Source: an uncultured Planctomycetaceae bacterium (GTDB taxonomy: Bacteria > Planctomycetota > Planctomycetia > Pirellulales > Thermoguttaceae). Taken from it: a stretch of 49,399 bases of DNA. The position numbers and the translations under genes were made by a program. Below are positions 1 to 49,399 of this stretch, one piece after another. The stretch lies in NCBI GenBank assembly GCA_964547995.1, contig CAZJRB010000045.1, positions 1 to 49,399 on the forward strand, in the 5' to 3' direction. The stretch's first letter is position 1, and each line of letters begins with the position of its first letter. The notes beneath the pieces were generated by a model. That model was not told where the DNA came from, did no database searches, and was given only the letters and a program-made list of their open reading frames with translations.

Positions 1-1237
1 AGGGTTTCCCCTTGGGGCCTCGGCCGCGGTTGACGAAGATGCGTCCTTTCGGGCCGTGTTGTAGCAGTTGGGCCGCTCGTCGAAGACGCCTTCTCCTTCC
101 ATCTCGACCGTGGCCGAAGCAACCGGGCTGTCGCGTGTGCCGATCACCAATGGAATCGGAGAAATCCAAGCCCGTCAAGGATCGGGCGGGGAACAGGCGA
201 CGACACGCATCCGTCGCCCCGGCGGCGGTCGCAAACCACTGACCGAAACCGATCCGGAGTTGATGCAGGTGCTGGAATCTCTCGTCGACCCGGTCACCCG
301 CGGTGATCCCATGTCGCCTTTGCGTTGGACGTGCAAGAGCACCTACAAGCTGTCCGGGGAATTGCATCGACGGAAACATCCTGTGGGGCCGCGAACGGTG
401 GCTTCCTTGTTGCGTCAGGCGGGATATAGCCTGCAGGCCAATCGAAAAACACGAGAAGGCAAGCAACACCCTGATCGCAACGCACAATTTGAGTACATCA
501 ACGCACAAGTCGAGCTTTTTCAGAAGCGGCGGAAGCCGACCATTTCCGTGGACACGAAAAAGAAAGAATTGGTAGGGGATTTTGCCAACGGCGGACGCGA
601 ATGGCAGCCGCAAGGAGAACCGGAAGAAGTTCGGGTGCATGACTTTAAGGACAAAGAATTGGGCAAGGCCATTCCGTACGGCGTTTACGACATGATCCAC
701 AATGAAGGGTGGGTGAACGTCGGCGTCGATCACGACACGGCGAGGTTCGCCGCGCGAAGCATCTGCCGTTGGTGGGAAGAAATGGGATCGCAGCGTTTTC
801 CACGAGCGCGACATTTGCTGATCACTGCGGATGGCGGGGGCAGCAATAGCCACCGTTCGCGGCTGTGGAAAGTTGCCCTGCAAGAGTTGGCGGACGAGAT
901 CGGTTTGAGACTCTCCGTGTGTCATTTTCCGCCAGGCACGAGCAAATGGAACAAAGTGGAACACCGCCTGTTTTGCTTCATCACGAAGAATTGGCGGGGC
1001 AAACCGTTGGTAAATCGGCAAGCCATAGTAGAATTGATCGGTAGCACCACCACACGACAGGGACTCACGGTACGTGCCGTATTGGACACGAACAGCTATG
1101 AAACGGGCATCAAGGTCAGCGATTCGGAACTCGCTAAAGTCAAGCTGACTCGTCATGACTTCCACGGTGATTGGAACTACACGATCAAACCACGAAAGTA
1201 AAACTTGTACAGTTTATTTCTGCGCGGTACCTAAGTT
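1..1237 (+). mobile_element. ISAzo13-family insertion sequence, copy 1 (left end beyond window start)
   Basis: Encodes a transposase with ISAzo13-type motifs (WTCKS, HPDRNAQFEYI, PPGTSKWNK, HGDWNYTI). Right terminal sequence ~1210-1237 (tttatttctgcgcgGtacctaag) matches the right end of copy 2. Confidence 0.6.
68..1201 (+). CDS. ISAzo13-family DDE transposase; N-terminal ~35 aa out of frame relative to copy 2 (frameshifted or truncated)
   Basis: 377-aa ORF strongly similar to ORF 1782..2834. Upstream frame 12..242 carries the SSWAAR segment that matches QWAAAEAR in copy 2, so the N-terminus is frameshifted. Confidence 0.7.
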   Translation: MGRSSKTPSPSISTVAEATGLSRVPITNGIGEIQARQGSGGEQATTRIRRPGGGRKPLTETDPELMQVLESLVDPVTRGDPMSPLRWTCKSTYKLSGELHRRKHPVGPRTVASLLRQAGYSLQANRKTREGKQHPDRNAQFEYINAQVELFQKRRKPTISVDTKKKELVGDFANGGREWQPQGEPEEVRVHDFKDKELGKAIPYGVYDMIHNEGWVNVGVDHDTARFAARSICRWWEEMGSQRFPRARHLLITADGGGSNSHRSRLWKVALQELADEIGLRLSVCHFPPGTSKWNKVEHRLFCFITKNWRGKPLVNRQAIVELIGSTTTRQGLTVRAVLDTNSYETGIKVSDSELAKVKLTRHDFHGDWNYTIKPRK

Positions 1238-1265
1238 CGTTTGTATTTCTCAAAGGGAGTGTGGT

Positions 1266-1466
1266 ATGCCGCAAGGTACGATCAAGAAGTTGCTGACGGA
1301 AAAAGGTTTTGGATTCATCAAGACAGACGCCGACGATATGTTCTTTCACCACTCGGCACTCCAGGGCGTGTCGATGGAAAATCTCAGCGAGGGGCAAACC
1401 GTCGAGTACGAAGTGGGAGAGGGACGTAAGGGGCCGTGTGCCGAGAACGTTCGTGTTGTCGAGTGA
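1266..1466 (+). CDS. cold-shock domain protein (CspA family)
   Basis: MPQGTIKKLLTEKGFGFIKTDADDMFFHHSAL... has the canonical CSD RNP motifs KGFGFI and FFHHS. RBS-like agggag lies 8 nt upstream of ATG 1266. Confidence 0.8.
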   Translation: MPQGTIKKLLTEKGFGFIKTDADDMFFHHSALQGVSMENLSEGQTVEYEVGEGRKGPCAENVRVVE

Positions 1467-1474
1467 GGAGTGCG

Positions 1475-1726
1475 ATGGGATTGGTGTTGGCCAACGGTGA
1501 GGGTGGCGTCGGAGTTCCGGCAGCCGTAGCTGCGCTCCGGGAAGGGCGTTCGGCACTGGATTTCCTCGAGGAAGGTATCCGTATTGTAGAACTCGATCCG
1601 ACGGCAAGGACGGTCGGTTTCGGAGGCGCACCGAATATGTTGGGCCAAATGGAGTGCGACGCCTCTATTATGTGCGGTGCGTCGCTCAGAAGTGGAGCCG
1701 TTGGCGCACTAAGCGTCCGCACATAA
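1475..1726 (+). pseudogene. isoaspartyl peptidase/L-asparaginase (Ntn-hydrolase) N-terminal fragment, truncated by IS copy 2
   Basis: MGLVLANGEGGVGVPAAVAALREGRSALDFLEEGIRIVELDP...GFGGAPNMLGQMECDASIMCG matches the asparaginase N-terminus. The ORF ends after ~83 aa at a stop supplied by the IS left end (acataaataacctgaacaa). Confidence 0.55.
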
Positions 1727-2868
1727 ATAACCTGAACAACTGATATTGGTAGAATCGACCGGATACATTATAAAATAGGGAATGGATGACGCTAAGATTA
1801 TTGCTCGTATCCGGCGCAAGTATCGAGCGCTTGCTGTGGAAATGGATGAACGCATCCGGCGCCAGTGGGCGGCGGCGGAAGCTCGTGATTTGAGGTATGG
1901 CGGGGTTTCGGCCGTCGCGCGTGCTACGGGACTTTCTCGGACAACCATCACGGCAGGACTGCGAGAACTCAAGCTGCCTGCCAAGAAACGTGCGGCGGAA
2001 GCCCAGCGGATTCGACGCCCTGGGGGTGGACGGCGGTGTGCGACCGACAACGATCCTGAATTGATCGAGGCGCTGGAGGCCTTGATTGAGCCGATGACGC
2101 GAGGCGATCCGGAGTCGCCATTGCGGTGGACATGCAAGAGCACGTATCGCTTGGCCGAAGAACTGACACAACAAGATCATCCCATCGGGCCTCGCACGGT
2201 TGCCAAGTTGCTGCACGAATCGGGATATAGCCTGCAAGCCAATCGCAAAACGCGCGAAGGAAAACAACATCCCGATCGCAATGCTCAGTTTGAGTACATT
2301 AACGAACAGGTTCAGCTCTTTCAAAGACGACGCAAGCCGACCATTTCGGTCGACATGAAAAAGAAGGAACTGGTCGGGGATTTTGCCAACCGTGGACGCG
2401 AGTGGTGGGAAGAAATGGGCGCGAAGCGTTTCCCGCGAGCGCGGCATTTGTTGATCACCGCCGATGGCGGGGGCAGCAACAGCCACCGCTCGCGGCTTTG
2501 GAAAATCGCCTTGCAGGAATTGGCGGACGAGATCAACTTGAAACTCAGTGTGTGTCATTTTCCGCCGGGTACCAGCAAGTGGAACAAGATCGAGCACCGT
2601 TTGTTTTCTTTCATCACTCAAAACTGGCGGGGCAAACCGTTGGTGAGTCGCCAAGCCATCGTGGAATTGATCAGCAGCACGACCACCCGTAAAGGGCTCA
2701 TCGTCCGTGCCGCTCTCGACACCCACACCTACGAAACGGGCATCAAGGTTCACGATGCCGAACTCGCCAACGTCAAACTAACACGGCACGACTTTCACGG
2801 TGACTGGAACTACACGATCAAACCAGCGAAATAGTTGTTCATGTTATTTCTGCGCGATCCCTAAAGAA
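1712..2868 (+). mobile_element. ISAzo13-family insertion sequence, copy 2 (~1.16 kb)
   Basis: Left end cgcacataaataacctgaacaact is an imperfect inverted repeat of right end agttgttcatgttatttctgcgcg (2835-2868). Encloses transposase ORF 1782..2834. Confidence 0.6.
1782..2834 (+). CDS. ISAzo13-family transposase with in-frame ~53-aa internal deletion spanning the DDE region (probably non-functional)
   Basis: Full-length N-terminus present. Relative to copy 1 it lacks QPQGEPEEV...VNVGVDHDTARFAARSICRW (GREW|WEEMG junction), which removes the conserved acidic residues. Confidence 0.7.
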   Translation: MDDAKIIARIRRKYRALAVEMDERIRRQWAAAEARDLRYGGVSAVARATGLSRTTITAGLRELKLPAKKRAAEAQRIRRPGGGRRCATDNDPELIEALEALIEPMTRGDPESPLRWTCKSTYRLAEELTQQDHPIGPRTVAKLLHESGYSLQANRKTREGKQHPDRNAQFEYINEQVQLFQRRRKPTISVDMKKKELVGDFANRGREWWEEMGAKRFPRARHLLITADGGGSNSHRSRLWKIALQELADEINLKLSVCHFPPGTSKWNKIEHRLFSFITQNWRGKPLVSRQAIVELISSTTTRKGLIVRAALDTHTYETGIKVHDAELANVKLTRHDFHGDWNYTIKPAK

Positions 2869-2892
2869 CTACGTGCATGCGATCTCGGTTGC

Positions 2893-3085
2893 GCGACAAG
2901 TCCCTCTGTGCCAACATGAGTGAGACAACTGCCTCCTGATTTATTAGAGTAGAGGGCGAAAGGAGGCGAGCCCTTGATGGAACGCACAGAATCGGTTGGT
3001 GAAGAACGAACTGTCCCCACGCCAGAGGTACTGGAAAAACCGGTGCGGCGGCGGTTCACCGTAGAGTACAAGACGCGGATCCTGG
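2893..3085 (+). mobile_element. IS3-family terminal fragment (5' end plus OrfA N-terminus), solo remnant
   Basis: MMERTESVGEERTVPTPEVLEKPVRRRFTVEYKTRIL...LLRREGLYSSYLTTWRRQRD is a typical IS3 OrfA HTH N-terminus. The ~190-bp block is ~97% identical to an inverted copy at 47891..48078. The OrfA-like reading frame continues to ~3200 in this copy only. Confidence 0.5.
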
Positions 3086-5064
3086 CCGAGGCGGATGCCT
3101 GCGCGGAGCCGGGGATGCTTGGCGAATTGCTCCGGCGTGAGGGGCTCTACTCGTCGTATTTGACCACCTGGCGAAGGCAACGTGACGATCTCAATACCAA
3201 GGTTGCGGAAATTTCCAAAGCCGCTGCGGAAGTGAAACCAGCACTTGCTACCCTTGATACAAACCCTGCTGATCCAGCAGCCAATCTTGCCGTTGGCAGG
3301 TACTACTACTGCTTGATGAAAGGGGATTGGGCGAAAGGTGTGTCCATGTTGGCATTGAGCAGCGATCCGACAATCAAGGTATTAGCAGAGAAGGAGCTTC
3401 AGGGAGTCACCGCAGCAAATGACCAGGTTGCTTTGGCCGATGGCTGGTGGGCATTGGCAGAAAATGAGACTGGCACAGCCAAAGAACAACTCCAAGCACA
3501 TGCCGCTGGTTGGTACAAACAGGCGTTACCCCAGTTGGGTGGATTGGTGAAGGCGAAGGTTGAGAAGCGGTTGAACGAGGCTCCGGCGGTGGGGGAAATC
3601 TCGTTCAAGCCGACTATTCCTCCAACACCGAAGAGGGAACGCTTGGACCCGACCAGCGTGAGGCTTCTGAGGACGCTTGAGCATGACGATGCCGCAAGGA
3701 GTATTGCCTTTAGCCCGGACAGTTCCACTTTGGCTTCAGGAGGCTATGACACAAAGGTGAGACTTTGGAACGTAGCAACTGGGCAAATTCAAAGGACGCT
3801 CTCGGGGCATCGCTACTGGATATTGTGCGTCCGCTTTAGCCCGGACGGATCGACACTGGCATCCGGCAGCATGGACAGGACAACGAGGCTTTGGGATGTG
3901 ACGAGTGGACAGCTTCGGAAGATACTGAAAGCAAACAACCGGGTTTGTGCTGTCGCCTTTAGCCCGGATGGTTCAACTTTGGCTTCAGGAGGCTACGATA
4001 CAGCCGTGAGACTCTGGGATGTGAAAACCGGGATAGTCCGTAGAACCTTGCAAGGACATGCTGCCGTAGTTGGATCTGTCGCGTTCAGCCCGGATGGTTC
4101 AATGCTGGCTTCGGCAGGTGGTGACAAGACAATTAGGCTGTGGGGCGTTGAATCTGGTCGGCATCGTACGACACTTACCGGTCACGAAGCGGGCGTGAAA
4201 TGCGTCTTCCATCCCAATCTTCCGATTATTGCTTCCGCGAGTTCTGATGGAACAGTCAGATTGTGGGATAGCGTCAGTGGCCAGCTTCGTGAGACAGTCG
4301 ATGCGAAATCCAGAAGCGTATACGACGTTGCGTTCAGCCCCGATGGATCGATCCTGGCTACTGTGGGAGAGGCTGGCATGAATCTTTGGTCCGTGTCGCG
4401 GCAAGGCCGGTGTTCAGCCCGTCATACGCCAGTCGGTGAACAAGGCAAAGTCCTTTGTATGGCCTTCAGCCCGGATGGTTCCATGCTGGCTTCCGGACAT
4501 CCCGACAAGACGATCAAGCTGTGGGGCCGTTCGGCAAGGAGTGGCGATACGACTGGCAAAGAACCTGTACCGAGTTCAGGCGGCGGTTCGAGACCACCAA
4601 AAGAGCTTTCAATCGACCTCGGCAACGGCGTCAAGATGGAGTTCGTCTTGATCCCGGCTGGCGAGTTCATGATGGGGTCGTCGGAGGCGGAGCGGAAGAT
4701 CGCGCTGGCTCAGGAAACCGCGGCCTGGGCGAAAGAGAAGATTCCGACCGAGGGCCCGCAGCACCGCGTCAAGATCACAAAGCCGTTTTACTTGGGCAAG
4801 TACGAAGTGACTCAGGCACAGTGGCAGGCGGTGATGGGGAACAACCCGTCGAAGTACAAGGCCCCGACCAATCCGGTCGAGTAGGTGAATTGGGAGGATA
4901 TCCAGCAGTTTTTGGCGAAGATGAACACGGCGTTCGAGAAGAAAGGGATGGTGTTCGGTCTTCCAACGGAGGCGGGCTGGGAATACGCCTGTCGCGCGGG
5001 AACAACGACGGCGTTTAGCTTGGAAAACCCAAACCGAAAAGGCGGCGTTGGCGGCGAGTGTTAG
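2974..5064 (+). pseudogene. chimeric pseudogene: IS3 OrfA fragment fused to a decayed paralog (helical region, WD40, FGE-sulfatase) of the C-terminal half of the 1787-aa protein at 24994..30357
   Basis: From DTNPADPAANLAVGRYYYC onward it aligns with aa ~780-1560 of ORF 24994..30357 (WD40 repeats, then LIPAGEFMMGSSEAE...NPVE). An in-frame TAG at 4882-4884 replaces the Arg of NPVERVNW; the FGE-like domain then continues in frame and terminates early ([20 protein letters not shown]). Confidence 0.55.
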
Positions 5065-6056
5065 GTGCTTCCTTTGCCCTTCTCGTGCTGGCTGTTTTCG
5101 TGTGTTGGTGGATCATGATTCGGATGCCCGGCAGAAGTTACCGTGGCGAATTGCCCCCGGCAGATGAGAGCCTGACTTCGCTCGCCGACGAGCTTCGTGG
5201 AAATGTCACCCACCTTGCCGTCGAGATTGGCGAGCGAAACGTCTTGAATCGCCCCAAGGAGTTGGCAGAGGCGGCGGACTGGATTGAAGCCCAGCTCGCG
5301 GATTCCGGATACGAGGTGAACCGCCAGGAGTATGAGGTCTCCGGCATGAAGTGCTCCAACCTGGAGGTAGAGGTTTCCGGCACAACCCAACCGGATGAAA
5401 TCGTCGTCATCGGCGCACACTACGACACCGTGATCGGTACGCCGGGCGCCAACGACAACACCACCGGTGTCGCAGCAATGCTGGCCCTGGCTCGTAGGTT
5501 CTACGGGCAAGAGCCTTCGCGGACGTTGCGGTTCGTCGCGTTCGTCAATGAGGAGCCGCCATACTTCCAGACCTCGCAGATGGGCTCGTGGGTCTATGCC
5601 CGCCGGTGCCGCAAGCGGAACGAGGACATTGTGGCAATGATGAGCCTGGAGACGATCGGTTTCTATGACGACGCTCCCGGCAGCCAGAAGTATCCGCTGC
5701 CTTTTGGGATGCTATATCCATCCCAGGGCAATTTCATCGGCTTCGTGGGCAATGTGAAGTCTCGTGCCCTCGTCCGCGAGGCGATTGGAACATTTCGGCG
5801 AAACGAGGAATTCCCATCCGAAGGCGGTGCTCTGCCGGCGTTTATTCCCGGCATCGGCCTCTCGGATCATTGGTCTTTCTGGCAGGAGGGGTATCCAGGG
5901 CTGATGGTGACCGACACGGCAATGTTTCGCTATCCCTACTACCACGACCCGGAGGACACGGTAGACAAGGTAGACTTCGAGCGGACGGCGCGTGTTGTTC
6001 GAGGACTTGAGAAAGTAGTTGGTGAGTTGGCTGGTGCGAAAGCATCCCCAGAGTAG
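5058..6056 (+). CDS. M28-family zinc aminopeptidase (membrane-anchored)
   Basis: GAHYDTV...[17 protein letters not shown]...EEPPYF is the M28 metal-binding signature. N-terminal TM segment present. GTG start. Confidence 0.75.
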
Positions 6057-6087
6057 GCAAGGGTAGGAATCGCCCCAGTAGACTGAT

Positions 6088-7017
6088 ATGCGGCCCGCAA
6101 GGCGAAGCTCCATGACCGAAGTCCACTACGTCTACCACCCGGATAGCGGCATCGACATTGGCGAACACGTTTTTCCTACCGAGAAGTACGCGCTGCTGGA
6201 GCGGCTTCTCCGTGAGGAACTGGGGGTCGAAGAAGACCGATTCCACGACCGCGAAGCGGTCACGGACGAGGATCTGGGGAGAGTTCACACGTCTTCCTAC
6301 GTTGAGGATTTGCGGCTTGCCCGGGCGATCCTGGCCACGTTGCGCAGTGAGTTGCCCGTCACGCACGAGGCGATCGAGGGTTTTCGGGCCATGGCCGGTG
6401 GTAGCATCGCCGCCGTTGGTCTCGCTCTCCGCTACGGTGTCGGGTTCCACATCGGCGGAGGTCTACACCACGCCTTTCCCGACCATGCCGAAGGGTTTTG
6501 CTATATCCACGATATGGCGGTTGCCGTCGAGCATTTTCGCGCCCAAGGAACCTGCGAGAAGGTGCTGTTCGTCGATGTGGACCTTCATCAAGGGAACGGG
6601 ACTGCCGTTATCTACGACGGGGATGCGAATACGTACACGTACTCCATCCACCAAGAGAATAACTACCCGGTCAAGCAACGGAGCGACTTAGACCGAGGGC
6701 TGGACGATGGAGCGGGCGATGGAGAATACCTCCGATGGTTACAGTATGACCTGGATGTGATCGACGGCTCTTTCGAGCCTGAATTGGTTTGCTATGTGGC
6801 CGGCGTCGATCCATTCTACGCTGACCAACTGGGCGGATTGGCCCTGACCGAACAAGGGCTTCGCAAGCGAGACGGGGTTGTTCTGGGGCGGTTTGTCGAG
6901 CGTGGTGTGCCCATTGTGGTGTTCCTGGCCGGCGGGTACGCACCGACACCCCAACAAACTGCCCGGCTGCATTTTGGGACTGCCTCGGCTGCCGAGGAAG
7001 CGTGCGGTAGATTCTGA
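6088..7017 (+). CDS. histone deacetylase-family protein (acetoin utilization AcuC / acetylpolyamine amidohydrolase-like)
   Basis: GGGLHHAFPDHAEGFCYIHD...VDVDLHQGNGT...SIH are class I/II HDAC motifs. Confidence 0.75.
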   Translation: MRPARRSSMTEVHYVYHPDSGIDIGEHVFPTEKYALLERLLREELGVEEDRFHDREAVTDEDLGRVHTSSYVEDLRLARAILATLRSELPVTHEAIEGFRAMAGGSIAAVGLALRYGVGFHIGGGLHHAFPDHAEGFCYIHDMAVAVEHFRAQGTCEKVLFVDVDLHQGNGTAVIYDGDANTYTYSIHQENNYPVKQRSDLDRGLDDGAGDGEYLRWLQYDLDVIDGSFEPELVCYVAGVDPFYADQLGGLALTEQGLRKRDGVVLGRFVERGVPIVVFLAGGYAPTPQQTARLHFGTASAAEEACGRF

Positions 7018-7432
7018 ATCGCCGTACCATGCGCAAGGGGATGGGAGCCCATCACTTACCCATAGACAACGTTTAACTCATTGGGTAACCGGTGCATTCC
7101 ACTGACGGGAATAGAATTCGGGATTGCAGGGGAATAATCAGCAGACTTTAAGCATCTACTGTTGACGGGATGGGAGTAGAAACGAAGAAATTTGTGAACC
7201 TTTTGTCCACTTCCGGCGACTAATGTCAATAGAGAGTATAGGAAGTGCCCTCGAAGGGGCTGACCTACACCCGAAACATTCTCAAGTAGGATTAGGAACA
7301 ATGGTTTTTTCGTGCTCAAGTATCACCGCCGAACCAAAATGCCAGGGGCGTTTTGCCGATTATCCGGCGAATGCGCTGCCCGGCCTCCGTTTGCGCTTGT
7401 GACACTTGGCTACGTACTCCGATGACAACCAA

Positions 7433-7466
7433 AGCCCGGTGTCACAGCGACATCGGGCTTTTTTCG
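7433..7466 (+). terminator. Rho-independent terminator-like hairpin immediately upstream of the tRNA array
   Basis: agcccg-N15-cgggct stem followed by TTTTTT. Confidence 0.45.
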
Positions 7467-7502
7467 TGGAATTTCGACTCGTTTGGACTGGTAGCTGAGA
7501 CG

Positions 7503-7576
7503 GGACCACCGCTACGCGGCGGTGCCCGCGCCTGGCTGAAAACCAGGAGACGGGGATTCGAGCGCCCCCTGGTCCA
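7503..7576 (+). tRNA. tRNA-Phe(GAA)-like gene with atypical 9-nt T-loop and C7:C66 mismatch; possible pseudogene/chimera
   Basis: Anticodon arm cctgg-CTGAAAA-ccagg (Phe-type loop) and acceptor ggaccac/ctggtcc. The 5' half carries the 26-nt block ggaccaccgctacgcggcggtgcccg, repeated at 8509-8534. The T region ggggATTCGAGCGcccc is non-canonical. Confidence 0.3.
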
Positions 7577-7602
7577 CTGCGCGGAGACCGCGCGCACAAC
7601 AT

Positions 7603-7675
7603 GCCCCGTTCGTCTAACGGTTCAGGACAGCGGACTTTCGATCCGCAAACAGGGGTTCGATTCCCCTACGGGGTA
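7603..7675 (+). tRNA. tRNA-Glu(TTC)
   Basis: Cloverleaf: acceptor gccccgt/acggggt (G1:U72), anticodon stem gcgga/tccgc with loop cTTTCga, T-arm agggg-TTCGATT-cccct. Confidence 0.55.
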
Positions 7676-7682
7676 CTTAAAG

Positions 7683-7776
7683 CAGAACGTGGCGAAGCCT
7701 GGTATCGCGCCGGGCACCGACGCGCAGCGTTGGTCCGGGGGCCAGGAGATCACCGGTTCAAATCCGGTCGTTCTGA
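7683..7776 (+). tRNA. atypical 94-nt class-II-like tRNA-like gene (family member A); anticodon unresolved
   Basis: Perfect 7-bp acceptor cagaacg/cgttctg, D-arm gcga-AGCCTGGTA-tcgc, T-arm accgg-TTCAAAT-ccggt. The central stem-loop ccgac-GCGCAGC-gttgg has no U at position 33. Shares the block gccgggcaccgNcgcgNagcgNtggtc with 7813..7905. Confidence 0.4.
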
Positions 7777-7812
7777 CTTCGATTGGCTTGACGGGCGAAA
7801 CGAAAAAACAAC

Positions 7813-7905
7813 CGGGATGTAGGGCAGCGGCAAGCCCGCCGGGCACCGCCGCGGAGCGGTGGTCGTGGGAACACGAGATCGTGGGTTCGAGTCCCACCTT
7901 CCCGA
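7813..7905 (+). tRNA. atypical 93-nt class-II-like tRNA-like gene (family member B); loop gcGGAgc (Ser-GGA-like?)
   Basis: Acceptor cgggatg/cttcccg (one mismatch), T-arm gtggg-TTCGAGT-cccac, central stem ccgcc/ggtgg with loop GCGGAGC, variable hairpin tcgtg-GGAA-cacga. A compensatory change relative to member A (a:t to c:g) supports the central stem. Confidence 0.4.
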
Positions 7906-7931
7906 CTGAACAAAAACGGTAGTCGAGGGCT

Positions 7932-7989
7932 GGTAGCCCAGACACGGCTGATAACCGAGTTGCGCTGAGTTCGATTCTCAGGGCTACCA
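7932..7989 (+). tRNA. truncated tRNA-like gene (58 nt, no D-arm; Ile-GAT-like loop CTGATAA); probable pseudogene
   Basis: Acceptor ggtagcc/ggctacc and T-arm ctgag-TTCGATT-ctcag are perfect, but only 26 nt lie between acceptor and T-stem. Confidence 0.3.
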
Positions 7990-8044
7990 CTAAGGAGGAT
8001 GAACATGCTGCACAGATTGAAACGAATAGGTCCGATCCATCGAC

Positions 8045-8117
8045 GGGGTCGTGGCCGAATTGGAGAGGCACCGGACTTTTAATCCGGCTTATGCGGGTTC
8101 GAGTCCCGCCGGCCCCA
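8045..8117 (+). tRNA. tRNA-Lys(TTT)
   Basis: Acceptor ggggtcg/cggcccc, anticodon arm ccgga-CTTTTAA-tccgg, T-arm gcggg-TTCGAGT-cccgc. Confidence 0.65.
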
Positions 8118-8119
8118 CT

Positions 8120-8267
8120 GGGAGCGTAGCTCAGTGGTCGGAGCAGGACTCCTTTAGAGGCGTGCAGGCGGGCGAAGTCGTTACATGTGAGAGGCGTGAC
8201 AGGCCAACTCGGGCTTGGCATAAGACATGAAAGGCCCAGGCCGGAGGTTCGATTCCTCCCGCTCCTA
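8120..8267 (+). tRNA. interrupted tRNA-like gene: canonical 5' half and 3' T-arm/acceptor separated by a ~70-nt insertion containing a 13-nt direct repeat; probable pseudogene
   Basis: 5' gggagcg-TA-gctc-AGTGGTCG-gagc pairs with 3' ...ggagg-TTCGATT-cctcc-cgctcct. The insert contains gagaggcgtgCcagg (8156-8170) and gagaggcgtgAcagg (8189-8203). Confidence 0.3.
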
Positions 8268-8275
8268 TTACGAAT

Positions 8276-8348
8276 GGGACTGTGGCAGACAAGGTAATGC
8301 ACCGGTCTCTTAAACCGGACGATGTGGGTTCGATGCCCACCGGTCCCA
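8276..8348 (+). tRNA. tRNA-Lys(CTT)
   Basis: Acceptor gggactg/cggtccc, anticodon arm ccggt-CTCTTAA-accgg, T-arm gtggg-TTCGATG-cccac. Confidence 0.65.
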
Positions 8349-8360
8349 CTGAAACAACAA

Positions 8361-8432
8361 GCACTGGTCGTTCAGCGGCAAGGACACCGCACCCGTAATG
8401 CGGCGACGAGGGTTCGAGTCCCTCCCGGTGCT
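8361..8432 (+). tRNA. tRNA-Thr(CGT), C at position 33
   Basis: Acceptor gcactgg/ccggtgc, anticodon arm ccgca-CCCGTAA-tgcgg, T-arm gaggg-TTCGAGT-ccctc. Confidence 0.5.
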
Positions 8433-8508
8433 CTTGGCTCTTTGACAATTTGGTGCCAACTGTAGTGCCCATGATGTAGCGGCAGCCTGTCGCCTTGCCA
8501 TGGCGGAC

Positions 8509-8534
8509 GGACCACCGCTACGCGGCGGTGCCCG
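8509..8534 (+). repeat. 26-nt direct repeat of the tRNA-like block at 7503-7528, within a tRNA-remnant region (8440-8585)
   Basis: ggaccaccgctacgcggcggtgcccg is identical at both loci. Followed by a T-loop-like ggttcaactcc with no foldable cloverleaf. Confidence 0.5.
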
Positions 8535-8585
8535 GTTCAACTCCCGCTGGGCGCTCTGGCGATCGTGCTTGCACGGTCTGCGAAT

Positions 8586-8659
8586 CAGGATGTAGGAAAG
8601 CCTGGAAATCCGCCGGTTTTGGGAACCGGAAAACGTGGGTTCAAATCCCACCATCCTGA
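8586..8659 (+). tRNA. tRNA-Pro(TGG)
   Basis: Acceptor caggatg/catcctg, anticodon arm ccggt-TTTGGGA-accgg, T-arm gtggg-TTCAAAT-cccac. Confidence 0.6.
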
Positions 8660-8668
8660 CTGACACGA

Positions 8669-8737
8669 TCCGGTGTGGCCAAACGGTAAGGCGGCCTGTT
8701 AAGCCGAAGATTGGGGGTTCGATTCCTCCCACCGGAG
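8669..8737 (+). tRNA. tRNA-Asn(GTT)-like (short D-arm, U1:A72)
   Basis: Acceptor tccggtg/caccgga, anticodon loop CTGTTAA on stem cggc/gccg, T-arm ggggg-TTCGATT-cctcc. Confidence 0.4.
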
Positions 8738-8766
8738 CCTTTTCGAGACAACGGTGTCTTGATTGA

Positions 8767-8841
8767 TGCGGTGGGGCCTGTGCTGGAACGGGCTGGCGGC
8801 TCTGAACCGTCGTGACGCAGGTTCGATTCCTGCCGCCGCAG
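8767..8841 (+). tRNA. tRNA-Gln(CTG)
   Basis: U1:A72 acceptor tgcggtg/cgccgca, anticodon arm ggcgg-CTCTGAA-ccgtc, T-arm gcagg-TTCGATT-cctgc. Confidence 0.6.
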
Positions 8842-8850
8842 CTAGCAGAC

Positions 8851-8935
8851 GGAAGTCATCCGGCTGGATGAGGAGCCTGTCCCGAAAACAGGTGGTGGCG
8901 TTGCCCACTTGCGAGTTCGAGTCTCGCGGCTTCCG
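8851..8935 (+). tRNA. tRNA-Ser(CGA), class II, C33
   Basis: Acceptor ggaagtc/ggcttcc, anticodon arm cctgt-CCCGAAA-acagg, variable hairpin gtgg-cgttgc-ccac, T-arm gcgag-TTCGAGT-ctcgc, G73. Confidence 0.5.
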
Positions 8936-8946
8936 CTTTGATCCAC

Positions 8947-9017
8947 ACGTCCCTGGTGTAATGGCAGCATGACTGGTTCCAACCCAGTTGGTCAGGGTTC
9001 AAGTCCTTGGGGGCGTG
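8947..9017 (+). tRNA. tRNA-Trp(CCA)
   Basis: A1:U72 acceptor acgtccc/ggggcgt, anticodon arm actgg-TTCCAAC-ccagt, T-arm caggg-TTCAAGT-ccttg, G73. Confidence 0.6.
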
Positions 9018-9030
9018 CTTTGCGACAAAC

Positions 9031-9102
9031 GGTCCCGTGGTCCAACGGCGACGACGCTTGGGTCACATCCAGGAAACGATGGTTCGACTCCATCCGGGAT
9101 CA
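9031..9102 (+). tRNA. tRNA-Val(CAC)
   Basis: Acceptor ggtcccg/cgggatc, anticodon arm cttgg-GTCACAT-ccagg, T-arm gatgg-TTCGACT-ccatc. Confidence 0.55.
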
Positions 9103-9116
9103 CTGCGAAACGAGAA

Positions 9117-9187
9117 GGTCTGTAGGTGTTCCGGCAGCACACCTCCGTGGTAAGGAGGGAGACCGGGTTCGATTCCCGGACGGACCT
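9117..9187 (+). tRNA. tRNA-Thr(GGT)
   Basis: Acceptor ggtctgt/acggacc, anticodon arm cctcc-GTGGTAA-ggagg, T-arm ccggg-TTCGATT-cccgg. Confidence 0.6.
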
Positions 9188-9197
9188 CTTGAGAAAT

Positions 9198-9269
9198 GGG
9201 CCTGCATGCCGCTGGCGGCGACTGACCCTTGCAAGGTCGGTGTGATGGGTTCGACTCCCATCAGGTCCA
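9198..9269 (+). tRNA. tRNA-Ala(TGC) with G3:U70
   Basis: Acceptor gggcctg/caggtcc, anticodon arm tgacc-CTTGCAA-ggtcg, T-arm atggg-TTCGACT-cccat, A73. Confidence 0.55.
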
Positions 9270-9281
9270 CTCAACAAGACC

Positions 9282-9352
9282 GGGCCGCTGGTCCAACGGG
9301 AAGACGCCTGGCCCGCATCCAGGCAATCGGGGTTCAATTCCCCGGCGGTCCA
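9282..9352 (+). tRNA. tRNA-Ala(CGC) with G3:U70, C33
   Basis: Acceptor gggccgc/gcggtcc, anticodon arm cctgg-CCCGCAT-ccagg, T-arm cgggg-TTCAATT-ccccg, A73. Confidence 0.5.
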
Positions 9353-9363
9353 CTCGATTTGGC

Positions 9364-9434
9364 GGGCTCATGGTCCAACGGGAAGACACCAGTTCGGCAG
9401 ACTGGAAATCCGGGGTCAATTCCCGGTGGCTCCT
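9364..9434 (+). tRNA. tRNA-Ala(GGC)-like (G3:U70; atypical GTCAATT T-loop, 4:69 mismatch, C33)
   Basis: Anticodon arm ccagt-TCGGCAG-actgg, T-arm ccggg-GTCAATT-cccgg. Backbone paralogous to 9282..9352. Confidence 0.4.
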
Positions 9435-9441
9435 CTGAAAT

Positions 9442-9527
9442 GGAAGGTAGCCGGATACGGTTCGCCGGGCCGGTTTGCTAAACCGTGCGACCTGCGGGTC
9501 ATGTGGGTTCAAATCCCATGCCTTCCG
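9442..9527 (+). tRNA. tRNA-Ser(GCT), class II
   Basis: Acceptor ggaaggt/gccttcc, anticodon loop TTGCTAA, variable hairpin gacc-tgcg-ggtc, T-arm gtggg-TTCAAAT-cccat, G73. Confidence 0.5.
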
Positions 9528-9532
9528 CTTAT

Positions 9533-9604
9533 GGCTCGATGGTGAAACGGACATCATCCCTCGCTTCGAACGAGGTGTTCCGGGTTCGAGTCCTGGTCGG
9601 GCTA
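9533..9604 (+). tRNA. tRNA-Arg(TCG)
   Basis: Acceptor ggctcga/tcgggct, anticodon arm cctcg-CTTCGAA-cgagg, T-arm ccggg-TTCGAGT-cctgg. Confidence 0.6.
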
Positions 9605-9606
9605 CT

Positions 9607-9726
9607 TGTTGAGTTGAGAGTCGAGAGCGGAGAGTCGAGAGTAGGAAATCGGCGTGGGGACCGCCAGCTCCCAGCTCTCGACTCTGGACTCTCAACTCTC
9701 AACTCTGGACTCTCAACTCTCGACCC
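9607..9726. repeat. ~120-bp imperfect palindrome built from 7-mer microsatellite units (GAGAGTY on the left arm, ACTCTSR on the right arm) between tRNA-Arg and tRNA-His
   Basis: Left arm gttgagttgagagtcgagagcggagagtcgagagt. Right arm ctcgactctggactctcaactctcaactctggactctcaactctcgac is its approximate reverse complement, so the two form a long hairpin. Confidence 0.6.
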
Positions 9727-9729
9727 TAT

Positions 9730-9804
9730 GGTGTCCGTGGTGTAGCGGTTGCTGCACGCCTGGCTGTGAACCAGGAGGTAAGGGTTCGACTCCCTTCGGA
9801 TACC
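9730..9804 (+). tRNA. tRNA-His(GTG) with encoded G-1
   Basis: G-1 then gtgtccg/cggatac, anticodon arm cctgg-CTGTGAA-ccagg, T-arm aaggg-TTCGACT-ccctt, C73. Confidence 0.65.
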
Positions 9805-9810
9805 CTTGAT

Positions 9811-9884
9811 GCCGACGTAGCTCGACTTAGCAAGGCGCCGGTCTTGTAAACCGGATGATGCTGGTGCAAATCCAGTCGTCGGCT
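9811..9884 (+). tRNA. tRNA-Thr(TGT) (T-loop TGCAAAT)
   Basis: Perfect acceptor gccgacg/cgtcggc, anticodon arm ccggt-CTTGTAA-accgg. Confidence 0.55.
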
Positions 9885-9970
9885 CCTTTTGAGTGCTTGG
9901 AGCTTCAAATGAGGTTCCGGGAGCGAACCAAGATCAGGTGCCTTGCATCGTTACATAGTAAGAGTGAGAG

Positions 9971-10043
9971 GTCCCGATGGTGTAATGGATCGCACAAGAC
10001 CCTCCTAAGGTCTTGGTCCTGGTTCGACTCCAGGTCGGGACAC
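9971..10043 (+). tRNA. tRNA-Arg(CCT)
   Basis: Acceptor gtcccga/tcgggac, anticodon arm agacc-CTCCTAA-ggtct, T-arm cctgg-TTCGACT-ccagg. Confidence 0.6.
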
Positions 10044-10052
10044 CTTGAAATT

Positions 10053-10124
10053 GGCCCGTGGGTGTGCCGGACAGCATGTCAGCTTCCGAAGCTGTTGGAC
10101 CAGGTTCGACTCCTGGACGGGCTA
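10053..10124 (+). tRNA. tRNA-Arg(CCG)
   Basis: Acceptor ggcccgt/acgggct, anticodon stem cagc/gctg with loop TTCCGAA, T-arm ccagg-TTCGACT-cctgg. Confidence 0.55.
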
Positions 10125-10137
10125 CTGGACAAAGACG

Positions 10138-10208
10138 GCCTGCGAGTGTGACGGATGGCACGGCAGATTTCGGATCTGCAAGACGGGGTTCGATTCCTCG
10201 GCGGGCTA
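10138..10208 (+). tRNA. tRNA-Arg(TCG), second copy
   Basis: Acceptor ggcctgc/gcgggct, anticodon arm gcaga-TTTCGGA-tctgc, T-arm cgggg-TTCGATT-cctcg. Confidence 0.5.
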
Positions 10209-10216
10209 CTAAATAC

Positions 10217-10290
10217 GTTCTCGGAGTGTGCCGGATTTCGCACGCGACCCTGCGAAGGTCGAGGACCAGGTTCGATTCCTGGCGAGGACA
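10217..10290 (+). tRNA. tRNA-Arg(GCG)
   Basis: Acceptor gttctcg/cgaggac, anticodon arm cgacc-CTGCGAA-ggtcg, T-arm ccagg-TTCGATT-cctgg. Shares the gtgtgNcgga D-arm backbone with the three preceding Arg tRNAs. Confidence 0.55.
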
Positions 10291-10379
10291 CTTACTTGCA
10301 GTAGGGCGACATGACGGCACAAGTCGAGTACAATACGACTGTGCTATCTCCGTAAGAACTCTCACCGCCAGGTGCAACA

Positions 10380-11192
10380 ATGACGAAGCACGAACCCCAC
10401 GTTCCAGCAAACGAAGTGGACCACCATGTGTTTTCGCTCCTGCAACTGGTGATTCGGAAGTCAAGTGACTGTAGCGCAAAGGATGAGGCATCGCGCGCGC
10501 TGCTCTACTTTTTGGTGCGTGTGGCCAACACGTGGTGCTCAATCAGAACGCTTCGACAGCACAGCCCTAGTGAGCAGGTATTCATGGTTGACGCGGGTAC
10601 GCTACTTCGGGCGATGTACGATGCGTGTTTTCAGGCCGAATACGTAGCCCACGATCCTGCTTGCATCAATGCGCGAGCGAACGACTACCTGGAATACGAG
10701 CATGTCGAACGATACAGGATTTCGAGGAAAGTCCTCGGCCACAATACGCAGCTTGCCAACAGATTGAAGTCGTCGGCCAAGCGGCCGGAGGGCGAAAAGA
10801 GGGTCCAGAGTGAATACGAACGAGTGAAAGACAAATACTTTCTGGAGAAGCGGCAGTCCGACAGAACCGTGAAACGCGGTCCCCGAACCCGGAGCACGTG
10901 GTACAAAGGCGATTTGTCAGCGCTTGCAGATAGCCTCGGTAAACGAGCAGAATACGATACGTTCGTTGCAGTGTTTAACGGGTGCGTTCACTCAAGTGCT
11001 CTTGCAGCCCAGACGGGGCCCGTGGTGTCGCCGCAACATGTGCTCACCCTGGCGTCGAAGATCGCTGCTCGGGTGGCCCGGCTAAATGCACGGCACAATC
11101 ACATCGACATGGGGGACTTCTACGGTCCGATTATGGACGCTCTATGCAAGAATTTTCTGGTCAGTGTCGCTGAAGGAGGGACCGGTGCGTGA
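10380..11192 (+). CDS. hypothetical protein (270 aa, predicted all-alpha) embedded in the tRNA array; lower GC than surroundings
   Basis: Uninterrupted ORF with tRNA genes on both sides. I did not recognise a conserved domain from the translation. Confidence 0.5.
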   Translation: MTKHEPHVPANEVDHHVFSLLQLVIRKSSDCSAKDEASRALLYFLVRVANTWCSIRTLRQHSPSEQVFMVDAGTLLRAMYDACFQAEYVAHDPACINARANDYLEYEHVERYRISRKVLGHNTQLANRLKSSAKRPEGEKRVQSEYERVKDKYFLEKRQSDRTVKRGPRTRSTWYKGDLSALADSLGKRAEYDTFVAVFNGCVHSSALAAQTGPVVSPQHVLTLASKIAARVARLNARHNHIDMGDFYGPIMDALCKNFLVSVAEGGTGA

Positions 11193-11226
11193 GTCTCAAG
11201 ACCGACACGCTTCAGGAGCAATACAT

Positions 11227-11298
11227 GACGCTGGAGCCAGACGGCACGGCAACCGGCTGCAACCCGGTCTTTAGTGGGTTCGACTCCCACCGGCGTCT
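11227..11298 (+). tRNA. tRNA-Cys(GCA)
   Basis: Acceptor gacgctg/cggcgtc, anticodon arm accgg-CTGCAAC-ccggt, T-arm gtggg-TTCGACT-cccac. Confidence 0.6.
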
Positions 11299-11402
11299 CT
11301 TTCGTGTGCGGTTGATCCGTCTTTTCCAGCGGCGCACTGGCCGTGAGCCCTCGTTTGGCAGTTGGCTTTGTGTGTCCCGTGAATGGTTTCGACAAAAGGC
11401 GG

Positions 11403-11475
11403 TTTAGGGTTAGCTCAGTTGGCAGAGCACCAGACCGTTAATCTGGCTGTCACGGGTTCGATTCCCGTACCACCG
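11403..11475 (+). tRNA. tRNA-Asn(GTT)-like with non-complementary acceptor ends (last ~4 nt of the 3' strand replaced); possible pseudogene or att-site remnant
   Basis: Canonical TA-gctc-AGTTGGCA-gagc D-arm, anticodon arm ccaga-CCGTTAA-tctgg, T-arm acggg-TTCGATT-cccgt. The 5' strand ttagggt pairs with 3' accaccg only at positions 5-7. Confidence 0.4.
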
Positions 11476-11934
11476 ACCACAGGTTGAAAACCTGTTGAAC
11501 CAGCGGGCGCGAAAACGTCCGCCAACAAGCCCGAGGGAGGCGGGCGTTCGATCGGTCAGCAGCCGGTCGGGACCATGTCGTCGCGGCGGAAGATTTTTGC
11601 AGACCGGTGATTGCACCGGAAAGCGGAATGAACCCGTCAGGTGATTGGCGTGTCTCACCGGCAGCAGCACAAACCAGTGCCATGCAGTGCGTGGATACCG
11701 CTTCGGGCGGCCCCCGGCAAGCGGCAGCGGATGTGCGGCAACTTGGGACGGAACTTTACGGTTCCCACCCCAACGAGTTGCACGGAAACTGCCGGCGAAC
11801 CGAGGGCCAAAGGAAACTCAAGCAGCACTCCGCACTCGGGCGTGTGACCGGCGTTCGTTCCGTCGCCCGAAGGCGTTTTTCGCACATAAAGCCGCGACCA
11901 GCCGCTTGCGGCTTCGCACGAAAGGGGGAGAAGC

Positions 11935-13041
11935 ATGTTCCCGTTCAAGAGAATCAAGATCCGAAGCTACGAGATCGGCCTGTACTTCCGCGACCGCGAG
12001 TTCCGGGGCCTGCTCGGCGAAGGTCGGCACTGGCTGTTCGATCCGCTGTGCAAGGTCCGTGTTGAAATCGTTTCGCAGCGCGACCCGTGGCTGGTCCACG
12101 ATAAGCTTGACTTGATCGTCAAGTCGGGTGCGCTGAAGGACCGCGCCGTCGTGCTCGATCTGAAGGACCACCAGCGCGGCCTGGTCCGGGTCGAAGGCCG
12201 CTTCAGCCACGTCCTGCCGCCGGGCCTGTACGCCTACTGGACCGGCCAGAAGGACGTCGAGGTGGAAGTGGTCGACGCCCGGAAGGTCCGTTTCGAGCAC
12301 GATCAGCTCCCGGTCATTGTGCGCTCGCAGATGGCCAACCGCGTGTTGGACGTCTGCCGGGTCGAGCGGGACCGCATCGGCGTTCTCTTCCAGGATGGCG
12401 AGTACGTCGACACGCTGGCGCCGGGCCTGTACGCCTTCTGGCGCGACGTGGCTGACGCCAAGGTCGTCGAGGTCGACATGCGCGAGACGATGGTCGACGT
12501 CAGCGGTCAGGAGATCATGACCGCCGACAAGGTGACGTTGCGCATGAACGCGGTGGTGACCTACCGCATCGTCGATGCACGTCAGGCGCTGAGTGCGACG
12601 GACGACGTCCGGCAGGCGCTGTACCGCGAGACACAGTTGGCCCTGCGTGCCGTCGTGGGCGCCCGCGAACTCGACGCCTTCCTGACGGACAAGGATGCTG
12701 TGGCCGGCGACATCGAAGAGTTGGTGCGGCGCCGAGCGGATGAGTTGGGTCTGAAGATCATCTCGGTGGGTATCCGCGATGTGATCCTGCCGGGCGACAT
12801 GAAGGACCTGATGAACAAGGTCACGGAGGCGAAGAAGGCAGCCGAGGCCAACCTGATCGCCCGACGCGAGGAAACGGCGGCGATGCGCAGCCAGGCCAAC
12901 ACGGCCAAGCTGCTTGAAGACAGCCCGACGCTCATGCGGCTCCGGGAACTGGAGGTCTTGGAGAAGATCGCCACGGCGGGCGACTTGAAGATCGTCTTGG
13001 GCGAGAAGGGCCTGGCCGAGCGGGTTGTGAACCTGCTGTGA
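11935..13041 (+). CDS. SPFH/band-7 (stomatin/prohibitin-like) domain protein
   Basis: C-terminal half has the SPFH signature (VTLRMNAVVTYRIVD...GIRDVILPGDM...KKAAEANLIARREE). Confidence 0.7.
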   Translation: MFPFKRIKIRSYEIGLYFRDREFRGLLGEGRHWLFDPLCKVRVEIVSQRDPWLVHDKLDLIVKSGALKDRAVVLDLKDHQRGLVRVEGRFSHVLPPGLYAYWTGQKDVEVEVVDARKVRFEHDQLPVIVRSQMANRVLDVCRVERDRIGVLFQDGEYVDTLAPGLYAFWRDVADAKVVEVDMRETMVDVSGQEIMTADKVTLRMNAVVTYRIVDARQALSATDDVRQALYRETQLALRAVVGARELDAFLTDKDAVAGDIEELVRRRADELGLKIISVGIRDVILPGDMKDLMNKVTEAKKAAEANLIARREETAAMRSQANTAKLLEDSPTLMRLRELEVLEKIATAGDLKIVLGEKGLAERVVNLL

Positions 13042-13156
13042 TCGAATGAAATGCCCTGGGGCCGGGCAATGCTCGGCCCCAGGACTTCGTTCCCAAGTCG
13101 CCCTGGGGGCGTCGAGAGAAGTGAACCACTTCCTGCGAGTCGCGTCTAATATCAAT

Positions 13157-13228
13157 ACCGGGGTGGAGCAGTGGTAGCTCGCAAGGCTCATAACCTTGAG
13201 GTCGTGGGTTCGAATCCCTCTCCCGGCA
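13157..13228 (+). tRNA. tRNA-Met(CAT), initiator-like (1:72 mismatch, TG-GAGC D-arm as in tRNA-fMet)
   Basis: Anticodon arm caagg-CTCATAA-ccttg, T-arm gtggg-TTCGAAT-ccctc, acceptor accgggg/tcccggc with A1xC72. Confidence 0.55.
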
Positions 13229-13274
13229 CTCGGATGGCCCTGTTCTGGAATTCTTCACGGTAAGATTATTCTTC

Positions 13275-14018
13275 TCAGGCAAGCCGCAACTGCACGAGGA
13301 ACTTGCTTACCGCGTCCCGGTCCCGGTCTTCCGGCAGCGTCGATTCCTCGAACGCCCGATCAAGCTGGGCCTCCAGTTCCGCCAGCCGGGTCGCGTGCTC
13401 CCCCCAATCGAGGTCAACCGATGCCTGCTCAGTCGTCTTCTGGGCGATCAGCTCGTCGATGAACCCGAAGCCGAACTCCTCGTTGAGCCGGGGCAGGTTC
13501 GCCTCGACCTCGCCCGTCCACAGCAGGTGGATGCCGGTCATCAAGACTCGGTAGGCGTACAACACTGGCTTCGCCCTCTTGGGCTCCTCCTTCTCGATTA
13601 GCTTGCGCTGCGTGGCATAGAAACCCCGGTAATGGTGATAGTGGTGCCGCGTGATGCACCGGCGGGCCAGCGGTCGCAATTCGTTGAGGAACTCCTGGCC
13701 CATGACGACGATCGGCGAAAAGACCTGCTCCAGGATGTACCCGTTGTTCTTCACTAACAGCCGCAGATACTTGCCCACGTCGTGGCTGACCAACTCGACC
13801 TCGGTACTGTGCAGATCGAACTCAGGCTCGATCGTCTCCCTGGGCATGCTGAGGCCCACGACGTCGCGGAGCGGCAGCTTGTGGCAGCCTCGAAGGTCAA
13901 CATCGCTGTCTGCGGATGGGAAGCCGTAGAGATGGGCGCCGCTGACGGTGACGAACAGCGGGTTGTAGTTGTGCTCCTCCACCAAGCCGCGCAGGCCGTC
14001 CATATCAAGCTCAAGCAT
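13275..14018 (-). CDS. Pol-beta-superfamily nucleotidyltransferase (COG3541/PF10127-like), paralog 1
   Basis: MLELDMDGL... VSGAHLYGFPSADSDVDLRG matches hG[GS]x9-13Dh[DE] NTase motif. Perfect SD (ggagga) upstream of ATG at 14018. Confidence 0.6.
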   Translation of the reverse strand: MLELDMDGLRGLVEEHNYNPLFVTVSGAHLYGFPSADSDVDLRGCHKLPLRDVVGLSMPRETIEPEFDLHSTEVELVSHDVGKYLRLLVKNNGYILEQVFSPIVVMGQEFLNELRPLARRCITRHHYHHYRGFYATQRKLIEKEEPKRAKPVLYAYRVLMTGIHLLWTGEVEANLPRLNEEFGFGFIDELIAQKTTEQASVDLDWGEHATRLAELEAQLDRAFEESTLPEDRDRDAVSKFLVQLRLA

Positions 14019-14091
14019 CGACCATCCTCCTTCGGGCACGGACCAGGAAGTCATCCACACGGTCGAAGTCGGGCTGATCCGGCAGTTCGGT

Positions 14092-14958
14092 CTACTCAAA
14101 GGCTTCCTGGAACTGCTGATCCAACTCCAAGGCCCGACGCTTCACTTCCTCGAACGGCAGCTTGCCGTCGCGGATCTCCAACAGCTCATCACGGTGCTCG
14201 CCCACATCGACACGGATCTCACCCGTCTCCAAGGCGGCGATCCCCGAATGGAGCAACCGGATCAGGTGCATGGCGTGCTTCGCCTTGAACGTGCCCTTGC
14301 TCTTCTGGGCATTTGCCATCCGCCGGAACTGGCTCAGGACGTATCCGGAGTAGGTCTTGTAGACGTGCTTGGACAGGAAGGCGTGTCGCATCGCACGCAG
14401 TTCCTCCGCCGTCTCGTCGGCCTTCAGCACCAGCGGGGTCCAGAGCGTCTCCAGCACGCTGGGATTGGCCTTCAGGGCAAGCCGGAGGAACTTCTCCAAC
14501 TCCCAGTAGACCTCGTCCTGGTCGTCGTCCTTGTATTCAAGTTGCTCGGGCAGCCGGCGCAGCGACCACTGTAGCCGGGCCGGCGGCAGGAAGATTCCCC
14601 GCAGGTCGTCATCGGAGTCGTCGGTGGCCAGACCGAACGCCTTCGAGCCGACCTGGCACTGGTAGATGATGTAGGGCCGGAGATCCTCGTTGACGTCGCC
14701 TAGCACATCGTCGATTTCACGCCGGCGCAGGGCCAACTCACCGAAATATGCCTTCACCGTGGCGCCGTCCGTGAACCGCACCACGTACGCCTCGTTGTTG
14801 CTTGGCGGGGCCTCGACGACGACGCTGCCGGCAGGTTTGTGCTCCTCGCCGTTGGGCAGGGCTTTGGCGACCTTCACGACGACCTGCGTACCGGGCGAGA
14901 TCACGAAGTCGGGTTGGAGCTTGCGGATGGAGTGCTCGTCGGTGGACATGGCCACCAC
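14092..14958 (-). CDS. Pol-beta-superfamily nucleotidyltransferase, paralog 2, with ~75-aa N-terminal extension
   Basis: GSKAFGLATDDSDDDLRGIF motif. C-terminal H..YK.Y.GY region parallels paralog 1. Confidence 0.55.
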   Translation of the reverse strand: MVAMSTDEHSIRKLQPDFVISPGTQVVVKVAKALPNGEEHKPAGSVVVEAPPSNNEAYVVRFTDGATVKAYFGELALRRREIDDVLGDVNEDLRPYIIYQCQVGSKAFGLATDDSDDDLRGIFLPPARLQWSLRRLPEQLEYKDDDQDEVYWELEKFLRLALKANPSVLETLWTPLVLKADETAEELRAMRHAFLSKHVYKTYSGYVLSQFRRMANAQKSKGTFKAKHAMHLIRLLHSGIAALETGEIRVDVGEHRDELLEIRDGKLPFEEVKRRALELDQQFQEAFE

Positions 14959-15349
14959 CTACAGATTGGATCAGTGAAACGCCCCTTCTACAGACAGCAG
15001 TCTATCAGGGGGAGTTCGCCCTGACGAAAGCCAGACACCTACTATTATGAGGGGAGATAGCAACTCGCAAGAGCCGCCTGCTTTGCCTTTCGGAGGCTCT
15101 GAGGTCCATTCTGTCGCCCACTTCCAGTCAACGGTTGGGTGGGGTTACAGCTTCCCGGCTAGCAAGCGGCATGGACGGTCTTCTATGGCATCTGAGGGCA
15201 TGTCCCATCGGCATCCATTCGTTCGCCCGATTGTGGTCCCAATCGTCGTCAAAAAGGTATCACCAAAGGTATCACCGAGGCCCAAAAACGAGGAAAGGGA
15301 TCACGAATCAATCTTCGTAATCCCTTTTGTATCAATGACTTCTGTTCAG

Positions 15350-15424
15350 TCGGGGCGACTGGATTTGAACCAGCGACCTCTGCGTCCCGAACGCAGCGCT
15401 CTAGCCAGGCTGAGCTACGCCCCG
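15350..15424 (-). tRNA. tRNA-Pro(CGG)
   Basis: On the minus strand: acceptor cggggcg/cgccccg, D-arm TA-gctc-AGCCTGGCTA-gagc, anticodon arm ctgcg-TTCGGGA-cgcag, T-arm gctgg-TTCAAAT-ccagt. Confidence 0.65.
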
Positions 15425-15439
15425 CATGTCGTAAGTTGT

Positions 15440-15597
15440 TTCATGTAAATGACTTGCGTCAGATTGTCCGTCTTGAATTCTGCACGCTTTGCAATTTTGT
15501 TTATTTTTTGGATATTTAAGGTACGGAAGCAAGGCCAACGACCATGTAGATTACCTAATGGCAGTTGGAAGGTAAATAGGAGACGAGCGAGGCGGCC
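15440..15597. other. AT-rich intergenic island (local GC well below the ~62% flanking level)
   Basis: gtaagttgtttcatgtaaatgacttgcg...tttgtttattttttggatatttaaggtac. Confidence 0.5.
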
Positions 15598-15813
15598 ATG
15601 AAACGCATCGTTATTTTCGCGTCGCTGATTTTCATTTCGTGTATGTTGGCCGTCGAACCGGCTCCGGCAGTGGAGCCAGATCAACCGGCAGCCAAGCAGT
15701 TTACCGTTTCCCCGATTGGCCGGGGTCGAGAGGCCGATGGTTGTACTACAATCGTGCTAGACAAGAAATATCCGTCGGGGCTTCTCGGGCTGGATAGGAT
15801 ATCGCACATTTAA
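15598..15813 (+). CDS. small secreted hypothetical protein (signal peptide)
   Basis: aggaga RBS upstream. Hydrophobic N-terminus MKRIVIFASLIFISCMLA. Confidence 0.35.
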   Translation: MKRIVIFASLIFISCMLAVEPAPAVEPDQPAAKQFTVSPIGRGREADGCTTIVLDKKYPSGLLGLDRISHI

Positions 15814-15943
15814 TCGCCACGACCCTGTGCAAAATCGTTTCCGTGAAGGATAATGTGGTCGAGCTTAACGGCCCCCAACGCCACCATACCATGGCGGTTG
15901 AACAGGAAATAAGGATCGGCATCGGCAAAAGCCCCGGCACTGC

Positions 15944-16240
15944 GTGCCGGGGTTCCCCGTTCGCCTTTTTTCTACGACCGGCAATCACATGACGTGCAAG
16001 TGGTATCCCATCTGTCCGATGAAGTGGTTTACCGAAGCCGGGAAGCTTGACCACCGGTGGACGGACGAATTCTGCAAGGGCGACTGGCAGCGATGTGTCC
16101 GCTATCAGATGGAGCAGCGCGGAGAGCCGCATCCGGACTGGATGCTGCCCGACGGCACTATGGATGAAGGTCTTCGCAGAGGTTCCGGAGGTTCCGTGGC
16201 ACAAAAACAACACCCTGTTGAGGAGCAGCGAGCTAGATGA
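15944..16240 (+). CDS. small Cys-rich protein (C-x5-CP ... C-x4-W-x2-C), translationally coupled to thi4
   Basis: MTCKWYPICPMKWFTEAGKLDHRWTDEFCKGDWQRCVRY. Its stop TGA overlaps thi4 ATG (ATGA). Start uncertain (GTG 15944 or ATG 15989). Confidence 0.45.
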   Translation: MPGFPVRLFSTTGNHMTCKWYPICPMKWFTEAGKLDHRWTDEFCKGDWQRCVRYQMEQRGEPHPDWMLPDGTMDEGLRRGSGGSVAQKQHPVEEQRAR

Positions 16241-17016
16241 GCCGATTGGAAGAAACAGAGATTTCCAAGGCGATCCTGTGTGCGTATCACGAGAAGTTGT
16301 TGGACCGGATCGTGAGCGACGTGATCATCGTGGGTGCGGGCCCGTCGGGGATGATGGCAGCAGTTTATCTCGCGCGCAAGGGTTTGAAGGTCACCCTGTT
16401 GGAAAAGCGGCTGACGCCGGGCGGCGGCGTGTGGGGCGGCGGCATGGCAATGCCCGAAGTCGTCGTACAACACGATGCCTTGCACTTGCTGGACGACGCC
16501 GGCGTCCGGTACGAACATCGAGGCGACGACCTGTATACTGCCAGCGCCATTGAGTTGGCCACTGGGCTTTGTTTGAAGGCCGTCCAAACCGGCGCCGCGC
16601 TACTGAACTTGACGATGGCAGAGGACGTGTGTGTCCGCGGGGGTCGCGTTACCGGCGTCGTTGCAAATCGCACGATGATTGCCGAATCGCTTCCGATCGA
16701 TCCCATCACGTTCTCGGCAAAGGCCGTTCTCGACGCCACGGGTCATGAGGCAGCCGTGGCCGAATGTCTTCGCAAGCGGGGCCTCTTGCCCGAAACCGAT
16801 TCGGGCACGTACCTCGGCGAAGGCCCGATGGATGCCGCGTCGGGAGAAGCCTTCGTGGTCGAAAACGCCGGGGAGGTCTTCCCGGGGCTGTGGGTTTCCG
16901 GAATGAGTGTCTGCGCAACGCTGGGCGGTCCCCGCATGGGGCCGATTTTCGGCGGAATGCTTCTCTCCGGCGAGCGTGTGGCCGGACTCATTGCCTCCGC
17001 ACTGGAAGGAACGTAA
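16237..17016 (+). CDS. thi4: thiazole synthase Thi4 family (FAD/NAD-binding, sulfide-dependent type)
   Basis: DVIIVGAGPSGMMAAVYLARKGLKVTLLEKRLTPGGG...GMEV motif-rich Thi4 fold. Confidence 0.8.
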   Translation: MSRLEETEISKAILCAYHEKLLDRIVSDVIIVGAGPSGMMAAVYLARKGLKVTLLEKRLTPGGGVWGGGMAMPEVVVQHDALHLLDDAGVRYEHRGDDLYTASAIELATGLCLKAVQTGAALLNLTMAEDVCVRGGRVTGVVANRTMIAESLPIDPITFSAKAVLDATGHEAAVAECLRKRGLLPETDSGTYLGEGPMDAASGEAFVVENAGEVFPGLWVSGMSVCATLGGPRMGPIFGGMLLSGERVAGLIASALEGT

Positions 17017-17258
17017 ATCACCGGGCGCCGCCATAACCAGCTACGTATTTGGTCCGGTGCTCTCACGCCGGCTCGGCCGCCCCTGCAAACACAAGCCGAA
17101 GGAGGGTTGTACTACCAGGCAACGCAGTAGCGTTACCCCTTTGAACAGGGTGTTTAATCCTCCACGCGCCAATTCGAAGCAGCCCCGGGTGAGCAATCAC
17201 CCGGGGCTGCTTGACATGGGACCTCTTTGCCGATCCCGCGCGCAAAGCTTGGGTGCGT

Positions 17259-17627
17259 CTAGCCCATCCGTTTCCCGATCATGTCAATGAACGACTGCGC
17301 GTAAGGCTTGCCGATGAGCTTCTTGCACTTGGTAAACATTTTGCACCCGGTGCCGCAGTAGTCGATTTTCTTCATCGCGGCACACTTGAGGACGGGACAC
17401 GGCTTCTTTTTCAACATTGCGGCACTTGCATCCTTACCCGATGCACAACCCATGCACTTTTTGGCTTTCATCAACGGGCATGCCATGCACGCAAGGCCGC
17501 AGGCGCCAATCATGGCTTTCTTCTCCGCGGCAACAGCTTCGCCCGTCGCGGCAAGGACAATTGCTCCGGTAGCCGCCGCCGGCACACCTTTGCTGAGAAA
17601 CTCGCGACGCGAAACACTCATGATCAT
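17259..17627 (-). CDS. Tat-signal (SRREFL) Cys-rich small protein
   Basis: MIMSVSRREFLSKGVPAAATGAIVLAATG followed by 14 Cys in CxxC-type clusters. aaggag RBS upstream of ATG 17627. Confidence 0.5.
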   Translation of the reverse strand: MIMSVSRREFLSKGVPAAATGAIVLAATGEAVAAEKKAMIGACGLACMACPLMKAKKCMGCASGKDASAAMLKKKPCPVLKCAAMKKIDYCGTGCKMFTKCKKLIGKPYAQSFIDMIGKRMG

Positions 17628-17860
17628 GGCTCCTTTCATCTGTGGTGACAATAAAGTGCGGTAGGGCCGCTCGTTTCCGTTTCGTGCCGTATTCGGCATC
17701 ACGAGCAATAGGATATCTGCTCGTTGCGAAGTAAACAAGTGTCCTGCGTAAAGATCCCCCGGTTTTGTGCCGCTGTTGGAACAGGGTGCGTGGGCCACCG
17801 GACGATACTGAGACTCAACCTCAGTGCTCTGCCACTCGCTCACAAAGGGTGACAGACAAA

Positions 17861-19072
17861 TCACCGTGCCGGCGGTGGCAAAATACTGTCACGAAATTCG
17901 GAACTCGTCTTTCGATCGATCCTAAGGTCGTCCACCTCCGTACCCGGCTCGTGATAACGACGATACCAACGAGTCAACGTCGTGTAGGTAAACAAGACGT
18001 TGACCCATCGAATCCGGATTAGAACCCAAAAAACGAGGTAGGTCAAGAGAATCGCCAGAAGGAAGTAAACATATTGGACGAAGAAGTGGACGGCAACATG
18101 ATTAAGGGTACCGACCCATGGGGCAAGTGGGGAAAGCCACTCGAACAACCAATATGCGATCGGCATGGTTACCAGAAAAAAGAGTATCACGGCCCAAGAA
18201 TGTCCGGCTTCAATTGCCCGCGCCGGACAGTACGCCATGCAACGCATGCAGCTTTCGCAGGAAAAGGTCCAATAAGGCCTGGGGCGTTTCTTGCCCCAAA
18301 TACGAACCGCGCCGAACGGGCAGTTCTTGGCGCACATCCCACAACCGGTACAGCGATTGTTGGCGAAGAATAGCTTCGCCAGAAAGAAACGTCCTGCGAG
18401 CAAATAGGCAGCGGAAACGGGCAACAGAAGCAACCCCAACAGCAGGCAAATCCAACTCCCGAACCACCTCTTGCCCGCCAGGACGCTCCTGATGTAGCGA
18501 TCGGTCTTCGGTTTGGCATGGGCAATGATGTCGGCGGCACTTTCGGGGCTGAATCCGGGATGAAACGCGATCCAGTTGGAGGGCATGTCGATGCCTTGCA
18601 CGCCGCGGACCCGGTATCCTTTGAGCCGGAGAATCAGCGCAAGCAGGTATCCGGCTGTGCCTTCCATCCCCGGGAGCCGCAACGGCCCGAACTTGGTGCC
18701 GGCCCGGGTAACCGCTACGAAGGCATGGGTTCTTTGCCCACGCGGCAACCGCCAAGCGAGACGGAGCATTGGCCAGGTTGCGGTAAAGGCATGGGCAGGC
18801 AACAGCAGTCCCACCAGGTGCTCTTCGCCCGTCTCGGAATGTGCGTCGGGGGGCCCCTGTTCGACGCCGCGAACCGTCACCGTCGTACCCTGCGACTGGA
18901 TCACCTCGGTCATCCAACGGGCAACCCGGCGCGTATTCCCCGTCCCGCTCATCACATGCAACACGGCATCCTTGTACTCCAAAGCAGCCACCTCCGGTTG
19001 CGAACATGGAACGAGCCGCCGTTTTCCGGGGACCATAACCGCTATTTTGGACAAGGCAAGCAACTTCGTCAA
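17861..19072 (-). CDS. flavodoxin-like domain plus 2x[4Fe-4S] ferredoxin domain membrane protein
   Basis: MSGTGNTRRVA flavodoxin motif. CTGCGMCAKNCP and CESCMRCMAYCP iron-sulfur motifs. C-terminal TM helices. Confidence 0.55.
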   Translation of the reverse strand: MTKLLALSKIAVMVPGKRRLVPCSQPEVAALEYKDAVLHVMSGTGNTRRVARWMTEVIQSQGTTVTVRGVEQGPPDAHSETGEEHLVGLLLPAHAFTATWPMLRLAWRLPRGQRTHAFVAVTRAGTKFGPLRLPGMEGTAGYLLALILRLKGYRVRGVQGIDMPSNWIAFHPGFSPESAADIIAHAKPKTDRYIRSVLAGKRWFGSWICLLLGLLLLPVSAAYLLAGRFFLAKLFFANNRCTGCGMCAKNCPFGAVRIWGKKRPRPYWTFSCESCMRCMAYCPARAIEAGHSWAVILFFLVTMPIAYWLFEWLSPLAPWVGTLNHVAVHFFVQYVYFLLAILLTYLVFWVLIRIRWVNVLFTYTTLTRWYRRYHEPGTEVDDLRIDRKTSSEFRDSILPPPAR

Positions 19073-19386
19073 TCTGTTCCATCTGGCAGTAGCGGAATCT
19101 TACCGGCATTTCCGGATTCCTTAGAAGGACGAGTGATTGCAGAAATGCAATGCTGGGCTTTGTCAGAAAACGGCGTGTAGCCACCGTCGCCAGACAGTGG
19201 AGACCCTCCTTTTGCGAGAGATTGGCACCTGCCAACCGCGTTCTGGCGAGCGTGGCTACCGTTTTCCGACAAGGCCTGGAATGAACTCTGCACCATACAA
19301 GCCGGACAGAACCGCCTTGACAAAGCTAATTGAGAAGGGGAGACTACGACTTTTGCGATTGCCTTTACTTCTTCAGCCAACACTTC

Positions 19387-20280
19387 ATGCTCATGCTTAC
19401 TGATACTATCCTCGATTTGATCGGCAACACCCCGTTGGTTCGTCTCAAGGGGGAGAACATCTTCGCCAAAGCCGAGTTTCTCAACCCGGGCGGGAGCATC
19501 AAGGACCGTGTTGCCCTGGCGATGCTCGAAGGCGCCGAACGCGACGGCCGATTGAATCCGGACTCGATCATTTGCGAACCGACCAGTGGTAACACGGGTA
19601 TTGGCATTGCACTAATTGGGCGTCTGAAAGGCTACCATGTGAAGATCGTCATGCCGGAGGGCATGAGCGAGGAACGCAAGAAAATCATCAAGGCTTTGGG
19701 GGCGGAATTGATCCTCACGCCCGACGACGAGAGTATCGACGGTGCAGTACGGAGAGTCAACGAAATCGCCGCCGCCGATCCTCGGGTGTTCGTCCCGCAG
19801 CAATTCGAGAACCCCGATAATCCCCGCTGCCACTATGAGGACACCGCCCATGAACTCTGGCGGCAAATCCACGGCGAGGTTGACTGCTTCGTGGCGGGTG
19901 TCGGCAGCGGCGGTACGTTGCAGGGTGTCGGTAAATTCCTCAAGGAGCATAAGCCAAACGTCAAGATTGTGGCCGTCGAACCCAAGGATGTCTCCGCGCT
20001 GTTGGGCCACGAGCCGGGGCTGCACCAAATCCAGGGCATTGGTGATGGATTCGTCCCCGCCGTGCTTGACATCTCCCTTGTGGATGAAGTCCTTGAGGTT
20101 ACCGACGGGGACGCCATCGAAACGACCAGGCAACTCAGCCGCGACCTGGGATTGCTGGTGGGCATCTCTTCCGGTGCAAATGTTTGGGCAGCCCGACAGT
20201 TAACCAAGCGGACGGATGGAAACATCGCCACGGTACTACCCGATCGGGCCGAACGGTACTTCAGCACGGCACTGTTGTGA
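19387..20280 (+). CDS. cysK: cysteine synthase (O-acetylserine sulfhydrylase), PLP-dependent
   Basis: LIGNTPLVRL...GGSIKDRVA...EPTSGNTGIG...GVGSGGT are canonical CysK/CysM motifs. Confidence 0.85.
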   Translation: MLMLTDTILDLIGNTPLVRLKGENIFAKAEFLNPGGSIKDRVALAMLEGAERDGRLNPDSIICEPTSGNTGIGIALIGRLKGYHVKIVMPEGMSEERKKIIKALGAELILTPDDESIDGAVRRVNEIAAADPRVFVPQQFENPDNPRCHYEDTAHELWRQIHGEVDCFVAGVGSGGTLQGVGKFLKEHKPNVKIVAVEPKDVSALLGHEPGLHQIQGIGDGFVPAVLDISLVDEVLEVTDGDAIETTRQLSRDLGLLVGISSGANVWAARQLTKRTDGNIATVLPDRAERYFSTALL

Positions 20281-20318
20281 GGAAGCAGTCCAGGGCGAAG
20301 AAATCGGCATTGCGTGGG

Positions 20319-20555
20319 TTATGCTGCCGCCTGACGGAGCTGGTTGAGCGCCCTGCGCACCTCAGCCTGCACGTCGGCATCATTGTCTGCCAGCAACTCC
20401 CCGAGTTCCGGGACCGCGCAAACAGCGCGCTTCCCGTGCAATCGGAGCGCCCCGACAGCGTTTCGCCGTGTGACGGGGTCAGCATCATGTAATTGCCGAA
20501 TTAGCTTTGCGATCAGTGGATCTGACTCCGGAATCATCGTTTCTAGCCTCAGCAA
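20319..20555 (-). CDS. small HEAT/PBS-lyase-repeat protein
   Basis: DPVTRRNAVGALRLHG...DADVQAEVRRAL repeat pattern. Confidence 0.3.
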   Translation of the reverse strand: MLRLETMIPESDPLIAKLIRQLHDADPVTRRNAVGALRLHGKRAVCAVPELGELLADNDADVQAEVRRALNQLRQAAA

Positions 20556-21050
20556 TGCCTGTTGTGACGTGTTAGGAAGTAGCCTTCTACACGATCCCCG
20601 TATCGGCCAGAATTCCGCCCGAACTTCACAACACCTCTGTCAATGCATCTTCAAAGGTACGGCACCGCATCTGTGAGTATCGCGCATTGCATTTGTGCAA
20701 TCCTGCAATACAATGCCTTGGCCGTCGCTGACGCAGATCATGACACATGGCGACGCGAACGGTTTGGACGTCAGCCCTACCCCCTGTTGTAGAATTGCCC
20801 CACGATCAGGGGGTCACCATAAAAGGTGGCTGGAACCACCATTTGATACGGTTCGGGCCCAAAAGCTGCTACGGTTTCCTCACCGTCCCAGTAGCCGTAC
20901 GGGCCGCATCAAGTGGGGCGACATTAAACCGGGCGGCGATGGGGCTCCACGGTTGCAGGACAATCGCGGAGGCCCCAACCACCGCCGTCGTTACCCCGTC
21001 GTTTTCGCGGCCCTACCAACAATCAACGACGGAGTTTTTGCGTTGCAGTT

Positions 21051-21458
21051 TCAATGCGAGAATCGAAGTTGGCTGTGTTCACCGTCGTCAGCCGAGAATC
21101 GCTCCCGTTCCTGACAGCCACTGGCTTGCACCGCCGTCTCAGGACTCAGGTCCCCTTGGAAAAGGGCTGTCAACGCATCTTCGACTTCCCCGGTAACCCA
21201 GCCATACACGGTAACACCTGCCGACTGGAGCTTGGCAACAGACCAACAATCGATTCCGCCACAAACAACCGTATCCACATCGAGGTCGAGCAGCTTATTG
21301 ATTCGCACGTGTGGAGTCCAGTTTGGAACAGTGATTTCCTGGCGCACCGAGGGTTTCTCGTCATCGACGGATACCACAAGGATCGAACGCGCGTAGTCAA
21401 ACCGTGGCGATACACGGGTTGCAAAAGTCGGAATCGCAATTTTCTTGCCAATGCCCAT
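21051..21458 (-). CDS. NifX/NifB-C-terminal-like dinitrogenase FeMo-cofactor-biosynthesis family protein (PF02579-like)
   Basis: MGIGKKIAIPT...VSPRFDYARSILVV...DTVVCGGIDCWSVAKLQSAGVTV. Confidence 0.6.
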   Translation of the reverse strand: MGIGKKIAIPTFATRVSPRFDYARSILVVSVDDEKPSVRQEITVPNWTPHVRINKLLDLDVDTVVCGGIDCWSVAKLQSAGVTVYGWVTGEVEDALTALFQGDLSPETAVQASGCQERERFSADDGEHSQLRFSH

Positions 21459-21502
21459 TGAACCGTCTCCATCAGGCGCGGTTGCCCTTCATGGTGAACA
21501 AT

Positions 21503-21526
21503 GTTCCCTGCAGCAAACGTGCCGTT
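21503..21526 (-). promoter_or_regulatory. candidate sigma-54 (-24/-12) promoter upstream of the NifX-like gene
   Basis: Minus-strand sequence cGGCACGtttgctGCa (GG-N10-GC spacing) ~45 nt upstream of start codon 21458. A TGCACC-N11-GGTGCA inverted repeat at ~21608-21632 is a possible activator site. Confidence 0.35.
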
Positions 21527-21674
21527 TGGGAATTGCCTGGCGAAAAAACCATAAGTTGTTGAACCGGCGAGAGATAGGGTTGCCTTGACAAGTGCCCGGA
21601 AAACGACGACACTGCACCACTGCAATAAGGGTGCATTGCACAATTGCACTCGTGCAACAAAGCGAGAGCCGCCA

Positions 21675-23018
21675 TCATCCGTAGGTAATGCCGTACTTCT
21701 TCATCTTCCGCCACAGCGTGCTCTTGTCGATTCCGAGTGTTGCCGCGGTCTTGCCGCGGTGACCGTCGTGCTGGCGCAACGTCTCAAAGATCACGGCTGC
21801 TTCGGCCTCCGGCAATGGGCCCCCGGTCGATTTCAGCTCGTCGGAGTCACGCCCCCAAACTTCCTGCAACAGCTCTCCCGGTAGGCAATCCGCCTCGATC
21901 CGTTTGCTGCGACAGAGTACAACGGCATGTTCGATGACGTTTTGCAGTTCGCGCACATTGCCCGGAAAATCGTAGGCCATTAACACGCCCATCGCCTCTT
22001 CCGAGACTTCCTCGATTTGCTTGCCCTGCTGGGCACAGAACTTACGGATAAAATGATCCGCCAACAACGGGATGTCCTCACGGCGCTCTGCCAAAAAAGG
22101 AAGGGCTATTTTCAAGACGTGAAGTCGGTAGTAGAGGTCTTCGCGAAAGGTTCCTCGCGCGACGAGTTCGGCAAGCGGTTTGTTTGTTGCTGCGACGACG
22201 CGTACGTCTGCCTTGACAAGACCCGTACTGCCAAGCGGCTCATATTCCTTTTCCTGCAGCGCCCGAAGCAACTTGACCTGCAAAGCCGTCGAGATATCGC
22301 CGATCTCGTCGAGAAAAAGTGTTCCACCTTCCGCCAGTGCAAATCGGCCGGGCTTGTCCTTCTTCGCATCCGTAAAGGCCCCCTTCTTGTATCCGAAAAG
22401 TTCCGATTCCAAGAGAGTGTCGGGCAGGGCGCCGCAGTTGACGACCACGTATTTTTGCTCGGCTCGGTTGCTGAGATCGTGAATCGCCTTGGCAAAGAGT
22501 TCCTTGCCGGAACCGGTAGGGCCTTCGATCAAGACCGTGCTGTCGCTTCCGGCAATATCGGGAAGTATTCCCAGGATGCGGCGGATCTCATGGTTCTTGC
22601 TGATGATGTCGTGGTACGTATAGTGTTCATCGATCTCCTTGCGGAGTGCCTCAACCTCCGAGAGATCGCGAAAGGTTTCGACTCCGCCCAAGAGCTTTCC
22701 ATTCTCGTCACGCAGAAGAGCCGTGCTGATACTAACCGGGATTCTCTCGCCGCGACTGTTGAGAATGTTGATCCGCTGAGATATCCGCTGTTGGCCAGTC
22801 TCCATCGTTTCATGTAGAGCGCAACTGTCTTGACAAATACTGGCGTGAAACACGTCGAAGCACTTCTGACCGATCGCTGCGTTGCGGGGGATGCCGGTAA
22901 TCCGCTCGGCCGCCCGATTGAACGACGTGATGTTCCAATCGTCGTCGATCGTGAACACGCCGTCTGCGATCGAGTCGAGAATGATTTCGTGAGTCTGCTC
23001 TTTCGGCGTTTTGCTCAT
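21675..23018 (-). CDS. sigma-54-dependent transcriptional activator (PAS sensor, AAA+ sigma-54 interaction domain, Fis-type HTH)
   Basis: GESGTGKE-like (EGPTGSGKELFAKAIH), GAFTDA ESELFG motifs, C-terminal HTH. PAS region ILDSIADGVFTID. Confidence 0.8.
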   Translation of the reverse strand: MSKTPKEQTHEIILDSIADGVFTIDDDWNITSFNRAAERITGIPRNAAIGQKCFDVFHASICQDSCALHETMETGQQRISQRINILNSRGERIPVSISTALLRDENGKLLGGVETFRDLSEVEALRKEIDEHYTYHDIISKNHEIRRILGILPDIAGSDSTVLIEGPTGSGKELFAKAIHDLSNRAEQKYVVVNCGALPDTLLESELFGYKKGAFTDAKKDKPGRFALAEGGTLFLDEIGDISTALQVKLLRALQEKEYEPLGSTGLVKADVRVVAATNKPLAELVARGTFREDLYYRLHVLKIALPFLAERREDIPLLADHFIRKFCAQQGKQIEEVSEEAMGVLMAYDFPGNVRELQNVIEHAVVLCRSKRIEADCLPGELLQEVWGRDSDELKSTGGPLPEAEAAVIFETLRQHDGHRGKTAATLGIDKSTLWRKMKKYGITYG

Positions 23019-23303
23019 CGCGTACGTCGAAGATGAGGACCGGGATGCGATAGCGAGTGTGGATCTTGTAGATCTGTCCGCGTTTCTCGCACTTCCCGCC
23101 TGCTGCCGCAGCAAATGTCGTGCCAGTCAATGCGTTTCGGACAACCAATCCCCGTTCTCAACAAGCAATCTAGTTGAACAGGGTTGCCAATTTCAGCGTA
23201 CAAAGGAGATGGTGGAAAAGCAAGCGTCTCCATAGTGCTTGACAGATATGCCGATCTACGATACCATTATGGCAGTGGCCCTACCCATCTGAGGGGTGAC
23301 AGC

Positions 23304-23714
23304 ATGTCTGTGCGAAAACGCCTCTTTGCGATTCTGCTGGCGACCAACTACCTCTTTCTCACAGTTGTCGGTTCACTCCTGCATCATCCCTCCCATGTTT
23401 GCGGGGAATGCAACGGCCACTCCGGCGCGATCCCCTGCGCCCTTCTGGAAGAATCCTGCTGCCGTCCTCACGAAACAGACGACCATTGCACGCGGAAAAG
23501 CGAACACTCCGATGAGCAGATGCCGGCGAACTCCTCGGAACATCAGAATTGTCCCATCTGCCGTTTCTTGGCCAATAGCCCGATGATTGCCGGTCACGTG
23601 CCGGACGTGACCTGGACGGCGCTGGAGTTCGCAACTTCTCCTGCGACGCCTCCTCCTCCCATCGTCCACGTCAGGCATGTCTGGCAAAGCCGTGCCCCGC
23701 CGGCGGTCGCATAG
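23304..23714 (+). CDS. hypothetical membrane/secreted Cys/His-rich protein
   Basis: N-terminal hydrophobic segment. No recognised domain. Confidence 0.3.
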   Translation: MSVRKRLFAILLATNYLFLTVVGSLLHHPSHVCGECNGHSGAIPCALLEESCCRPHETDDHCTRKSEHSDEQMPANSSEHQNCPICRFLANSPMIAGHVPDVTWTALEFATSPATPPPPIVHVRHVWQSRAPPAVA

Positions 23715-23825
23715 GCATCTTTCTTGTTCAATTTCCATGATGTCTGGTGCTGCGCGTGCATCGGGTTGATGCACCTGCACTGGAGCATTTCGTGGTAGAT
23801 TGTAGATTGTTTTTGGGAGAACGAC

Positions 23826-24743
23826 ATGTCTATACAGCGGACTGCATTTACCTTGGTCGAGTTGCTGGTGGTCGTTGCGATCATCGGCATCCTGATTGCC
23901 CTGCTGTTGCCGGCAATTCAGGCGGCTCGCGAAGCGGCGCGAACCGCGTCCTGCCGCAATAACATGAAGCAGATCGGAATCGCCCTGCACATGCATCACG
24001 ACACGAAGCATCACTTGCCGGCCGGTTGGACCGCGTACGAACCGGGCACCCGAAACCCGCACTGGTTCGGCGAACCGGGATGGGCGTGGAGTGCCCGAAT
24101 ACTCCCATTCCTTGAAGAGAAGCACCTCTTCGAAGACACGATCCACTTCGATCTGCCCATTACCGACCCGGCCAATGACATTGCCCGTATAATTTCCGTT
24201 AGTTCCTTCCGATGCCCTGCCGATATAGGGGAAAACACCTTCATACTGCAGGGCGGAGGGCCCTATCTCGGTAGCGGCGCCTACACGCCCATCGAACTGT
24301 CGCGGAACAACTATCTCGGTGTCTTTGGCACGGTCGACATCCACATTGTCTGCCCCGGAACCAATTGTATGGGGGACGGAACGTTCTTTCTGAACCGCGG
24401 AGTGTCATTTCGTGAAATCCGCGACGGGCTGAGCAATACCTTTGTGGTAGGCGAACGGTCTTCGGAACGCGCCCCATCGACATGGGTGGGAATGGTAACC
24501 GGCGGGGAACATGCTCCTGCGCGTGTGGTTGGTGTCGGAACGTACCCACCCAACTCCACGGACGCCCCCGTTCACTACTTCCACAACTTCAGCAGTTTCC
24601 ACCCACAGGGAACGCACTTCCTGGCAGGTGACGGCTCCGTCCACATGGTTTCCAACGACATTGACATGAACATTTACCAAGCCGCGTGTACTCGTGCGGG
24701 TAAAGACAGCGCGGGCTCACCCGACGATTGGGCGGGACGCTGA
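23826..24743 (+). CDS. DUF1559 protein with prepilin-type N-terminal cleavage/methylation signal (planctomycete H-X9-DG family)
   Basis: FTLVELLVVVAIIGILIALLLPAIQAAREAARTASCRNNMKQIGIALHMHHD. Confidence 0.8.
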   Translation: MSIQRTAFTLVELLVVVAIIGILIALLLPAIQAAREAARTASCRNNMKQIGIALHMHHDTKHHLPAGWTAYEPGTRNPHWFGEPGWAWSARILPFLEEKHLFEDTIHFDLPITDPANDIARIISVSSFRCPADIGENTFILQGGGPYLGSGAYTPIELSRNNYLGVFGTVDIHIVCPGTNCMGDGTFFLNRGVSFREIRDGLSNTFVVGERSSERAPSTWVGMVTGGEHAPARVVGVGTYPPNSTDAPVHYFHNFSSFHPQGTHFLAGDGSVHMVSNDIDMNIYQAACTRAGKDSAGSPDDWAGR

Positions 24744-24993
24744 CTAAAGACGGTTCCTACGTCAGCGGCGCCGCAGGAATCACCGGCGGAAGCCGGACCG
24801 CCGACTATGTGACCTTCGACGTCGGCTCCGGATGCTACTGCTTCGAGATCATTCCCAAGTAAGCAGAGAAAGAAAAACCGGTTGCGTTTGCTGACGCCCC
24901 TTGCAATTCCCCGCCAATCGGCAATAATGACTGTCCTATGCCGCCCTCAGGAGGGACGACTCTTGTCCCGATGAAGTCGCGAGGGAACCGAAA

Positions 24994-27900
24994 ATGGCGG
25001 AGAAGTTCGATCCGTATCACGTGTGGTTGTCAATTTCGCCGGAAGAGCAACCCCCAACGCTCTATCGTCTGCTGGGGCTGCGGCCATTTGAGGACAACCT
25101 CGATGTGATCGAGAACGCCGCCGACCGCCAGATGACCCACCTCCGGACGTACCAGGCGGGCAAACACTCGGCCGAGTCCCAAAAGCTGCTCAACCAGATC
25201 GCCTCCGCCAAACTCAATCTGCTGAAGCCCGAGAAAAAAGCGGAATACGACAAACTACTTCGGGAACAAATGAACCTGGAAGCGGAGTCCGTGTTGGATG
25301 ACGAGTCCTCCGTGCGCCAGGAAGAACTCTCGATGACTCTGGTTGGGTTCTTGGAAGCGATCCAAGCCGAGAAGGAACAGAAAGCCGAGGGAAAGCCCGG
25401 CCACTTCGACCCGTATGAGGAATGGCTGGCCATTGCGCCGGAGGAGCAACCGCCCACGCTCTATCGACTGTTGGGACTTCGGCCGCTGGAAGACAACCGC
25501 AACACGATCAAGGACGCAGCCAAGCGGCGAACGGCCCATCTTCGGGAGTTCGTTTCGGACGAACACGGGGACGAGGCACGGAAGCTGCTGACCCAAGTCT
25601 CTTCGGCCAGACTCACGCTGCTGAATCGGAATAAGAAAGCCGATTACGACAGGTTACTTCGACAGCGGACGAAGTTGGAGGACGAAGGTTCGCAACCGGA
25701 CGAAGAGCTTTCGACCACCTTGGCGGGGTTCCTGGCAGCGGTTGACGTGGAAAAGGCAAAGCCTGCGGAACCACGAAAGCCGCCCAAGCAAAGCGAAGCT
25801 GCTACACCTGCTGATAAGGCGGCTGGGGAACGGCGGTTTATGATCGGTGCAGCGGTTGGGGTCGGTATCCTGTTGCTGCTGGTGATCGCCGTGTTGGCCG
25901 TGAAGTTCGGGGGCGGTAAGCAGGAAGAGAAGCCGAAGGAGGACAATTGGCTAGCCGACATCGGACAGCAGCGTGAATTATCAAGGCCGACAAAGCCGGC
26001 ACCGCCACAGACCCAAAAGCCCACGCCGCCTCCGCGCAAACGTTCCAGCAAGGCGCCTGCGGGAACCGACCGTGTATCTTCGCCTGAAGCACCCGTAAAG
26101 TCGGGCGGTCTTCTTGCTCATTACACATTCGACACGAACGCAAGCGACAGTCAAGGCGGCCACGACGGCAAACTCGTCGGCAACGCGTCCATCGTTAGCG
26201 ACCCTGACCGCGGCGGTGTGCTGCAACTCGACGGCGACGGCGATTACGTGTTGCTCGGGGAGTTCGGTCTGACCGGAGACGGATACTCGGTCGGCTGCTG
26301 GTTCAAGACGAGCGCCACAGGTCACCGAACGATCCTTTCGGCAGCCAGAGGGTCCGGGGGATACGCCATGTTGCTGGAAGCCAAGGAAGGCACACTGCGG
26401 TATCTCCATCGTTTCCCCTTTGGCGGAAGCAGCGGAACGGACATTTATTCGCCTGGTACATATCACGACGGGCGCTGGCACCACGTCCTCGCGGTTAAGG
26501 ATCCCGCGACGACGACACTGTATGTCGACGGGATCAAAGTGGGTTCAGCAGGGAACTCGACGACGTTTAACGCGCCCGTGGAGACTGTAGCCGGGAGACT
26601 GATTGGTGATTCTGGCCCCAGGTTCTTCGCCGGCCAGATCGACGACGTGCGCGTTTACGATCGGGCTCTCAGCCTGCAGGAGGCCGCGGAACTGGCAAAC
26701 CCAACCACCGCCCGACCCGCCGATACGGTTGCCCTTACGCCGGACGGGCTACCCGTGGAACCGCGAACACCTGACCCCGAGTCACCGACGTCTGAATCGG
26801 GAGCACCAACAGCAAAGAAACTTGCCGTCCCACCGCCGGATGAGCAACAGAAGATGGGCGAGGCGATCGAGGGTTCTTACAAGATTTCGGAGGCCCGGTC
26901 GGCGGAAGATAGACTGCGACTTGCCGGGGAATTGTTCGCGGCGGGCAAGAAGTCGCAGGGCGAGCCGGTCGAGAAATTCGTGTTGCTCCGCAAAGCAATG
27001 GAACTTGCCCAAAGCGGCGGCGATGCCGGGTTGATGATGGAAGCTGTCGATGCGATCAGTAACGAGTTTGATGTCAATGCCCTTGATGTCAAGCAGAAGG
27101 TTCTGGCCGGTTTCGCTTCGGGTGCTTCCAATCTTGAAGAGATCAAATCGTTTGTCGAAGCCACTGATCCGGTAATCGACGAGGCAATTGCCGATGGCCG
27201 CTATGATATTGCCGTGAACATCGCCGAGATAGCTTATCGGCTTGCCAGCGGAGAAGGAGATGCGGAGTTACGCAAACGAACCTATGATCGCCGGAACTCG
27301 GTTAGGAAGCTGGCTTTGAAGTGGCAGGGACTAACAGATGCCAGGAACACGTTAAAGACCACCCCCGACAATCCGGCCGCCAATCTGGCCGTAGGACGTT
27401 GGTTCTGCTTCGAGCGAGGTGATTGGAAACAGGGCTTGCCGCATCTTGCGAAGTGCAGCAGCCCCGCCTTGAAAGGCATTGCCGCCCAGGAGGTAAACTC
27501 CCCTCCGGCAACCCCCGATGCCCAGGTCAAGCTCGCCGATGCTTGGTGGAATTTGGCAGAAAAGGTCGAGGGCAAGACGAAGGATTCTTTGATGGCCCAT
27601 GCGGGCCAGTGGTATGGCAAAGCTTTAGATGGTTTACCGGAAGGTTTTGCCAAAGCGAAGGTGAAGAAGAGGTTGGAGGAGGCCGGGGAGGTTGCGGAGG
27701 TTGCTGTGGAAGGGCCGGAGGAGCCGCGTTTTGATCCAACGACCGCTAAGCTCCTGTGGACTCTTGAGGATCATAAGGCTGAAATACGGCGCGTGGCCTT
27801 CAGTCCGCAAGGCTCGATTCTCGCGTCAGCGGGCTTTGACAGCACCATAGGGCTGTGGGACGTCACCACGGGTAAGCTAGAGAAAACACTGTCGGCGCCC

Positions 27901-30357
27901 GAACCGCGTGTATGTACTGTCTGCTTCAGTCCTGACGGTCGCACATTGTTTTCCGGAGGCGGTCAGGAAACATCGGGCACTGGCCCCACTGCTGTTAGTG
28001 TATGGTCTCTGACTACTGGTCGACTCACAAGAAAACTCGATGGGCATAAAGACGCCGTGTGGACTGTCGATTCGAGCCCTGACGGGGCGTTGCTGGCTTC
28101 AGGTGGTCCTGATGCCAGCGTGAAGATTTGGGACATTGCTACGGGCCGCGCGGTCCGAACGTTCACCGGTCACACGGCCAGCGTGCAATCCGTCCGATTC
28201 AGCCCGGATCAGTCGATCCTTGCATCGGGAGGCAACGACAAGAAGATCATCCTATGCGAGTTGGCGACCGGGAAGCTTCGCATTCTGGACGCGGGCGAAG
28301 CAAACATCACAAACCTCGCATTCAGTCCCGATGGCCGGACTCTGGCTTCCGCGAGTGCCGGCGGGGTCGTAGGACTGTGGGATGTACGTACAGGGCAAGC
28401 TCGGCACACACTGAAGGGCCACGCCGGCAACGTTTTCGGTGTCGCATTTTCCCCGGACGGGTCGGTATTGGCGTCGGGAGGCCTTGACAAGGTAGTGAAA
28501 CTCTGGGATCCAGCTACGGGAGAACAGCTTCGCATGCTCGCGGGACACCAAGGCACGGTGTGGTGCGTTGCGTTCTGTCCGGACGGTTCAAAGTTGGCCT
28601 CCGCGAGTGTCGACAAGACAATCAAGATCTGGGGCTTCTCCAAAACCACGGAAACTTCCGCAAGCGCAAGCCGGGTTCGTATTGAAGACTGCACGGTGAC
28701 ATGGAATAGCAAATACTCTCCTGCCCGGTGTGACCCGGGCGATCCTCATTGTAAGCTCCTCAAGCAGAATCCATATACCTTGGGATTTGAAGATTGGACC
28801 GATGAGGGATATGATGACATCTGCCTGCAGTTTGCACAGTTGGCAAACGGTGATATCGAGATTACCGTCGTTGGGTTGAATAGCACGGGCCAGAACGGCA
28901 AATTCAATGTAGTCGCACCAGACGGAAAAGTAATTTCCGGCCTGGAGAATCTTCGTAGAGAGGATGTCGGCACGAAGGGCATTCTCAAAGGCTTCTACAA
29001 AACCACTAAACCCAAGCCAACTCCCACCCCAACCACTACCTCAAAACTCCCCAGAGAATTCTCAATCGACCTCCCCGGCGGGGTGAAGATGGAATTTGTT
29101 CCGATCCCCGCCGGTGAGTTTATGATGGGTTCGTCCAAGGCGGAATTCGAGACCGCCCTGAAGGAAGCGAAAACCAAGCACTCCGGTTTGGCACTCGGCC
29201 TTATTCAAGCCGAGGTCCCTCAACATGACGTTAAGATCACAAGGCCCTTCTATCTGGGCAAATACGAAGTTACCCAGCAGCAGTGGCAGGCAATCATGGC
29301 CGACAACCCGAGCGAATTCAAGGAGCCGGACAATCCCGTCGAAAGGGTGAACTGGAACGACTGCCAGGAGTTCCTCGCAAAACTCAATAAGAAATGCGCG
29401 ACGGCCGGCATGAGGTTTACGTTGCCGACCGAGGCTCAATGGGAATATGCCTGTCGCGCGGGAACGACGACCCGGTACGGCTTCGGCGACGACGAGGCAA
29501 AGCTCGGCGACTACGCCTGGTTCAGCGATAATTCCGAGAAAAAAACGCATCCGGTGGGCCAAAAAATACCCAATGCCTGGGGGCTCCATGACATGCACGG
29601 GAACGTCTGGGAATGGTGTGCCGATTGGTTCTGGGAGGACTATTACAAGCGGTCCCCGACAAACGACCCTACCGGCCCGTCCGGCTCAATTTGCGCGTTT
29701 CGAGGCGGCTTTCGGGGCGGCAGCCGGTGTGATAGCACCGTGGGATGCCGATCCGCACAACGCTACATCAGCCAGCCCGTGAGTCGTTATGGAAACGTCG
29801 GGTTTCGCGTATTGTATTCGCGCAGCAGCGCAGGTGCATCGAGCAGCAAAACGCCTCCTTGCAAGGTATTTCCCGTTGGTCGCTGGGTTCCGCTGCTGAC
29901 TTCGTCGGACAAATTGGTTGGGTGGGGAGGAGTCAATGAGAAGGTGAAGTATTCAAATGGAGTTATTGAGTTGAATGATCGTGGGCTGTCCTACCCTGTC
30001 GTGGCGAAGGATATGATTATCCGTGCCAAGGTAAAGAAAGTCTCGGGAAGCTCGCTTTCTCTTTGGCTTCGCGACGGGTACGAAGGCAAATGGAAGGGAG
30101 ACAACCGATTTGAGATTCTGAAAGCCGTACCTGGGAAAGGTCACGCGAGCCTCAAGAGCTACACAACCCCGCTATCCTATCGTAACGGCTTTGAACTTGG
30201 CTTCGCTGCCATCGGGGATGTGCTAACCGTTTTTGTCAATAGACAGCCGATTATGGAAGTGCGAGACTCGATGTTCAAGGAGGGTAAATCGAGACTGTCG
30301 GCATCCGCTGGCACCTCTCTCTTCCGCGACGTGGAGATCCAAATCTTGAAGAAATAG
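24994..30357 (+). CDS. 1787-aa multidomain protein: tandem ~85-aa J-like helical repeats, TM helix, LamG/concanavalin-like, helical linker, 7x WD40, FGE-sulfatase (SUMF1-like) domain, C-terminal DUF1080-like jellyroll
   Basis: Repeats FDPY..WL.I.PEEQPPTLYRLLGLRP at aa 5 and 137. LamG block around HDGRWHHVLAV. WD40 units (AFSPDG...LWD). RVNWNDCQEF...[18 protein letters not shown] is the FGE-sulfatase signature. Confidence 0.8.
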   Translation: MAEKFDPYHVWLSISPEEQPPTLYRLLGLRPFEDNLDVIENAADRQMTHLRTYQAGKHSAESQKLLNQIASAKLNLLKPEKKAEYDKLLREQMNLEAESVLDDESSVRQEELSMTLVGFLEAIQAEKEQKAEGKPGHFDPYEEWLAIAPEEQPPTLYRLLGLRPLEDNRNTIKDAAKRRTAHLREFVSDEHGDEARKLLTQVSSARLTLLNRNKKADYDRLLRQRTKLEDEGSQPDEELSTTLAGFLAAVDVEKAKPAEPRKPPKQSEAATPADKAAGERRFMIGAAVGVGILLLLVIAVLAVKFGGGKQEEKPKEDNWLADIGQQRELSRPTKPAPPQTQKPTPPPRKRSSKAPAGTDRVSSPEAPVKSGGLLAHYTFDTNASDSQGGHDGKLVGNASIVSDPDRGGVLQLDGDGDYVLLGEFGLTGDGYSVGCWFKTSATGHRTILSAARGSGGYAMLLEAKEGTLRYLHRFPFGGSSGTDIYSPGTYHDGRWHHVLAVKDPATTTLYVDGIKVGSAGNSTTFNAPVETVAGRLIGDSGPRFFAGQIDDVRVYDRALSLQEAAELANPTTARPADTVALTPDGLPVEPRTPDPESPTSESGAPTAKKLAVPPPDEQQKMGEAIEGSYKISEARSAEDRLRLAGELFAAGKKSQGEPVEKFVLLRKAMELAQSGGDAGLMMEAVDAISNEFDVNALDVKQKVLAGFASGASNLEEIKSFVEATDPVIDEAIADGRYDIAVNIAEIAYRLASGEGDAELRKRTYDRRNSVRKLALKWQGLTDARNTLKTTPDNPAANLAVGRWFCFERGDWKQGLPHLAKCSSPALKGIAAQEVNSPPATPDAQVKLADAWWNLAEKVEGKTKDSLMAHAGQWYGKALDGLPEGFAKAKVKKRLEEAGEVAEVAVEGPEEPRFDPTTAKLLWTLEDHKAEIRRVAFSPQGSILASAGFDSTIGLWDVTTGKLEKTLSAPEPRVCTVCFSPDGRTLFSGGGQETSGTGPTAVSVWSLTTGRLTRKLDGHKDAVWTVDSSPDGALLASGGPDASVKIWDIATGRAVRTFTGHTASVQSVRFSPDQSILASGGNDKKIILCELATGKLRILDAGEANITNLAFSPDGRTLASASAGGVVGLWDVRTGQARHTLKGHAGNVFGVAFSPDGSVLASGGLDKVVKLWDPATGEQLRMLAGHQGTVWCVAFCPDGSKLASASVDKTIKIWGFSKTTETSASASRVRIEDCTVTWNSKYSPARCDPGDPHCKLLKQNPYTLGFEDWTDEGYDDICLQFAQLANGDIEITVVGLNSTGQNGKFNVVAPDGKVISGLENLRREDVGTKGILKGFYKTTKPKPTPTPTTTSKLPREFSIDLPGGVKMEFVPIPAGEFMMGSSKAEFETALKEAKTKHSGLALGLIQAEVPQHDVKITRPFYLGKYEVTQQQWQAIMADNPSEFKEPDNPVERVNWNDCQEFLAKLNKKCATAGMRFTLPTEAQWEYACRAGTTTRYGFGDDEAKLGDYAWFSDNSEKKTHPVGQKIPNAWGLHDMHGNVWEWCADWFWEDYYKRSPTNDPTGPSGSICAFRGGFRGGSRCDSTVGCRSAQRYISQPVSRYGNVGFRVLYSRSSAGASSSKTPPCKVFPVGRWVPLLTSSDKLVGWGGVNEKVKYSNGVIELNDRGLSYPVVAKDMIIRAKVKKVSGSSLSLWLRDGYEGKWKGDNRFEILKAVPGKGHASLKSYTTPLSYRNGFELGFAAIGDVLTVFVNRQPIMEVRDSMFKEGKSRLSASAGTSLFRDVEIQILKK

Positions 30358-30488
30358 CAGCAGGGTAGTACAAGCGAAACACCGGCCCGCTAAACGCCGG
30401 GCTTCGGGCCGGCACGGGGAGAAGCATTACGGGCATTCCAGTGGAGATTCTTCGCTGCGCTCAGAATGACATTCCTGAAACCCGTAAG

Positions 30489-33400
30489 TTATTTCTCAGT
30501 CTTCTTGCCCGGGTTTTTCTCCGTTTTCTTCGCCGGCGCCGCTTCTGGCGGCGCTTTCTTCGGCGGCAAGAGCGATTCGGTCTTTATGTCCCAGAGGATG
30601 ATTTTCCGGTCGGCCCCGGCGGAAGCCATGGTCTTTCCGTCGGGCGAAAAGGCAACGGCTAGAACCTCTTTGTCGTGCGCCCCGCTGATTCCCAGCTCCT
30701 TGCCCGTCCTAGGGTTCCATACCCGAAATCCGTTCTCGCCCCCGGCGGAAACGACGACCGTTCCGTCGGGCGAAAAGGCGATCGAGCGGACCGGTCCCTT
30801 ATGGCCGACAAGCGTTGCTTGTTCCTTGTCGTTTAAGAAATCCCAAAGGAGGATCGAGGTGTCGCGCGACGTCTTGGCCAGGGTCTTGCCGTCGGCGGAG
30901 ATGGCCACGATAGGCGGTTCGTCGGTCTGCGCACGAAACGCTCCGAGGAGGAAGGCCCCGTCGGGATAGTACAACGTTACCCACCCCTCGCCTCCGGCGG
31001 CGAGCATTTTACCGTCGGGCGAGTAGATCAACGTGCCGATCCCCTGGTCGAATCCGTCGAGGGTATTCTTGGGTGAACCGCTCTTGAGTTCCCAAAGCGT
31101 GATTCTGTTCCCGTTGCCGGCCGCGGCGAGGATATTGTCCTTCGGCGAGAAGGCCACCGTCCAGACGGACCCACCCTTTCCCTTGAGCACCCTCGGCTTC
31201 TCGCCCGGTTTGTCGGTCGGCCAGATCCTGATCGTGTCCGAGCCGTCCGCGGCTGTTACGCTTCTTCCATCGCGCGAGAACGAAAGGCTTCGGACGGCCG
31301 CCGACATTCCTCCAAAAACTTGTACCGGCTCGCCGGAGCGGACGTCCCATAGTCGGATCGTCTGGTCGGCGGCTGCGGAGGCCAGCTTATCGCTGTCGGG
31401 CGAGAACGCCAGCGAGCGAACCGCCCCTTCGTGGCCGGTAAGCACGTCTCGGATGACAAAACCCGGCGGCGGCTTCGGCTCATCCAGCTTCCGGATAACC
31501 GGCGGCGGATACTTCGGCGCATCTTCGCGTTCCTTGTATTCCCAGCCGGGGTCGATGGGGATGTTCCAAAGCTGGACCGTTTTGTCGGCGCTGGCCGACG
31601 CCAGGGTTCGCCCATCGGGTGAGAAGGCCAGCGACGTAACCTCCTTTTTGTGCCCGGTCAGGACCTGCTTTTCCCGCCCGGTGCGAGCATCCCAAAGCCG
31701 GATCGTCGCGTCATCGCCGCCGGAAACCAGAGTTTTTCCGTCGGGCGAGAACGCCACGCAGCGGACCTCGCCGCTGTGCCCCTGAAGCGGCGCTCGTATC
31801 AAACGCCGGCTTGCAACGTCCCACAACCTGATCGTCTCATCGGTACTGCCGGAAACGAGGGTCTGACCGTCGGGCGAGAAGACAACACACCGCACACCGC
31901 CCGAGTGGCCGCGGAGAGTCGCTATCTCCGTGCCCGTTAAGTCCCAAAGCTTCACCATCGAATCACTGCCGGCCGAAGCGACGATCTCCGCCCCGGGTGC
32001 GTAGGCCACGGAGAGCACCGACCCGTCGTGGGCGTCGATGCTTCGCGGTTCCTTGGGTTCGCCGATCGCGGGATCCCAGAACTTCACCGTGCTGTCGTAG
32101 CCCCCCGAAACCAGCAGACCGCCATCCGGGGAAAAGGCCAGACTGCGGACTTCGTCGTTATGGGCGGCGATCTTGGGGCCCTTCTCAAAGGCCGCCGCGC
32201 CCGTATCCCAAGTCCGGATCGCCCCGTCCTCTCCCCCGGAAACCAACGTCCGGCCATCGGGAGAAAAGGTCACCGACCGCACCTTTCCCTGGCCCTCGTT
32301 TTCCGGAAGCGTCTGCCACGGTTTGCTCGCGTTGTTCGTGTCCCAAACCTTGATGACATCGTCCACACCCGCCGAAACCAACGTTTGATTGTTGGGTGAG
32401 AACGCCACCGACCAGACCTCGTGGTCGTGATAGAGAGTTTCCCTTGGAGTCGCGAGATTGTTTTTCCCGTTGTGCTCTTTGTACCACCACCACGCGCCCA
32501 AGGCGCCGGCTCCTGCGAGCAACAACAGGCACATCAACGCCACCAGGGGCCATCGCCGCTTGCGGCGTCGGCGTGCAGGCCGCATGGGCGGCTCGAACCA
32601 GGGCGATTCCGGTCCCTGGGTGGCCGTCAGAGCCGACTCGCGGTGGTGCGGCGTCGACGCGCCCGACCAGAGCGGGTTGACCGGCGGGGATTCCGTCCGC
32701 ACGGCCCTGGCCAGGAGCCCCGGCAAATCGCAGCCGGCCGTGAACGCTTCCAAGTCGGCCGCCACTTCGCCGGGAGTTGCATAGCGATGCGAGGCATCCT
32801 TCGACATCATCCGCTCGACCACCGCGACGAGCGCCTCCGGCACGTCGGTGCGGAACTGCTTCAGCGGCGGCGGCTTGTGTTTCGCATGCGCTTCCTGCTT
32901 CTCAAAAATGCTTTGGTATCGCGAACCGCTGAAGGGCGGGTGCCCTACCAGCAGTTTGTACATCGTGCAGCCGAGCGAGTAAATGTCCGCGCGTATGTCG
33001 ACCTGGTGCGAATTGGAAATTTGCTCGGGCGCCATGTAGTCCGGCGTGCCCATCACCTGGTACACAGCCGTCATCTCTTCGCTCGACATCCGTTCGTCGC
33101 GATGGAAACGGGCCAGCCCGAGGTCCAGGATCTTCACCTGGCCCTTGCGCGCGAGCATCAGGTTCGACGGCTTCACATCGCGGTGTACCATGCGGTGTTC
33201 ATGGGCGGCCTGGAGCCCTTTTGCCACCTGGCGGGCCACTGCGGCCGCGTCCGGCACCGGCAACGGCCCCAGGCGCCGGACCACCTCCGTCAGGTTGAGA
33301 CCCTCGACGTATTCCATCACGAGGAACCGCGTTCCTTCGATTTCCCGGGCGTCGAAGGCCTGGACGATGTTCGGGTGGTTCAGCGCGCCGACGGCGGCCA

Positions 33401-33869
33401 TCTCCCGCTCGAAACGGGCCACGGCCTGGTCGTCCGGGAGATGGTGTTTCGGGAGCACCTTCAGCGCCACTTCCCGGCGGAGCTTGGTATGCAGGGCTTT
33501 GTAAACCGTGCCCATGCCGCCCTGGCCCAACTTCTCGAGCAGTTGGTACTCGCCCAACTGTCCCAGCATGACCGTTTCGCTCGGCGGTCCACTGGCCGAG
33601 ATACCGCCGTGGGAGAGAGATTTGGCGGCGGCTTTCAACTGGGCTAACGCCTGGCCACATTGGGGCTCCTGCACGTACTGACCGGCGGCCATCGGACGCC
33701 GCAGCCGTGCAAGCAGGGTATCGTCCGCGTCATCGAGACCGGCCAGGGCGGCTTGGCACGTAGGGCACGTGTCGATGTGATCGGCCACCGCCTGGAAAAC
33801 ATCCTCGGGGAGTTTTCCCAGCGCGTAAGCAGAAAGCGACTCACGGCTTGGGCAGTTGGCAGCGAACAT
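30489..33869 (-). CDS. Ser/Thr protein kinase with N-terminal zinc-finger-like motif, TM segment and ~14 WD40 repeats
   Basis: Hanks kinase motifs GQGGMGTVYKA, HRDVKPSNL, DLGLA, GTPDYMAPE. CxxC...CxxC at the N-terminus. Repeated AFSPDG..LASG...WD units. Confidence 0.8.
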   Translation of the reverse strand: MFAANCPSRESLSAYALGKLPEDVFQAVADHIDTCPTCQAALAGLDDADDTLLARLRRPMAAGQYVQEPQCGQALAQLKAAAKSLSHGGISASGPPSETVMLGQLGEYQLLEKLGQGGMGTVYKALHTKLRREVALKVLPKHHLPDDQAVARFEREMAAVGALNHPNIVQAFDAREIEGTRFLVMEYVEGLNLTEVVRRLGPLPVPDAAAVARQVAKGLQAAHEHRMVHRDVKPSNLMLARKGQVKILDLGLARFHRDERMSSEEMTAVYQVMGTPDYMAPEQISNSHQVDIRADIYSLGCTMYKLLVGHPPFSGSRYQSIFEKQEAHAKHKPPPLKQFRTDVPEALVAVVERMMSKDASHRYATPGEVAADLEAFTAGCDLPGLLARAVRTESPPVNPLWSGASTPHHRESALTATQGPESPWFEPPMRPARRRRKRRWPLVALMCLLLLAGAGALGAWWWYKEHNGKNNLATPRETLYHDHEVWSVAFSPNNQTLVSAGVDDVIKVWDTNNASKPWQTLPENEGQGKVRSVTFSPDGRTLVSGGEDGAIRTWDTGAAAFEKGPKIAAHNDEVRSLAFSPDGGLLVSGGYDSTVKFWDPAIGEPKEPRSIDAHDGSVLSVAYAPGAEIVASAGSDSMVKLWDLTGTEIATLRGHSGGVRCVVFSPDGQTLVSGSTDETIRLWDVASRRLIRAPLQGHSGEVRCVAFSPDGKTLVSGGDDATIRLWDARTGREKQVLTGHKKEVTSLAFSPDGRTLASASADKTVQLWNIPIDPGWEYKEREDAPKYPPPVIRKLDEPKPPPGFVIRDVLTGHEGAVRSLAFSPDSDKLASAAADQTIRLWDVRSGEPVQVFGGMSAAVRSLSFSRDGRSVTAADGSDTIRIWPTDKPGEKPRVLKGKGGSVWTVAFSPKDNILAAAGNGNRITLWELKSGSPKNTLDGFDQGIGTLIYSPDGKMLAAGGEGWVTLYYPDGAFLLGAFRAQTDEPPIVAISADGKTLAKTSRDTSILLWDFLNDKEQATLVGHKGPVRSIAFSPDGTVVVSAGGENGFRVWNPRTGKELGISGAHDKEVLAVAFSPDGKTMASAGADRKIILWDIKTESLLPPKKAPPEAAPAKKTEKNPGKKTEK

Positions 33870-34145
33870 CTACTCCGTCCCGTCCTCTCAGGCGATTGCC
33901 GGCAACCGACGGCTCATCACGCCTTCCGAGGAACGGTCACCAGACCCTCGCCCTCTATACTAACAAACGAAGCACTTTGACACCAATTTCCGCCACTTTT
34001 GCGGCGTTGACGCAAGTTGGGGGGGCATGTGTCCGTATGTGTCCGGGAGAACCAATTTGGCGAACGCACACCCTCCCTGGGGGAGGTGTGGCAGTTGGGT
34101 TTAGGGGTGCGATCTCAATTGTTTCACCGGTCGTTCGTGGTAGAA

Positions 34146-34905
<760 letters not shown>

Positions 34906-35162
34906 TGGTAGCCCGCTTTGGCAATCCTGCTGCGAATCTCCGTTACGGCTAACTCGTGTGCATGATCCTGCCGGCAGTTTAACGTAGCGAAATTGCGGAA
35001 GCCGCGTAGCAAGAGGTGCTTAGAGATTAGACGCCCAATAGCATTTGGATCCGGATAGACAATCCTCAACCCTCAAGTGGCTCTGAAGTAGTATAGATGA
35101 ATCTGCGGCGGCATTGAAATCGCAGTTCTATCAAGTCCCCGCTGCCCTGGGGATGCTATACT

Positions 35163-35756
35163 TTGGCGTGTACCATGAGATGTCTATTCCATATCCCGAT
35201 CATCCACTCAGCCGCTGATTTCGGGTCGCTTTCCGAATCGGCCAAGGCGCAGTATGTGGAGCAGTTCGACCCGAACGCGTGGGCGCATCACGAGCGGGCG
35301 ATAGAGCAACTCTGGGCTGCTATCCGGCAGAGGGTCGACGTCCTAAACCTTGACTATACGAAAGTGCGCCTCTACCAGGACGGATTGCCGGTCTGTGGAT
35401 TTGAGGAGAAGATCGTTCGGGAAGTCGCCGAGGCCGGGAGTAGCAACCATCAGTTCCTTCTGGAATTGATCGACAAGGGAGCCATGCTGGAAGGCACGGA
35501 GGACCCGCAACTACTCATCCAAGAGTACCAAATGCAGAAGGAGCAACTGGAAGCCGAATCGCAACCGCCCGCCACCGGTGCGGACCGGAAAGTACAGGCG
35601 GATGAACTCCTCGCCGCCCGCGATCGGTTCATTGCCCGGCGCATCGACGAGACACTCAAGGCGGGCGAGACTGGATTGTTGTTCCTCGGAGCCCTGCATC
35701 CCTTGGAAGCGATCTGGTCGACGGGAATTGAGGTGAAGGAGTTGGCGAACCGCTGA
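35163..35756 (+). CDS. hypothetical protein (197 aa)
   Basis: ORF only. No recognised motif. Confidence 0.35.
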   Translation: MACTMRCLFHIPIIHSAADFGSLSESAKAQYVEQFDPNAWAHHERAIEQLWAAIRQRVDVLNLDYTKVRLYQDGLPVCGFEEKIVREVAEAGSSNHQFLLELIDKGAMLEGTEDPQLLIQEYQMQKEQLEAESQPPATGADRKVQADELLAARDRFIARRIDETLKAGETGLLFLGALHPLEAIWSTGIEVKELANR

Positions 35757-35773
35757 ACACGCCTGCGGTAGCG

Positions 35774-37939
35774 TCAGGCATTTTGCTTCCGCCCCGCTTG
35801 TTCGAAGAGTTCCTCGATTGCTTCCAGGAGATGATTGCGGCGGATTGCGAAGTCGTCGATGTTGGGCGCCTCGGGCGATGCCTCGATCCGCTCGGCCAGG
35901 GACGTCATCATTGCCCGGTGGCAAAGGGCCTCGATCTCGGCTCCGCTGAAGCCGGTGGTCCGTTCCGCCAGCCACGCGGCCGTCACGCCCGGTTCGACCG
36001 GCCGGTCCCGCATGTGGACTTGCAGTATCTTTTCCCGAGCGGTCTGGTCGGGCATGGGAAGCTCTACTTGGACGTCAAACCGCCCCGGCCGCAGCAGTGC
36101 CGGATCGAGCAAGTCGGGGCGGTTCGTGGCCGCCAGCACGAGCACCCCTTTAAGTTCTTCGATCCCGTCCAACTCCGTGAGAAGCTGGCTGAGAACCCGG
36201 CCGCTGACGCCGGAATCCTCGCGGCCGGAGGAACGCGTCGATGCCATCGCGTCGATCTCGTCGAAGAAGATAATGCAGGGAGACGCCTGACGCCCCTTAC
36301 GGAAAACCTCACGTAGCCCGCGCTCCGATTCCCCCACGTACATCGACAGCAACTCGGGCCCTTTGATCGAGATGAAGTTGACCTCGGTTTCCGAGGCCAG
36401 GGCCTTGGCCATCAGCGTTTTTCCGCAGCCGGGCGGCCCGGTCAGCAGCAATCCCTTCGGCGGGGTCAGGCGGAAGGAACTAAACAGATCGGAGTATTTC
36501 ATGGGCCATTCGACCGCCTCCTTCAACCGCCGCTTGACGTCCTCCAATCCGCCCACGTCGTCCCAAGAGACATCGGGGACCTCGACGAACACCTCGCGGA
36601 TGGCCGAGGGTTCCACTTCCCGCAGCGCTTCTTCCGCATCGCTCATCTTGACTTCCAACTGGGCCAAGACTTCGTAGGGGATTTGCCGCTGCGAGAAATC
36701 GACCTGGGGTAGGATTCGGCGCAAGGCGTTCATGCCCGCTTCCCGGCAAAGGGCGGCCAGATCGGCCCCCACAAAACCGTGCGTGATGGCCGCTAACCGC
36801 AGCAGGTCCACGTCCTCGGCCAAGGGCATCCCCCGGCTGTGGATTTCGAGGATTTCCTCCCGGCCGTGCTGATCGGGGATGGGAATGGAAATCTCCCGAT
36901 CGAACCGTCCCGGCCGCCGCAACGCGGGATCCAACATGTTGGGAAGATTCGTGGCCGCCAGCACGACCACGTGTTCCCGCTGCGACAGCCCGTCCATCAG
37001 TCCGAGCAACTGGGCCACCACCCGCTTCTCCACGTCGCCGATTGCCTTTTCGCGATGCGGCGCGATGGCGTCGATTTCGTCCAGAAAGATGATGCTCGGC
37101 GCCCGGCGGGTGGCTTCATCAAAGATCTTGCGGAGGTGTGCCTCACTTTCCCCTACCCACTTGTGAATCACCTCGGGACCGTTGATCGCGAAGAAATTGG
37201 CGTCGGTTTCGTGGGCGACCGCCCGAGCTATCAGCGTCTTCCCGCAACCCGGCGGACCGAGCAGCAACACGCCCTTCGGGGCCTCGATCCCCAACCGGTC
37301 GAACAATTCCGGGTATTTCAACGGCAGTTCGACGATCTCGCGGATGCGGTCCAACTGGCGTTTCAGACCGCCGATGTCTTCATAGGAAAGCGCCGGCAGC
37401 GACTCCTTGGGCTTGCCGTTGCCCTTGCGGGTCTTCGTGATCTTCAACGTACTGTCGGAAGCAATAACCGTCGGCCCGTCCGGGTTCGTGCTCTTGACCA
37501 GAAAATCGACGTATCGGCTTCCAAAGAGCGTGGCCCGCACGCGATCGCCGGCCACCACCGGCAAACCGTCCAGGAGGATGCCGATATAGTCCAGGTCGCG
37601 GTCTGAAGGTGCGTGCCCCTGGGGATCGAGGACGACCTCTTCGGCCGCCTGGACGGAGACGAGGCGCACCACGGCCGACTCGCCGAGCCCGACGCCGGCG
37701 TTCTGCCGTATGATCCCATCCACTTGGAGGTGCGTCTTGCCACGGTGTTCCTTGAAGGTCGGCAGCAGCTTGCAGACGGTTGCCCGCTTGCCCGCTATCT
37801 GCACCATGTCTCCCACATCAATGCCGAGCCGTTTCATATCGGAAGGGTCGATGCGCGCGATCCCCCGCCCGACGTCCTTTCCAGTCGACTCGCTTACCTT
37901 CAGTACGATTTCCCGAATTGCAGAGGAAGGGTTTGTCAT
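35774..37939 (-). CDS. Cdc48/VCP-like AAA+ ATPase (N-domain plus two AAA domains)
   Basis: Two Walker A sites (GPPGCGKTLIARAVA and GPPGCGKTLMAKALA). Cdc48-N-like GRGIARIDPSDMKRLG. Confidence 0.85.
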   Translation of the reverse strand: MTNPSSAIREIVLKVSESTGKDVGRGIARIDPSDMKRLGIDVGDMVQIAGKRATVCKLLPTFKEHRGKTHLQVDGIIRQNAGVGLGESAVVRLVSVQAAEEVVLDPQGHAPSDRDLDYIGILLDGLPVVAGDRVRATLFGSRYVDFLVKSTNPDGPTVIASDSTLKITKTRKGNGKPKESLPALSYEDIGGLKRQLDRIREIVELPLKYPELFDRLGIEAPKGVLLLGPPGCGKTLIARAVAHETDANFFAINGPEVIHKWVGESEAHLRKIFDEATRRAPSIIFLDEIDAIAPHREKAIGDVEKRVVAQLLGLMDGLSQREHVVVLAATNLPNMLDPALRRPGRFDREISIPIPDQHGREEILEIHSRGMPLAEDVDLLRLAAITHGFVGADLAALCREAGMNALRRILPQVDFSQRQIPYEVLAQLEVKMSDAEEALREVEPSAIREVFVEVPDVSWDDVGGLEDVKRRLKEAVEWPMKYSDLFSSFRLTPPKGLLLTGPPGCGKTLMAKALASETEVNFISIKGPELLSMYVGESERGLREVFRKGRQASPCIIFFDEIDAMASTRSSGREDSGVSGRVLSQLLTELDGIEELKGVLVLAATNRPDLLDPALLRPGRFDVQVELPMPDQTAREKILQVHMRDRPVEPGVTAAWLAERTTGFSGAEIEALCHRAMMTSLAERIEASPEAPNIDDFAIRRNHLLEAIEELFEQAGRKQNA

Positions 37940-37965
37940 GATATGAGAACCTGCTGTATGCGCAC

Positions 37966-38502
37966 CTATTGTTGAAGCCGAATCTCGGAAGTACCGTCCT
38001 TGCAGTCCCGCTGCATCTTGTCCGCATCGGCCAAGTTTTCCAGAGGCGGCCCAGACATCTCCACCGCTGGACCGAAATGGTAAGGCGGCAACGTAGCCCG
38101 AATCCCAGCATGCGCGAAGACCGTCACCCTCCTTTCCTGCCGGTCAAGGTCGTGCAGGAATTCGGCTACCTTCACTTCGCATCGCGACATCCGCCATAGC
38201 AGCGAAGGCCGGTCGTGGAACAACACGCCCAATGGCAGCGGCATAACCGGGCCGTGCGCGACCACCTCGCCGATGATCTGGCGGTGTCGCAGTGCCAGGC
38301 ATCTCAGCCACTGGACATCCTTAACGGTCTTCGCCTCGAACCGTTCCTGGCCGAAACGATCAAAGCCCACGCGGCTGGCCACCGCGGCCAATTGCCCGTG
38401 GCGGATCAACTCGACTTCAAACCGCGCATCGACCCCCGGGCCGATCTTCAGGTCAGGGCAGGTTGCCCAGGCAAATGCGTACAGGTATGTGTGTTCAGCC
38501 AT
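37966..38502 (-). CDS. gas vesicle protein GvpL/GvpF family, short variant
   Basis: N-terminal EHTYLYAFAW and internal LPPYHF. Paralogous to 39363..40178 but lacks ~100 internal aa. Confidence 0.6.
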   Translation of the reverse strand: MAEHTYLYAFAWATCPDLKIGPGVDARFEVELIRHGQLAAVASRVGFDRFGQERFEAKTVKDVQWLRCLALRHRQIIGEVVAHGPVMPLPLGVLFHDRPSLLWRMSRCEVKVAEFLHDLDRQERRVTVFAHAGIRATLPPYHFGPAVEMSGPPLENLADADKMQRDCKDGTSEIRLQQ

Positions 38503-38515
38503 TCTGCTTCCAACC

Positions 38516-38722
38516 CTACTTGCTCAAGCAGCCCTTTGATTCCGCGTGGGAGAGCGCATCCTGCAAAAAATGGATGGCTTGGTGGATTTCCTCGCGATGG
38601 ATAGGGACCTCCCGGGGCCCGCTGAACCCGAGCTTCACCCGGTCTCCCCGCAGTTCCAGCACGGTCAACTCAATTTCCCCAACGATAATCCTTTCGCCTC
38701 GCTTTCGGCTGAGAACCAGCAT
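38516..38722 (-). CDS. csrA: CsrA-family RNA-binding regulator
   Basis: MLVLSRKRGERIIVGEIELTVLELRGDRVKLGFSGPREVPIHREEI matches CsrA end to end. gggagg RBS upstream. Confidence 0.7.
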   Translation of the reverse strand: MLVLSRKRGERIIVGEIELTVLELRGDRVKLGFSGPREVPIHREEIHQAIHFLQDALSHAESKGCLSK

Positions 38723-38768
38723 GATTGCCTCCCTGGCAATGATTGTGACGGATTGTGAAATCGTCGGC

Positions 38769-39308
38769 CTATCGCTGGAGCCGAATCTGCAGAATGCCGT
38801 TCTTGCAGTTCCACTCCATCTGGTCTTTGGCAAAACTCTCGGGCAGAACGACTTCTTTGCGGTAGCGGGTCTCGCCCCGTTTGGCCTCGATGTTGAGTTG
38901 ATCGCCGGCCAGCTCGACCTGGACGTTGTCTTCACTGGCCCCAGGGATCTCGGCCAGCACCAACACGTGGTCTTCTTCCTCGTGGACGTCGACCAGCGGT
39001 TCCCGCACGTCTTCGGCCGGCTTGCCGGGTTTGCCGGGCTTTTTGGGGTGAACGTTTCCGAAGGGCTCGACCTTGAGTTCCTGCTGTCCGCGGTCGCCAA
39101 GCCCCGTCTTTACGTTGATGCCGTAGACGCCCCGGAGTCTTCCGGCGGCGTCTTTGAATTCACCCGACTGGGAAAGCTTTTCGCCCGTCTCCGCCAGCTC
39201 GCCGAGTTTTTCGACGAGGGTTCCCAGTCCGCTGAGGATTCCCCCCAGCTTCAAGGGAACGCCGCCATCTTTCGGTGTGTCTTCGGTATGATCTTCCACT
39301 TTTGCCAT
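38769..39308 (-). CDS. Hsp20/alpha-crystallin-domain protein (GvpH-like position in gvp cluster)
   Basis: ACD core VDVHEEEDHVLVLAEIPGASEDNVQVEL...LPESFAKDQMEWNCKNGILQIRL. ATG 39308 with aaagga RBS. Confidence 0.7.
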   Translation of the reverse strand: MAKVEDHTEDTPKDGGVPLKLGGILSGLGTLVEKLGELAETGEKLSQSGEFKDAAGRLRGVYGINVKTGLGDRGQQELKVEPFGNVHPKKPGKPGKPAEDVREPLVDVHEEEDHVLVLAEIPGASEDNVQVELAGDQLNIEAKRGETRYRKEVVLPESFAKDQMEWNCKNGILQIRLQR

Positions 39309-39362
39309 GAGAGTTTCCTTTCCTAGTGGAGCCGATTTTGGCGACGGGCCGGACAATCCGGG

Positions 39363-40178
39363 TTATATGTTCAACTCGGGACAGAAATGGTAAGCCGGCC
39401 AAGGGCCGGTCACTTCCAACAACAAGCCTTTGGGGCGGACCGCGTTGCGCAGTTGTTCCACCTTTGCCAACCAACGGTCGTTTGCCGAACGAGGCAGCAG
39501 AAACGCGGCGTTCCAAGCCATTTTCTCTTCCCGGCCGGTCAAATTGGCGGACAAATTGCGGACGATACGGCAGCGGTCGGCATGTTGCTCGAGCGTGTTG
39601 GCCACCGCCGTGACTTCCCGTTGCACATGGGAATCCAATTTTCGTTTATTCTGAAGTTCGGTCCGTCTTTGTCTGAGGTATTCAACGCCGGCGCCCCTTC
39701 CGGAGGCGAAATGTGGCGAGGAAGGGGTTGGATGGGCAAGGCATATTCGTGCGTGTTCCCGGTCGACGTAGATCTTCGCTGCCCACTCCTGCCGGTCCCC
39801 GAGTTCACCCAGGAAACCGGCCACGGTGGTCGCACACTGTGTCATTTTATGCAGCAACGAAGCCCGCGAGTTGAAGATCGTGCCGAGTCTCAGCGGCAGG
39901 ACGGGCGACTGGCTGGCGACCTGGGCGACGATCTCGTTGTGCCGCACCGCGATCCGGCTCAACCACGTCACCTCCTCGGCGGTCTTGCCCTCGAGTTGGT
40001 TCACGTTGAACTGGTCCAGCCCCACGCAACTGGACACGGCGGCCACCCGCCCATTGGGGACCAACTCGACGGCAAAACGGGGATCGACGCCCTGGGTGGG
40101 ATCTTTCAACAGATAGCCAGCCCAGGTGAAGGCATACAAATAGTGTTCCTCAGGCATGGTGTCCGTCCAGCTTGGCAA
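39363..40178 (-). CDS. gas vesicle protein GvpL/GvpF family
   Basis: EEHYLYAFTW ... C-terminal GPWPAYHF motif. Confidence 0.75.
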   Translation of the reverse strand: MPSWTDTMPEEHYLYAFTWAGYLLKDPTQGVDPRFAVELVPNGRVAAVSSCVGLDQFNVNQLEGKTAEEVTWLSRIAVRHNEIVAQVASQSPVLPLRLGTIFNSRASLLHKMTQCATTVAGFLGELGDRQEWAAKIYVDREHARICLAHPTPSSPHFASGRGAGVEYLRQRRTELQNKRKLDSHVQREVTAVANTLEQHADRCRIVRNLSANLTGREEKMAWNAAFLLPRSANDRWLAKVEQLRNAVRPKGLLLEVTGPWPAYHFCPELNI

Positions 40179-40688
40179 TACACCCTATTGTACCATCGGT
40201 ATTTCCCACATTACCCTGTACTGTCCCACGTTATATCGCCGTCTATCCACACTGACAAGGCCATTTTCCCCGCGGACGGGTTGCTACGAATAGTCTTCGC
40301 CCAGCACGAGAAGACCCCTGATTTCGGTAATCCTGACAGTGCAACAGGGCCTCTTCACGGGCAAATTGCCCGCAAACCGGTAAGTCTGACGGCTTCGCTT
40401 GACCGCTGCTTTCTGCGGACTAATATTTGGGTAGTTCCGATAAGCTGTGCGGTTTACCTGTCTTTCCTAAAATGGACTAGGTGAAAAAGCCGTGTTCGTT
40501 ATGCAGATATTACGACAAAGCCCGTGGTAAAGCCGAAGAGAAGCTGGAGAAACCCGGGGGACTGCGCCGAACATCATTGAAACAGCCGTTGGGGCAAAAC
40601 TGTGGAAATCAGTTGAGTCAGACCCTCCAGGTGATGTTTGCTTGGGGGATTTACCGGTTGGTCCCTTTTTTATTTAGGAGACTTTGAG

Positions 40689-40907
40689 ATGGCAAACGTG
40701 AAGAAGTCCACCGATTCGTCCAGCTTGGCTGAGGTCGTGGATCGCATCCTTGACAAAGGTATTGTGGTCGACGCTTGGGCCAAGGTATCGCTGGTCGGCA
40801 TCGAGTTGCTGACGATCGAGGCCCGCGCCGTCGTCGCCAGTGTCGAGACGTACCTGAAGTACGCCGAGGCGGTTGGTCTGACGGCCTCGGCCGCCGCGCC
40901 TGCGTAA
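40689..40907 (+). CDS. gvpA: gas vesicle structural protein GvpA
   Basis: [53 protein letters not shown] is near-identical to the GvpA consensus. aggaga RBS upstream. Confidence 0.9.
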
Positions 40908-41063
40908 GCGGAATCGCCGATCCCGGCAGCCGGCTGGTCCCGACCGCTGCTCCAGCCGGCTGCCGAGAGACGCACCCAGACGAAGGGGCGGAGCAAGTTT
41001 AATCAGTCAACAAACACAAGATGTGCTCACACGCACATCCGCACCCCAATCGAGAGGAACATT

Positions 41064-41387
41064 ATGGCAACTTTTACCGAAGACTTCAGCCGAATGCGCG
41101 AAAAATTCGACCGGGGCCACGAAGGTCGCCACGAATTCATGCGCGAACTGGCGACAAACGAGGCGGAAGGCCATGCACAACGCCAGCAGTTGTACCAGGA
41201 CATTCGGGACGAGATTGCTGAGCTTCAGGAGGAAGCGGTGGCTGTCTGTCATGAGGGCGCCGCGATGTGCAAAAGCCACCACCAGTGGATGGAGGACACT
41301 TGCCGGGAGTTGAAAGACGAACTGGCATCCTTCGGAGCCGATCTGAAGGCCGGTGGCAAGATCTTCCGCGGCGGTTACAGGCGCTAG
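41064..41387 (+). CDS. hypothetical helical protein in gvp cluster
   Basis: gagagg RBS. Acidic/coiled-coil composition. Confidence 0.45.
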   Translation: MATFTEDFSRMREKFDRGHEGRHEFMRELATNEAEGHAQRQQLYQDIRDEIAELQEEAVAVCHEGAAMCKSHHQWMEDTCRELKDELASFGADLKAGGKIFRGGYRR

Positions 41388-41803
41388 TCCGCACGAATCA
41401 AGTCAGGGAAGAACGCGAAAACCCGGCTCGCGAGTGCGGTTGATCATATATGGGACAGTGAGCGGGAAGCGTGGAATGACCATGACTCCGTCTCGGTCAG
41501 TCAACGCCCACTCGTCACTGTCCTTCTGTTTAATGGCGGGTACGCGGAACATGAACACGCAACCGTTGGTCGCGCCGGATGGAACGACGAAACGCTACGG
41601 TGCCCGCGGACGCGGAGTGCCGTACCACACCGTGTGCCTGCTACGCTGAATCGAACGGGCCATGTAAGTTTTTCCGAACGCGCAAGTAGAATAGAGTTCC
41701 CATCGGCCGGTGTCCGATGGTCGTAGTTGAAACCCTACAATTGGCAAACCCCGCAATCTCCGACGGTCGTGCGGGAGAAAACGAGAGCGAAAGGAATCTG
41801 CTG

Positions 41804-42829
41804 ATGGCCACGGTATCCGAGAATACGAGGAGCGATCCGGAGTTGCGCAACCTGGCATCGTCGGACCTCATTGACGAGGCGGCCATGCATTTACGCGACG
41901 CGATGGACGAACGGCCGGACAACGGTGCCCGAATAAGGCTTGAGCCGAGCGACGAATTCGTCATGACGCTGCGGATCGAAGGATTGGCCGAGCGGGCAAT
42001 GCGGTACCTGGGGGCAGGGTTCGCAGTCAATCTGGAGGGTCTGGCAGGCAGCGGCAAAACCACGCTGGCCCTGCACCTGGCCGAACGAATCGGCCGGCCC
42101 GTGAGCCTCATTCACGGTGATGACGAGTTCGGCAGCTCCGACCTGATCGGAAGCGACCGGGGGGTCCGCAAGAGCAAGAGCATCGACAACTTCGTCCACT
42201 CGGTCCTGAAGACCGAGGAAACGACACGCAAGGTTTGGGTCGACAACCGGTTGACCATCGCGGTGTGCGAGGGCCATACGCTGGTCTACGACGAGTTCAC
42301 GCGAAGCCGGCCCGAGGCCAACAACGTCCTGCTAAGCATCCTTAGCGAAGGCATTCTGAACCTGCCCAAACTCCGCCACACGGGCGAGGGTTATCTCAAG
42401 GCGCATCCGGAATTCCGGGCTATCTTCACCTGCAACCCGGAGGAGTATGCGGGGGTACACCGCGGCCAAGACGCGCTGCTCGACCGGCTCATCCCCATTC
42501 GCATGGACGACTATGACCGCGAGACTCAGGTGGCCATCACCCGGGCGAAGAGCGGCATTTCGCCAGAGGACGCCGGGCGAATCGTCGACATCGTCCGCCA
42601 CTTCCGCGATCTGGACGGTTTCACCCACCGGCCAAGTGTCCGGGCGGCAATTATGATCGCCAAGGTAACAGTCTACCGAGGCGCGCCCTGCCTGCCCGAC
42701 GATCCGATCTTTCAACAGACGTGCCGCGACGCGCTCGGTCTGGAAGAGCCGCGAAAGGACACAGGCAAGAAACCCTTCTCCGACGAGGAGGTGCAGAAAG
42801 GTATCCACAAGGCTTGGGAGTCCGAATGA
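41804..42829 (+). CDS. gvpN: GvpN-type AAA+ ATPase (CbbQ/NirQ/GvpN family)
   Basis: GLAGSGKTTLALHLAERIGRPVSLIHGDDE ... VYDEFTRSRPEANNVLLSIL. Confidence 0.75.
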   Translation: MATVSENTRSDPELRNLASSDLIDEAAMHLRDAMDERPDNGARIRLEPSDEFVMTLRIEGLAERAMRYLGAGFAVNLEGLAGSGKTTLALHLAERIGRPVSLIHGDDEFGSSDLIGSDRGVRKSKSIDNFVHSVLKTEETTRKVWVDNRLTIAVCEGHTLVYDEFTRSRPEANNVLLSILSEGILNLPKLRHTGEGYLKAHPEFRAIFTCNPEEYAGVHRGQDALLDRLIPIRMDDYDRETQVAITRAKSGISPEDAGRIVDIVRHFRDLDGFTHRPSVRAAIMIAKVTVYRGAPCLPDDPIFQQTCRDALGLEEPRKDTGKKPFSDEEVQKGIHKAWESE

Positions 42830-42884
42830 CGGGAATCCGCCGTTTGCCGGATCGGGCACGAACAGAAAAGGAGGAGATTCAATC

Positions 42885-43208
42885 ATGAGAAGCGTACCCC
42901 GGAGAACGGCGACGAACATCCGTTCGTCGAAAAACGCCCGGCTCGGTCATGGGACAAGCGCACGGCGAAAGTATGACCGGTTGGCCAAACTGGCATTCGA
43001 GAGGGCACACCTCAACAAGGACACACAACGAGCCAGCGAGCGGGTTAGCAATAATCAGAAACGGCTGGATGAAATCGAAGCCGAAGAGGCCTACTTGCTG
43101 GCGTCGATTCAGGCCGCGCGGGAAGGCAGACCCGTTCCGCCGGAAATCAAACAGCGGCCAAGATCAGCCAGACACGAGAACGGGACAGACTTCGTCCTGA
43201 GGTATTGA
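42885..43208 (+). CDS. hypothetical basic protein in gvp cluster
   Basis: Strong aaggagg RBS. Confidence 0.45.
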   Translation: MRSVPRRTATNIRSSKNARLGHGTSARRKYDRLAKLAFERAHLNKDTQRASERVSNNQKRLDEIEAEEAYLLASIQAAREGRPVPPEIKQRPRSARHENGTDFVLRY

Positions 43209-43251
43209 AGTATTTGTCGCGGGAGCCGTTCAACAGCGGGAAGGTGAAATC

Positions 43252-43671
43252 ATGTCTGACTACGTCGACAGAGTGTTGGGACTCAAGCCCCCCGGTAAAG
43301 AACCCGAACAAGAGCGCGGTACGCGCAAACGCTACTGGCGTCCGAAACGCCCCCCCGCCACGCAACAACGAGAATTGAAATACGTCGACTCGGTGCGTTG
43401 CGGGTACTGCCAGGGTATGGGCGAAGACGATTGCGGCGGTATTTGCAACGTTTGCAGCGGTAACGGCGAAGTGACCGTCGAACCACCCGTTATCACCTGT
43501 TTGGAATGCCGCGGAGACGGACACGGCAAAGGTTCGTTGACCTGTCTTGCCTGCCAGGGGATCGGCGTGGTCTCGGTCTCTGAAAACGCAACCATCTGCT
43601 CTCATTGCCAAGGGAGCGGAGAAGACGGCGTCTTCGGTTGTATGTACTGCAAGGGGCAGGGAGTTTGCTAA
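43252..43671 (+). CDS. DnaJ-type zinc-finger protein (6x CxxCxGxG)
   Basis: CGYCQGMG, CNVCSGNG, CLECRGDG, CLACQGIG, CSHCQGSG, CMYCKGQG. Confidence 0.55.
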   Translation: MSDYVDRVLGLKPPGKEPEQERGTRKRYWRPKRPPATQQRELKYVDSVRCGYCQGMGEDDCGGICNVCSGNGEVTVEPPVITCLECRGDGHGKGSLTCLACQGIGVVSVSENATICSHCQGSGEDGVFGCMYCKGQGVC

Positions 43672-43704
43672 CACCGGACCAAACGGCCACGCAAAACCGT
43701 TGGA

Positions 43705-44034
43705 TTGGGAGTCATGAACATGGCGCTGGAAAACCTTGGCCTCGATGTGGACAAGCCCTCCGTGCTCGCCGTGCAGAAGGCCGCAGAGGCGTTTCTGGCG
43801 GAATCGCTTCCCGACGTGCAGAGAGTCAATATCGTCAAGCTGGTCCCGATTGATCCGTACGAAGGGACCTGGGAGGTGGAAGCAGAGGTGTTTCAGCCCA
43901 ACGAGACCATCACCTCGTTGGGGATCGAGACCCAGCGGCCGGTCTTGGACAAGACCCTGTACCTAGTCCGCCTCGATCGCGCGTTGGAGGTCCAGGCGTA
44001 CGGGTTGAGTGACTCGGTGACCACACAACAATGA
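43705..44034 (+). CDS. hypothetical protein in gvp cluster
   Basis: ORF with plausible start. No recognised motif. Confidence 0.4.
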   Translation: MGVMNMALENLGLDVDKPSVLAVQKAAEAFLAESLPDVQRVNIVKLVPIDPYEGTWEVEAEVFQPNETITSLGIETQRPVLDKTLYLVRLDRALEVQAYGLSDSVTTQQ

Positions 44035-44076
44035 CGCCCGCTGCGGCGACAACAGCTCAACGGAAGGAGTAATTCG

Positions 44077-44268
44077 ATGAAAGTGAATTGCGTCTCGTGC
44101 GGTCACGTTATTGACCTGCGGGACTCCTACGACAACTACGAGGGCCAGATCAAGTGCTTCACGTGCGGATCGCTGTTGGACATCCGCACCGAGGACGGCC
44201 AAGTCAAGCATGTTGAGATCGACCGAGAGTTACTCCAGACGTTCCGCGGAGGAAAACGTGACCGGTAG
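44077..44268 (+). CDS. small zinc-ribbon protein (CxxC...CxxC)
   Basis: MKVNCVSCGHV...CFTCGSL. Confidence 0.35.
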   Translation: MKVNCVSCGHVIDLRDSYDNYEGQIKCFTCGSLLDIRTEDGQVKHVEIDRELLQTFRGGKRDR

Positions 44269-45022
44269 CGCGAATACGATCGACACAGGGCTGTATTTGT
44301 ACGGGATCACGCGGGCGAAGGGCGCCCCCGCCATTCGCACCAGCGGCGTCACCGGGGGGAGCGTTGGCCTGCTGGTGGAAGGCGAGCTAGCCGCAATCGT
44401 GACCCCGCTGATCGCCGAGAAGATCCGCCCCCAACGGACAAACCTGGCGGCCCACAATGACATCGTGCGAGAGCTGGCCGAGCACCGGGCGGTGCTGCCA
44501 GCCGCCTTCGGTACGGTCGTCGAGAGCGAGGAGGAGTTGCACAATGTGCTGGACCGCAACTGCGACGAGTTGCTAGATCGGCTCCGGCTCCTGGAAGGCA
44601 AGGACGAAATCCTCCTGAAGGTGTACTGGGAAACCTCGAACGTCTTCGAGTACTTCGTGGCAAACCACAAGGAACTCAAGCGGCTGCGCGACCAGTTGTT
44701 CAAGCCGGGCAAGGTGCCATCGGTCAGCGAGAAAATCGAACTGGGCAGGGCCTTCGATGCGGTGCTCCAGGAAAGCCGCGATCGCCACACCGAACGGGTG
44801 ACCAGGGCGCTGTCCCGCTATTGCACCGATATCCGGTCGATCGACGTGGGCGGAGAAAAGATGATCATGAAGCTGGCGTGCCTGGTGGCCAGGGACCGCT
44901 CGGAGGAATTCGAGGAAGCGATCAAGCAAGTTGCCTCGCAGTTTGACAACCATTACACGTTCGAATACGGCAATCCAACGGCACCCTATGATTTCGTCGA
45001 CGTCAATTTGCAGTTGAAGTAG
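44258..45022 (+). CDS. gas vesicle protein GvpL/GvpF family (GTG start)
   Basis: GLYLYGITR N-terminus. C-terminal NPTAPYDFV motif. ggagga RBS 5 nt upstream of GTG 44258. Confidence 0.65.
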   Translation: MTGSANTIDTGLYLYGITRAKGAPAIRTSGVTGGSVGLLVEGELAAIVTPLIAEKIRPQRTNLAAHNDIVRELAEHRAVLPAAFGTVVESEEELHNVLDRNCDELLDRLRLLEGKDEILLKVYWETSNVFEYFVANHKELKRLRDQLFKPGKVPSVSEKIELGRAFDAVLQESRDRHTERVTRALSRYCTDIRSIDVGGEKMIMKLACLVARDRSEEFEEAIKQVASQFDNHYTFEYGNPTAPYDFVDVNLQLK

Positions 45023-45095
45023 TCATTGCCGGGTCGGGCAGGGACGCCCACGGGACCGGATATGTTTGAAAAACCACGGAAGGACATCTTTTACC

Positions 45096-45458
45096 ATGGC
45101 GTTTCTCATCGACGATCTCTTCCTGTTGCCCTTCAAGTCCGTCTGCGACGGCATTATGGAGGCGGTCGAGCAGGATCTCCAGAGCCAGGAAGCGGAGATC
45201 ATGGCTGCCCTGACACAACTGCACCGGCGGCTCGAATCGGGCGAGATCGACCAGGAGGAGTTTGACGAGGAGGAGACGGCACTGCTGGATCGACTTGAGA
45301 ATGTGCAGAAGCTGCTTCACCCTGAGCCGCCTCTGACGAAGACAGAAAGGCTGAAGAAACACTTCCCGGAGGAGTTTGAAGAGGATGAGCCGAAGAAATC
45401 AGACTGGGAGAGCGGACCGGGACCTGAAGGTGATTGGGGGCCACGATTGCCCGAGTAA
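45096..45458 (+). CDS. gvpG: gas vesicle protein GvpG
   Basis: MAFLIDDLFLLPFKSV...EIMAALTQLHRRLESGEIDQEEFDEEETALLDRLE matches the GvpG pattern. Confidence 0.65.
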   Translation: MAFLIDDLFLLPFKSVCDGIMEAVEQDLQSQEAEIMAALTQLHRRLESGEIDQEEFDEEETALLDRLENVQKLLHPEPPLTKTERLKKHFPEEFEEDEPKKSDWESGPGPEGDWGPRLPE

Positions 45459-45556
45459 GGATCTCCGCCACAAGGCGGAATGAATCCGGGAACGTTTCCC
45501 CAAGATTCCCGCGATCACTGGTCGCGGCTTTGTAGAAGAAGACGAAAGGACATGTC

Positions 45557-45817
45557 ATGGAGAAAGCAGAGCCGTCACGGCCCGACATAAACAGAATTCC
45601 CGAAACCACCGCGGGCGACGACGACACGCTGGTGGAGGTGCTGGATCGGGTGCTGGACACGGGCGTTGTGGTGGTCGGCGATCTGAACATCTCGGTGGCC
45701 GATGTCGAGTTGATCTGCCTGCGGCTGCAATTGGTGCTCTCGTCGGCAGAGACGGCCCGGCAGGCAGGCTTGCTCGATTCGGCGCAGCATTCTTGCCCCG
45801 AAGTCCAACCGGCATAA
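45557..45817 (+). CDS. gvpJ: GvpA/GvpJ-family gas vesicle protein (GvpJ/S-like)
   Basis: LVEVLDRVLDTGVVVVGDLNISVADVELICLRLQLVLSSAETA. Confidence 0.7.
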   Translation: MEKAEPSRPDINRIPETTAGDDDTLVEVLDRVLDTGVVVVGDLNISVADVELICLRLQLVLSSAETARQAGLLDSAQHSCPEVQPA

Positions 45818-45841
45818 AGGCATTCTTGGCGGAGATGACCC

Positions 45842-46306
45842 ATGACAGAATCAGCCACCGTCACCGTCACCGACACCGCCATCGGCACGCTGTTTCCCGA
45901 CTTCCCCGAGGTACACCCGAACGGAAAACAGGTAACGCGGAAGGCGCTGCGGGAGTTGCCGGCGAAGCTCAGATCCAAGCCGGAGAACATCGGCAACGGG
46001 CCATCGAAACCGAAATCCAATCCGGAGAACATCCGCAATAGCTCGTCGAAGCTGAAATTCAATCCGGAGAACGTCCGCAACGGGCTGGCGAAACTCGTCC
46101 TGACGCTGGTAGAGATGATCCGGGAGTTACTGGAACGCCAGGCGATACGCCGGATCGACGCGGGGTCGGTTACCGAGGAGGAAACCGAGCGAATGGGGGA
46201 AACGTTCGCCCGGCTTGCGGAGGAAATCGAAAGACTCAAGAACTATTTCGGCTTTACCGACGAAGACCTCAACCTTGACCTGGGACCGCTCGGCAAGGTG
46301 CGCTAG
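45842..46306 (+). CDS. gvpK: gas vesicle protein GvpK with internal tandem KPENIxNG repeats
   Basis: GLAKLVLTLVEMIRELLERQAIRRID ... EDLNLDLGPLG. Repeats SKPENIGNG, SNPENIRNS, FNPENVRNG. Confidence 0.7.
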   Translation: MTESATVTVTDTAIGTLFPDFPEVHPNGKQVTRKALRELPAKLRSKPENIGNGPSKPKSNPENIRNSSSKLKFNPENVRNGLAKLVLTLVEMIRELLERQAIRRIDAGSVTEEETERMGETFARLAEEIERLKNYFGFTDEDLNLDLGPLGKVR

Positions 46307-46311
46307 CGAGA

Positions 46312-46710
46312 ATGGAAAGGAATCATCCCATGGCACACGCGCAAGCAATTGTCCAGTCTACCCAGGGCGACAATCTGGCCGACGTCCTGGAACGGGTACT
46401 CACGGTCGGCGTGGTCATCGTCGGCGACATTAAGATCAAACTGTGCGATATCGAACTGCTGAGTATTCAGTTGCGGCTGCTGATCTGTTCAGTAGAAAAG
46501 GCGCAGGAGTTGGGAATTCCATGGTGGTGGGAACAACGGGCGCCGACAAACGGATCGCTTCCCAAGAGCCCGGCGGCTTCACACCAGCCGTTGCCCGAGA
46601 ACAACTCCGCGACACGCACGCCGTGGGAAGAATACAGGCGGTTCCAGGAGTTTCGGCAGTTTCAAGAGGCGGAGCGGGCCTTCGAACAAGCACACGGAAA
46701 GGAATCCTGA
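46312..46710 (+). CDS. gvpJ: GvpA/GvpJ-family gas vesicle protein (GvpJ-like, extended C-terminus)
   Basis: LADVLERVLTVGVVIVGDIKIKLCDIELLSIQLRLLICSVEKA. Confidence 0.7.
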   Translation: MERNHPMAHAQAIVQSTQGDNLADVLERVLTVGVVIVGDIKIKLCDIELLSIQLRLLICSVEKAQELGIPWWWEQRAPTNGSLPKSPAASHQPLPENNSATRTPWEEYRRFQEFRQFQEAERAFEQAHGKES

Positions 46711-46736
46711 TCGATCGTCAGGGGCAGTGATCTGAA

Positions 46737-47255
46737 ATGGAGTGCGCAATTCTCTTAACGTTTCTGACGCTTCCCGTCTGGGGAGCGGAACCCGGCAGAG
46801 ACTCTTCCGCATCGTTACCGGCACCCGCCACTGTTTGCGTAACGCAAATCCACCATGATTGCAGTTGTTACTACGACGACGAAGAACCGTACTGGTATGG
46901 TGATGTCGGCATGTTTCTATGCCAAGTGGAGTTGCGGGTATCGCCGCCGGGGCAATTTCCGGTTGTCTGGCGCAACATCGGCTCCTATCGTCACTGCTAC
47001 ATGCAGCTACAGATAGAGTCGGAATCGGCGTACGAAATGGAGTGGGAAGACAGGGCACGAGAGTGGCACGTGTATTGGTGGATACCAACCGACGACCGAC
47101 CGGGCGGTGGGCGAGGGGCGGTACGTTCCGATAGTCGCGACGAGTCGTGCGAATCGGAAGCGGACGCGATCGGAGCACTGATTGAGTGGTTTCGGGGACA
47201 GCCGACAGACGACATTACGATTCAGCGGCGGTTCCGCGAGGCACCAGCCAGGTAA
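46737..47255 (+). CDS. hypothetical secreted protein
   Basis: Signal-peptide-like N-terminus. No recognised motif. Confidence 0.35.
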   Translation: MECAILLTFLTLPVWGAEPGRDSSASLPAPATVCVTQIHHDCSCYYDDEEPYWYGDVGMFLCQVELRVSPPGQFPVVWRNIGSYRHCYMQLQIESESAYEMEWEDRAREWHVYWWIPTDDRPGGGRGAVRSDSRDESCESEADAIGALIEWFRGQPTDDITIQRRFREAPAR

Positions 47256-47526
47256 TGATGACGCAATACTCACCCGATCCCCCACACGAATTCTGATGAC
47301 AGGTGCTCTCGGCTTTCTTGTTTTCCATCTGTGCAAGCTTCAATCCATGTCGGCATCACATCGCCGGCACCGAGCAGAGAATCGAACGAGGTTTTGCCGA
47401 TCTCCACCTTCTAAGACTCCCGCAGCTCCCTTGCGAAGTCCGCGGGCTGGAGCCCCTGAGACGGTTCGCCTGCTCTTTTGTCAACGGTGTGCATCAGGAC
47501 GCCGTTGAGGTTTGTGACAGGGTTGC

Positions 47527-47890
47527 GCCCACTGCGGTGCCGGACGTTCCACAATGCGGCTCGCCCCTTCTCCTTCCGACGGCCCGCCTCGTTTTGATTG
47601 GCGGGAAGGACGGTGTCGGGAAGAGTTCAGTTGCCGCCGCCACGGTTCTCGAACTCGCCTCCGGGTTCCCGGACAAGAAAGTTTTGATCTTCTCCACAGA
47701 CCCGGCCCACTCGCTGTCCGATAGCTTTGGTCAGAAAATCGGAACGGAAATCGGCTCCATCGAAGCAATCCACAACCTCTCCGCCCAGGAGATCGATGCC
47801 CCCAAGCTGCTGGTCGATTTCAAGCAACGGTATCGAGAGGCCATCGATGATATCTTCAACTCTTTTCTGGGTGGCGGCGACGTACAGGTG
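47527..47890 (+). pseudogene. ArsA/GET3-family ATPase N-terminal fragment, truncated by IS3 end fragment
   Basis: LIGGKDGVGKSSVAAATVLELA...KVLIFSTDPAHSLSDSFGQ (P-loop plus STDPAHSL). The reading frame runs into the IS3 fragment at ~47891. Confidence 0.5.
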
Positions 47891-48078
47891 GAATTCGACC
47901 AGGATCCGCGTCTTGTATTCTACGGTGAACCGCCGCCGCACCGGTTTTTCCAGCACCTCTGGCGTGGGGGCAGTTCGTTCTTCACCAACCGATTCTGTGC
48001 GTTCCATCAAGGGCTCGCCTCCTTTCGCCCTCTACTCTAATAAATCAGGAGGCAGTTGTCTCACTCATGTTGGCACAG
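47891..48078 (-). mobile_element. IS3-family terminal fragment, inverted copy of 2893..3085
   Basis: The reverse complement encodes MMERTESVGEERTAPTPEVLEKPVRRRFTVEYKTRIL. ~97% identical over ~190 bp to the copy near 2.9 kb. Confidence 0.5.
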
Positions 48079-48220
48079 AGGGAACAGCATCTTGATGTCC
48101 CGGCTCCACGCATGCACCGCCCTGCAAAAAGTTGCGGCTGGTGTTCAATCGCCCCGACTGGACTTACGGCAATTACTCCTTATAATCGCAGAGCAGATTG
48201 CAGAGTAAGGAGGTAATCCC

Positions 48221-49235
48221 ATGCGAGGAAGACCAGAGCCTTTTTTTCCGTAAGTTCACGGGAACGTGGTACGTTCAGATCGGAAAGCAGCAATTCAACC
48301 TTGGCAAAGACAAGGCTGAGGCTCTGGACAAGTGCGAGAAACTCTTTGCAGAGAATGAAGACATAAACCCTGCAATGCCCGTGGCCCTTCTTCTGGCCAA
48401 GTATCTGCAATGGGTGAAGAAACGGCGTGCTGAGAATACCTACGACTGGTATCAGATGCACCTGCAGTCTTTTGCCAAATACATCGGCAAACGGCTCAAG
48501 ATCGCCAATCTGAAGCCCTCTCACATCACCGCGCGGATCGACAAGGCACATGCCGACTCTTCGGACTCGACCCGCCACGGGGCCATACGAGCCGTCCAGA
48601 GGGCCTTCAACTGGGCAATCCGCGAAGGCCATCTCCAAAAAAAACCCACTCTCAATGCGGAGAAACCCACGCCGACCAAGAGGGAGTCAGTCATCAGCGA
48701 GGAACAATTCGAGCAGATGATGGCGAAAGCCACCGATCAGGCCGAGAAGGATCTTCTTATCACGCTTTGGGACACGGGTTGCCAGCCGCAGGAGATTCGC
48801 GTCGTCGAAGCCAGGCACTTTGAGGAAGAGAACGAGCGATGGGTATTCCAGACGGTCAACTCCAAGGGGAGGAAGGTTCAGCGAGTAGTCTACCTGAGCG
48901 ATCGTGCTCTGGAGATTTCCAAGCGACTTGCCAAGCAGTATCCCGAAGGACCAATGTTTCGGAATCGGAAAAGAGAGCCGTGGAACAAGAACGCGATCCG
49001 TTGCCGATTTCGCAAGTTCAAAAACTTGGGTATCGAAGGCCTGTGTGCCACGGCGATCCGCTACAGCTTCACGACCCATGCCCTCGCACGGGGTGTTGAC
49101 CCAGTGACCCTCTCGGTCCTGCTCGGACACAGCGATGTTACAACCTTGAGTCGTCATTACGCCCATCTCACGAAACAGCCGGATCACATGCGAAGGTCCC
49201 TTCTCAAGGTCAGAGACCAAGATGCTCCTGAATGA
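48221..49235 (+). CDS. tyrosine recombinase/phage-type integrase, N-terminus split by a frameshift in a T7 run (48241-48247)
   Basis: C-terminal R..HxxR..Y catalytic region (LCATAIRYSFTTHALARG ... LSRHYAHL). ATG 48221 with aaggagg RBS gives MRGRPEPFF then stop. Removing one T joins to ...RKFTGTWYVQIGKQQ of the long ORF. Confidence 0.7.
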
Positions 49236-49399
49236 GGGAGCTTCCGTCAAGTAGTGGCTACTACAGGGCTATTGTTGCGAACCGTTATCTCTCATCAACT
49301 CCAGCATCGACTCGCCCATCGCGTGGCCGATGCGGGTGTACCAAATCGCGCTGCCGAGGTAGTGGTACGGCCGGTCCGAGCCGACTTTCTTCCACTCCT

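Follow-up and report, generated by a model that had tools for sequence, protein, structure and literature searches.

The 49,399-nt stretch of an uncultured Planctomycetaceae genome analysed here (the window) carries a dense run of tRNA genes, which raises the question of whether these genes encode functional tRNAs and why a cell with other tRNA genes would keep them. According to ARAGORN, the window contains 29 tRNAs, and those co-oriented at 7603-11299 number 26. The Rfam tRNA model RF00005 has 20 matches above the gathering score in the array stretch and adds 3 members (His(GTG) at 9731-9804, a 148-nt tRNA at 8120-8267, and, at the end of the array, an Asn(GTT)-type gene spanning 11408-11471). 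A Phe(GAA)-derived gene becomes apparent when the stretch is aligned with an orthologous array. The resulting 30 tRNA or tRNA-like genes lie head-to-tail on the + strand within 3,991 bp (7485-11475, ~7.5 genes per kb; Table 1), in agreement with a first-pass annotation that had proposed approximately 28. Its gene list also mostly stands, from Glu to the Phe-like gene and with 5 Arg genes (TCG, CCT, CCG, TCG, and GCG), but Ile(GAT) at 7918, Gly(GCC) at 8465, the disrupted Pro genes at 7683 and 7813, and the disrupted Ile(UAU) gene at 8120 were overlooked.

Table 1. Features of the array and its surroundings (window coordinates).
Feature	Position	Strand	Evidence and remarks
IS genes	68-2834		4.6 kb from array
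Possible leader/array promoter	7203-7230	+	TTGTCC - 16 nt - GTCAAT; weak in this genome, putative function
Leader ORF, 33 codons	7301-7402	+	MVFSCSSITAEPKCQGRFADYPANALPGLRLRL followed by stop; codons 5-10 = region 1
Region 2	7392-7409	+	TGCGCTTGTGAC followed by TTGGC; holds leader stop 7400-7402; candidate antiterminator 5' strand
Intrinsic terminator	7431-7464 (hairpin 7431-7461)	+	13-bp stem, loop ACAGC, T6; 20 nt ahead of first tRNA
Phe(GAA)-derived	7485-7597	+	D arm disrupted by 26-nt palindromic element 7503-7528; alignment to L089 Phe(GAA)
tRNA-Glu(TTC)	7603-7676	+	intact; ARAGORN; Rfam 63.2 bits
Pro(GGG)-derived	7683-7777	+	inverted element copy 7712-7736 replaces anticodon-stem 5' strand; alignment to L089 Pro(GGG)
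Pro(TGG)-derived	7813-7906	+	disrupted likewise, inverted element copy 7841-7865
tRNA-Ile(GAT)	7918-7990	+	atypical 5-nt D loop; ARAGORN; 90% identity to L089 ortholog
tRNA-Lys(TTT)	8045-8118	+	ARAGORN; Rfam 65.8 bits
Ile(UAU)-derived pseudogene	8120-8267	+	81-nt insert in anticodon loop (Rfam alignment)
tRNA-Lys(CTT)	8276-8349	+	ARAGORN, Rfam
tRNA-Thr(CGT)	8361-8433	+	carries C33; ARAGORN, Rfam
Gly(GCC)	8465-8556	+	element 8509-8534 replaces variable loop and T-stem 5' strand
Run of 12 intact tRNAs	8586-9605	+	ARAGORN cloverleafs, Rfam; starts: Pro(TGG) 8586, Asn(GTT) 8669, Gln(CTG) 8767, Ser(CGA) 8845, Trp 8947, Val(CAC) 9031, Thr(GGT) 9117, Ala(TGC) 9198, Ala(CGC) 9282, Ala(GGC) 9364, Ser(GCT) 9442, Arg(TCG) 9533
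125-nt imperfect palindrome	9606-9725	none	GAGAGTCGAGAG-type repeats, inserted in spacer; dG -63 kcal/mol, z -5.0
tRNA-His(GTG)	9730-9804	+	encoded G-1 (by eye); Rfam
Thr and Arg block	9811-10291	+	starts: Thr(TGT) 9811, Arg(CCT) 9971, Arg(CCG) 10053, Arg(TCG) 10137, Arg(GCG) 10217
Promoter-like site ahead of DUF5677 ORF	10306-10334	+	promoter scan
DUF5677 ORF, 270 aa	10380-11192	+	Pfam PF18928, E 3.6e-13; between Arg(GCG) and Cys(GCA)
tRNA-Cys(GCA)	11227-11299	+	ARAGORN; best conserved member, 88-95% identity across arrays
Terminal Asn(GTT)-type	11401-11475	+	C33, encoded ACCA end, broken acceptor stem; Rfam 49.9 bits, model positions 5-66
Slipin / Band-7 gene	11935-13041	+	Pfam PF01145; conserved right-hand neighbour of array
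Stand-alone tRNA-Pro(TGG)	34158-34234		ARAGORN
Integrase gene	48198-49235		37 kb from array

The window copy of the array is partly decayed. About 24 of the 30 genes have an intact cloverleaf, covering 14 amino acids, and the other 6 are disrupted, either by insertions or by a duplication, 4 of them by a single 26-nt palindromic element; the presence of atypical and pseudogene members, suspected earlier, is thus confirmed. The Gly(ACC) that ARAGORN reports at 7683-7777 is an artefact, since alignment to the array of locus L089 identifies a disrupted Pro(GGG) gene. As for the Ile(UAU)-derived gene, which is orthologous to Ile(TAT) of L089 and of Stieleria neptunia (CP037423, L087), its 81-nt insert is too short for a group I intron and is unstructured (z -0.96). 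Judged by eye, the acceptor stem of the terminal Asn-type gene is apparently broken by a short duplication near GGTTTAG. Rfam scores are low for many members, with no match for Ile(GAT), and the T loop of Ala(GGC) (GTCAATT) has one mismatch. Identity elements read by eye from the sequences include G3-U70 in all 3 Ala genes and G-1 of His at position 9730. C33 instead of the near-universal U33 is present in 4 intact tRNAs of the window array and in 8 of the 39 genes of L089.

The array belongs to a known kind, the planctomycete degenerate tRNA gene cluster or L-array. The first pass was not aware of a described planctomycete case, but the view that none had been described is contradicted by Kim 2016 (PMC4807772, S2 Text), where "degenerate tRNA gene clusters" of 2-28 genes are reported in many Planctomycetes, as well as by the L-arrays of Tran 2016 and Santamaria-Gomez 2021, both of which list the phylum. 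According to Kim 2016, the clusters are dispensable, and only Ile-UAU is exclusive to them; this gene, in their view the useful member, is destroyed in the window array.

A primary housekeeping tRNA operon, similar to the accretive arrays of Firmicutes, might be expected to lie beside a core gene conserved in many planctomycetes, as this array does, and to contain members as highly conserved across arrays as Cys(GCA) and Arg(GCG). However, no intact array gene is present for Leu, Asp, Tyr, Met, Phe, or Gly, and host-type Pro(TGG), Pro(CGG), and Met genes located outside the array score higher (61-64 Rfam bits versus 40-53 for most array members). The array therefore cannot be the sole tRNA source and, judged from 49 kb of genome, is probably a spare set, in line with the redundancy noted in the first pass. 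The stand-alone Pro(TGG) gene on which that redundancy had been based is real, with at most 71% identity to any array tRNA in the best-hit list. Moreover, P. piriforme (L114) lacks the array, and cluster-exclusive tRNAs are limited to Ile-UAU (Kim 2016). For the array as a whole, the housekeeping reading is already contradicted, and we consider it highly improbable.

Stieleria neptunia has a homologous array with its genes in equal order (Phe ... Trp-Thr-Arg-Arg-Arg-Cys), as do at least 7 loci from MAGs or metagenomes, and order and orthology are common to L087, L089, L116, L117, L118, L122, and L124 (an IMG/VR contig). Among 35 ortholog comparisons, 96 stem pairs are changed, including 44 doubly compensated, 41 singly compensated, and 11 broken ones. 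With 85 changed pairs preserved versus 11 broken, the array encodes selected tRNAs and not junk; the alignments show members that are orthologous between genomes and under selection for the cloverleaf. Anticodons are also remolded at times. Gln(CTG) at 8767 has 87% identity to "Asn(GTT)" of L089 and 91% to Gln(CTG) of L117, which indicates remolding, and orthologs of the terminal Asn(GTT)-type gene bear GTT, CAG, ATG, or CGT anticodons, with CTT at this place in L118. Comparison with the L002 contig, which is 99.56% identical from 9971 onward and differs upstream, where it has HNH-Trp-Thr, shows recombination of the array between strains with a breakpoint at 9971.

These comparisons also bear on the view that the array is a selfish or formerly mobile cluster, spread by an embedded HNH homing endonuclease or integrative elements, unused, with little or no expression, and eroded by small insertions, its leader being a small-gene remnant plus a terminator. 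The broken genes described above, the low Rfam scores, and the dispensability stated by Kim 2016 agree with such neutral decay, as do the absence from the window of the block Leu-Leu-Asp-Leu-Tyr-Glu-Leu-Met-Leu-Val of L089, the reduction of the array to two tRNAs in P. piriforme, the HNH ORFs within 5 loci (L002, L089, L117, L118, and L122), and the position of the L124 array beside serine recombinases in an IMG/VR "viral" contig. However, the excess of preserved stem pairs shows long-term purifying selection on structure, the Ala and His identity elements are kept, different families of the phylum share gene order and position, and the leader and terminator have been retained, with compensatory changes, in P. 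piriforme as well. We thus regard neutral decay as unlikely, though worth keeping in view. The window copy itself may nevertheless be decaying, whatever the ancestral function, since the first post-leader genes Phe, Pro(GGG), and Pro(TGG) are broken, Ile(UAU) is destroyed, and the palindrome and the DUF5677 ORF interrupt the unit.

The L089 counterpart of the palindrome-bearing spacer has 16 nt only. The embedded ORF pointed out in the first pass is confirmed by Pfam; it occupies an equivalent position in L087, L089, L098, L100, L101, and L103, is missing at that position in L116, L117, and L122, and has homologs without tRNAs in defence or mobile-element contexts. Judging by this distribution, it is an optional insertion in the array, possibly a hitch-hiker with a promoter of its own.

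Conservation of the flanks is limited to the leader and the slipin gene. Slipin has 5464 homologs (the matches listed are ~76-89% identical and named Pirellulaceae, Planctomycetaceae, or Planctomicrobium), and an array precedes it in L089, L098, L116, L117, L118/L120, and L122/L123. Since 7 of the 8 independent slipin neighbourhoods examined contain a homologous array, the rarity supposed in the first pass for bacteria does not extend to this phylum. The IS and integrase genes noted earlier are present in the window, but they are distant from the array and not conserved beside its homologs, and the proposed association with them is not borne out; one related array, L124, does lie beside serine recombinases.

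The leader (~190 nt) is conserved in 6 loci (window, L089, L117, L122, L114, and L124), although genes further upstream vary; five of its sequences are distinct, the sixth (L124) being nearly a duplicate of L089. Outside the model-building loci, nhmmer finds it in L124 (E 2e-45) and P. piriforme (E 2e-7). The leader ORF has 33-39 codons, its ATG and TGA stand in identical aligned columns in all 6 loci, and both of its indels (18 and 15 nt) are in frame. It has no third-position bias, which suggests that the act of translation matters, if anything, rather than the peptide sequence, and the ORF contains no stretch in which a single regulatory codon repeats. The motif TGCGCTTGTGAC is exact in the window, L089, and L117, with exact copies upstream of arrays only. 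The terminator hairpin recognised in the first pass is real (dG -21.9 kcal/mol, z -4.8) and conserved in the same 6 loci, with 12 of 12 scored pairs paired in 4 of 4 leaders (3 doubly compensated, 3 G-U changes). It is a component of the conserved leader of the array rather than the end of the gene upstream.

With only 2 nt (L089) or 20 nt (window) between the T run and tRNA-Phe, there is no space for a separate promoter, whereas the 90-105 nt in L117 and L122 provide space for a second one. The promoter candidate at 7203-7230, which was not called by the promoter scan of the window, aligns with TTGGCC-17-TATAAT of L089 (10 of 12 matches in a four-way alignment upstream of the leader ATG). Region 2 is able to base-pair with the terminator's left arm, the 8-bp core being paired in 31 of 32 cells without covariation; because this core is invariant, covariation is unable to support the pairing. 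An alternative partner for region 2 is region 1, within the ORF, and RNAalifold predicts this second helix independently. In co-transcriptional folds cut before the right arm, the helix with the left arm forms in the window and L122, while region 2 stays paired with region 1 in L089 and L117. Altogether, the leader looks like leader-peptide attenuation, a putative on/off switch for the array, and the combination of ORF, stop-codon motif, and terminator is possibly the new part of the finding.

On the whole, we lean towards an old planctomycete-wide supernumerary tRNA operon that serves as an attenuator-controlled back-up pool. The ancestral unit would have extended from Phe to Cys with tRNAs for all 20 amino acids (the L089 array has 39 genes); in most genomes examined, the array lies directly upstream of slipin. 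A single precursor transcript would start from a promoter ~80 nt upstream of the 33-codon leader ORF and would have to cross the terminator ahead of the first tRNA. The terminator would be formed by regions 3 (left arm) and 4 (right arm). With a ribosome at the stop codon in region 2, regions 3 and 4 would be free and transcription would end, and the same would hold if the leader were untranslated and region 1 paired with region 2. A ribosome stalled within the ORF would instead let region 2 pair with region 3, allowing read-through into the array. Maturation of the precursor would require RNase P together with a 3' processing nuclease, as well as a CCA-adding enzyme, CCA not being encoded. 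The pool would come into use under impaired elongation, such as that caused by a shortage of tRNAs, damage to them, or translation inhibitors.

A related proposal, raised in part in the first pass, is that the array counters tRNA-cleaving toxins (anticodon nucleases, colicin-like tRNases, phage or competitor effectors) by supplying cleavage-resistant substitutes. Phage T5 tRNAs reportedly evade anticodon nucleases via anticodon-loop changes, and the C33 variants, the many Arg isoacceptors, and the genes adjoining arrays (two RlaP genes after slipin in the window, RtcB after slipin in L118, Ro60 and EndoV in Stieleria, and OLD-TOPRIM/UvrD in L116) point in the same direction, although the variants and nearby RNA-repair and defence genes are only suggestive. 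However, a nuclease is neither known nor found here, the array's neighbours have no PADLOC match, the Stieleria array lacks C33, the flanking repair and defence genes differ from locus to locus, and the window has no phage genes. This explanation, which we find rather improbable, is compatible with a back-up pool and would name the stress answered.

As for known systems, translation inhibitors induce the otherwise silent L-array of Anabaena, and its neighbourhoods abound in RNA-repair genes, rtcB among them (PMC8421152); the planctomycete counterparts are RtcB in L118 and the RlaP pair in the window. For the planctomycete back-up pool, if the attenuator reading is true, altering TGTGACAC, the leader ATG, or the position of the stop would alter read-through into the array.

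According to ARAGORN, the window contains 29 tRNA genes, 26 of which share one orientation on the + strand from 7603 to 11299, and the Rfam tRNA model reports 20 matches above its gathering score within the array stretch. Rfam adds three genes absent from the ARAGORN output (His(GTG), a 148-nt tRNA and the terminal gene next to slipin, a Band-7 gene), and alignment of an orthologous array reveals one more, derived from Phe(GAA). The dense + strand array proposed in the first-pass annotation is thus real, with 30 tRNA or tRNA-like genes over 3,991 bp (~7.5 per kb), all in one orientation and separated by spacers of mostly 2–30 nt, close enough for co-transcription. These values place it within the array-unit definition of Tran et al. 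2016 (at least 20 tRNA genes and at least 2 per kb). It is not periodic, the direct repeats found being shared tRNA arms only, and the co-oriented unit is interrupted by a DUF5677 ORF and a 125-nt palindrome.

Intact cloverleafs are formed by 24 genes for 14 amino acids, and the remaining 6 genes are disrupted. The annotation had correctly noted pseudo or atypical members and an embedded ORF, which proves to be DUF5677, and its gene list is largely correct, having overlooked Ile(GAT), Gly(GCC) and three broken genes (two for Pro and one for Ile(UAU)). As for scores, 14 of the 20 Rfam matches inside the array have 40–54 bits, and another 5 genes score under the gathering threshold or have no match; the three window tRNAs outside the array have 61–64 bits. 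Inspection by eye shows G3-U70 in all three Ala genes, and an encoded G-1 (at 9730) and C73 in His(GTG). Within the array, CCA is encoded in the terminal gene only.

Intact genes for Leu, Asp, Tyr, Met, Phe and Gly are missing from the array, so it cannot be the sole tRNA source, and other tRNA genes must exist. In the window, Pro(TGG) is present both inside the array and outside it. Among the best matches listed, array tRNAs have at most 74% identity to the three outside tRNAs. Met(CAT) at 13157 was considered as an array member and rejected, with at most 67% identity to any array tRNA.

Coordinates of the array, its leader, its neighbours and the corresponding features in comparison loci
Feature	Locus	Position	Strand
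Tandem ISAzo13-family (PF07592) transposase ORFs	window	68-1201, 1782-2834	+
Histone-deacetylase-like (HDAC) gene	window	6088-7017	
Leader ORF	window	7301-7402	
Leader stop-codon motif	window	7392-7409	
Terminator hairpin	window	7431-7461	
Phe(GAA)-derived gene	window	7485-7597	+
26-nt element, two mutually identical copies	window	7503-7528, 8509-8534	+
26-nt element, other two copies	window	7712-7736, 7841-7865	-
Ile(UAU) ortholog (148-nt tRNA)	window	8120-8267	+
tRNAs with C33	window	8361-8433, 8845-8934, 9282-9353, 9364-9435	+
Gln(CTG)	window	8767	+
Arg(TCG)	window	9533	+
125-nt imperfect palindrome, Arg(TCG)-His spacer	window	9606-9725	
His(GTG)	window	9731-9804	+
DUF5677 ORF	window	10380-11192	
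Terminal tRNA	window	11401-11475 (Rfam match 11408-11471)	+
Slipin	window	11935-13041	
RlaP (PF10127, RNA-repair-associated Pol-beta nucleotidyltransferase), two genes	window	13275-14099, 14092-14958	-
1787-aa LamG-WD40-FGE-sulfatase protein	window	24994-30357	
1126-aa Ser/Thr-kinase-WD40 protein	window	30489-33869	
Gas-vesicle cluster	window	35774-48040	
Tyrosine integrase	window	48198-49235	
Terminal tRNA	L114	8489-8564	
Terminal tRNA	L116	9440-9516	
Terminal tRNA	L117	9368-9442	
Terminal tRNA	L118	3422-3498	
Terminal tRNA	L101	1356-1429	
Slipin, then RtcB and RbfA	L118	5129-6761	
Slipin, then RtcB and RbfA	L121	2340-3972	
Array region of Stieleria neptunia	L087	574727-595506	
Helicase fragments and ATPase 3' of slipin	L116	11174-14322	
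HNH endonuclease ORF inside array	L002	3-572	
Inverted repeat in HNH ORF	L002	~230-310	
Leader and array	L124	2786-10975	

Homologous arrays were sought with the DUF5677 protein and then with slipin, and the encoding contigs were fetched. The same array is found in Stieleria neptunia Enr13 (L087, CP037423; at least 26 tRNAs, the array extending past the end of the fetched locus), a Planctomycetaceae MAG (L116, 21 in the locus), an IMG/VR contig (L124, at least 25), and loci L089, L117, L122 and L118/L120 (39, 35, 34 and at least 19, respectively), as well as in fragments (L098, L100, L101, L103 and L123). MAGs with the array include GCA_041398885.1 and GCA_036758585.1. The common order begins with Phe, Glu, Pro, Pro, Ile, Lys, Ile(UAU), Lys, Thr, Gly, Pro, Asn, continues in its 3' part with Val, Thr, Ala, Ser, Arg, His, [HNH], Trp, Thr, Arg, Arg, Arg, and ends with [DUF5677], Cys, one more tRNA and slipin. 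Best-match analysis gives position-by-position orthology across arrays with 75–95% identity. The array of L089 covers all 20 amino acids; relative to it, the window is without the block Leu-Leu-Asp-Leu-Tyr-Glu-Leu-Met-Leu-Val.

The array is flanked by the HDAC gene on the left and slipin on the right, the latter followed by tRNA-Met, the two RlaP nucleotidyltransferases and tRNA-Pro(CGG). Slipin belongs to the planctomycete core genes; 5464 homologs were found, those listed being ~76–89% identical. For the HDAC gene, the contig scan returned only relatives of at most 66% identity from other phyla. The window belongs to the 71.9-kb JGI metagenome contig Ga0180431_10000294. Its gene content, with DUF1559, a Rhodopirellula-type transposase (PF07592), WD40 kinases and the gas-vesicle cluster, is that of a planctomycete chromosome; the host phylum is also indicated by the slipin homologs, named Pirellulaceae or Planctomycetaceae, and by the Stieleria array. 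Its GC content is unremarkable. The gas-vesicle cluster includes a CDC48-like AAA ATPase, two GvpL/F genes, an AAA_5 GvpN-like gene and an ArsA-like gene, with the tyrosine integrase after it; the genes of the two large WD40 proteins are convergent.

The evidence on mobile elements points both ways. Arrays are often flanked by transposase, integrase and defence genes, and three observations favour a sprinkled distribution and horizontal spread. First, Planctomicrobium piriforme (L114) has no array beyond Arg(GCG), the terminal Asn tRNA and a leader remnant. Second, L002, from another metagenome, is 99.56% identical to window positions 9971-19737, upstream of which HNH-Trp-Thr replaces the window sequence, which places a recombination breakpoint inside the array. 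Third, the leader and array of L124 (IMGVR_UViG_3300007072_000340) belong to a 94-kb contig that is classified as viral, where their neighbours are two serine recombinase ORFs and proteins with matches to the PHROG families phrog_6247 and phrog_8203; this contig is the one ambiguous case for phage or mobile-element carriage. Against horizontal spread, the array occupies the same chromosomal site in 7 of the 8 independent slipin neighbourhoods examined, and this constant junction argues for a resident locus. A blastn search of plasmid and phage collections (50,697 phage records) returned single-tRNA matches only and no syntenic array. The linkage to IS elements and an integrase put forward in the first-pass annotation is not supported, since both are distant from the array and are not conserved neighbours. 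The second PF07592 ORF is matched by the profile in two stretches and may be damaged.

Phage tRNA clusters, such as those of T4 and T5, replace host tRNAs cleaved by anticodon nucleases. The planctomycete array resembles them in its dense divergent tRNAs, altered anticodon loops and homing endonuclease genes between tRNAs; however, the window has no phage context and no cognate nuclease was identified here. No flanking phage genes are seen in the window, and PADLOC reports nothing for the neighbours.

Stem comparisons point to selection on the tRNAs themselves. Over 35 ortholog comparisons, which are not phylogenetically independent, 96 stem pairs differ; 44 are changed on both sides and still paired, 41 are changed on one side and paired, and 11 are broken. 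This ratio of preserved to broken pairs shows purifying selection on the cloverleaf. Anticodons switch while the tRNA bodies are kept: the window Gln(CTG) is 87% identical to an L089 gene with GTT and 91% identical to Gln(CTG) of L117, and Arg(TCG) is the counterpart of Arg(TCT) in other arrays. The terminal tRNA beside slipin combines a near-invariant body and an encoded ACCA end with the anticodon GTT, CAG, ATG, CTT or CGT, depending on the genome; by eye, its positions 1-72 are mismatched in several genomes. C33 instead of the near-universal U33 is found in four intact tRNAs of the window and 8 of the 39 in L089, and is absent from the Stieleria and Anabaena arrays.

The window copy is eroded directly downstream of the leader. 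A 26-nt palindromic element (GGACCACCGCTACGCGGCGGTGCCCG) occurs in four copies in the 49-kb window, all of them inside tRNA genes, and in none in shuffled sequence. Every copy takes the place of 5–8 nt of one stem strand: in Phe this is the D arm, in both Pro(GGG) and Pro(TGG) the anticodon stem, and in Gly the variable loop/T stem. An intron origin is rejected because the hairpins lie at three different positions (D arm, position 26/anticodon stem junction, variable loop/T stem) and each replaces part of a stem. The element is absent from every other locus retrieved up to that search and may be a miniature mobile element that prefers tRNA genes. The Ile(UAU) ortholog has its anticodon loop split by an 81-nt insert, which was likewise rejected as an intron, being unstructured and far too short for group I. 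By eye, the acceptor stem of the terminal tRNA is broken by a short duplication. The Arg(TCG)-His spacer, 16 nt long in L089, is occupied in the window by the imperfect palindrome with GAGAGTCGAGAG-type repeats (dG -63 kcal/mol, z -5.0).

As for the embedded ORF, DUF5677 has its own promoter-like site and lies between Arg(GCG) and Cys(GCA) in 7 loci, being missing there in L116, L117 and L122. Its homologs, up to 74–79% identical, occur in mobile-element or defence contexts without tRNAs, and its fold has no significant solved relative. It is treated as a hitch-hiker. The two RlaP genes were rejected as part of the array module because they were found beside no other array.

Other loci show neighbours of their own. 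In L118 and L121, a further lineage bearing the array, RtcB (an RNA ligase) and RbfA come after slipin and are encoded on the opposite strand, which echoes the rtcB linkage reported for cyanobacterial L-arrays. The Stieleria array region contains four 23S_rRNA_IVP genes, endonuclease V, an IS66 insertion and a Ro60/TROVE-vWA gene. In L116, the 5' part of the array is truncated by an IS (DDE_Tnp_1), and slipin is directly followed on its 3' side by fragments of UvrD-like helicase and by a Gabija-like OLD-TOPRIM/AAA_15 ATPase. The L002 strain is 99.6% identical to the window; its HNH endonuclease ORF, inside the array, carries a perfect 20-bp inverted repeat (AAGGGGACAGGTCCAATTTG ... CAAATTGGACCTGTCCCCTT) that looks like a MITE insertion.

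The ~190 nt ahead of tRNA-Phe are conserved in the window, L089, L117 and L122, and the upstream genes differ by locus. With the alignment of these four leaders, nhmmer also finds L124 (E 2e-45) and, partially, P. piriforme (E 2e-7), neither of which was used in the model; the sample thus amounts to five distinct sequences, the sixth (L124) nearly duplicating L089. No leader homology is reported by nhmmer in the Anabaena array (L093) and no known RNA family by Rfam at E up to 1. L130, from a looser motif scan of IMG/VR, was a false positive. At a promoter-like site ~60–100 nt upstream, 10 of 12 positions match in L089; the window version is weak.

The leader contains a short ORF of 33, 33, 39, 33 and 38 codons in the five distinct sequences and 33 in L124, where the single difference from the L089 ORF is synonymous. 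Its ATG and TGA are column-aligned, and both indels (18 and 15 nt) are in frame. Third-position bias was not found in the ORF, nor was a codon run, Arg recurring only at aligned positions 5 and 17 and in the penultimate codon. The stop codon lies within the motif TGCGCTTGTGAC, exact in the window, L089 and L117. Downstream, a terminator hairpin with a T run has all 12 scored pairs paired in all four leaders, 3 of them doubly compensated, and the distance from the end of the T run to tRNA-Phe is 2 nt in L089 and 20 nt in the window. The hairpin was rejected as the terminator of the HDAC gene, since it is conserved with the array and the upstream genes differ.

The left arm of this hairpin and the motif are complementary. 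Numbering ORF codons 5-10 as region 1, the motif as 2, and the left and right terminator arms as 3 and 4, the 8-bp core of the 2:3 antiterminator helix pairs in 31 of 32 cells; being invariant, it offers no covariation to test the antiterminator. The alternative 1:2 helix is predicted independently by RNAalifold, with 72% of cells paired. Full-length folds give the terminator in all four leaders, and in transcripts cut before the right arm the motif/left-arm helix folds in the window and L122. As predicted from these alignments and folds, the layout is that of a leader-peptide attenuator, which hints at conditional expression of the array. We propose that the leader would gate array transcription according to ribosome progress on the leader ORF.

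Known leader-peptide attenuators such as trp, his and pheL (pheL: PMC3082878) share the short ORF followed by an intrinsic terminator, the possible 1:2, 2:3 and 3:4 helices and the stop codon in region 2. The array leader likewise has a conserved, predicted translatable ORF and an intrinsic terminator ahead of the putatively regulated genes. However, those systems control biosynthetic genes, whereas here the genes are tRNAs, and the leader has neither a run of a single codon for a sensed amino acid nor covariation in the antiterminator. No leader-peptide control of tRNA arrays was found in the literature searched.

The only functional precedent is the Anabaena L-array (trn operon of Anabaena sp. 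PCC 7120; PMC8421152; Puerto-Galan & Vioque 2012), which is also long, co-oriented and non-periodic, with more than 20 tRNAs, supernumerary in Anabaena and probably so here, and with HNH endonuclease and RNA-repair (rtcB) genes nearby. Its expression is conditional: silent under standard conditions, tied to translational stress and induced by translation inhibitors (PMC8421152). By analogy, the attenuator proposal would fit this precedent, although the mechanism differs: conditional expression under translational stress is shown for Anabaena and only proposed for the planctomycete array, and control there involves 9-nt direct repeats over the -10 box, whereas the candidate here is a leader ORF with a terminator. 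Moreover, the Anabaena array is plasmid-borne, with CCA encoded in several of its genes, in contrast to the chromosomal window array, where only the terminal gene does. Common ancestry of the two was rejected, gene order not being shared (L093, pCC7120delta).

The array itself is not a discovery, and the annotation overrated its rarity and novelty. Planctomycete clusters have been noted since 2016, when Kim et al. (PMC4807772, S2 Text) reported 'degenerate tRNA gene clusters' of 2–28 genes in many Planctomycetes, with low Cove scores, fast evolution and an embedded tRNA-Ile(UAU). The phylum is also among those with arrays in Tran et al. 2016 (PMC4758250) and Santamaria-Gomez et al. 2021 (PMC8421152). 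The window array shares with the Kim clusters its phylum, the Ile(UAU) gene, and dense, fast-evolving genes with lower scores, some degraded, that probably add redundant isoacceptors. It has, however, 30 genes, and where weak similarity and disrupted synteny were reported, one order (Phe ... Cys), the slipin site, compensated stems and a leader are found here. Ile(UAU), the canonical useful member according to Kim et al., is destroyed in the window and intact in L087, L089, L122 and L124; a canonical Ile(UAU) is typical of the family, not strictly defining. The units of Tran et al. (PMC4758250; e.g., on the Acidithiobacillus ICE) are treated as independent insertions of low similarity, in contrast to a lineage common to planctomycete families at one chromosomal site. 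Judging from gene order and stem conservation, the planctomycete clusters are one orthologous syntenic lineage selected for tRNA structure, not independent scraps.

What deserves follow-up is this comparative picture of a syntenic, selected lineage together with the conserved attenuator-like leader. A stronger version of the proposal, that the leader is a ribosome-sensing attenuator silencing a complete spare tRNA set and opened only by stalling on the 33-codon sensor ORF, is possible, and we regard it with rather more doubt than confidence. If true, planctomycetes would have on their chromosome, at a constant position beside slipin, an 'emergency tRNA operon' that triggers itself, and C33, other anticodon-loop variants and frequent remolding would tune the array against tRNA-damaging agents. 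It would also be the first leader-peptide attenuator known for tRNA genes, as far as the searched literature shows. Given a cultured carrier of both array and leader, the leader ORF and terminator make the timing of cryptic tRNA array expression testable in planctomycetes. The arrays are, in addition, a natural record of tRNA evolution, with remolding (Gln/Asn, several Arg, and the terminal tRNA with five anticodons on one body), intra-array recombination and targeted insertional decay.

Follow-up and report, generated by a model that had tools for sequence, protein, structure and literature searches.

A conserved pair of RlaP-family nucleotidyltransferase paralogs in Planctomycetota, with a truncated long member near a tRNA gene array in one strain

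Described RlaP enzymes and the planctomycete pair

The name RlaP is said to go back to Burroughs and Aravind in 2016. The family of these "RNA-ligase-associated Pol-beta" proteins numbers over 10,000 sequences, and biochemical work on it was first reported in a preprint of December 2025 devoted to single-gene, RtcB-linked members (Carruthers, Fatma & Huang 2025, PMC12776372): RlaP uses Mn2+ to add one or two NMPs to the 3'-OH of RNA, the Pseudomonas enzyme favours the 5' half of a cleaved-tRNA mimic, and in the crystal structure of PfRlaP a C-terminal helix clamps the two domains. PfRlaP and PaRlaP are encoded by single genes that belong to an operon controlled by RtcR, with rtcB on one side and rtcA on the other. 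PHROG searches lead to nucleotidyltransferase families with T4 NrdC.11-type relatives in 696 phage genomes, RB49 nrdC.11 among them; the phage RlaPs are single-copy, and that of Streptomyces phage BRock lies beside a polynucleotide kinase, consistent with RNA repair. No tRNA gene is annotated within 7–8 kb of the nucleotidyltransferase gene in the two phage contexts inspected, BRock and Wildcat.

The window analysed here, i.e. the whole stretch of 49,399 nt from an uncultured Planctomycetaceae bacterium (GCA_964547995.1, contig CAZJRB010000045.1), contains two neighbouring minus-strand ORFs: a long one at 14092–14949 (RlaP-L, 285 aa), composed of a predicted SH3/Tudor-like N-terminal barrel, a Pol-beta nucleotidyltransferase (NTase) domain and a helical domain, and a short one at 13275–14018 (RlaP-S, 247 aa, full length), composed of an NTase and a helical domain. 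Both starts were corrected. RlaP-L begins at ATG 14949, not GTG 14958, its homologs beginning M..D.HS(F/I)RKL; RlaP-S begins at ATG 14018, not TTG 14099, because M1 is invariant in 36 homologs and an AAGGAGG Shine–Dalgarno motif, read from the sequence, lies 7 nt upstream of this ATG (14026–14032, minus strand). The latter motif falls inside the Arg-Arg-Arg-Met codons of the ancestral RlaP-L tail.

As the earlier note claimed, these genes are adjacent paralogs of the Pol-beta NTase type, on which the ORFs, Pfam, BLASTP and hhalign agree. The PF10127 (RlaP) profile, which that note had guessed together with COG3541, matches RlaP-S with an E-value of 4e-43 (148.4 bits) and RlaP-L with an E-value of 9e-39 (134.1 bits), both beyond the gathering score of 23 bits; the match extends over profile positions 6–248 of 249 in RlaP-S and only 7–222 of 249 in RlaP-L. 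The two proteins share 29% identity (BLASTP, E 2e-18), and hhalign of the family alignments superposes residues 95–314 of the long paralog on 17–249 of the short one with a probability of 99.2% (E 1e-19). Both paralogs carry the NTase signature (GAHLYGFPSADSDVDLRG in RlaP-S, GSKAFGLATDDSDDDLRG in RlaP-L), although its first description needs amending, since five residues, not four, separate YG/FG from SD and the long gene has F instead of Y; they also share the C-terminal H.Y..Y.G motif already pointed out (HHYHHYRG and HVYKTYSG). The elements of the Pol-beta catalytic motif, G[SG], DxD and a third carboxylate, are all found, with one exception, the G-A of RlaP-S: G101-S102, D113, D115 and E150 of RlaP-L are kept in 46–48 of 48 species and D39, D41, E73, H79 and D/E80 of RlaP-S in 38–40 of 40 (39–40 of 40 for the catalytic D39, D41 and D/E80), with an invariant G27-A28 replacing the G-S/G-G motif in these 40 species. 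Neither protein matches PF01743, the head domain of CCA-adding and class II tRNA nucleotidyltransferases, in Pfam at E≤1; none of the tRNA genes of the window, within the array described below or outside it, encodes CCA, so that CCA status has no discriminating value regarding CCA addition.

Like PfRlaP and PaRlaP, the planctomycete proteins combine PF10127 membership, NTase and helical domains and catalytic carboxylates, and a helix equivalent to the C-terminal clamp is modelled at residues 234–246 of RlaP-S (AlphaFold2, pLDDT 81, pTM 0.81) and 297–313 of a full-length RlaP-L homolog; it is cut off in the RlaP-L of the window. They differ in forming a fixed paralog pair with no ligase nearby, in the SH3-like domain of the long paralog and in the G-A that replaces G-S in the short one. 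RlaP-L matches the phage family phrog_388 with an E-value of 1e-47, but the phage RlaPs lack the N-terminal barrel and show only ~23–36% identity. Foldseek relates the models of both paralogs to the kanamycin-type enzyme ANT(4')/KNTase and to HalB, which share the arrangement of a Pol-beta NTase domain and a helical domain (E 1e-5 to 1e-3) but differ by TM-scores of 0.3–0.5, by the absence of any sequence-level relationship and by their substrates (aminoglycosides for the former, dATP converted into oligo-dA signals for the latter). The PfRlaP structure is absent from the Foldseek matches of either model, and neither protein has a match at E≤1 in the PDB sequence set, HalB included.

The extra N-terminal domain of the long gene (14695–14949, minus strand) is real, albeit longer than the ~75 residues first ascribed to it (about 85–90). 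In the model of P0002, a full-length homolog 82% identical to RlaP-L, it is predicted to form a five-stranded SH3/Tudor-like β-barrel (strands 22–25, 43–48, 57–61, 66–69 and 74–76; pLDDT ~77–86), for which Foldseek returns weak SH3/Tudor matches (E 0.01–0.06, TMt 0.6–0.78). The domain has no Pfam match, and a search with this domain alone was uninformative, yielding six fragmentary proteins, none with recorded Pfam domains. The barrel, the in-frame TAG and the tRNA array situated 2 kb away had been missed in the earlier reading.

The premature stop codon of RlaP-L

RlaP-L ends at an in-frame TAG (14092–14094, minus strand) located where its relatives have Arg or Gln, which leaves 285 aa versus 314 aa in full-length homologs and deletes 27 conserved residues, terminal clamp helix included. 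Past the stop, the frame continues through 14011–14091, which encodes TELPDQPDFDRVDDFLVRARRRMVDA and then reaches a TGA. When aligned to eight homologs (consensus (R/Q)TALPEQPDFxRVDxFLIRARRRMVDA), the 26 codons past the TAG display neither frameshift nor decay, with about 20 of the 26 agreeing with the family consensus. The end of this remnant overlaps the start of RlaP-S within ATGCTTGA; relatives usually show an 8-nt ATGnnTGA overlap of the long and short genes, and the TAG abolishes this start/stop overlap. The same 285-aa allele is present on nine contigs from at least five samples, which rules out a sequencing error and establishes the mutation as real; since all these contigs derive from one near-clonal strain, the age of the allele cannot be judged.

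TAG is an ordinary stop in this genome, where it ends 7 of the 18 well-supported genes of the window, and no tRNA with a CUA anticodon was found; recoding, or suppression by a tRNA of the array, was rejected on these grounds. The "tRNA-Stop(tta)" that ARAGORN reports at 8120–8267 is not a plausible suppressor but an ortholog of tRNA-Ile(UAU) bearing a 75-nt insertion in the anticodon loop, and pyrrolysine incorporation or programmed read-through was discarded for want of any support. In this strain, the TAG strips RlaP-L of its clamp helix and would uncouple the translation of RlaP-S, which is itself intact and retains its own strong Shine–Dalgarno sequence. The truncation suggests loss of function, and RlaP-L is probably impaired in this strain.

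Conservation of the pair, its neighbourhood and its possible role

The succession of the long and the short gene recurs at about 44 of the 54 species-level loci; these belong almost exclusively to Planctomycetota, with 43–82% identity, and six loci have the long gene without the short one. The tree of the pair largely follows taxonomy, which points to largely vertical inheritance across planctomycete families, and a phage origin was discarded, IMG/VR containing only one distant relative (24% identity). Clustering of ~1,100 ORFs from the 54 loci revealed no conserved protein neighbour besides the pair itself, and no upstream regulatory motif shared by the RlaP-L genes was visible by eye across 19 loci. 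One pair lies beside the prs, L25, pth, S6, ssb and L9 genes, a ribosomal-protein/pth context encountered in that genome only, another next to an AbiEi_2 gene and IS66 (L001), and a third near phage-like genes (L188). The earlier note would have dropped its proposal had the proteins belonged to a well-characterised housekeeping family with conserved context: the family is indeed characterised and the pair conserved, but this is no classical housekeeping family and the wider context is variable. The ligase neighbourhood of RlaPs, made of RtcB or Rnl, is missing as well, no RNA ligase, Pnkp, RtcB or RtcA being present among the genes of the window or the Pfam-annotated neighbours of six relatives; hence, a repair pathway must be assumed to operate in trans.

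The reading that we favour, and hold to be fairly probable, is that the pair constitutes a conserved operon encoding two paralogous RlaP-family, Pol-beta-type RNA 3'-terminal nucleotidyltransferases with a role in tRNA repair. The suggestion of a tRNA or RNA 3'-end modifying or repair enzyme, made in the earlier note, agrees with RlaP biochemistry (PMC12776372); the planctomycete RlaPs are distant from PfRlaP and their activity is presumed from the family. The likeliest substrates would be tRNA halves or tRNAs shortened by ribotoxins, to which nucleotide addition would restore the proper RNA length ahead of resealing by an RNA ligase whose gene lies elsewhere. Given the fixed long–short order, the 8-nt overlap, the retained catalytic residues and the KNTase-like fold, RlaP-L and RlaP-S may be produced in equal quantities and cooperate, by forming a heteromer or by carrying out two successive steps.

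KNTase is a dimer with shared active sites, and it is on this basis that we propose a heteromer, which is pure inference by analogy; the occurrence of the long gene alone at six loci speaks against it, and the RlaP preprint does not mention the oligomeric state of PfRlaP (PMC12776372). The retention of two active paralogs has a working analogy in the split CCA enzymes. In Aquifex, Deinococcus and others, a CC-adding and an A-adding NTase form a paralogous Pol-beta pair that shares successive additions to the tRNA 3' end. These are class II, PF01743 enzymes, unlike the RlaP pair, where sequential action would hold by analogy only. The conserved two-paralog form, the SH3-like domain and the lack of a ligase suggest that RlaPs may also operate as heteromers or in two steps, or that they may have a permanent part in the RNA maintenance of planctomycetes, independent of known repair operons.

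The pair lies 2 kb away from the distal end of a tRNA array (7603–11299, plus strand; ARAGORN and Rfam), which is interrupted by a DUF5677 gene at 10380–11192. ARAGORN detects 26 array tRNAs, and Rfam adds a tRNA-His (9731–9804) and the disrupted tRNA-Ile(UAU)-like gene (8120–8267), so that, leaving out the tRNA-Cys beyond the DUF5677 insertion, about 27 tRNA genes occupy the 2.7 kb of 7603–10291. L-type arrays are defined by at least 20 tRNA genes, a density of at least two per kb and a gene order common to other arrays, all of which are found here; like described L-type arrays (Tran et al. 2016, PMC4758250; Santamaria-Gomez et al. 2021, PMC8421152), the array contains divergent tRNAs in the common order, but it lacks the HNH endonuclease gene embedded in nearly all related arrays. 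An SPFH/Band-7 protein gene (11935–13041, plus strand; PF01145, E 4e-29) separates it from the RlaP pair, and SPFH orthologs (58–81% identity) lie downstream of the arrays of L011, L016, L019 and L186 and of at least 12 metagenome arrays.

Besides the window, arrays adjoin the pair at ten loci of one clade (L011, L014, L016, L018, L019, L020, L022, L040, L086 and L186), with the same array gene order in L011, L014, L016, L018, L019, L020, L040 and L186. Pair and array are on the same strand in L016, L019, L186, L020 and L040, the orientation is inverted in the window, and in L011 the pair flanks the array from the opposite side. In one MAG contig, array, SPFH gene and RlaP pair are duplicated as a unit, the homology stopping shortly beyond RlaP-S. 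An array is lacking at most RlaP pairs, including those of sister lineages (L012, L017, L021, L023 and others), and when the search started from arrays, the pair was found at 1 of the 15 whose downstream sequence reached 3 kb or more and at none of the 7 whose upstream sequence did so. The adjacency of the pair to this horizontally spread L-type array may reflect either a shared translation-protecting role or only clade ancestry; a functional link is possible but unproven.

Three other readings have to be set against the tRNA-repair operon. That the pair specifically serves the array, the latter, the SPFH gene and RlaP-L/S together making a mobile spare-tRNA and tRNA-end-repair unit, seems to us quite unlikely; likewise doubtful is the task that would fall to the RlaPs, namely to mend or finish tRNAs of the array or the host whose 3' ends or anticodon loops are damaged by tRNA-targeting nucleases. 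The adjacency has persisted in about ten related genomes despite rearrangements, the joint duplication fits such a unit, and chance would be expected to bring the two within a 20-kb neighbourhood in well under 1% of multi-megabase genomes; moreover, L-arrays are induced by translational stress, with some of their tRNAs cleaved (PMC8421152), and RlaP favours cleaved tRNA (PMC12776372). However, all the linked cases belong to one clade and may therefore stem from few independent events, sister lineages hold the pair without an array, the array-first search rarely recovered it, and the pair of the window runs on the other strand from its array and has acquired a nonsense mutation; nucleotidyltransferase and nucleotidyl terms are absent from both L-array papers (PMC4758250; PMC8421152, which has no term beginning with "nucleotidyl"). 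In its boldest form, which we regard as improbable, the array, SPFH gene and pair would be one horizontally mobile island of translation insurance, associating spare divergent tRNAs with a two-subunit enzyme that rebuilds nuclease-trimmed tRNA ends; it would then be the cellular equivalent of the kits combining tRNAs and RNA repair that large phages carry. The recurring position of the pair by horizontally spread arrays provides a concrete, testable tie between spare-tRNA elements and tRNA-end repair, one that bears on how cells survive tRNA-targeting toxins.

The nonsense mutation raises the question of whether the locus is decaying in this strain, with RlaP-L turned into a pseudogene and the two genes no longer functioning as a unit, which is conceivable though on the whole unlikely. 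The loss of 27 conserved residues including the clamp helix and that of the overlap seen in relatives go in this direction, as does the state of the array, which is also reduced (compared with related arrays, it has no HNH gene and no tRNAs for Leu, Asp, Tyr and Phe, and one of its tRNAs is disrupted); on the other hand, the codons past the TAG are undecayed, the remaining 285 codons and RlaP-S with its Shine–Dalgarno sequence are intact, the truncated RlaP-L may keep activity, and an allele confined to one near-clonal strain gives no age. A role in conflict, the pair being either a MenT/AbiEii-like toxin that would block the acceptor ends of tRNAs, as the earlier note envisaged, or a signal producer similar to HalB of the Hailong system, whose partner is the membrane effector HalA, is very improbable. 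HalB does rank among the best structural matches (Foldseek E 9e-6 and 8e-5), and the AbiEi_2/IS66 and phage-like surroundings of L001 and L188 recall variable, defence-like regions; yet the resemblance to HalB is at the fold level only (E ~1e-5, TM 0.34–0.5, rmsd ~11 Å), with no PDB sequence match, and neither AbiEii, MenT (DUF1814-type models) nor any other defence family is matched in Pfam at E≤1 or in PADLOC. Furthermore, the pair has no conserved antitoxin or effector gene as a neighbour, the only conserved neighbour of each gene being its paralog, conservation is high and largely vertical, with one pair inside a ribosomal-protein/pth cluster, and the sequence family is RlaP, whose tested members add only one or two nucleotides to RNA (PMC12776372). 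Should neither the tRNA-repair operon nor any of these readings hold, the locus would be just another pair of RlaP homologs, partly damaged in this strain.

The flanking tRNA genes and the tandem 12-mer

The pair is framed, as had been noticed, by convergent tRNA genes, both detected by ARAGORN: tRNA-Met(CAT) at 13157–13229 (plus strand; Rfam 61 bits), which converges on RlaP-S and lies 45 nt from its stop codon, and tRNA-Pro(CGG) at 15349–15424 (minus strand; Rfam 64.4 bits), of the canonical housekeeping type, upstream of RlaP-L on the same strand. The tandem 12-mer reported next to the 3' side of tRNA-Pro is also there, two intergenic copies of AAAGGTATCACC at 15253–15276, absent elsewhere in the window (0.08 matches expected) and without evident function. 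The idea of a small tRNA-targeted islet built on these features is not supported: the 12-mer is a unique duplication, the tRNA-Pro 3' region shows no repeat beyond generic T-arm similarity, the interval from 7 to 16 kb has no integrase, and most of the ~44 other pair-bearing genomes have no tRNA flanking the pair. Integration at tRNA-Pro was discarded since no att-like repeat was found.

Directly downstream of tRNA-Pro, a terminator-like hairpin (15294–15327, minus strand; 14 pairs and a T-run) might separate this gene from the RlaP operon, a weak indication as such hairpin hits are no commoner in the window than in shuffled sequence. The acceptor stem of tRNA-Pro(CGG) is identical to that of the tRNA-Pro(TGG) at 34158, and the tRNA-Pro(TGG) of the array is divergent. 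Finally, the flanking tRNA-Met is unlike the Met tRNAs in the arrays of relatives and is presumably initiator-like, judging from its resemblance to E. coli tRNA-fMet.

A conserved pair of RlaP paralogs

The neighbouring minus-strand ORFs at 13275–14099 and 14092–14958 had been read in the earlier note as adjacent paralogous Pol-beta nucleotidyltransferases (NTases), a reading borne out here by profile and pairwise comparisons. Both products matched Pfam family PF10127 ('RlaP, RNA repair pathway DNA polymerase beta family'; E 4e-43 for the short protein, RlaP-S, and 9e-39 for the long one, RlaP-L), with no other NTase family at E ≤ 1 in the Pfam search and no NCBIfam model for either. They are paralogs: the two sequences are 29% identical (BLASTP, E 2e-18), and hhalign superposed the two family alignments with 99.2% probability (E 1e-19), residues 95–314 of the long protein falling on 17–249 of the short one. 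The NTase motif noticed earlier is present in both genes, except that the spacing between YG/FG and SD is five residues, not four, and that the long gene has F for Y; the H.Y..Y.G stretch is indeed common to both proteins. Comparison with homologs, whose N-termini read M..D.HS(F/I)RKL, moves the start of RlaP-L to ATG 14949. RlaP-S starts at ATG 14018, as the invariance of M1 across 36 homologs indicates, 7 nt downstream of the Shine-Dalgarno sequence AAGGAGG (14026–14032, minus strand).

Homologs of each protein number in the thousands, the best of which (70–84% identical) belong to Planctomycetota, Thermoguttaceae and Pirellulales among them. When a single genome of each species was scanned, 54 loci were obtained, nearly all planctomycetal and the few others from Myxococcota, Fibrobacteres and Verrucomicrobiota; tblastn found the pair, in the order long–short, in about 44 of them, at identities from 82% down to 43%, and six carry RlaP-L without RlaP-S. 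Several long-read MAGs contain frameshifts that are probably assembly errors. When the long protein was used to build a neighbour-joining tree, the loci grouped broadly by taxonomy, which argues for a mainly vertical descent. In close relatives RlaP-S starts 8 nt ahead of the RlaP-L stop, an overlap that favours coupled translation. The predicted catalytic residues are kept in both paralogs: G101-S102, D113, D115 and E150 in RlaP-L (46–48 of 48 species), and D39, D41, E73, H79 and D/E80 in RlaP-S (38–40 of 40 species), in which G27-A28 is invariant where G-S is usual. Clustering of about 1,100 ORFs from all loci disclosed no further conserved protein neighbour, and neither the window nor any of six relatives annotated with Pfam contains an RNA ligase, Pnkp or RtcA. 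The locus is an old, conserved operon of Planctomycetota that encodes two RlaP paralogs, the longer with an SH3-like domain, and has no ligase partner; it is a new form of a known family.

On the complete Thermoguttaceae chromosome OY762224.2 (loci L187/L027), the pair directly follows prs, L25, pth, S6, SSB and L9 on the same strand, a core translation-gene context (PRPP synthetase, ribosomal proteins L25, S6 and L9, peptidyl-tRNA hydrolase, SSB) found only there. Some short-RlaP homologs of about 390 aa (P0166, P0168, P0174, P0175, P0185, P0196, P0210 and P0212) contain a cupin domain (PF07883), and the homolog at 10908–12122 of locus L019 has a cupin at its C-terminus.

Structure models, family biochemistry and alternative functions

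AlphaFold2 models were built for RlaP-S (pLDDT 81, pTM 0.81) and, for RlaP-L, from the full-length homolog P0002, which is 82% identical (pLDDT 75, pTM 0.59). In each model the NTase domain leads into a helical domain, and a helix closes the chain; the N-terminal extension of the long protein (about 85 residues) forms a five-stranded barrel in the P0002 model, with weak Foldseek matches to SH3/Tudor domains (E 0.01–0.06, TMt 0.6–0.78). The top whole-chain Foldseek matches were Hailong HalB and the ANT(4') kanamycin nucleotidyltransferase (KNTase), with E values of 1e-5 to 1e-3 but TM-scores of only 0.3–0.5, and no PDB sequence matched at E ≤ 1. We propose that RlaP-L and RlaP-S may form a heteromer, on the basis of the coupled gene pair and of KNTase, an obligate dimer whose active sites are composite.

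The name RlaP (RNA-ligase-associated Pol-beta) was reportedly given to PF10127 by Burroughs and Aravind in 2016. A December 2025 preprint characterised two Pseudomonas RlaPs, whose genes lie between rtcB and rtcA, whereas the planctomycete pair has no ligase partner; the Pseudomonas enzymes, which prefer Mn2+, extend RNA 3'-OH ends by one or two NMPs, DNA and protein not being substrates (PMC12776372). The earlier note was right on the family, and the RNA-end chemistry that it suggested agrees with this activity. The favoured substrate of the Pseudomonas enzymes is the 5' half of a cleaved-tRNA mimic, aminoacylation can be restored to a tRNA lacking one anticodon-loop nucleotide, and the crystal structure comprises an NTase domain and a helical domain, with the extreme C-terminal helix acting as a clamp (PMC12776372). 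T4 NrdC.11 belongs to the same family (PMC12776372), consistent with the matches of RlaP-L to phrog_388 (PHROG nucleotidyltransferase, 1e-47) and to 696 phage genomes, RB49 nrdC.11 among them; in Streptomyces phage BRock, a polynucleotide kinase gene adjoins the homolog.

Other readings of the pair were considered. That it is a toxin or defence NTase is unsupported, since neither Pfam (AbiEii, MenT) nor PADLOC gave a match, a partner gene is absent, descent appears mainly vertical and the likeness to HalB holds at the fold level only. A tRNA-integrated islet had been suggested by the flanking tRNA-Met (13157–13229, plus strand) and tRNA-Pro(CGG) (15349–15424, minus strand), which are genuine and convergent, and by the 12-mer AAAGGTATCACC, which does occur in two tandem copies at 15253–15276 and nowhere else in the window; we found no att-like repeat and no integrase in the unit, so that this suggestion is unsupported too. 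If the proteins were CCA-type tRNA maturation enzymes, a match to PF01743 might be expected, but neither has one; none of the tRNA genes of the window, array or canonical, encodes CCA, which does not discriminate for or against this role.

A premature TAG in the long gene

RlaP-L stops at 285 aa, against 314 aa in its homologs, on an in-frame TAG (14092–14094) that alignment and direct translation place at an Arg/Gln position of its relatives. Beyond it, 26 intact codons (TELPDQPDFDRVDDFLVRARRRMVDA) agree with the family consensus and lead to the ancestral TGA, which overlaps the RlaP-S ATG. The segment lost is the clamp helix (residues 297–313 in the P0002 model), the role of which is described in PMC12776372. 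Gene calls on 9 contigs, drawn from at least 5 samples, show the TAG allele, which rules out a sequencing error; these contigs are essentially identical and represent one strain. TAG is a normal stop codon in this genome (7 of 18 genes), and no suppressor tRNA was found in the window. Judging from these data, we conclude that the TAG is a nonsense mutation, perhaps a recent one, seen in one strain only. Its probable effect is a weaker RlaP-L and an uncoupled RlaP-S, the latter still with its own Shine-Dalgarno sequence; local decay of RlaP-L in this strain is plausible.

The neighbouring tRNA array and the rest of the window

A tRNA array (7603–11299) lies 2 kb from the pair and comprises 26 tRNAs detected by ARAGORN, a missed tRNA-His and a tRNA-Ile(UAU)-like gene that is disrupted. 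In kind it corresponds to the published L-type arrays; these are long elements, spread horizontally, that go with an HNH endonuclease and are induced by translational stress in Anabaena (PMC8421152, PMC4758250). The array in the window carries divergent tRNAs: its tRNA-Pro(TGG) has strongly diverged from the canonical copy at 34158, whereas the tRNA-Pro(CGG) beside the pair is canonical.

Arrays of 14–40 tRNAs, with the common order Phe-Glu-Pro-Ile-Lys ... Trp-Thr-Arg x4-Cys, lie 0.6–6 kb from the RlaP pair at eight other loci (L011, L014, L016, L018, L019, L020, L040 and L186); L086 has a 7-tRNA stretch, ended by the contig end, 4 kb from the pair, and L022 a 5-tRNA fragment. One MAG contig carries the array, SPFH gene and RlaP pair unit twice, homology stopping just beyond the RlaP-S end. 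Array and pair are on the same strand at most loci, inverted in the window, and the pair is on the other side of the array in L011; an SPFH gene is present at some of these loci and absent from others. In the long-protein tree, the array-linked loci all fall within one clade, mixed with array-less loci. A search of metagenomes with a 22-mer of the unusual array tRNA-Arg(GCG) returned 119 array fragments, in which SPFH and HNH genes are common; the RlaP pair was found in 1 of the 15 with at least 3 kb downstream and in none of the 7 with at least 3 kb upstream. The array–pair link is lineage-restricted, and given this restriction and these counts a functional link is possible, though we consider it unlikely.

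In many arrays (L011, L016, L019, L186, L073, L074, L098 and others) the SPFH/Band-7 gene (11935–13041 in the window) comes immediately after the final tRNA, tRNA-Cys; it accompanies arrays more often than the RlaP pair does. A gene for a 198-aa HNH endonuclease (56–91% identity) lies inside nearly all related arrays (L004/L020 7742–8333, L016 4284–4877, L186 5394–5990 and some 60 metagenome loci); where tRNA positions were checked (L004/L020, L186), it is flanked by tRNA-His and the tRNA that comes next downstream. It is missing from the window array but present on a variant contig from the same strain population (L008 10056–10622). A DUF5677 gene (10380–11192) is inserted in the window array between tRNA-Arg(GCG) and tRNA-Cys, and in metagenome locus L135 a 52%-identical copy is similarly placed, ahead of a tRNA and then SPFH.

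The tRNA-His(GTG) missed by ARAGORN lies at 9731–9804 (Rfam, 59 bits). The segment 8120–8267, orthologous to the tRNA-Ile(UAU) of related arrays and scoring 42.5 bits over 148 nt with Rfam, has an insertion of about 75 nt within the anticodon loop, shorter than a group I intron would be, making it either a pseudogene or a gene with a small insertion of another kind. Two paralogous tRNA-like genes of 94–95 nt (7683–7777 and 7813–7906; common core GCCGGGCACCGnCGCG.AGCG.TGGTC) have normal acceptor, D and T arms and a long anticodon arm; ARAGORN called them Gly(acc) and '???', and both are under the Rfam threshold. A partial tRNA at 11408–11471 (Rfam 50 bits, model positions 5–66; anticodon loop GTT) is homologous to the second 'Cys' tRNA of L011. 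Related arrays carry the anticodons Arg(GCG), Arg(UCG) and Ile(UAU), unusual in bacteria, and, according to ARAGORN, four-base anticodons in 8-nt loops (L011 5736, 6360 and 7041; L016 3893).

The remainder of the window (68–2834, 2974–4884, 24994–33869, 35774–45022 and 48198–49235) encodes two ISAzo13-type transposases and several WD40-repeat proteins. Two of the latter are giant: one, of 1787 aa, includes an FGE-sulfatase-like domain, the other, of 1126 aa, a Ser/Thr kinase domain. There is also a gas-vesicle cluster, made up of three GvpL/F genes, one gene for a CDC48-like AAA protein and one for an AAA_5 protein, and a tyrosine integrase is encoded at the right edge.
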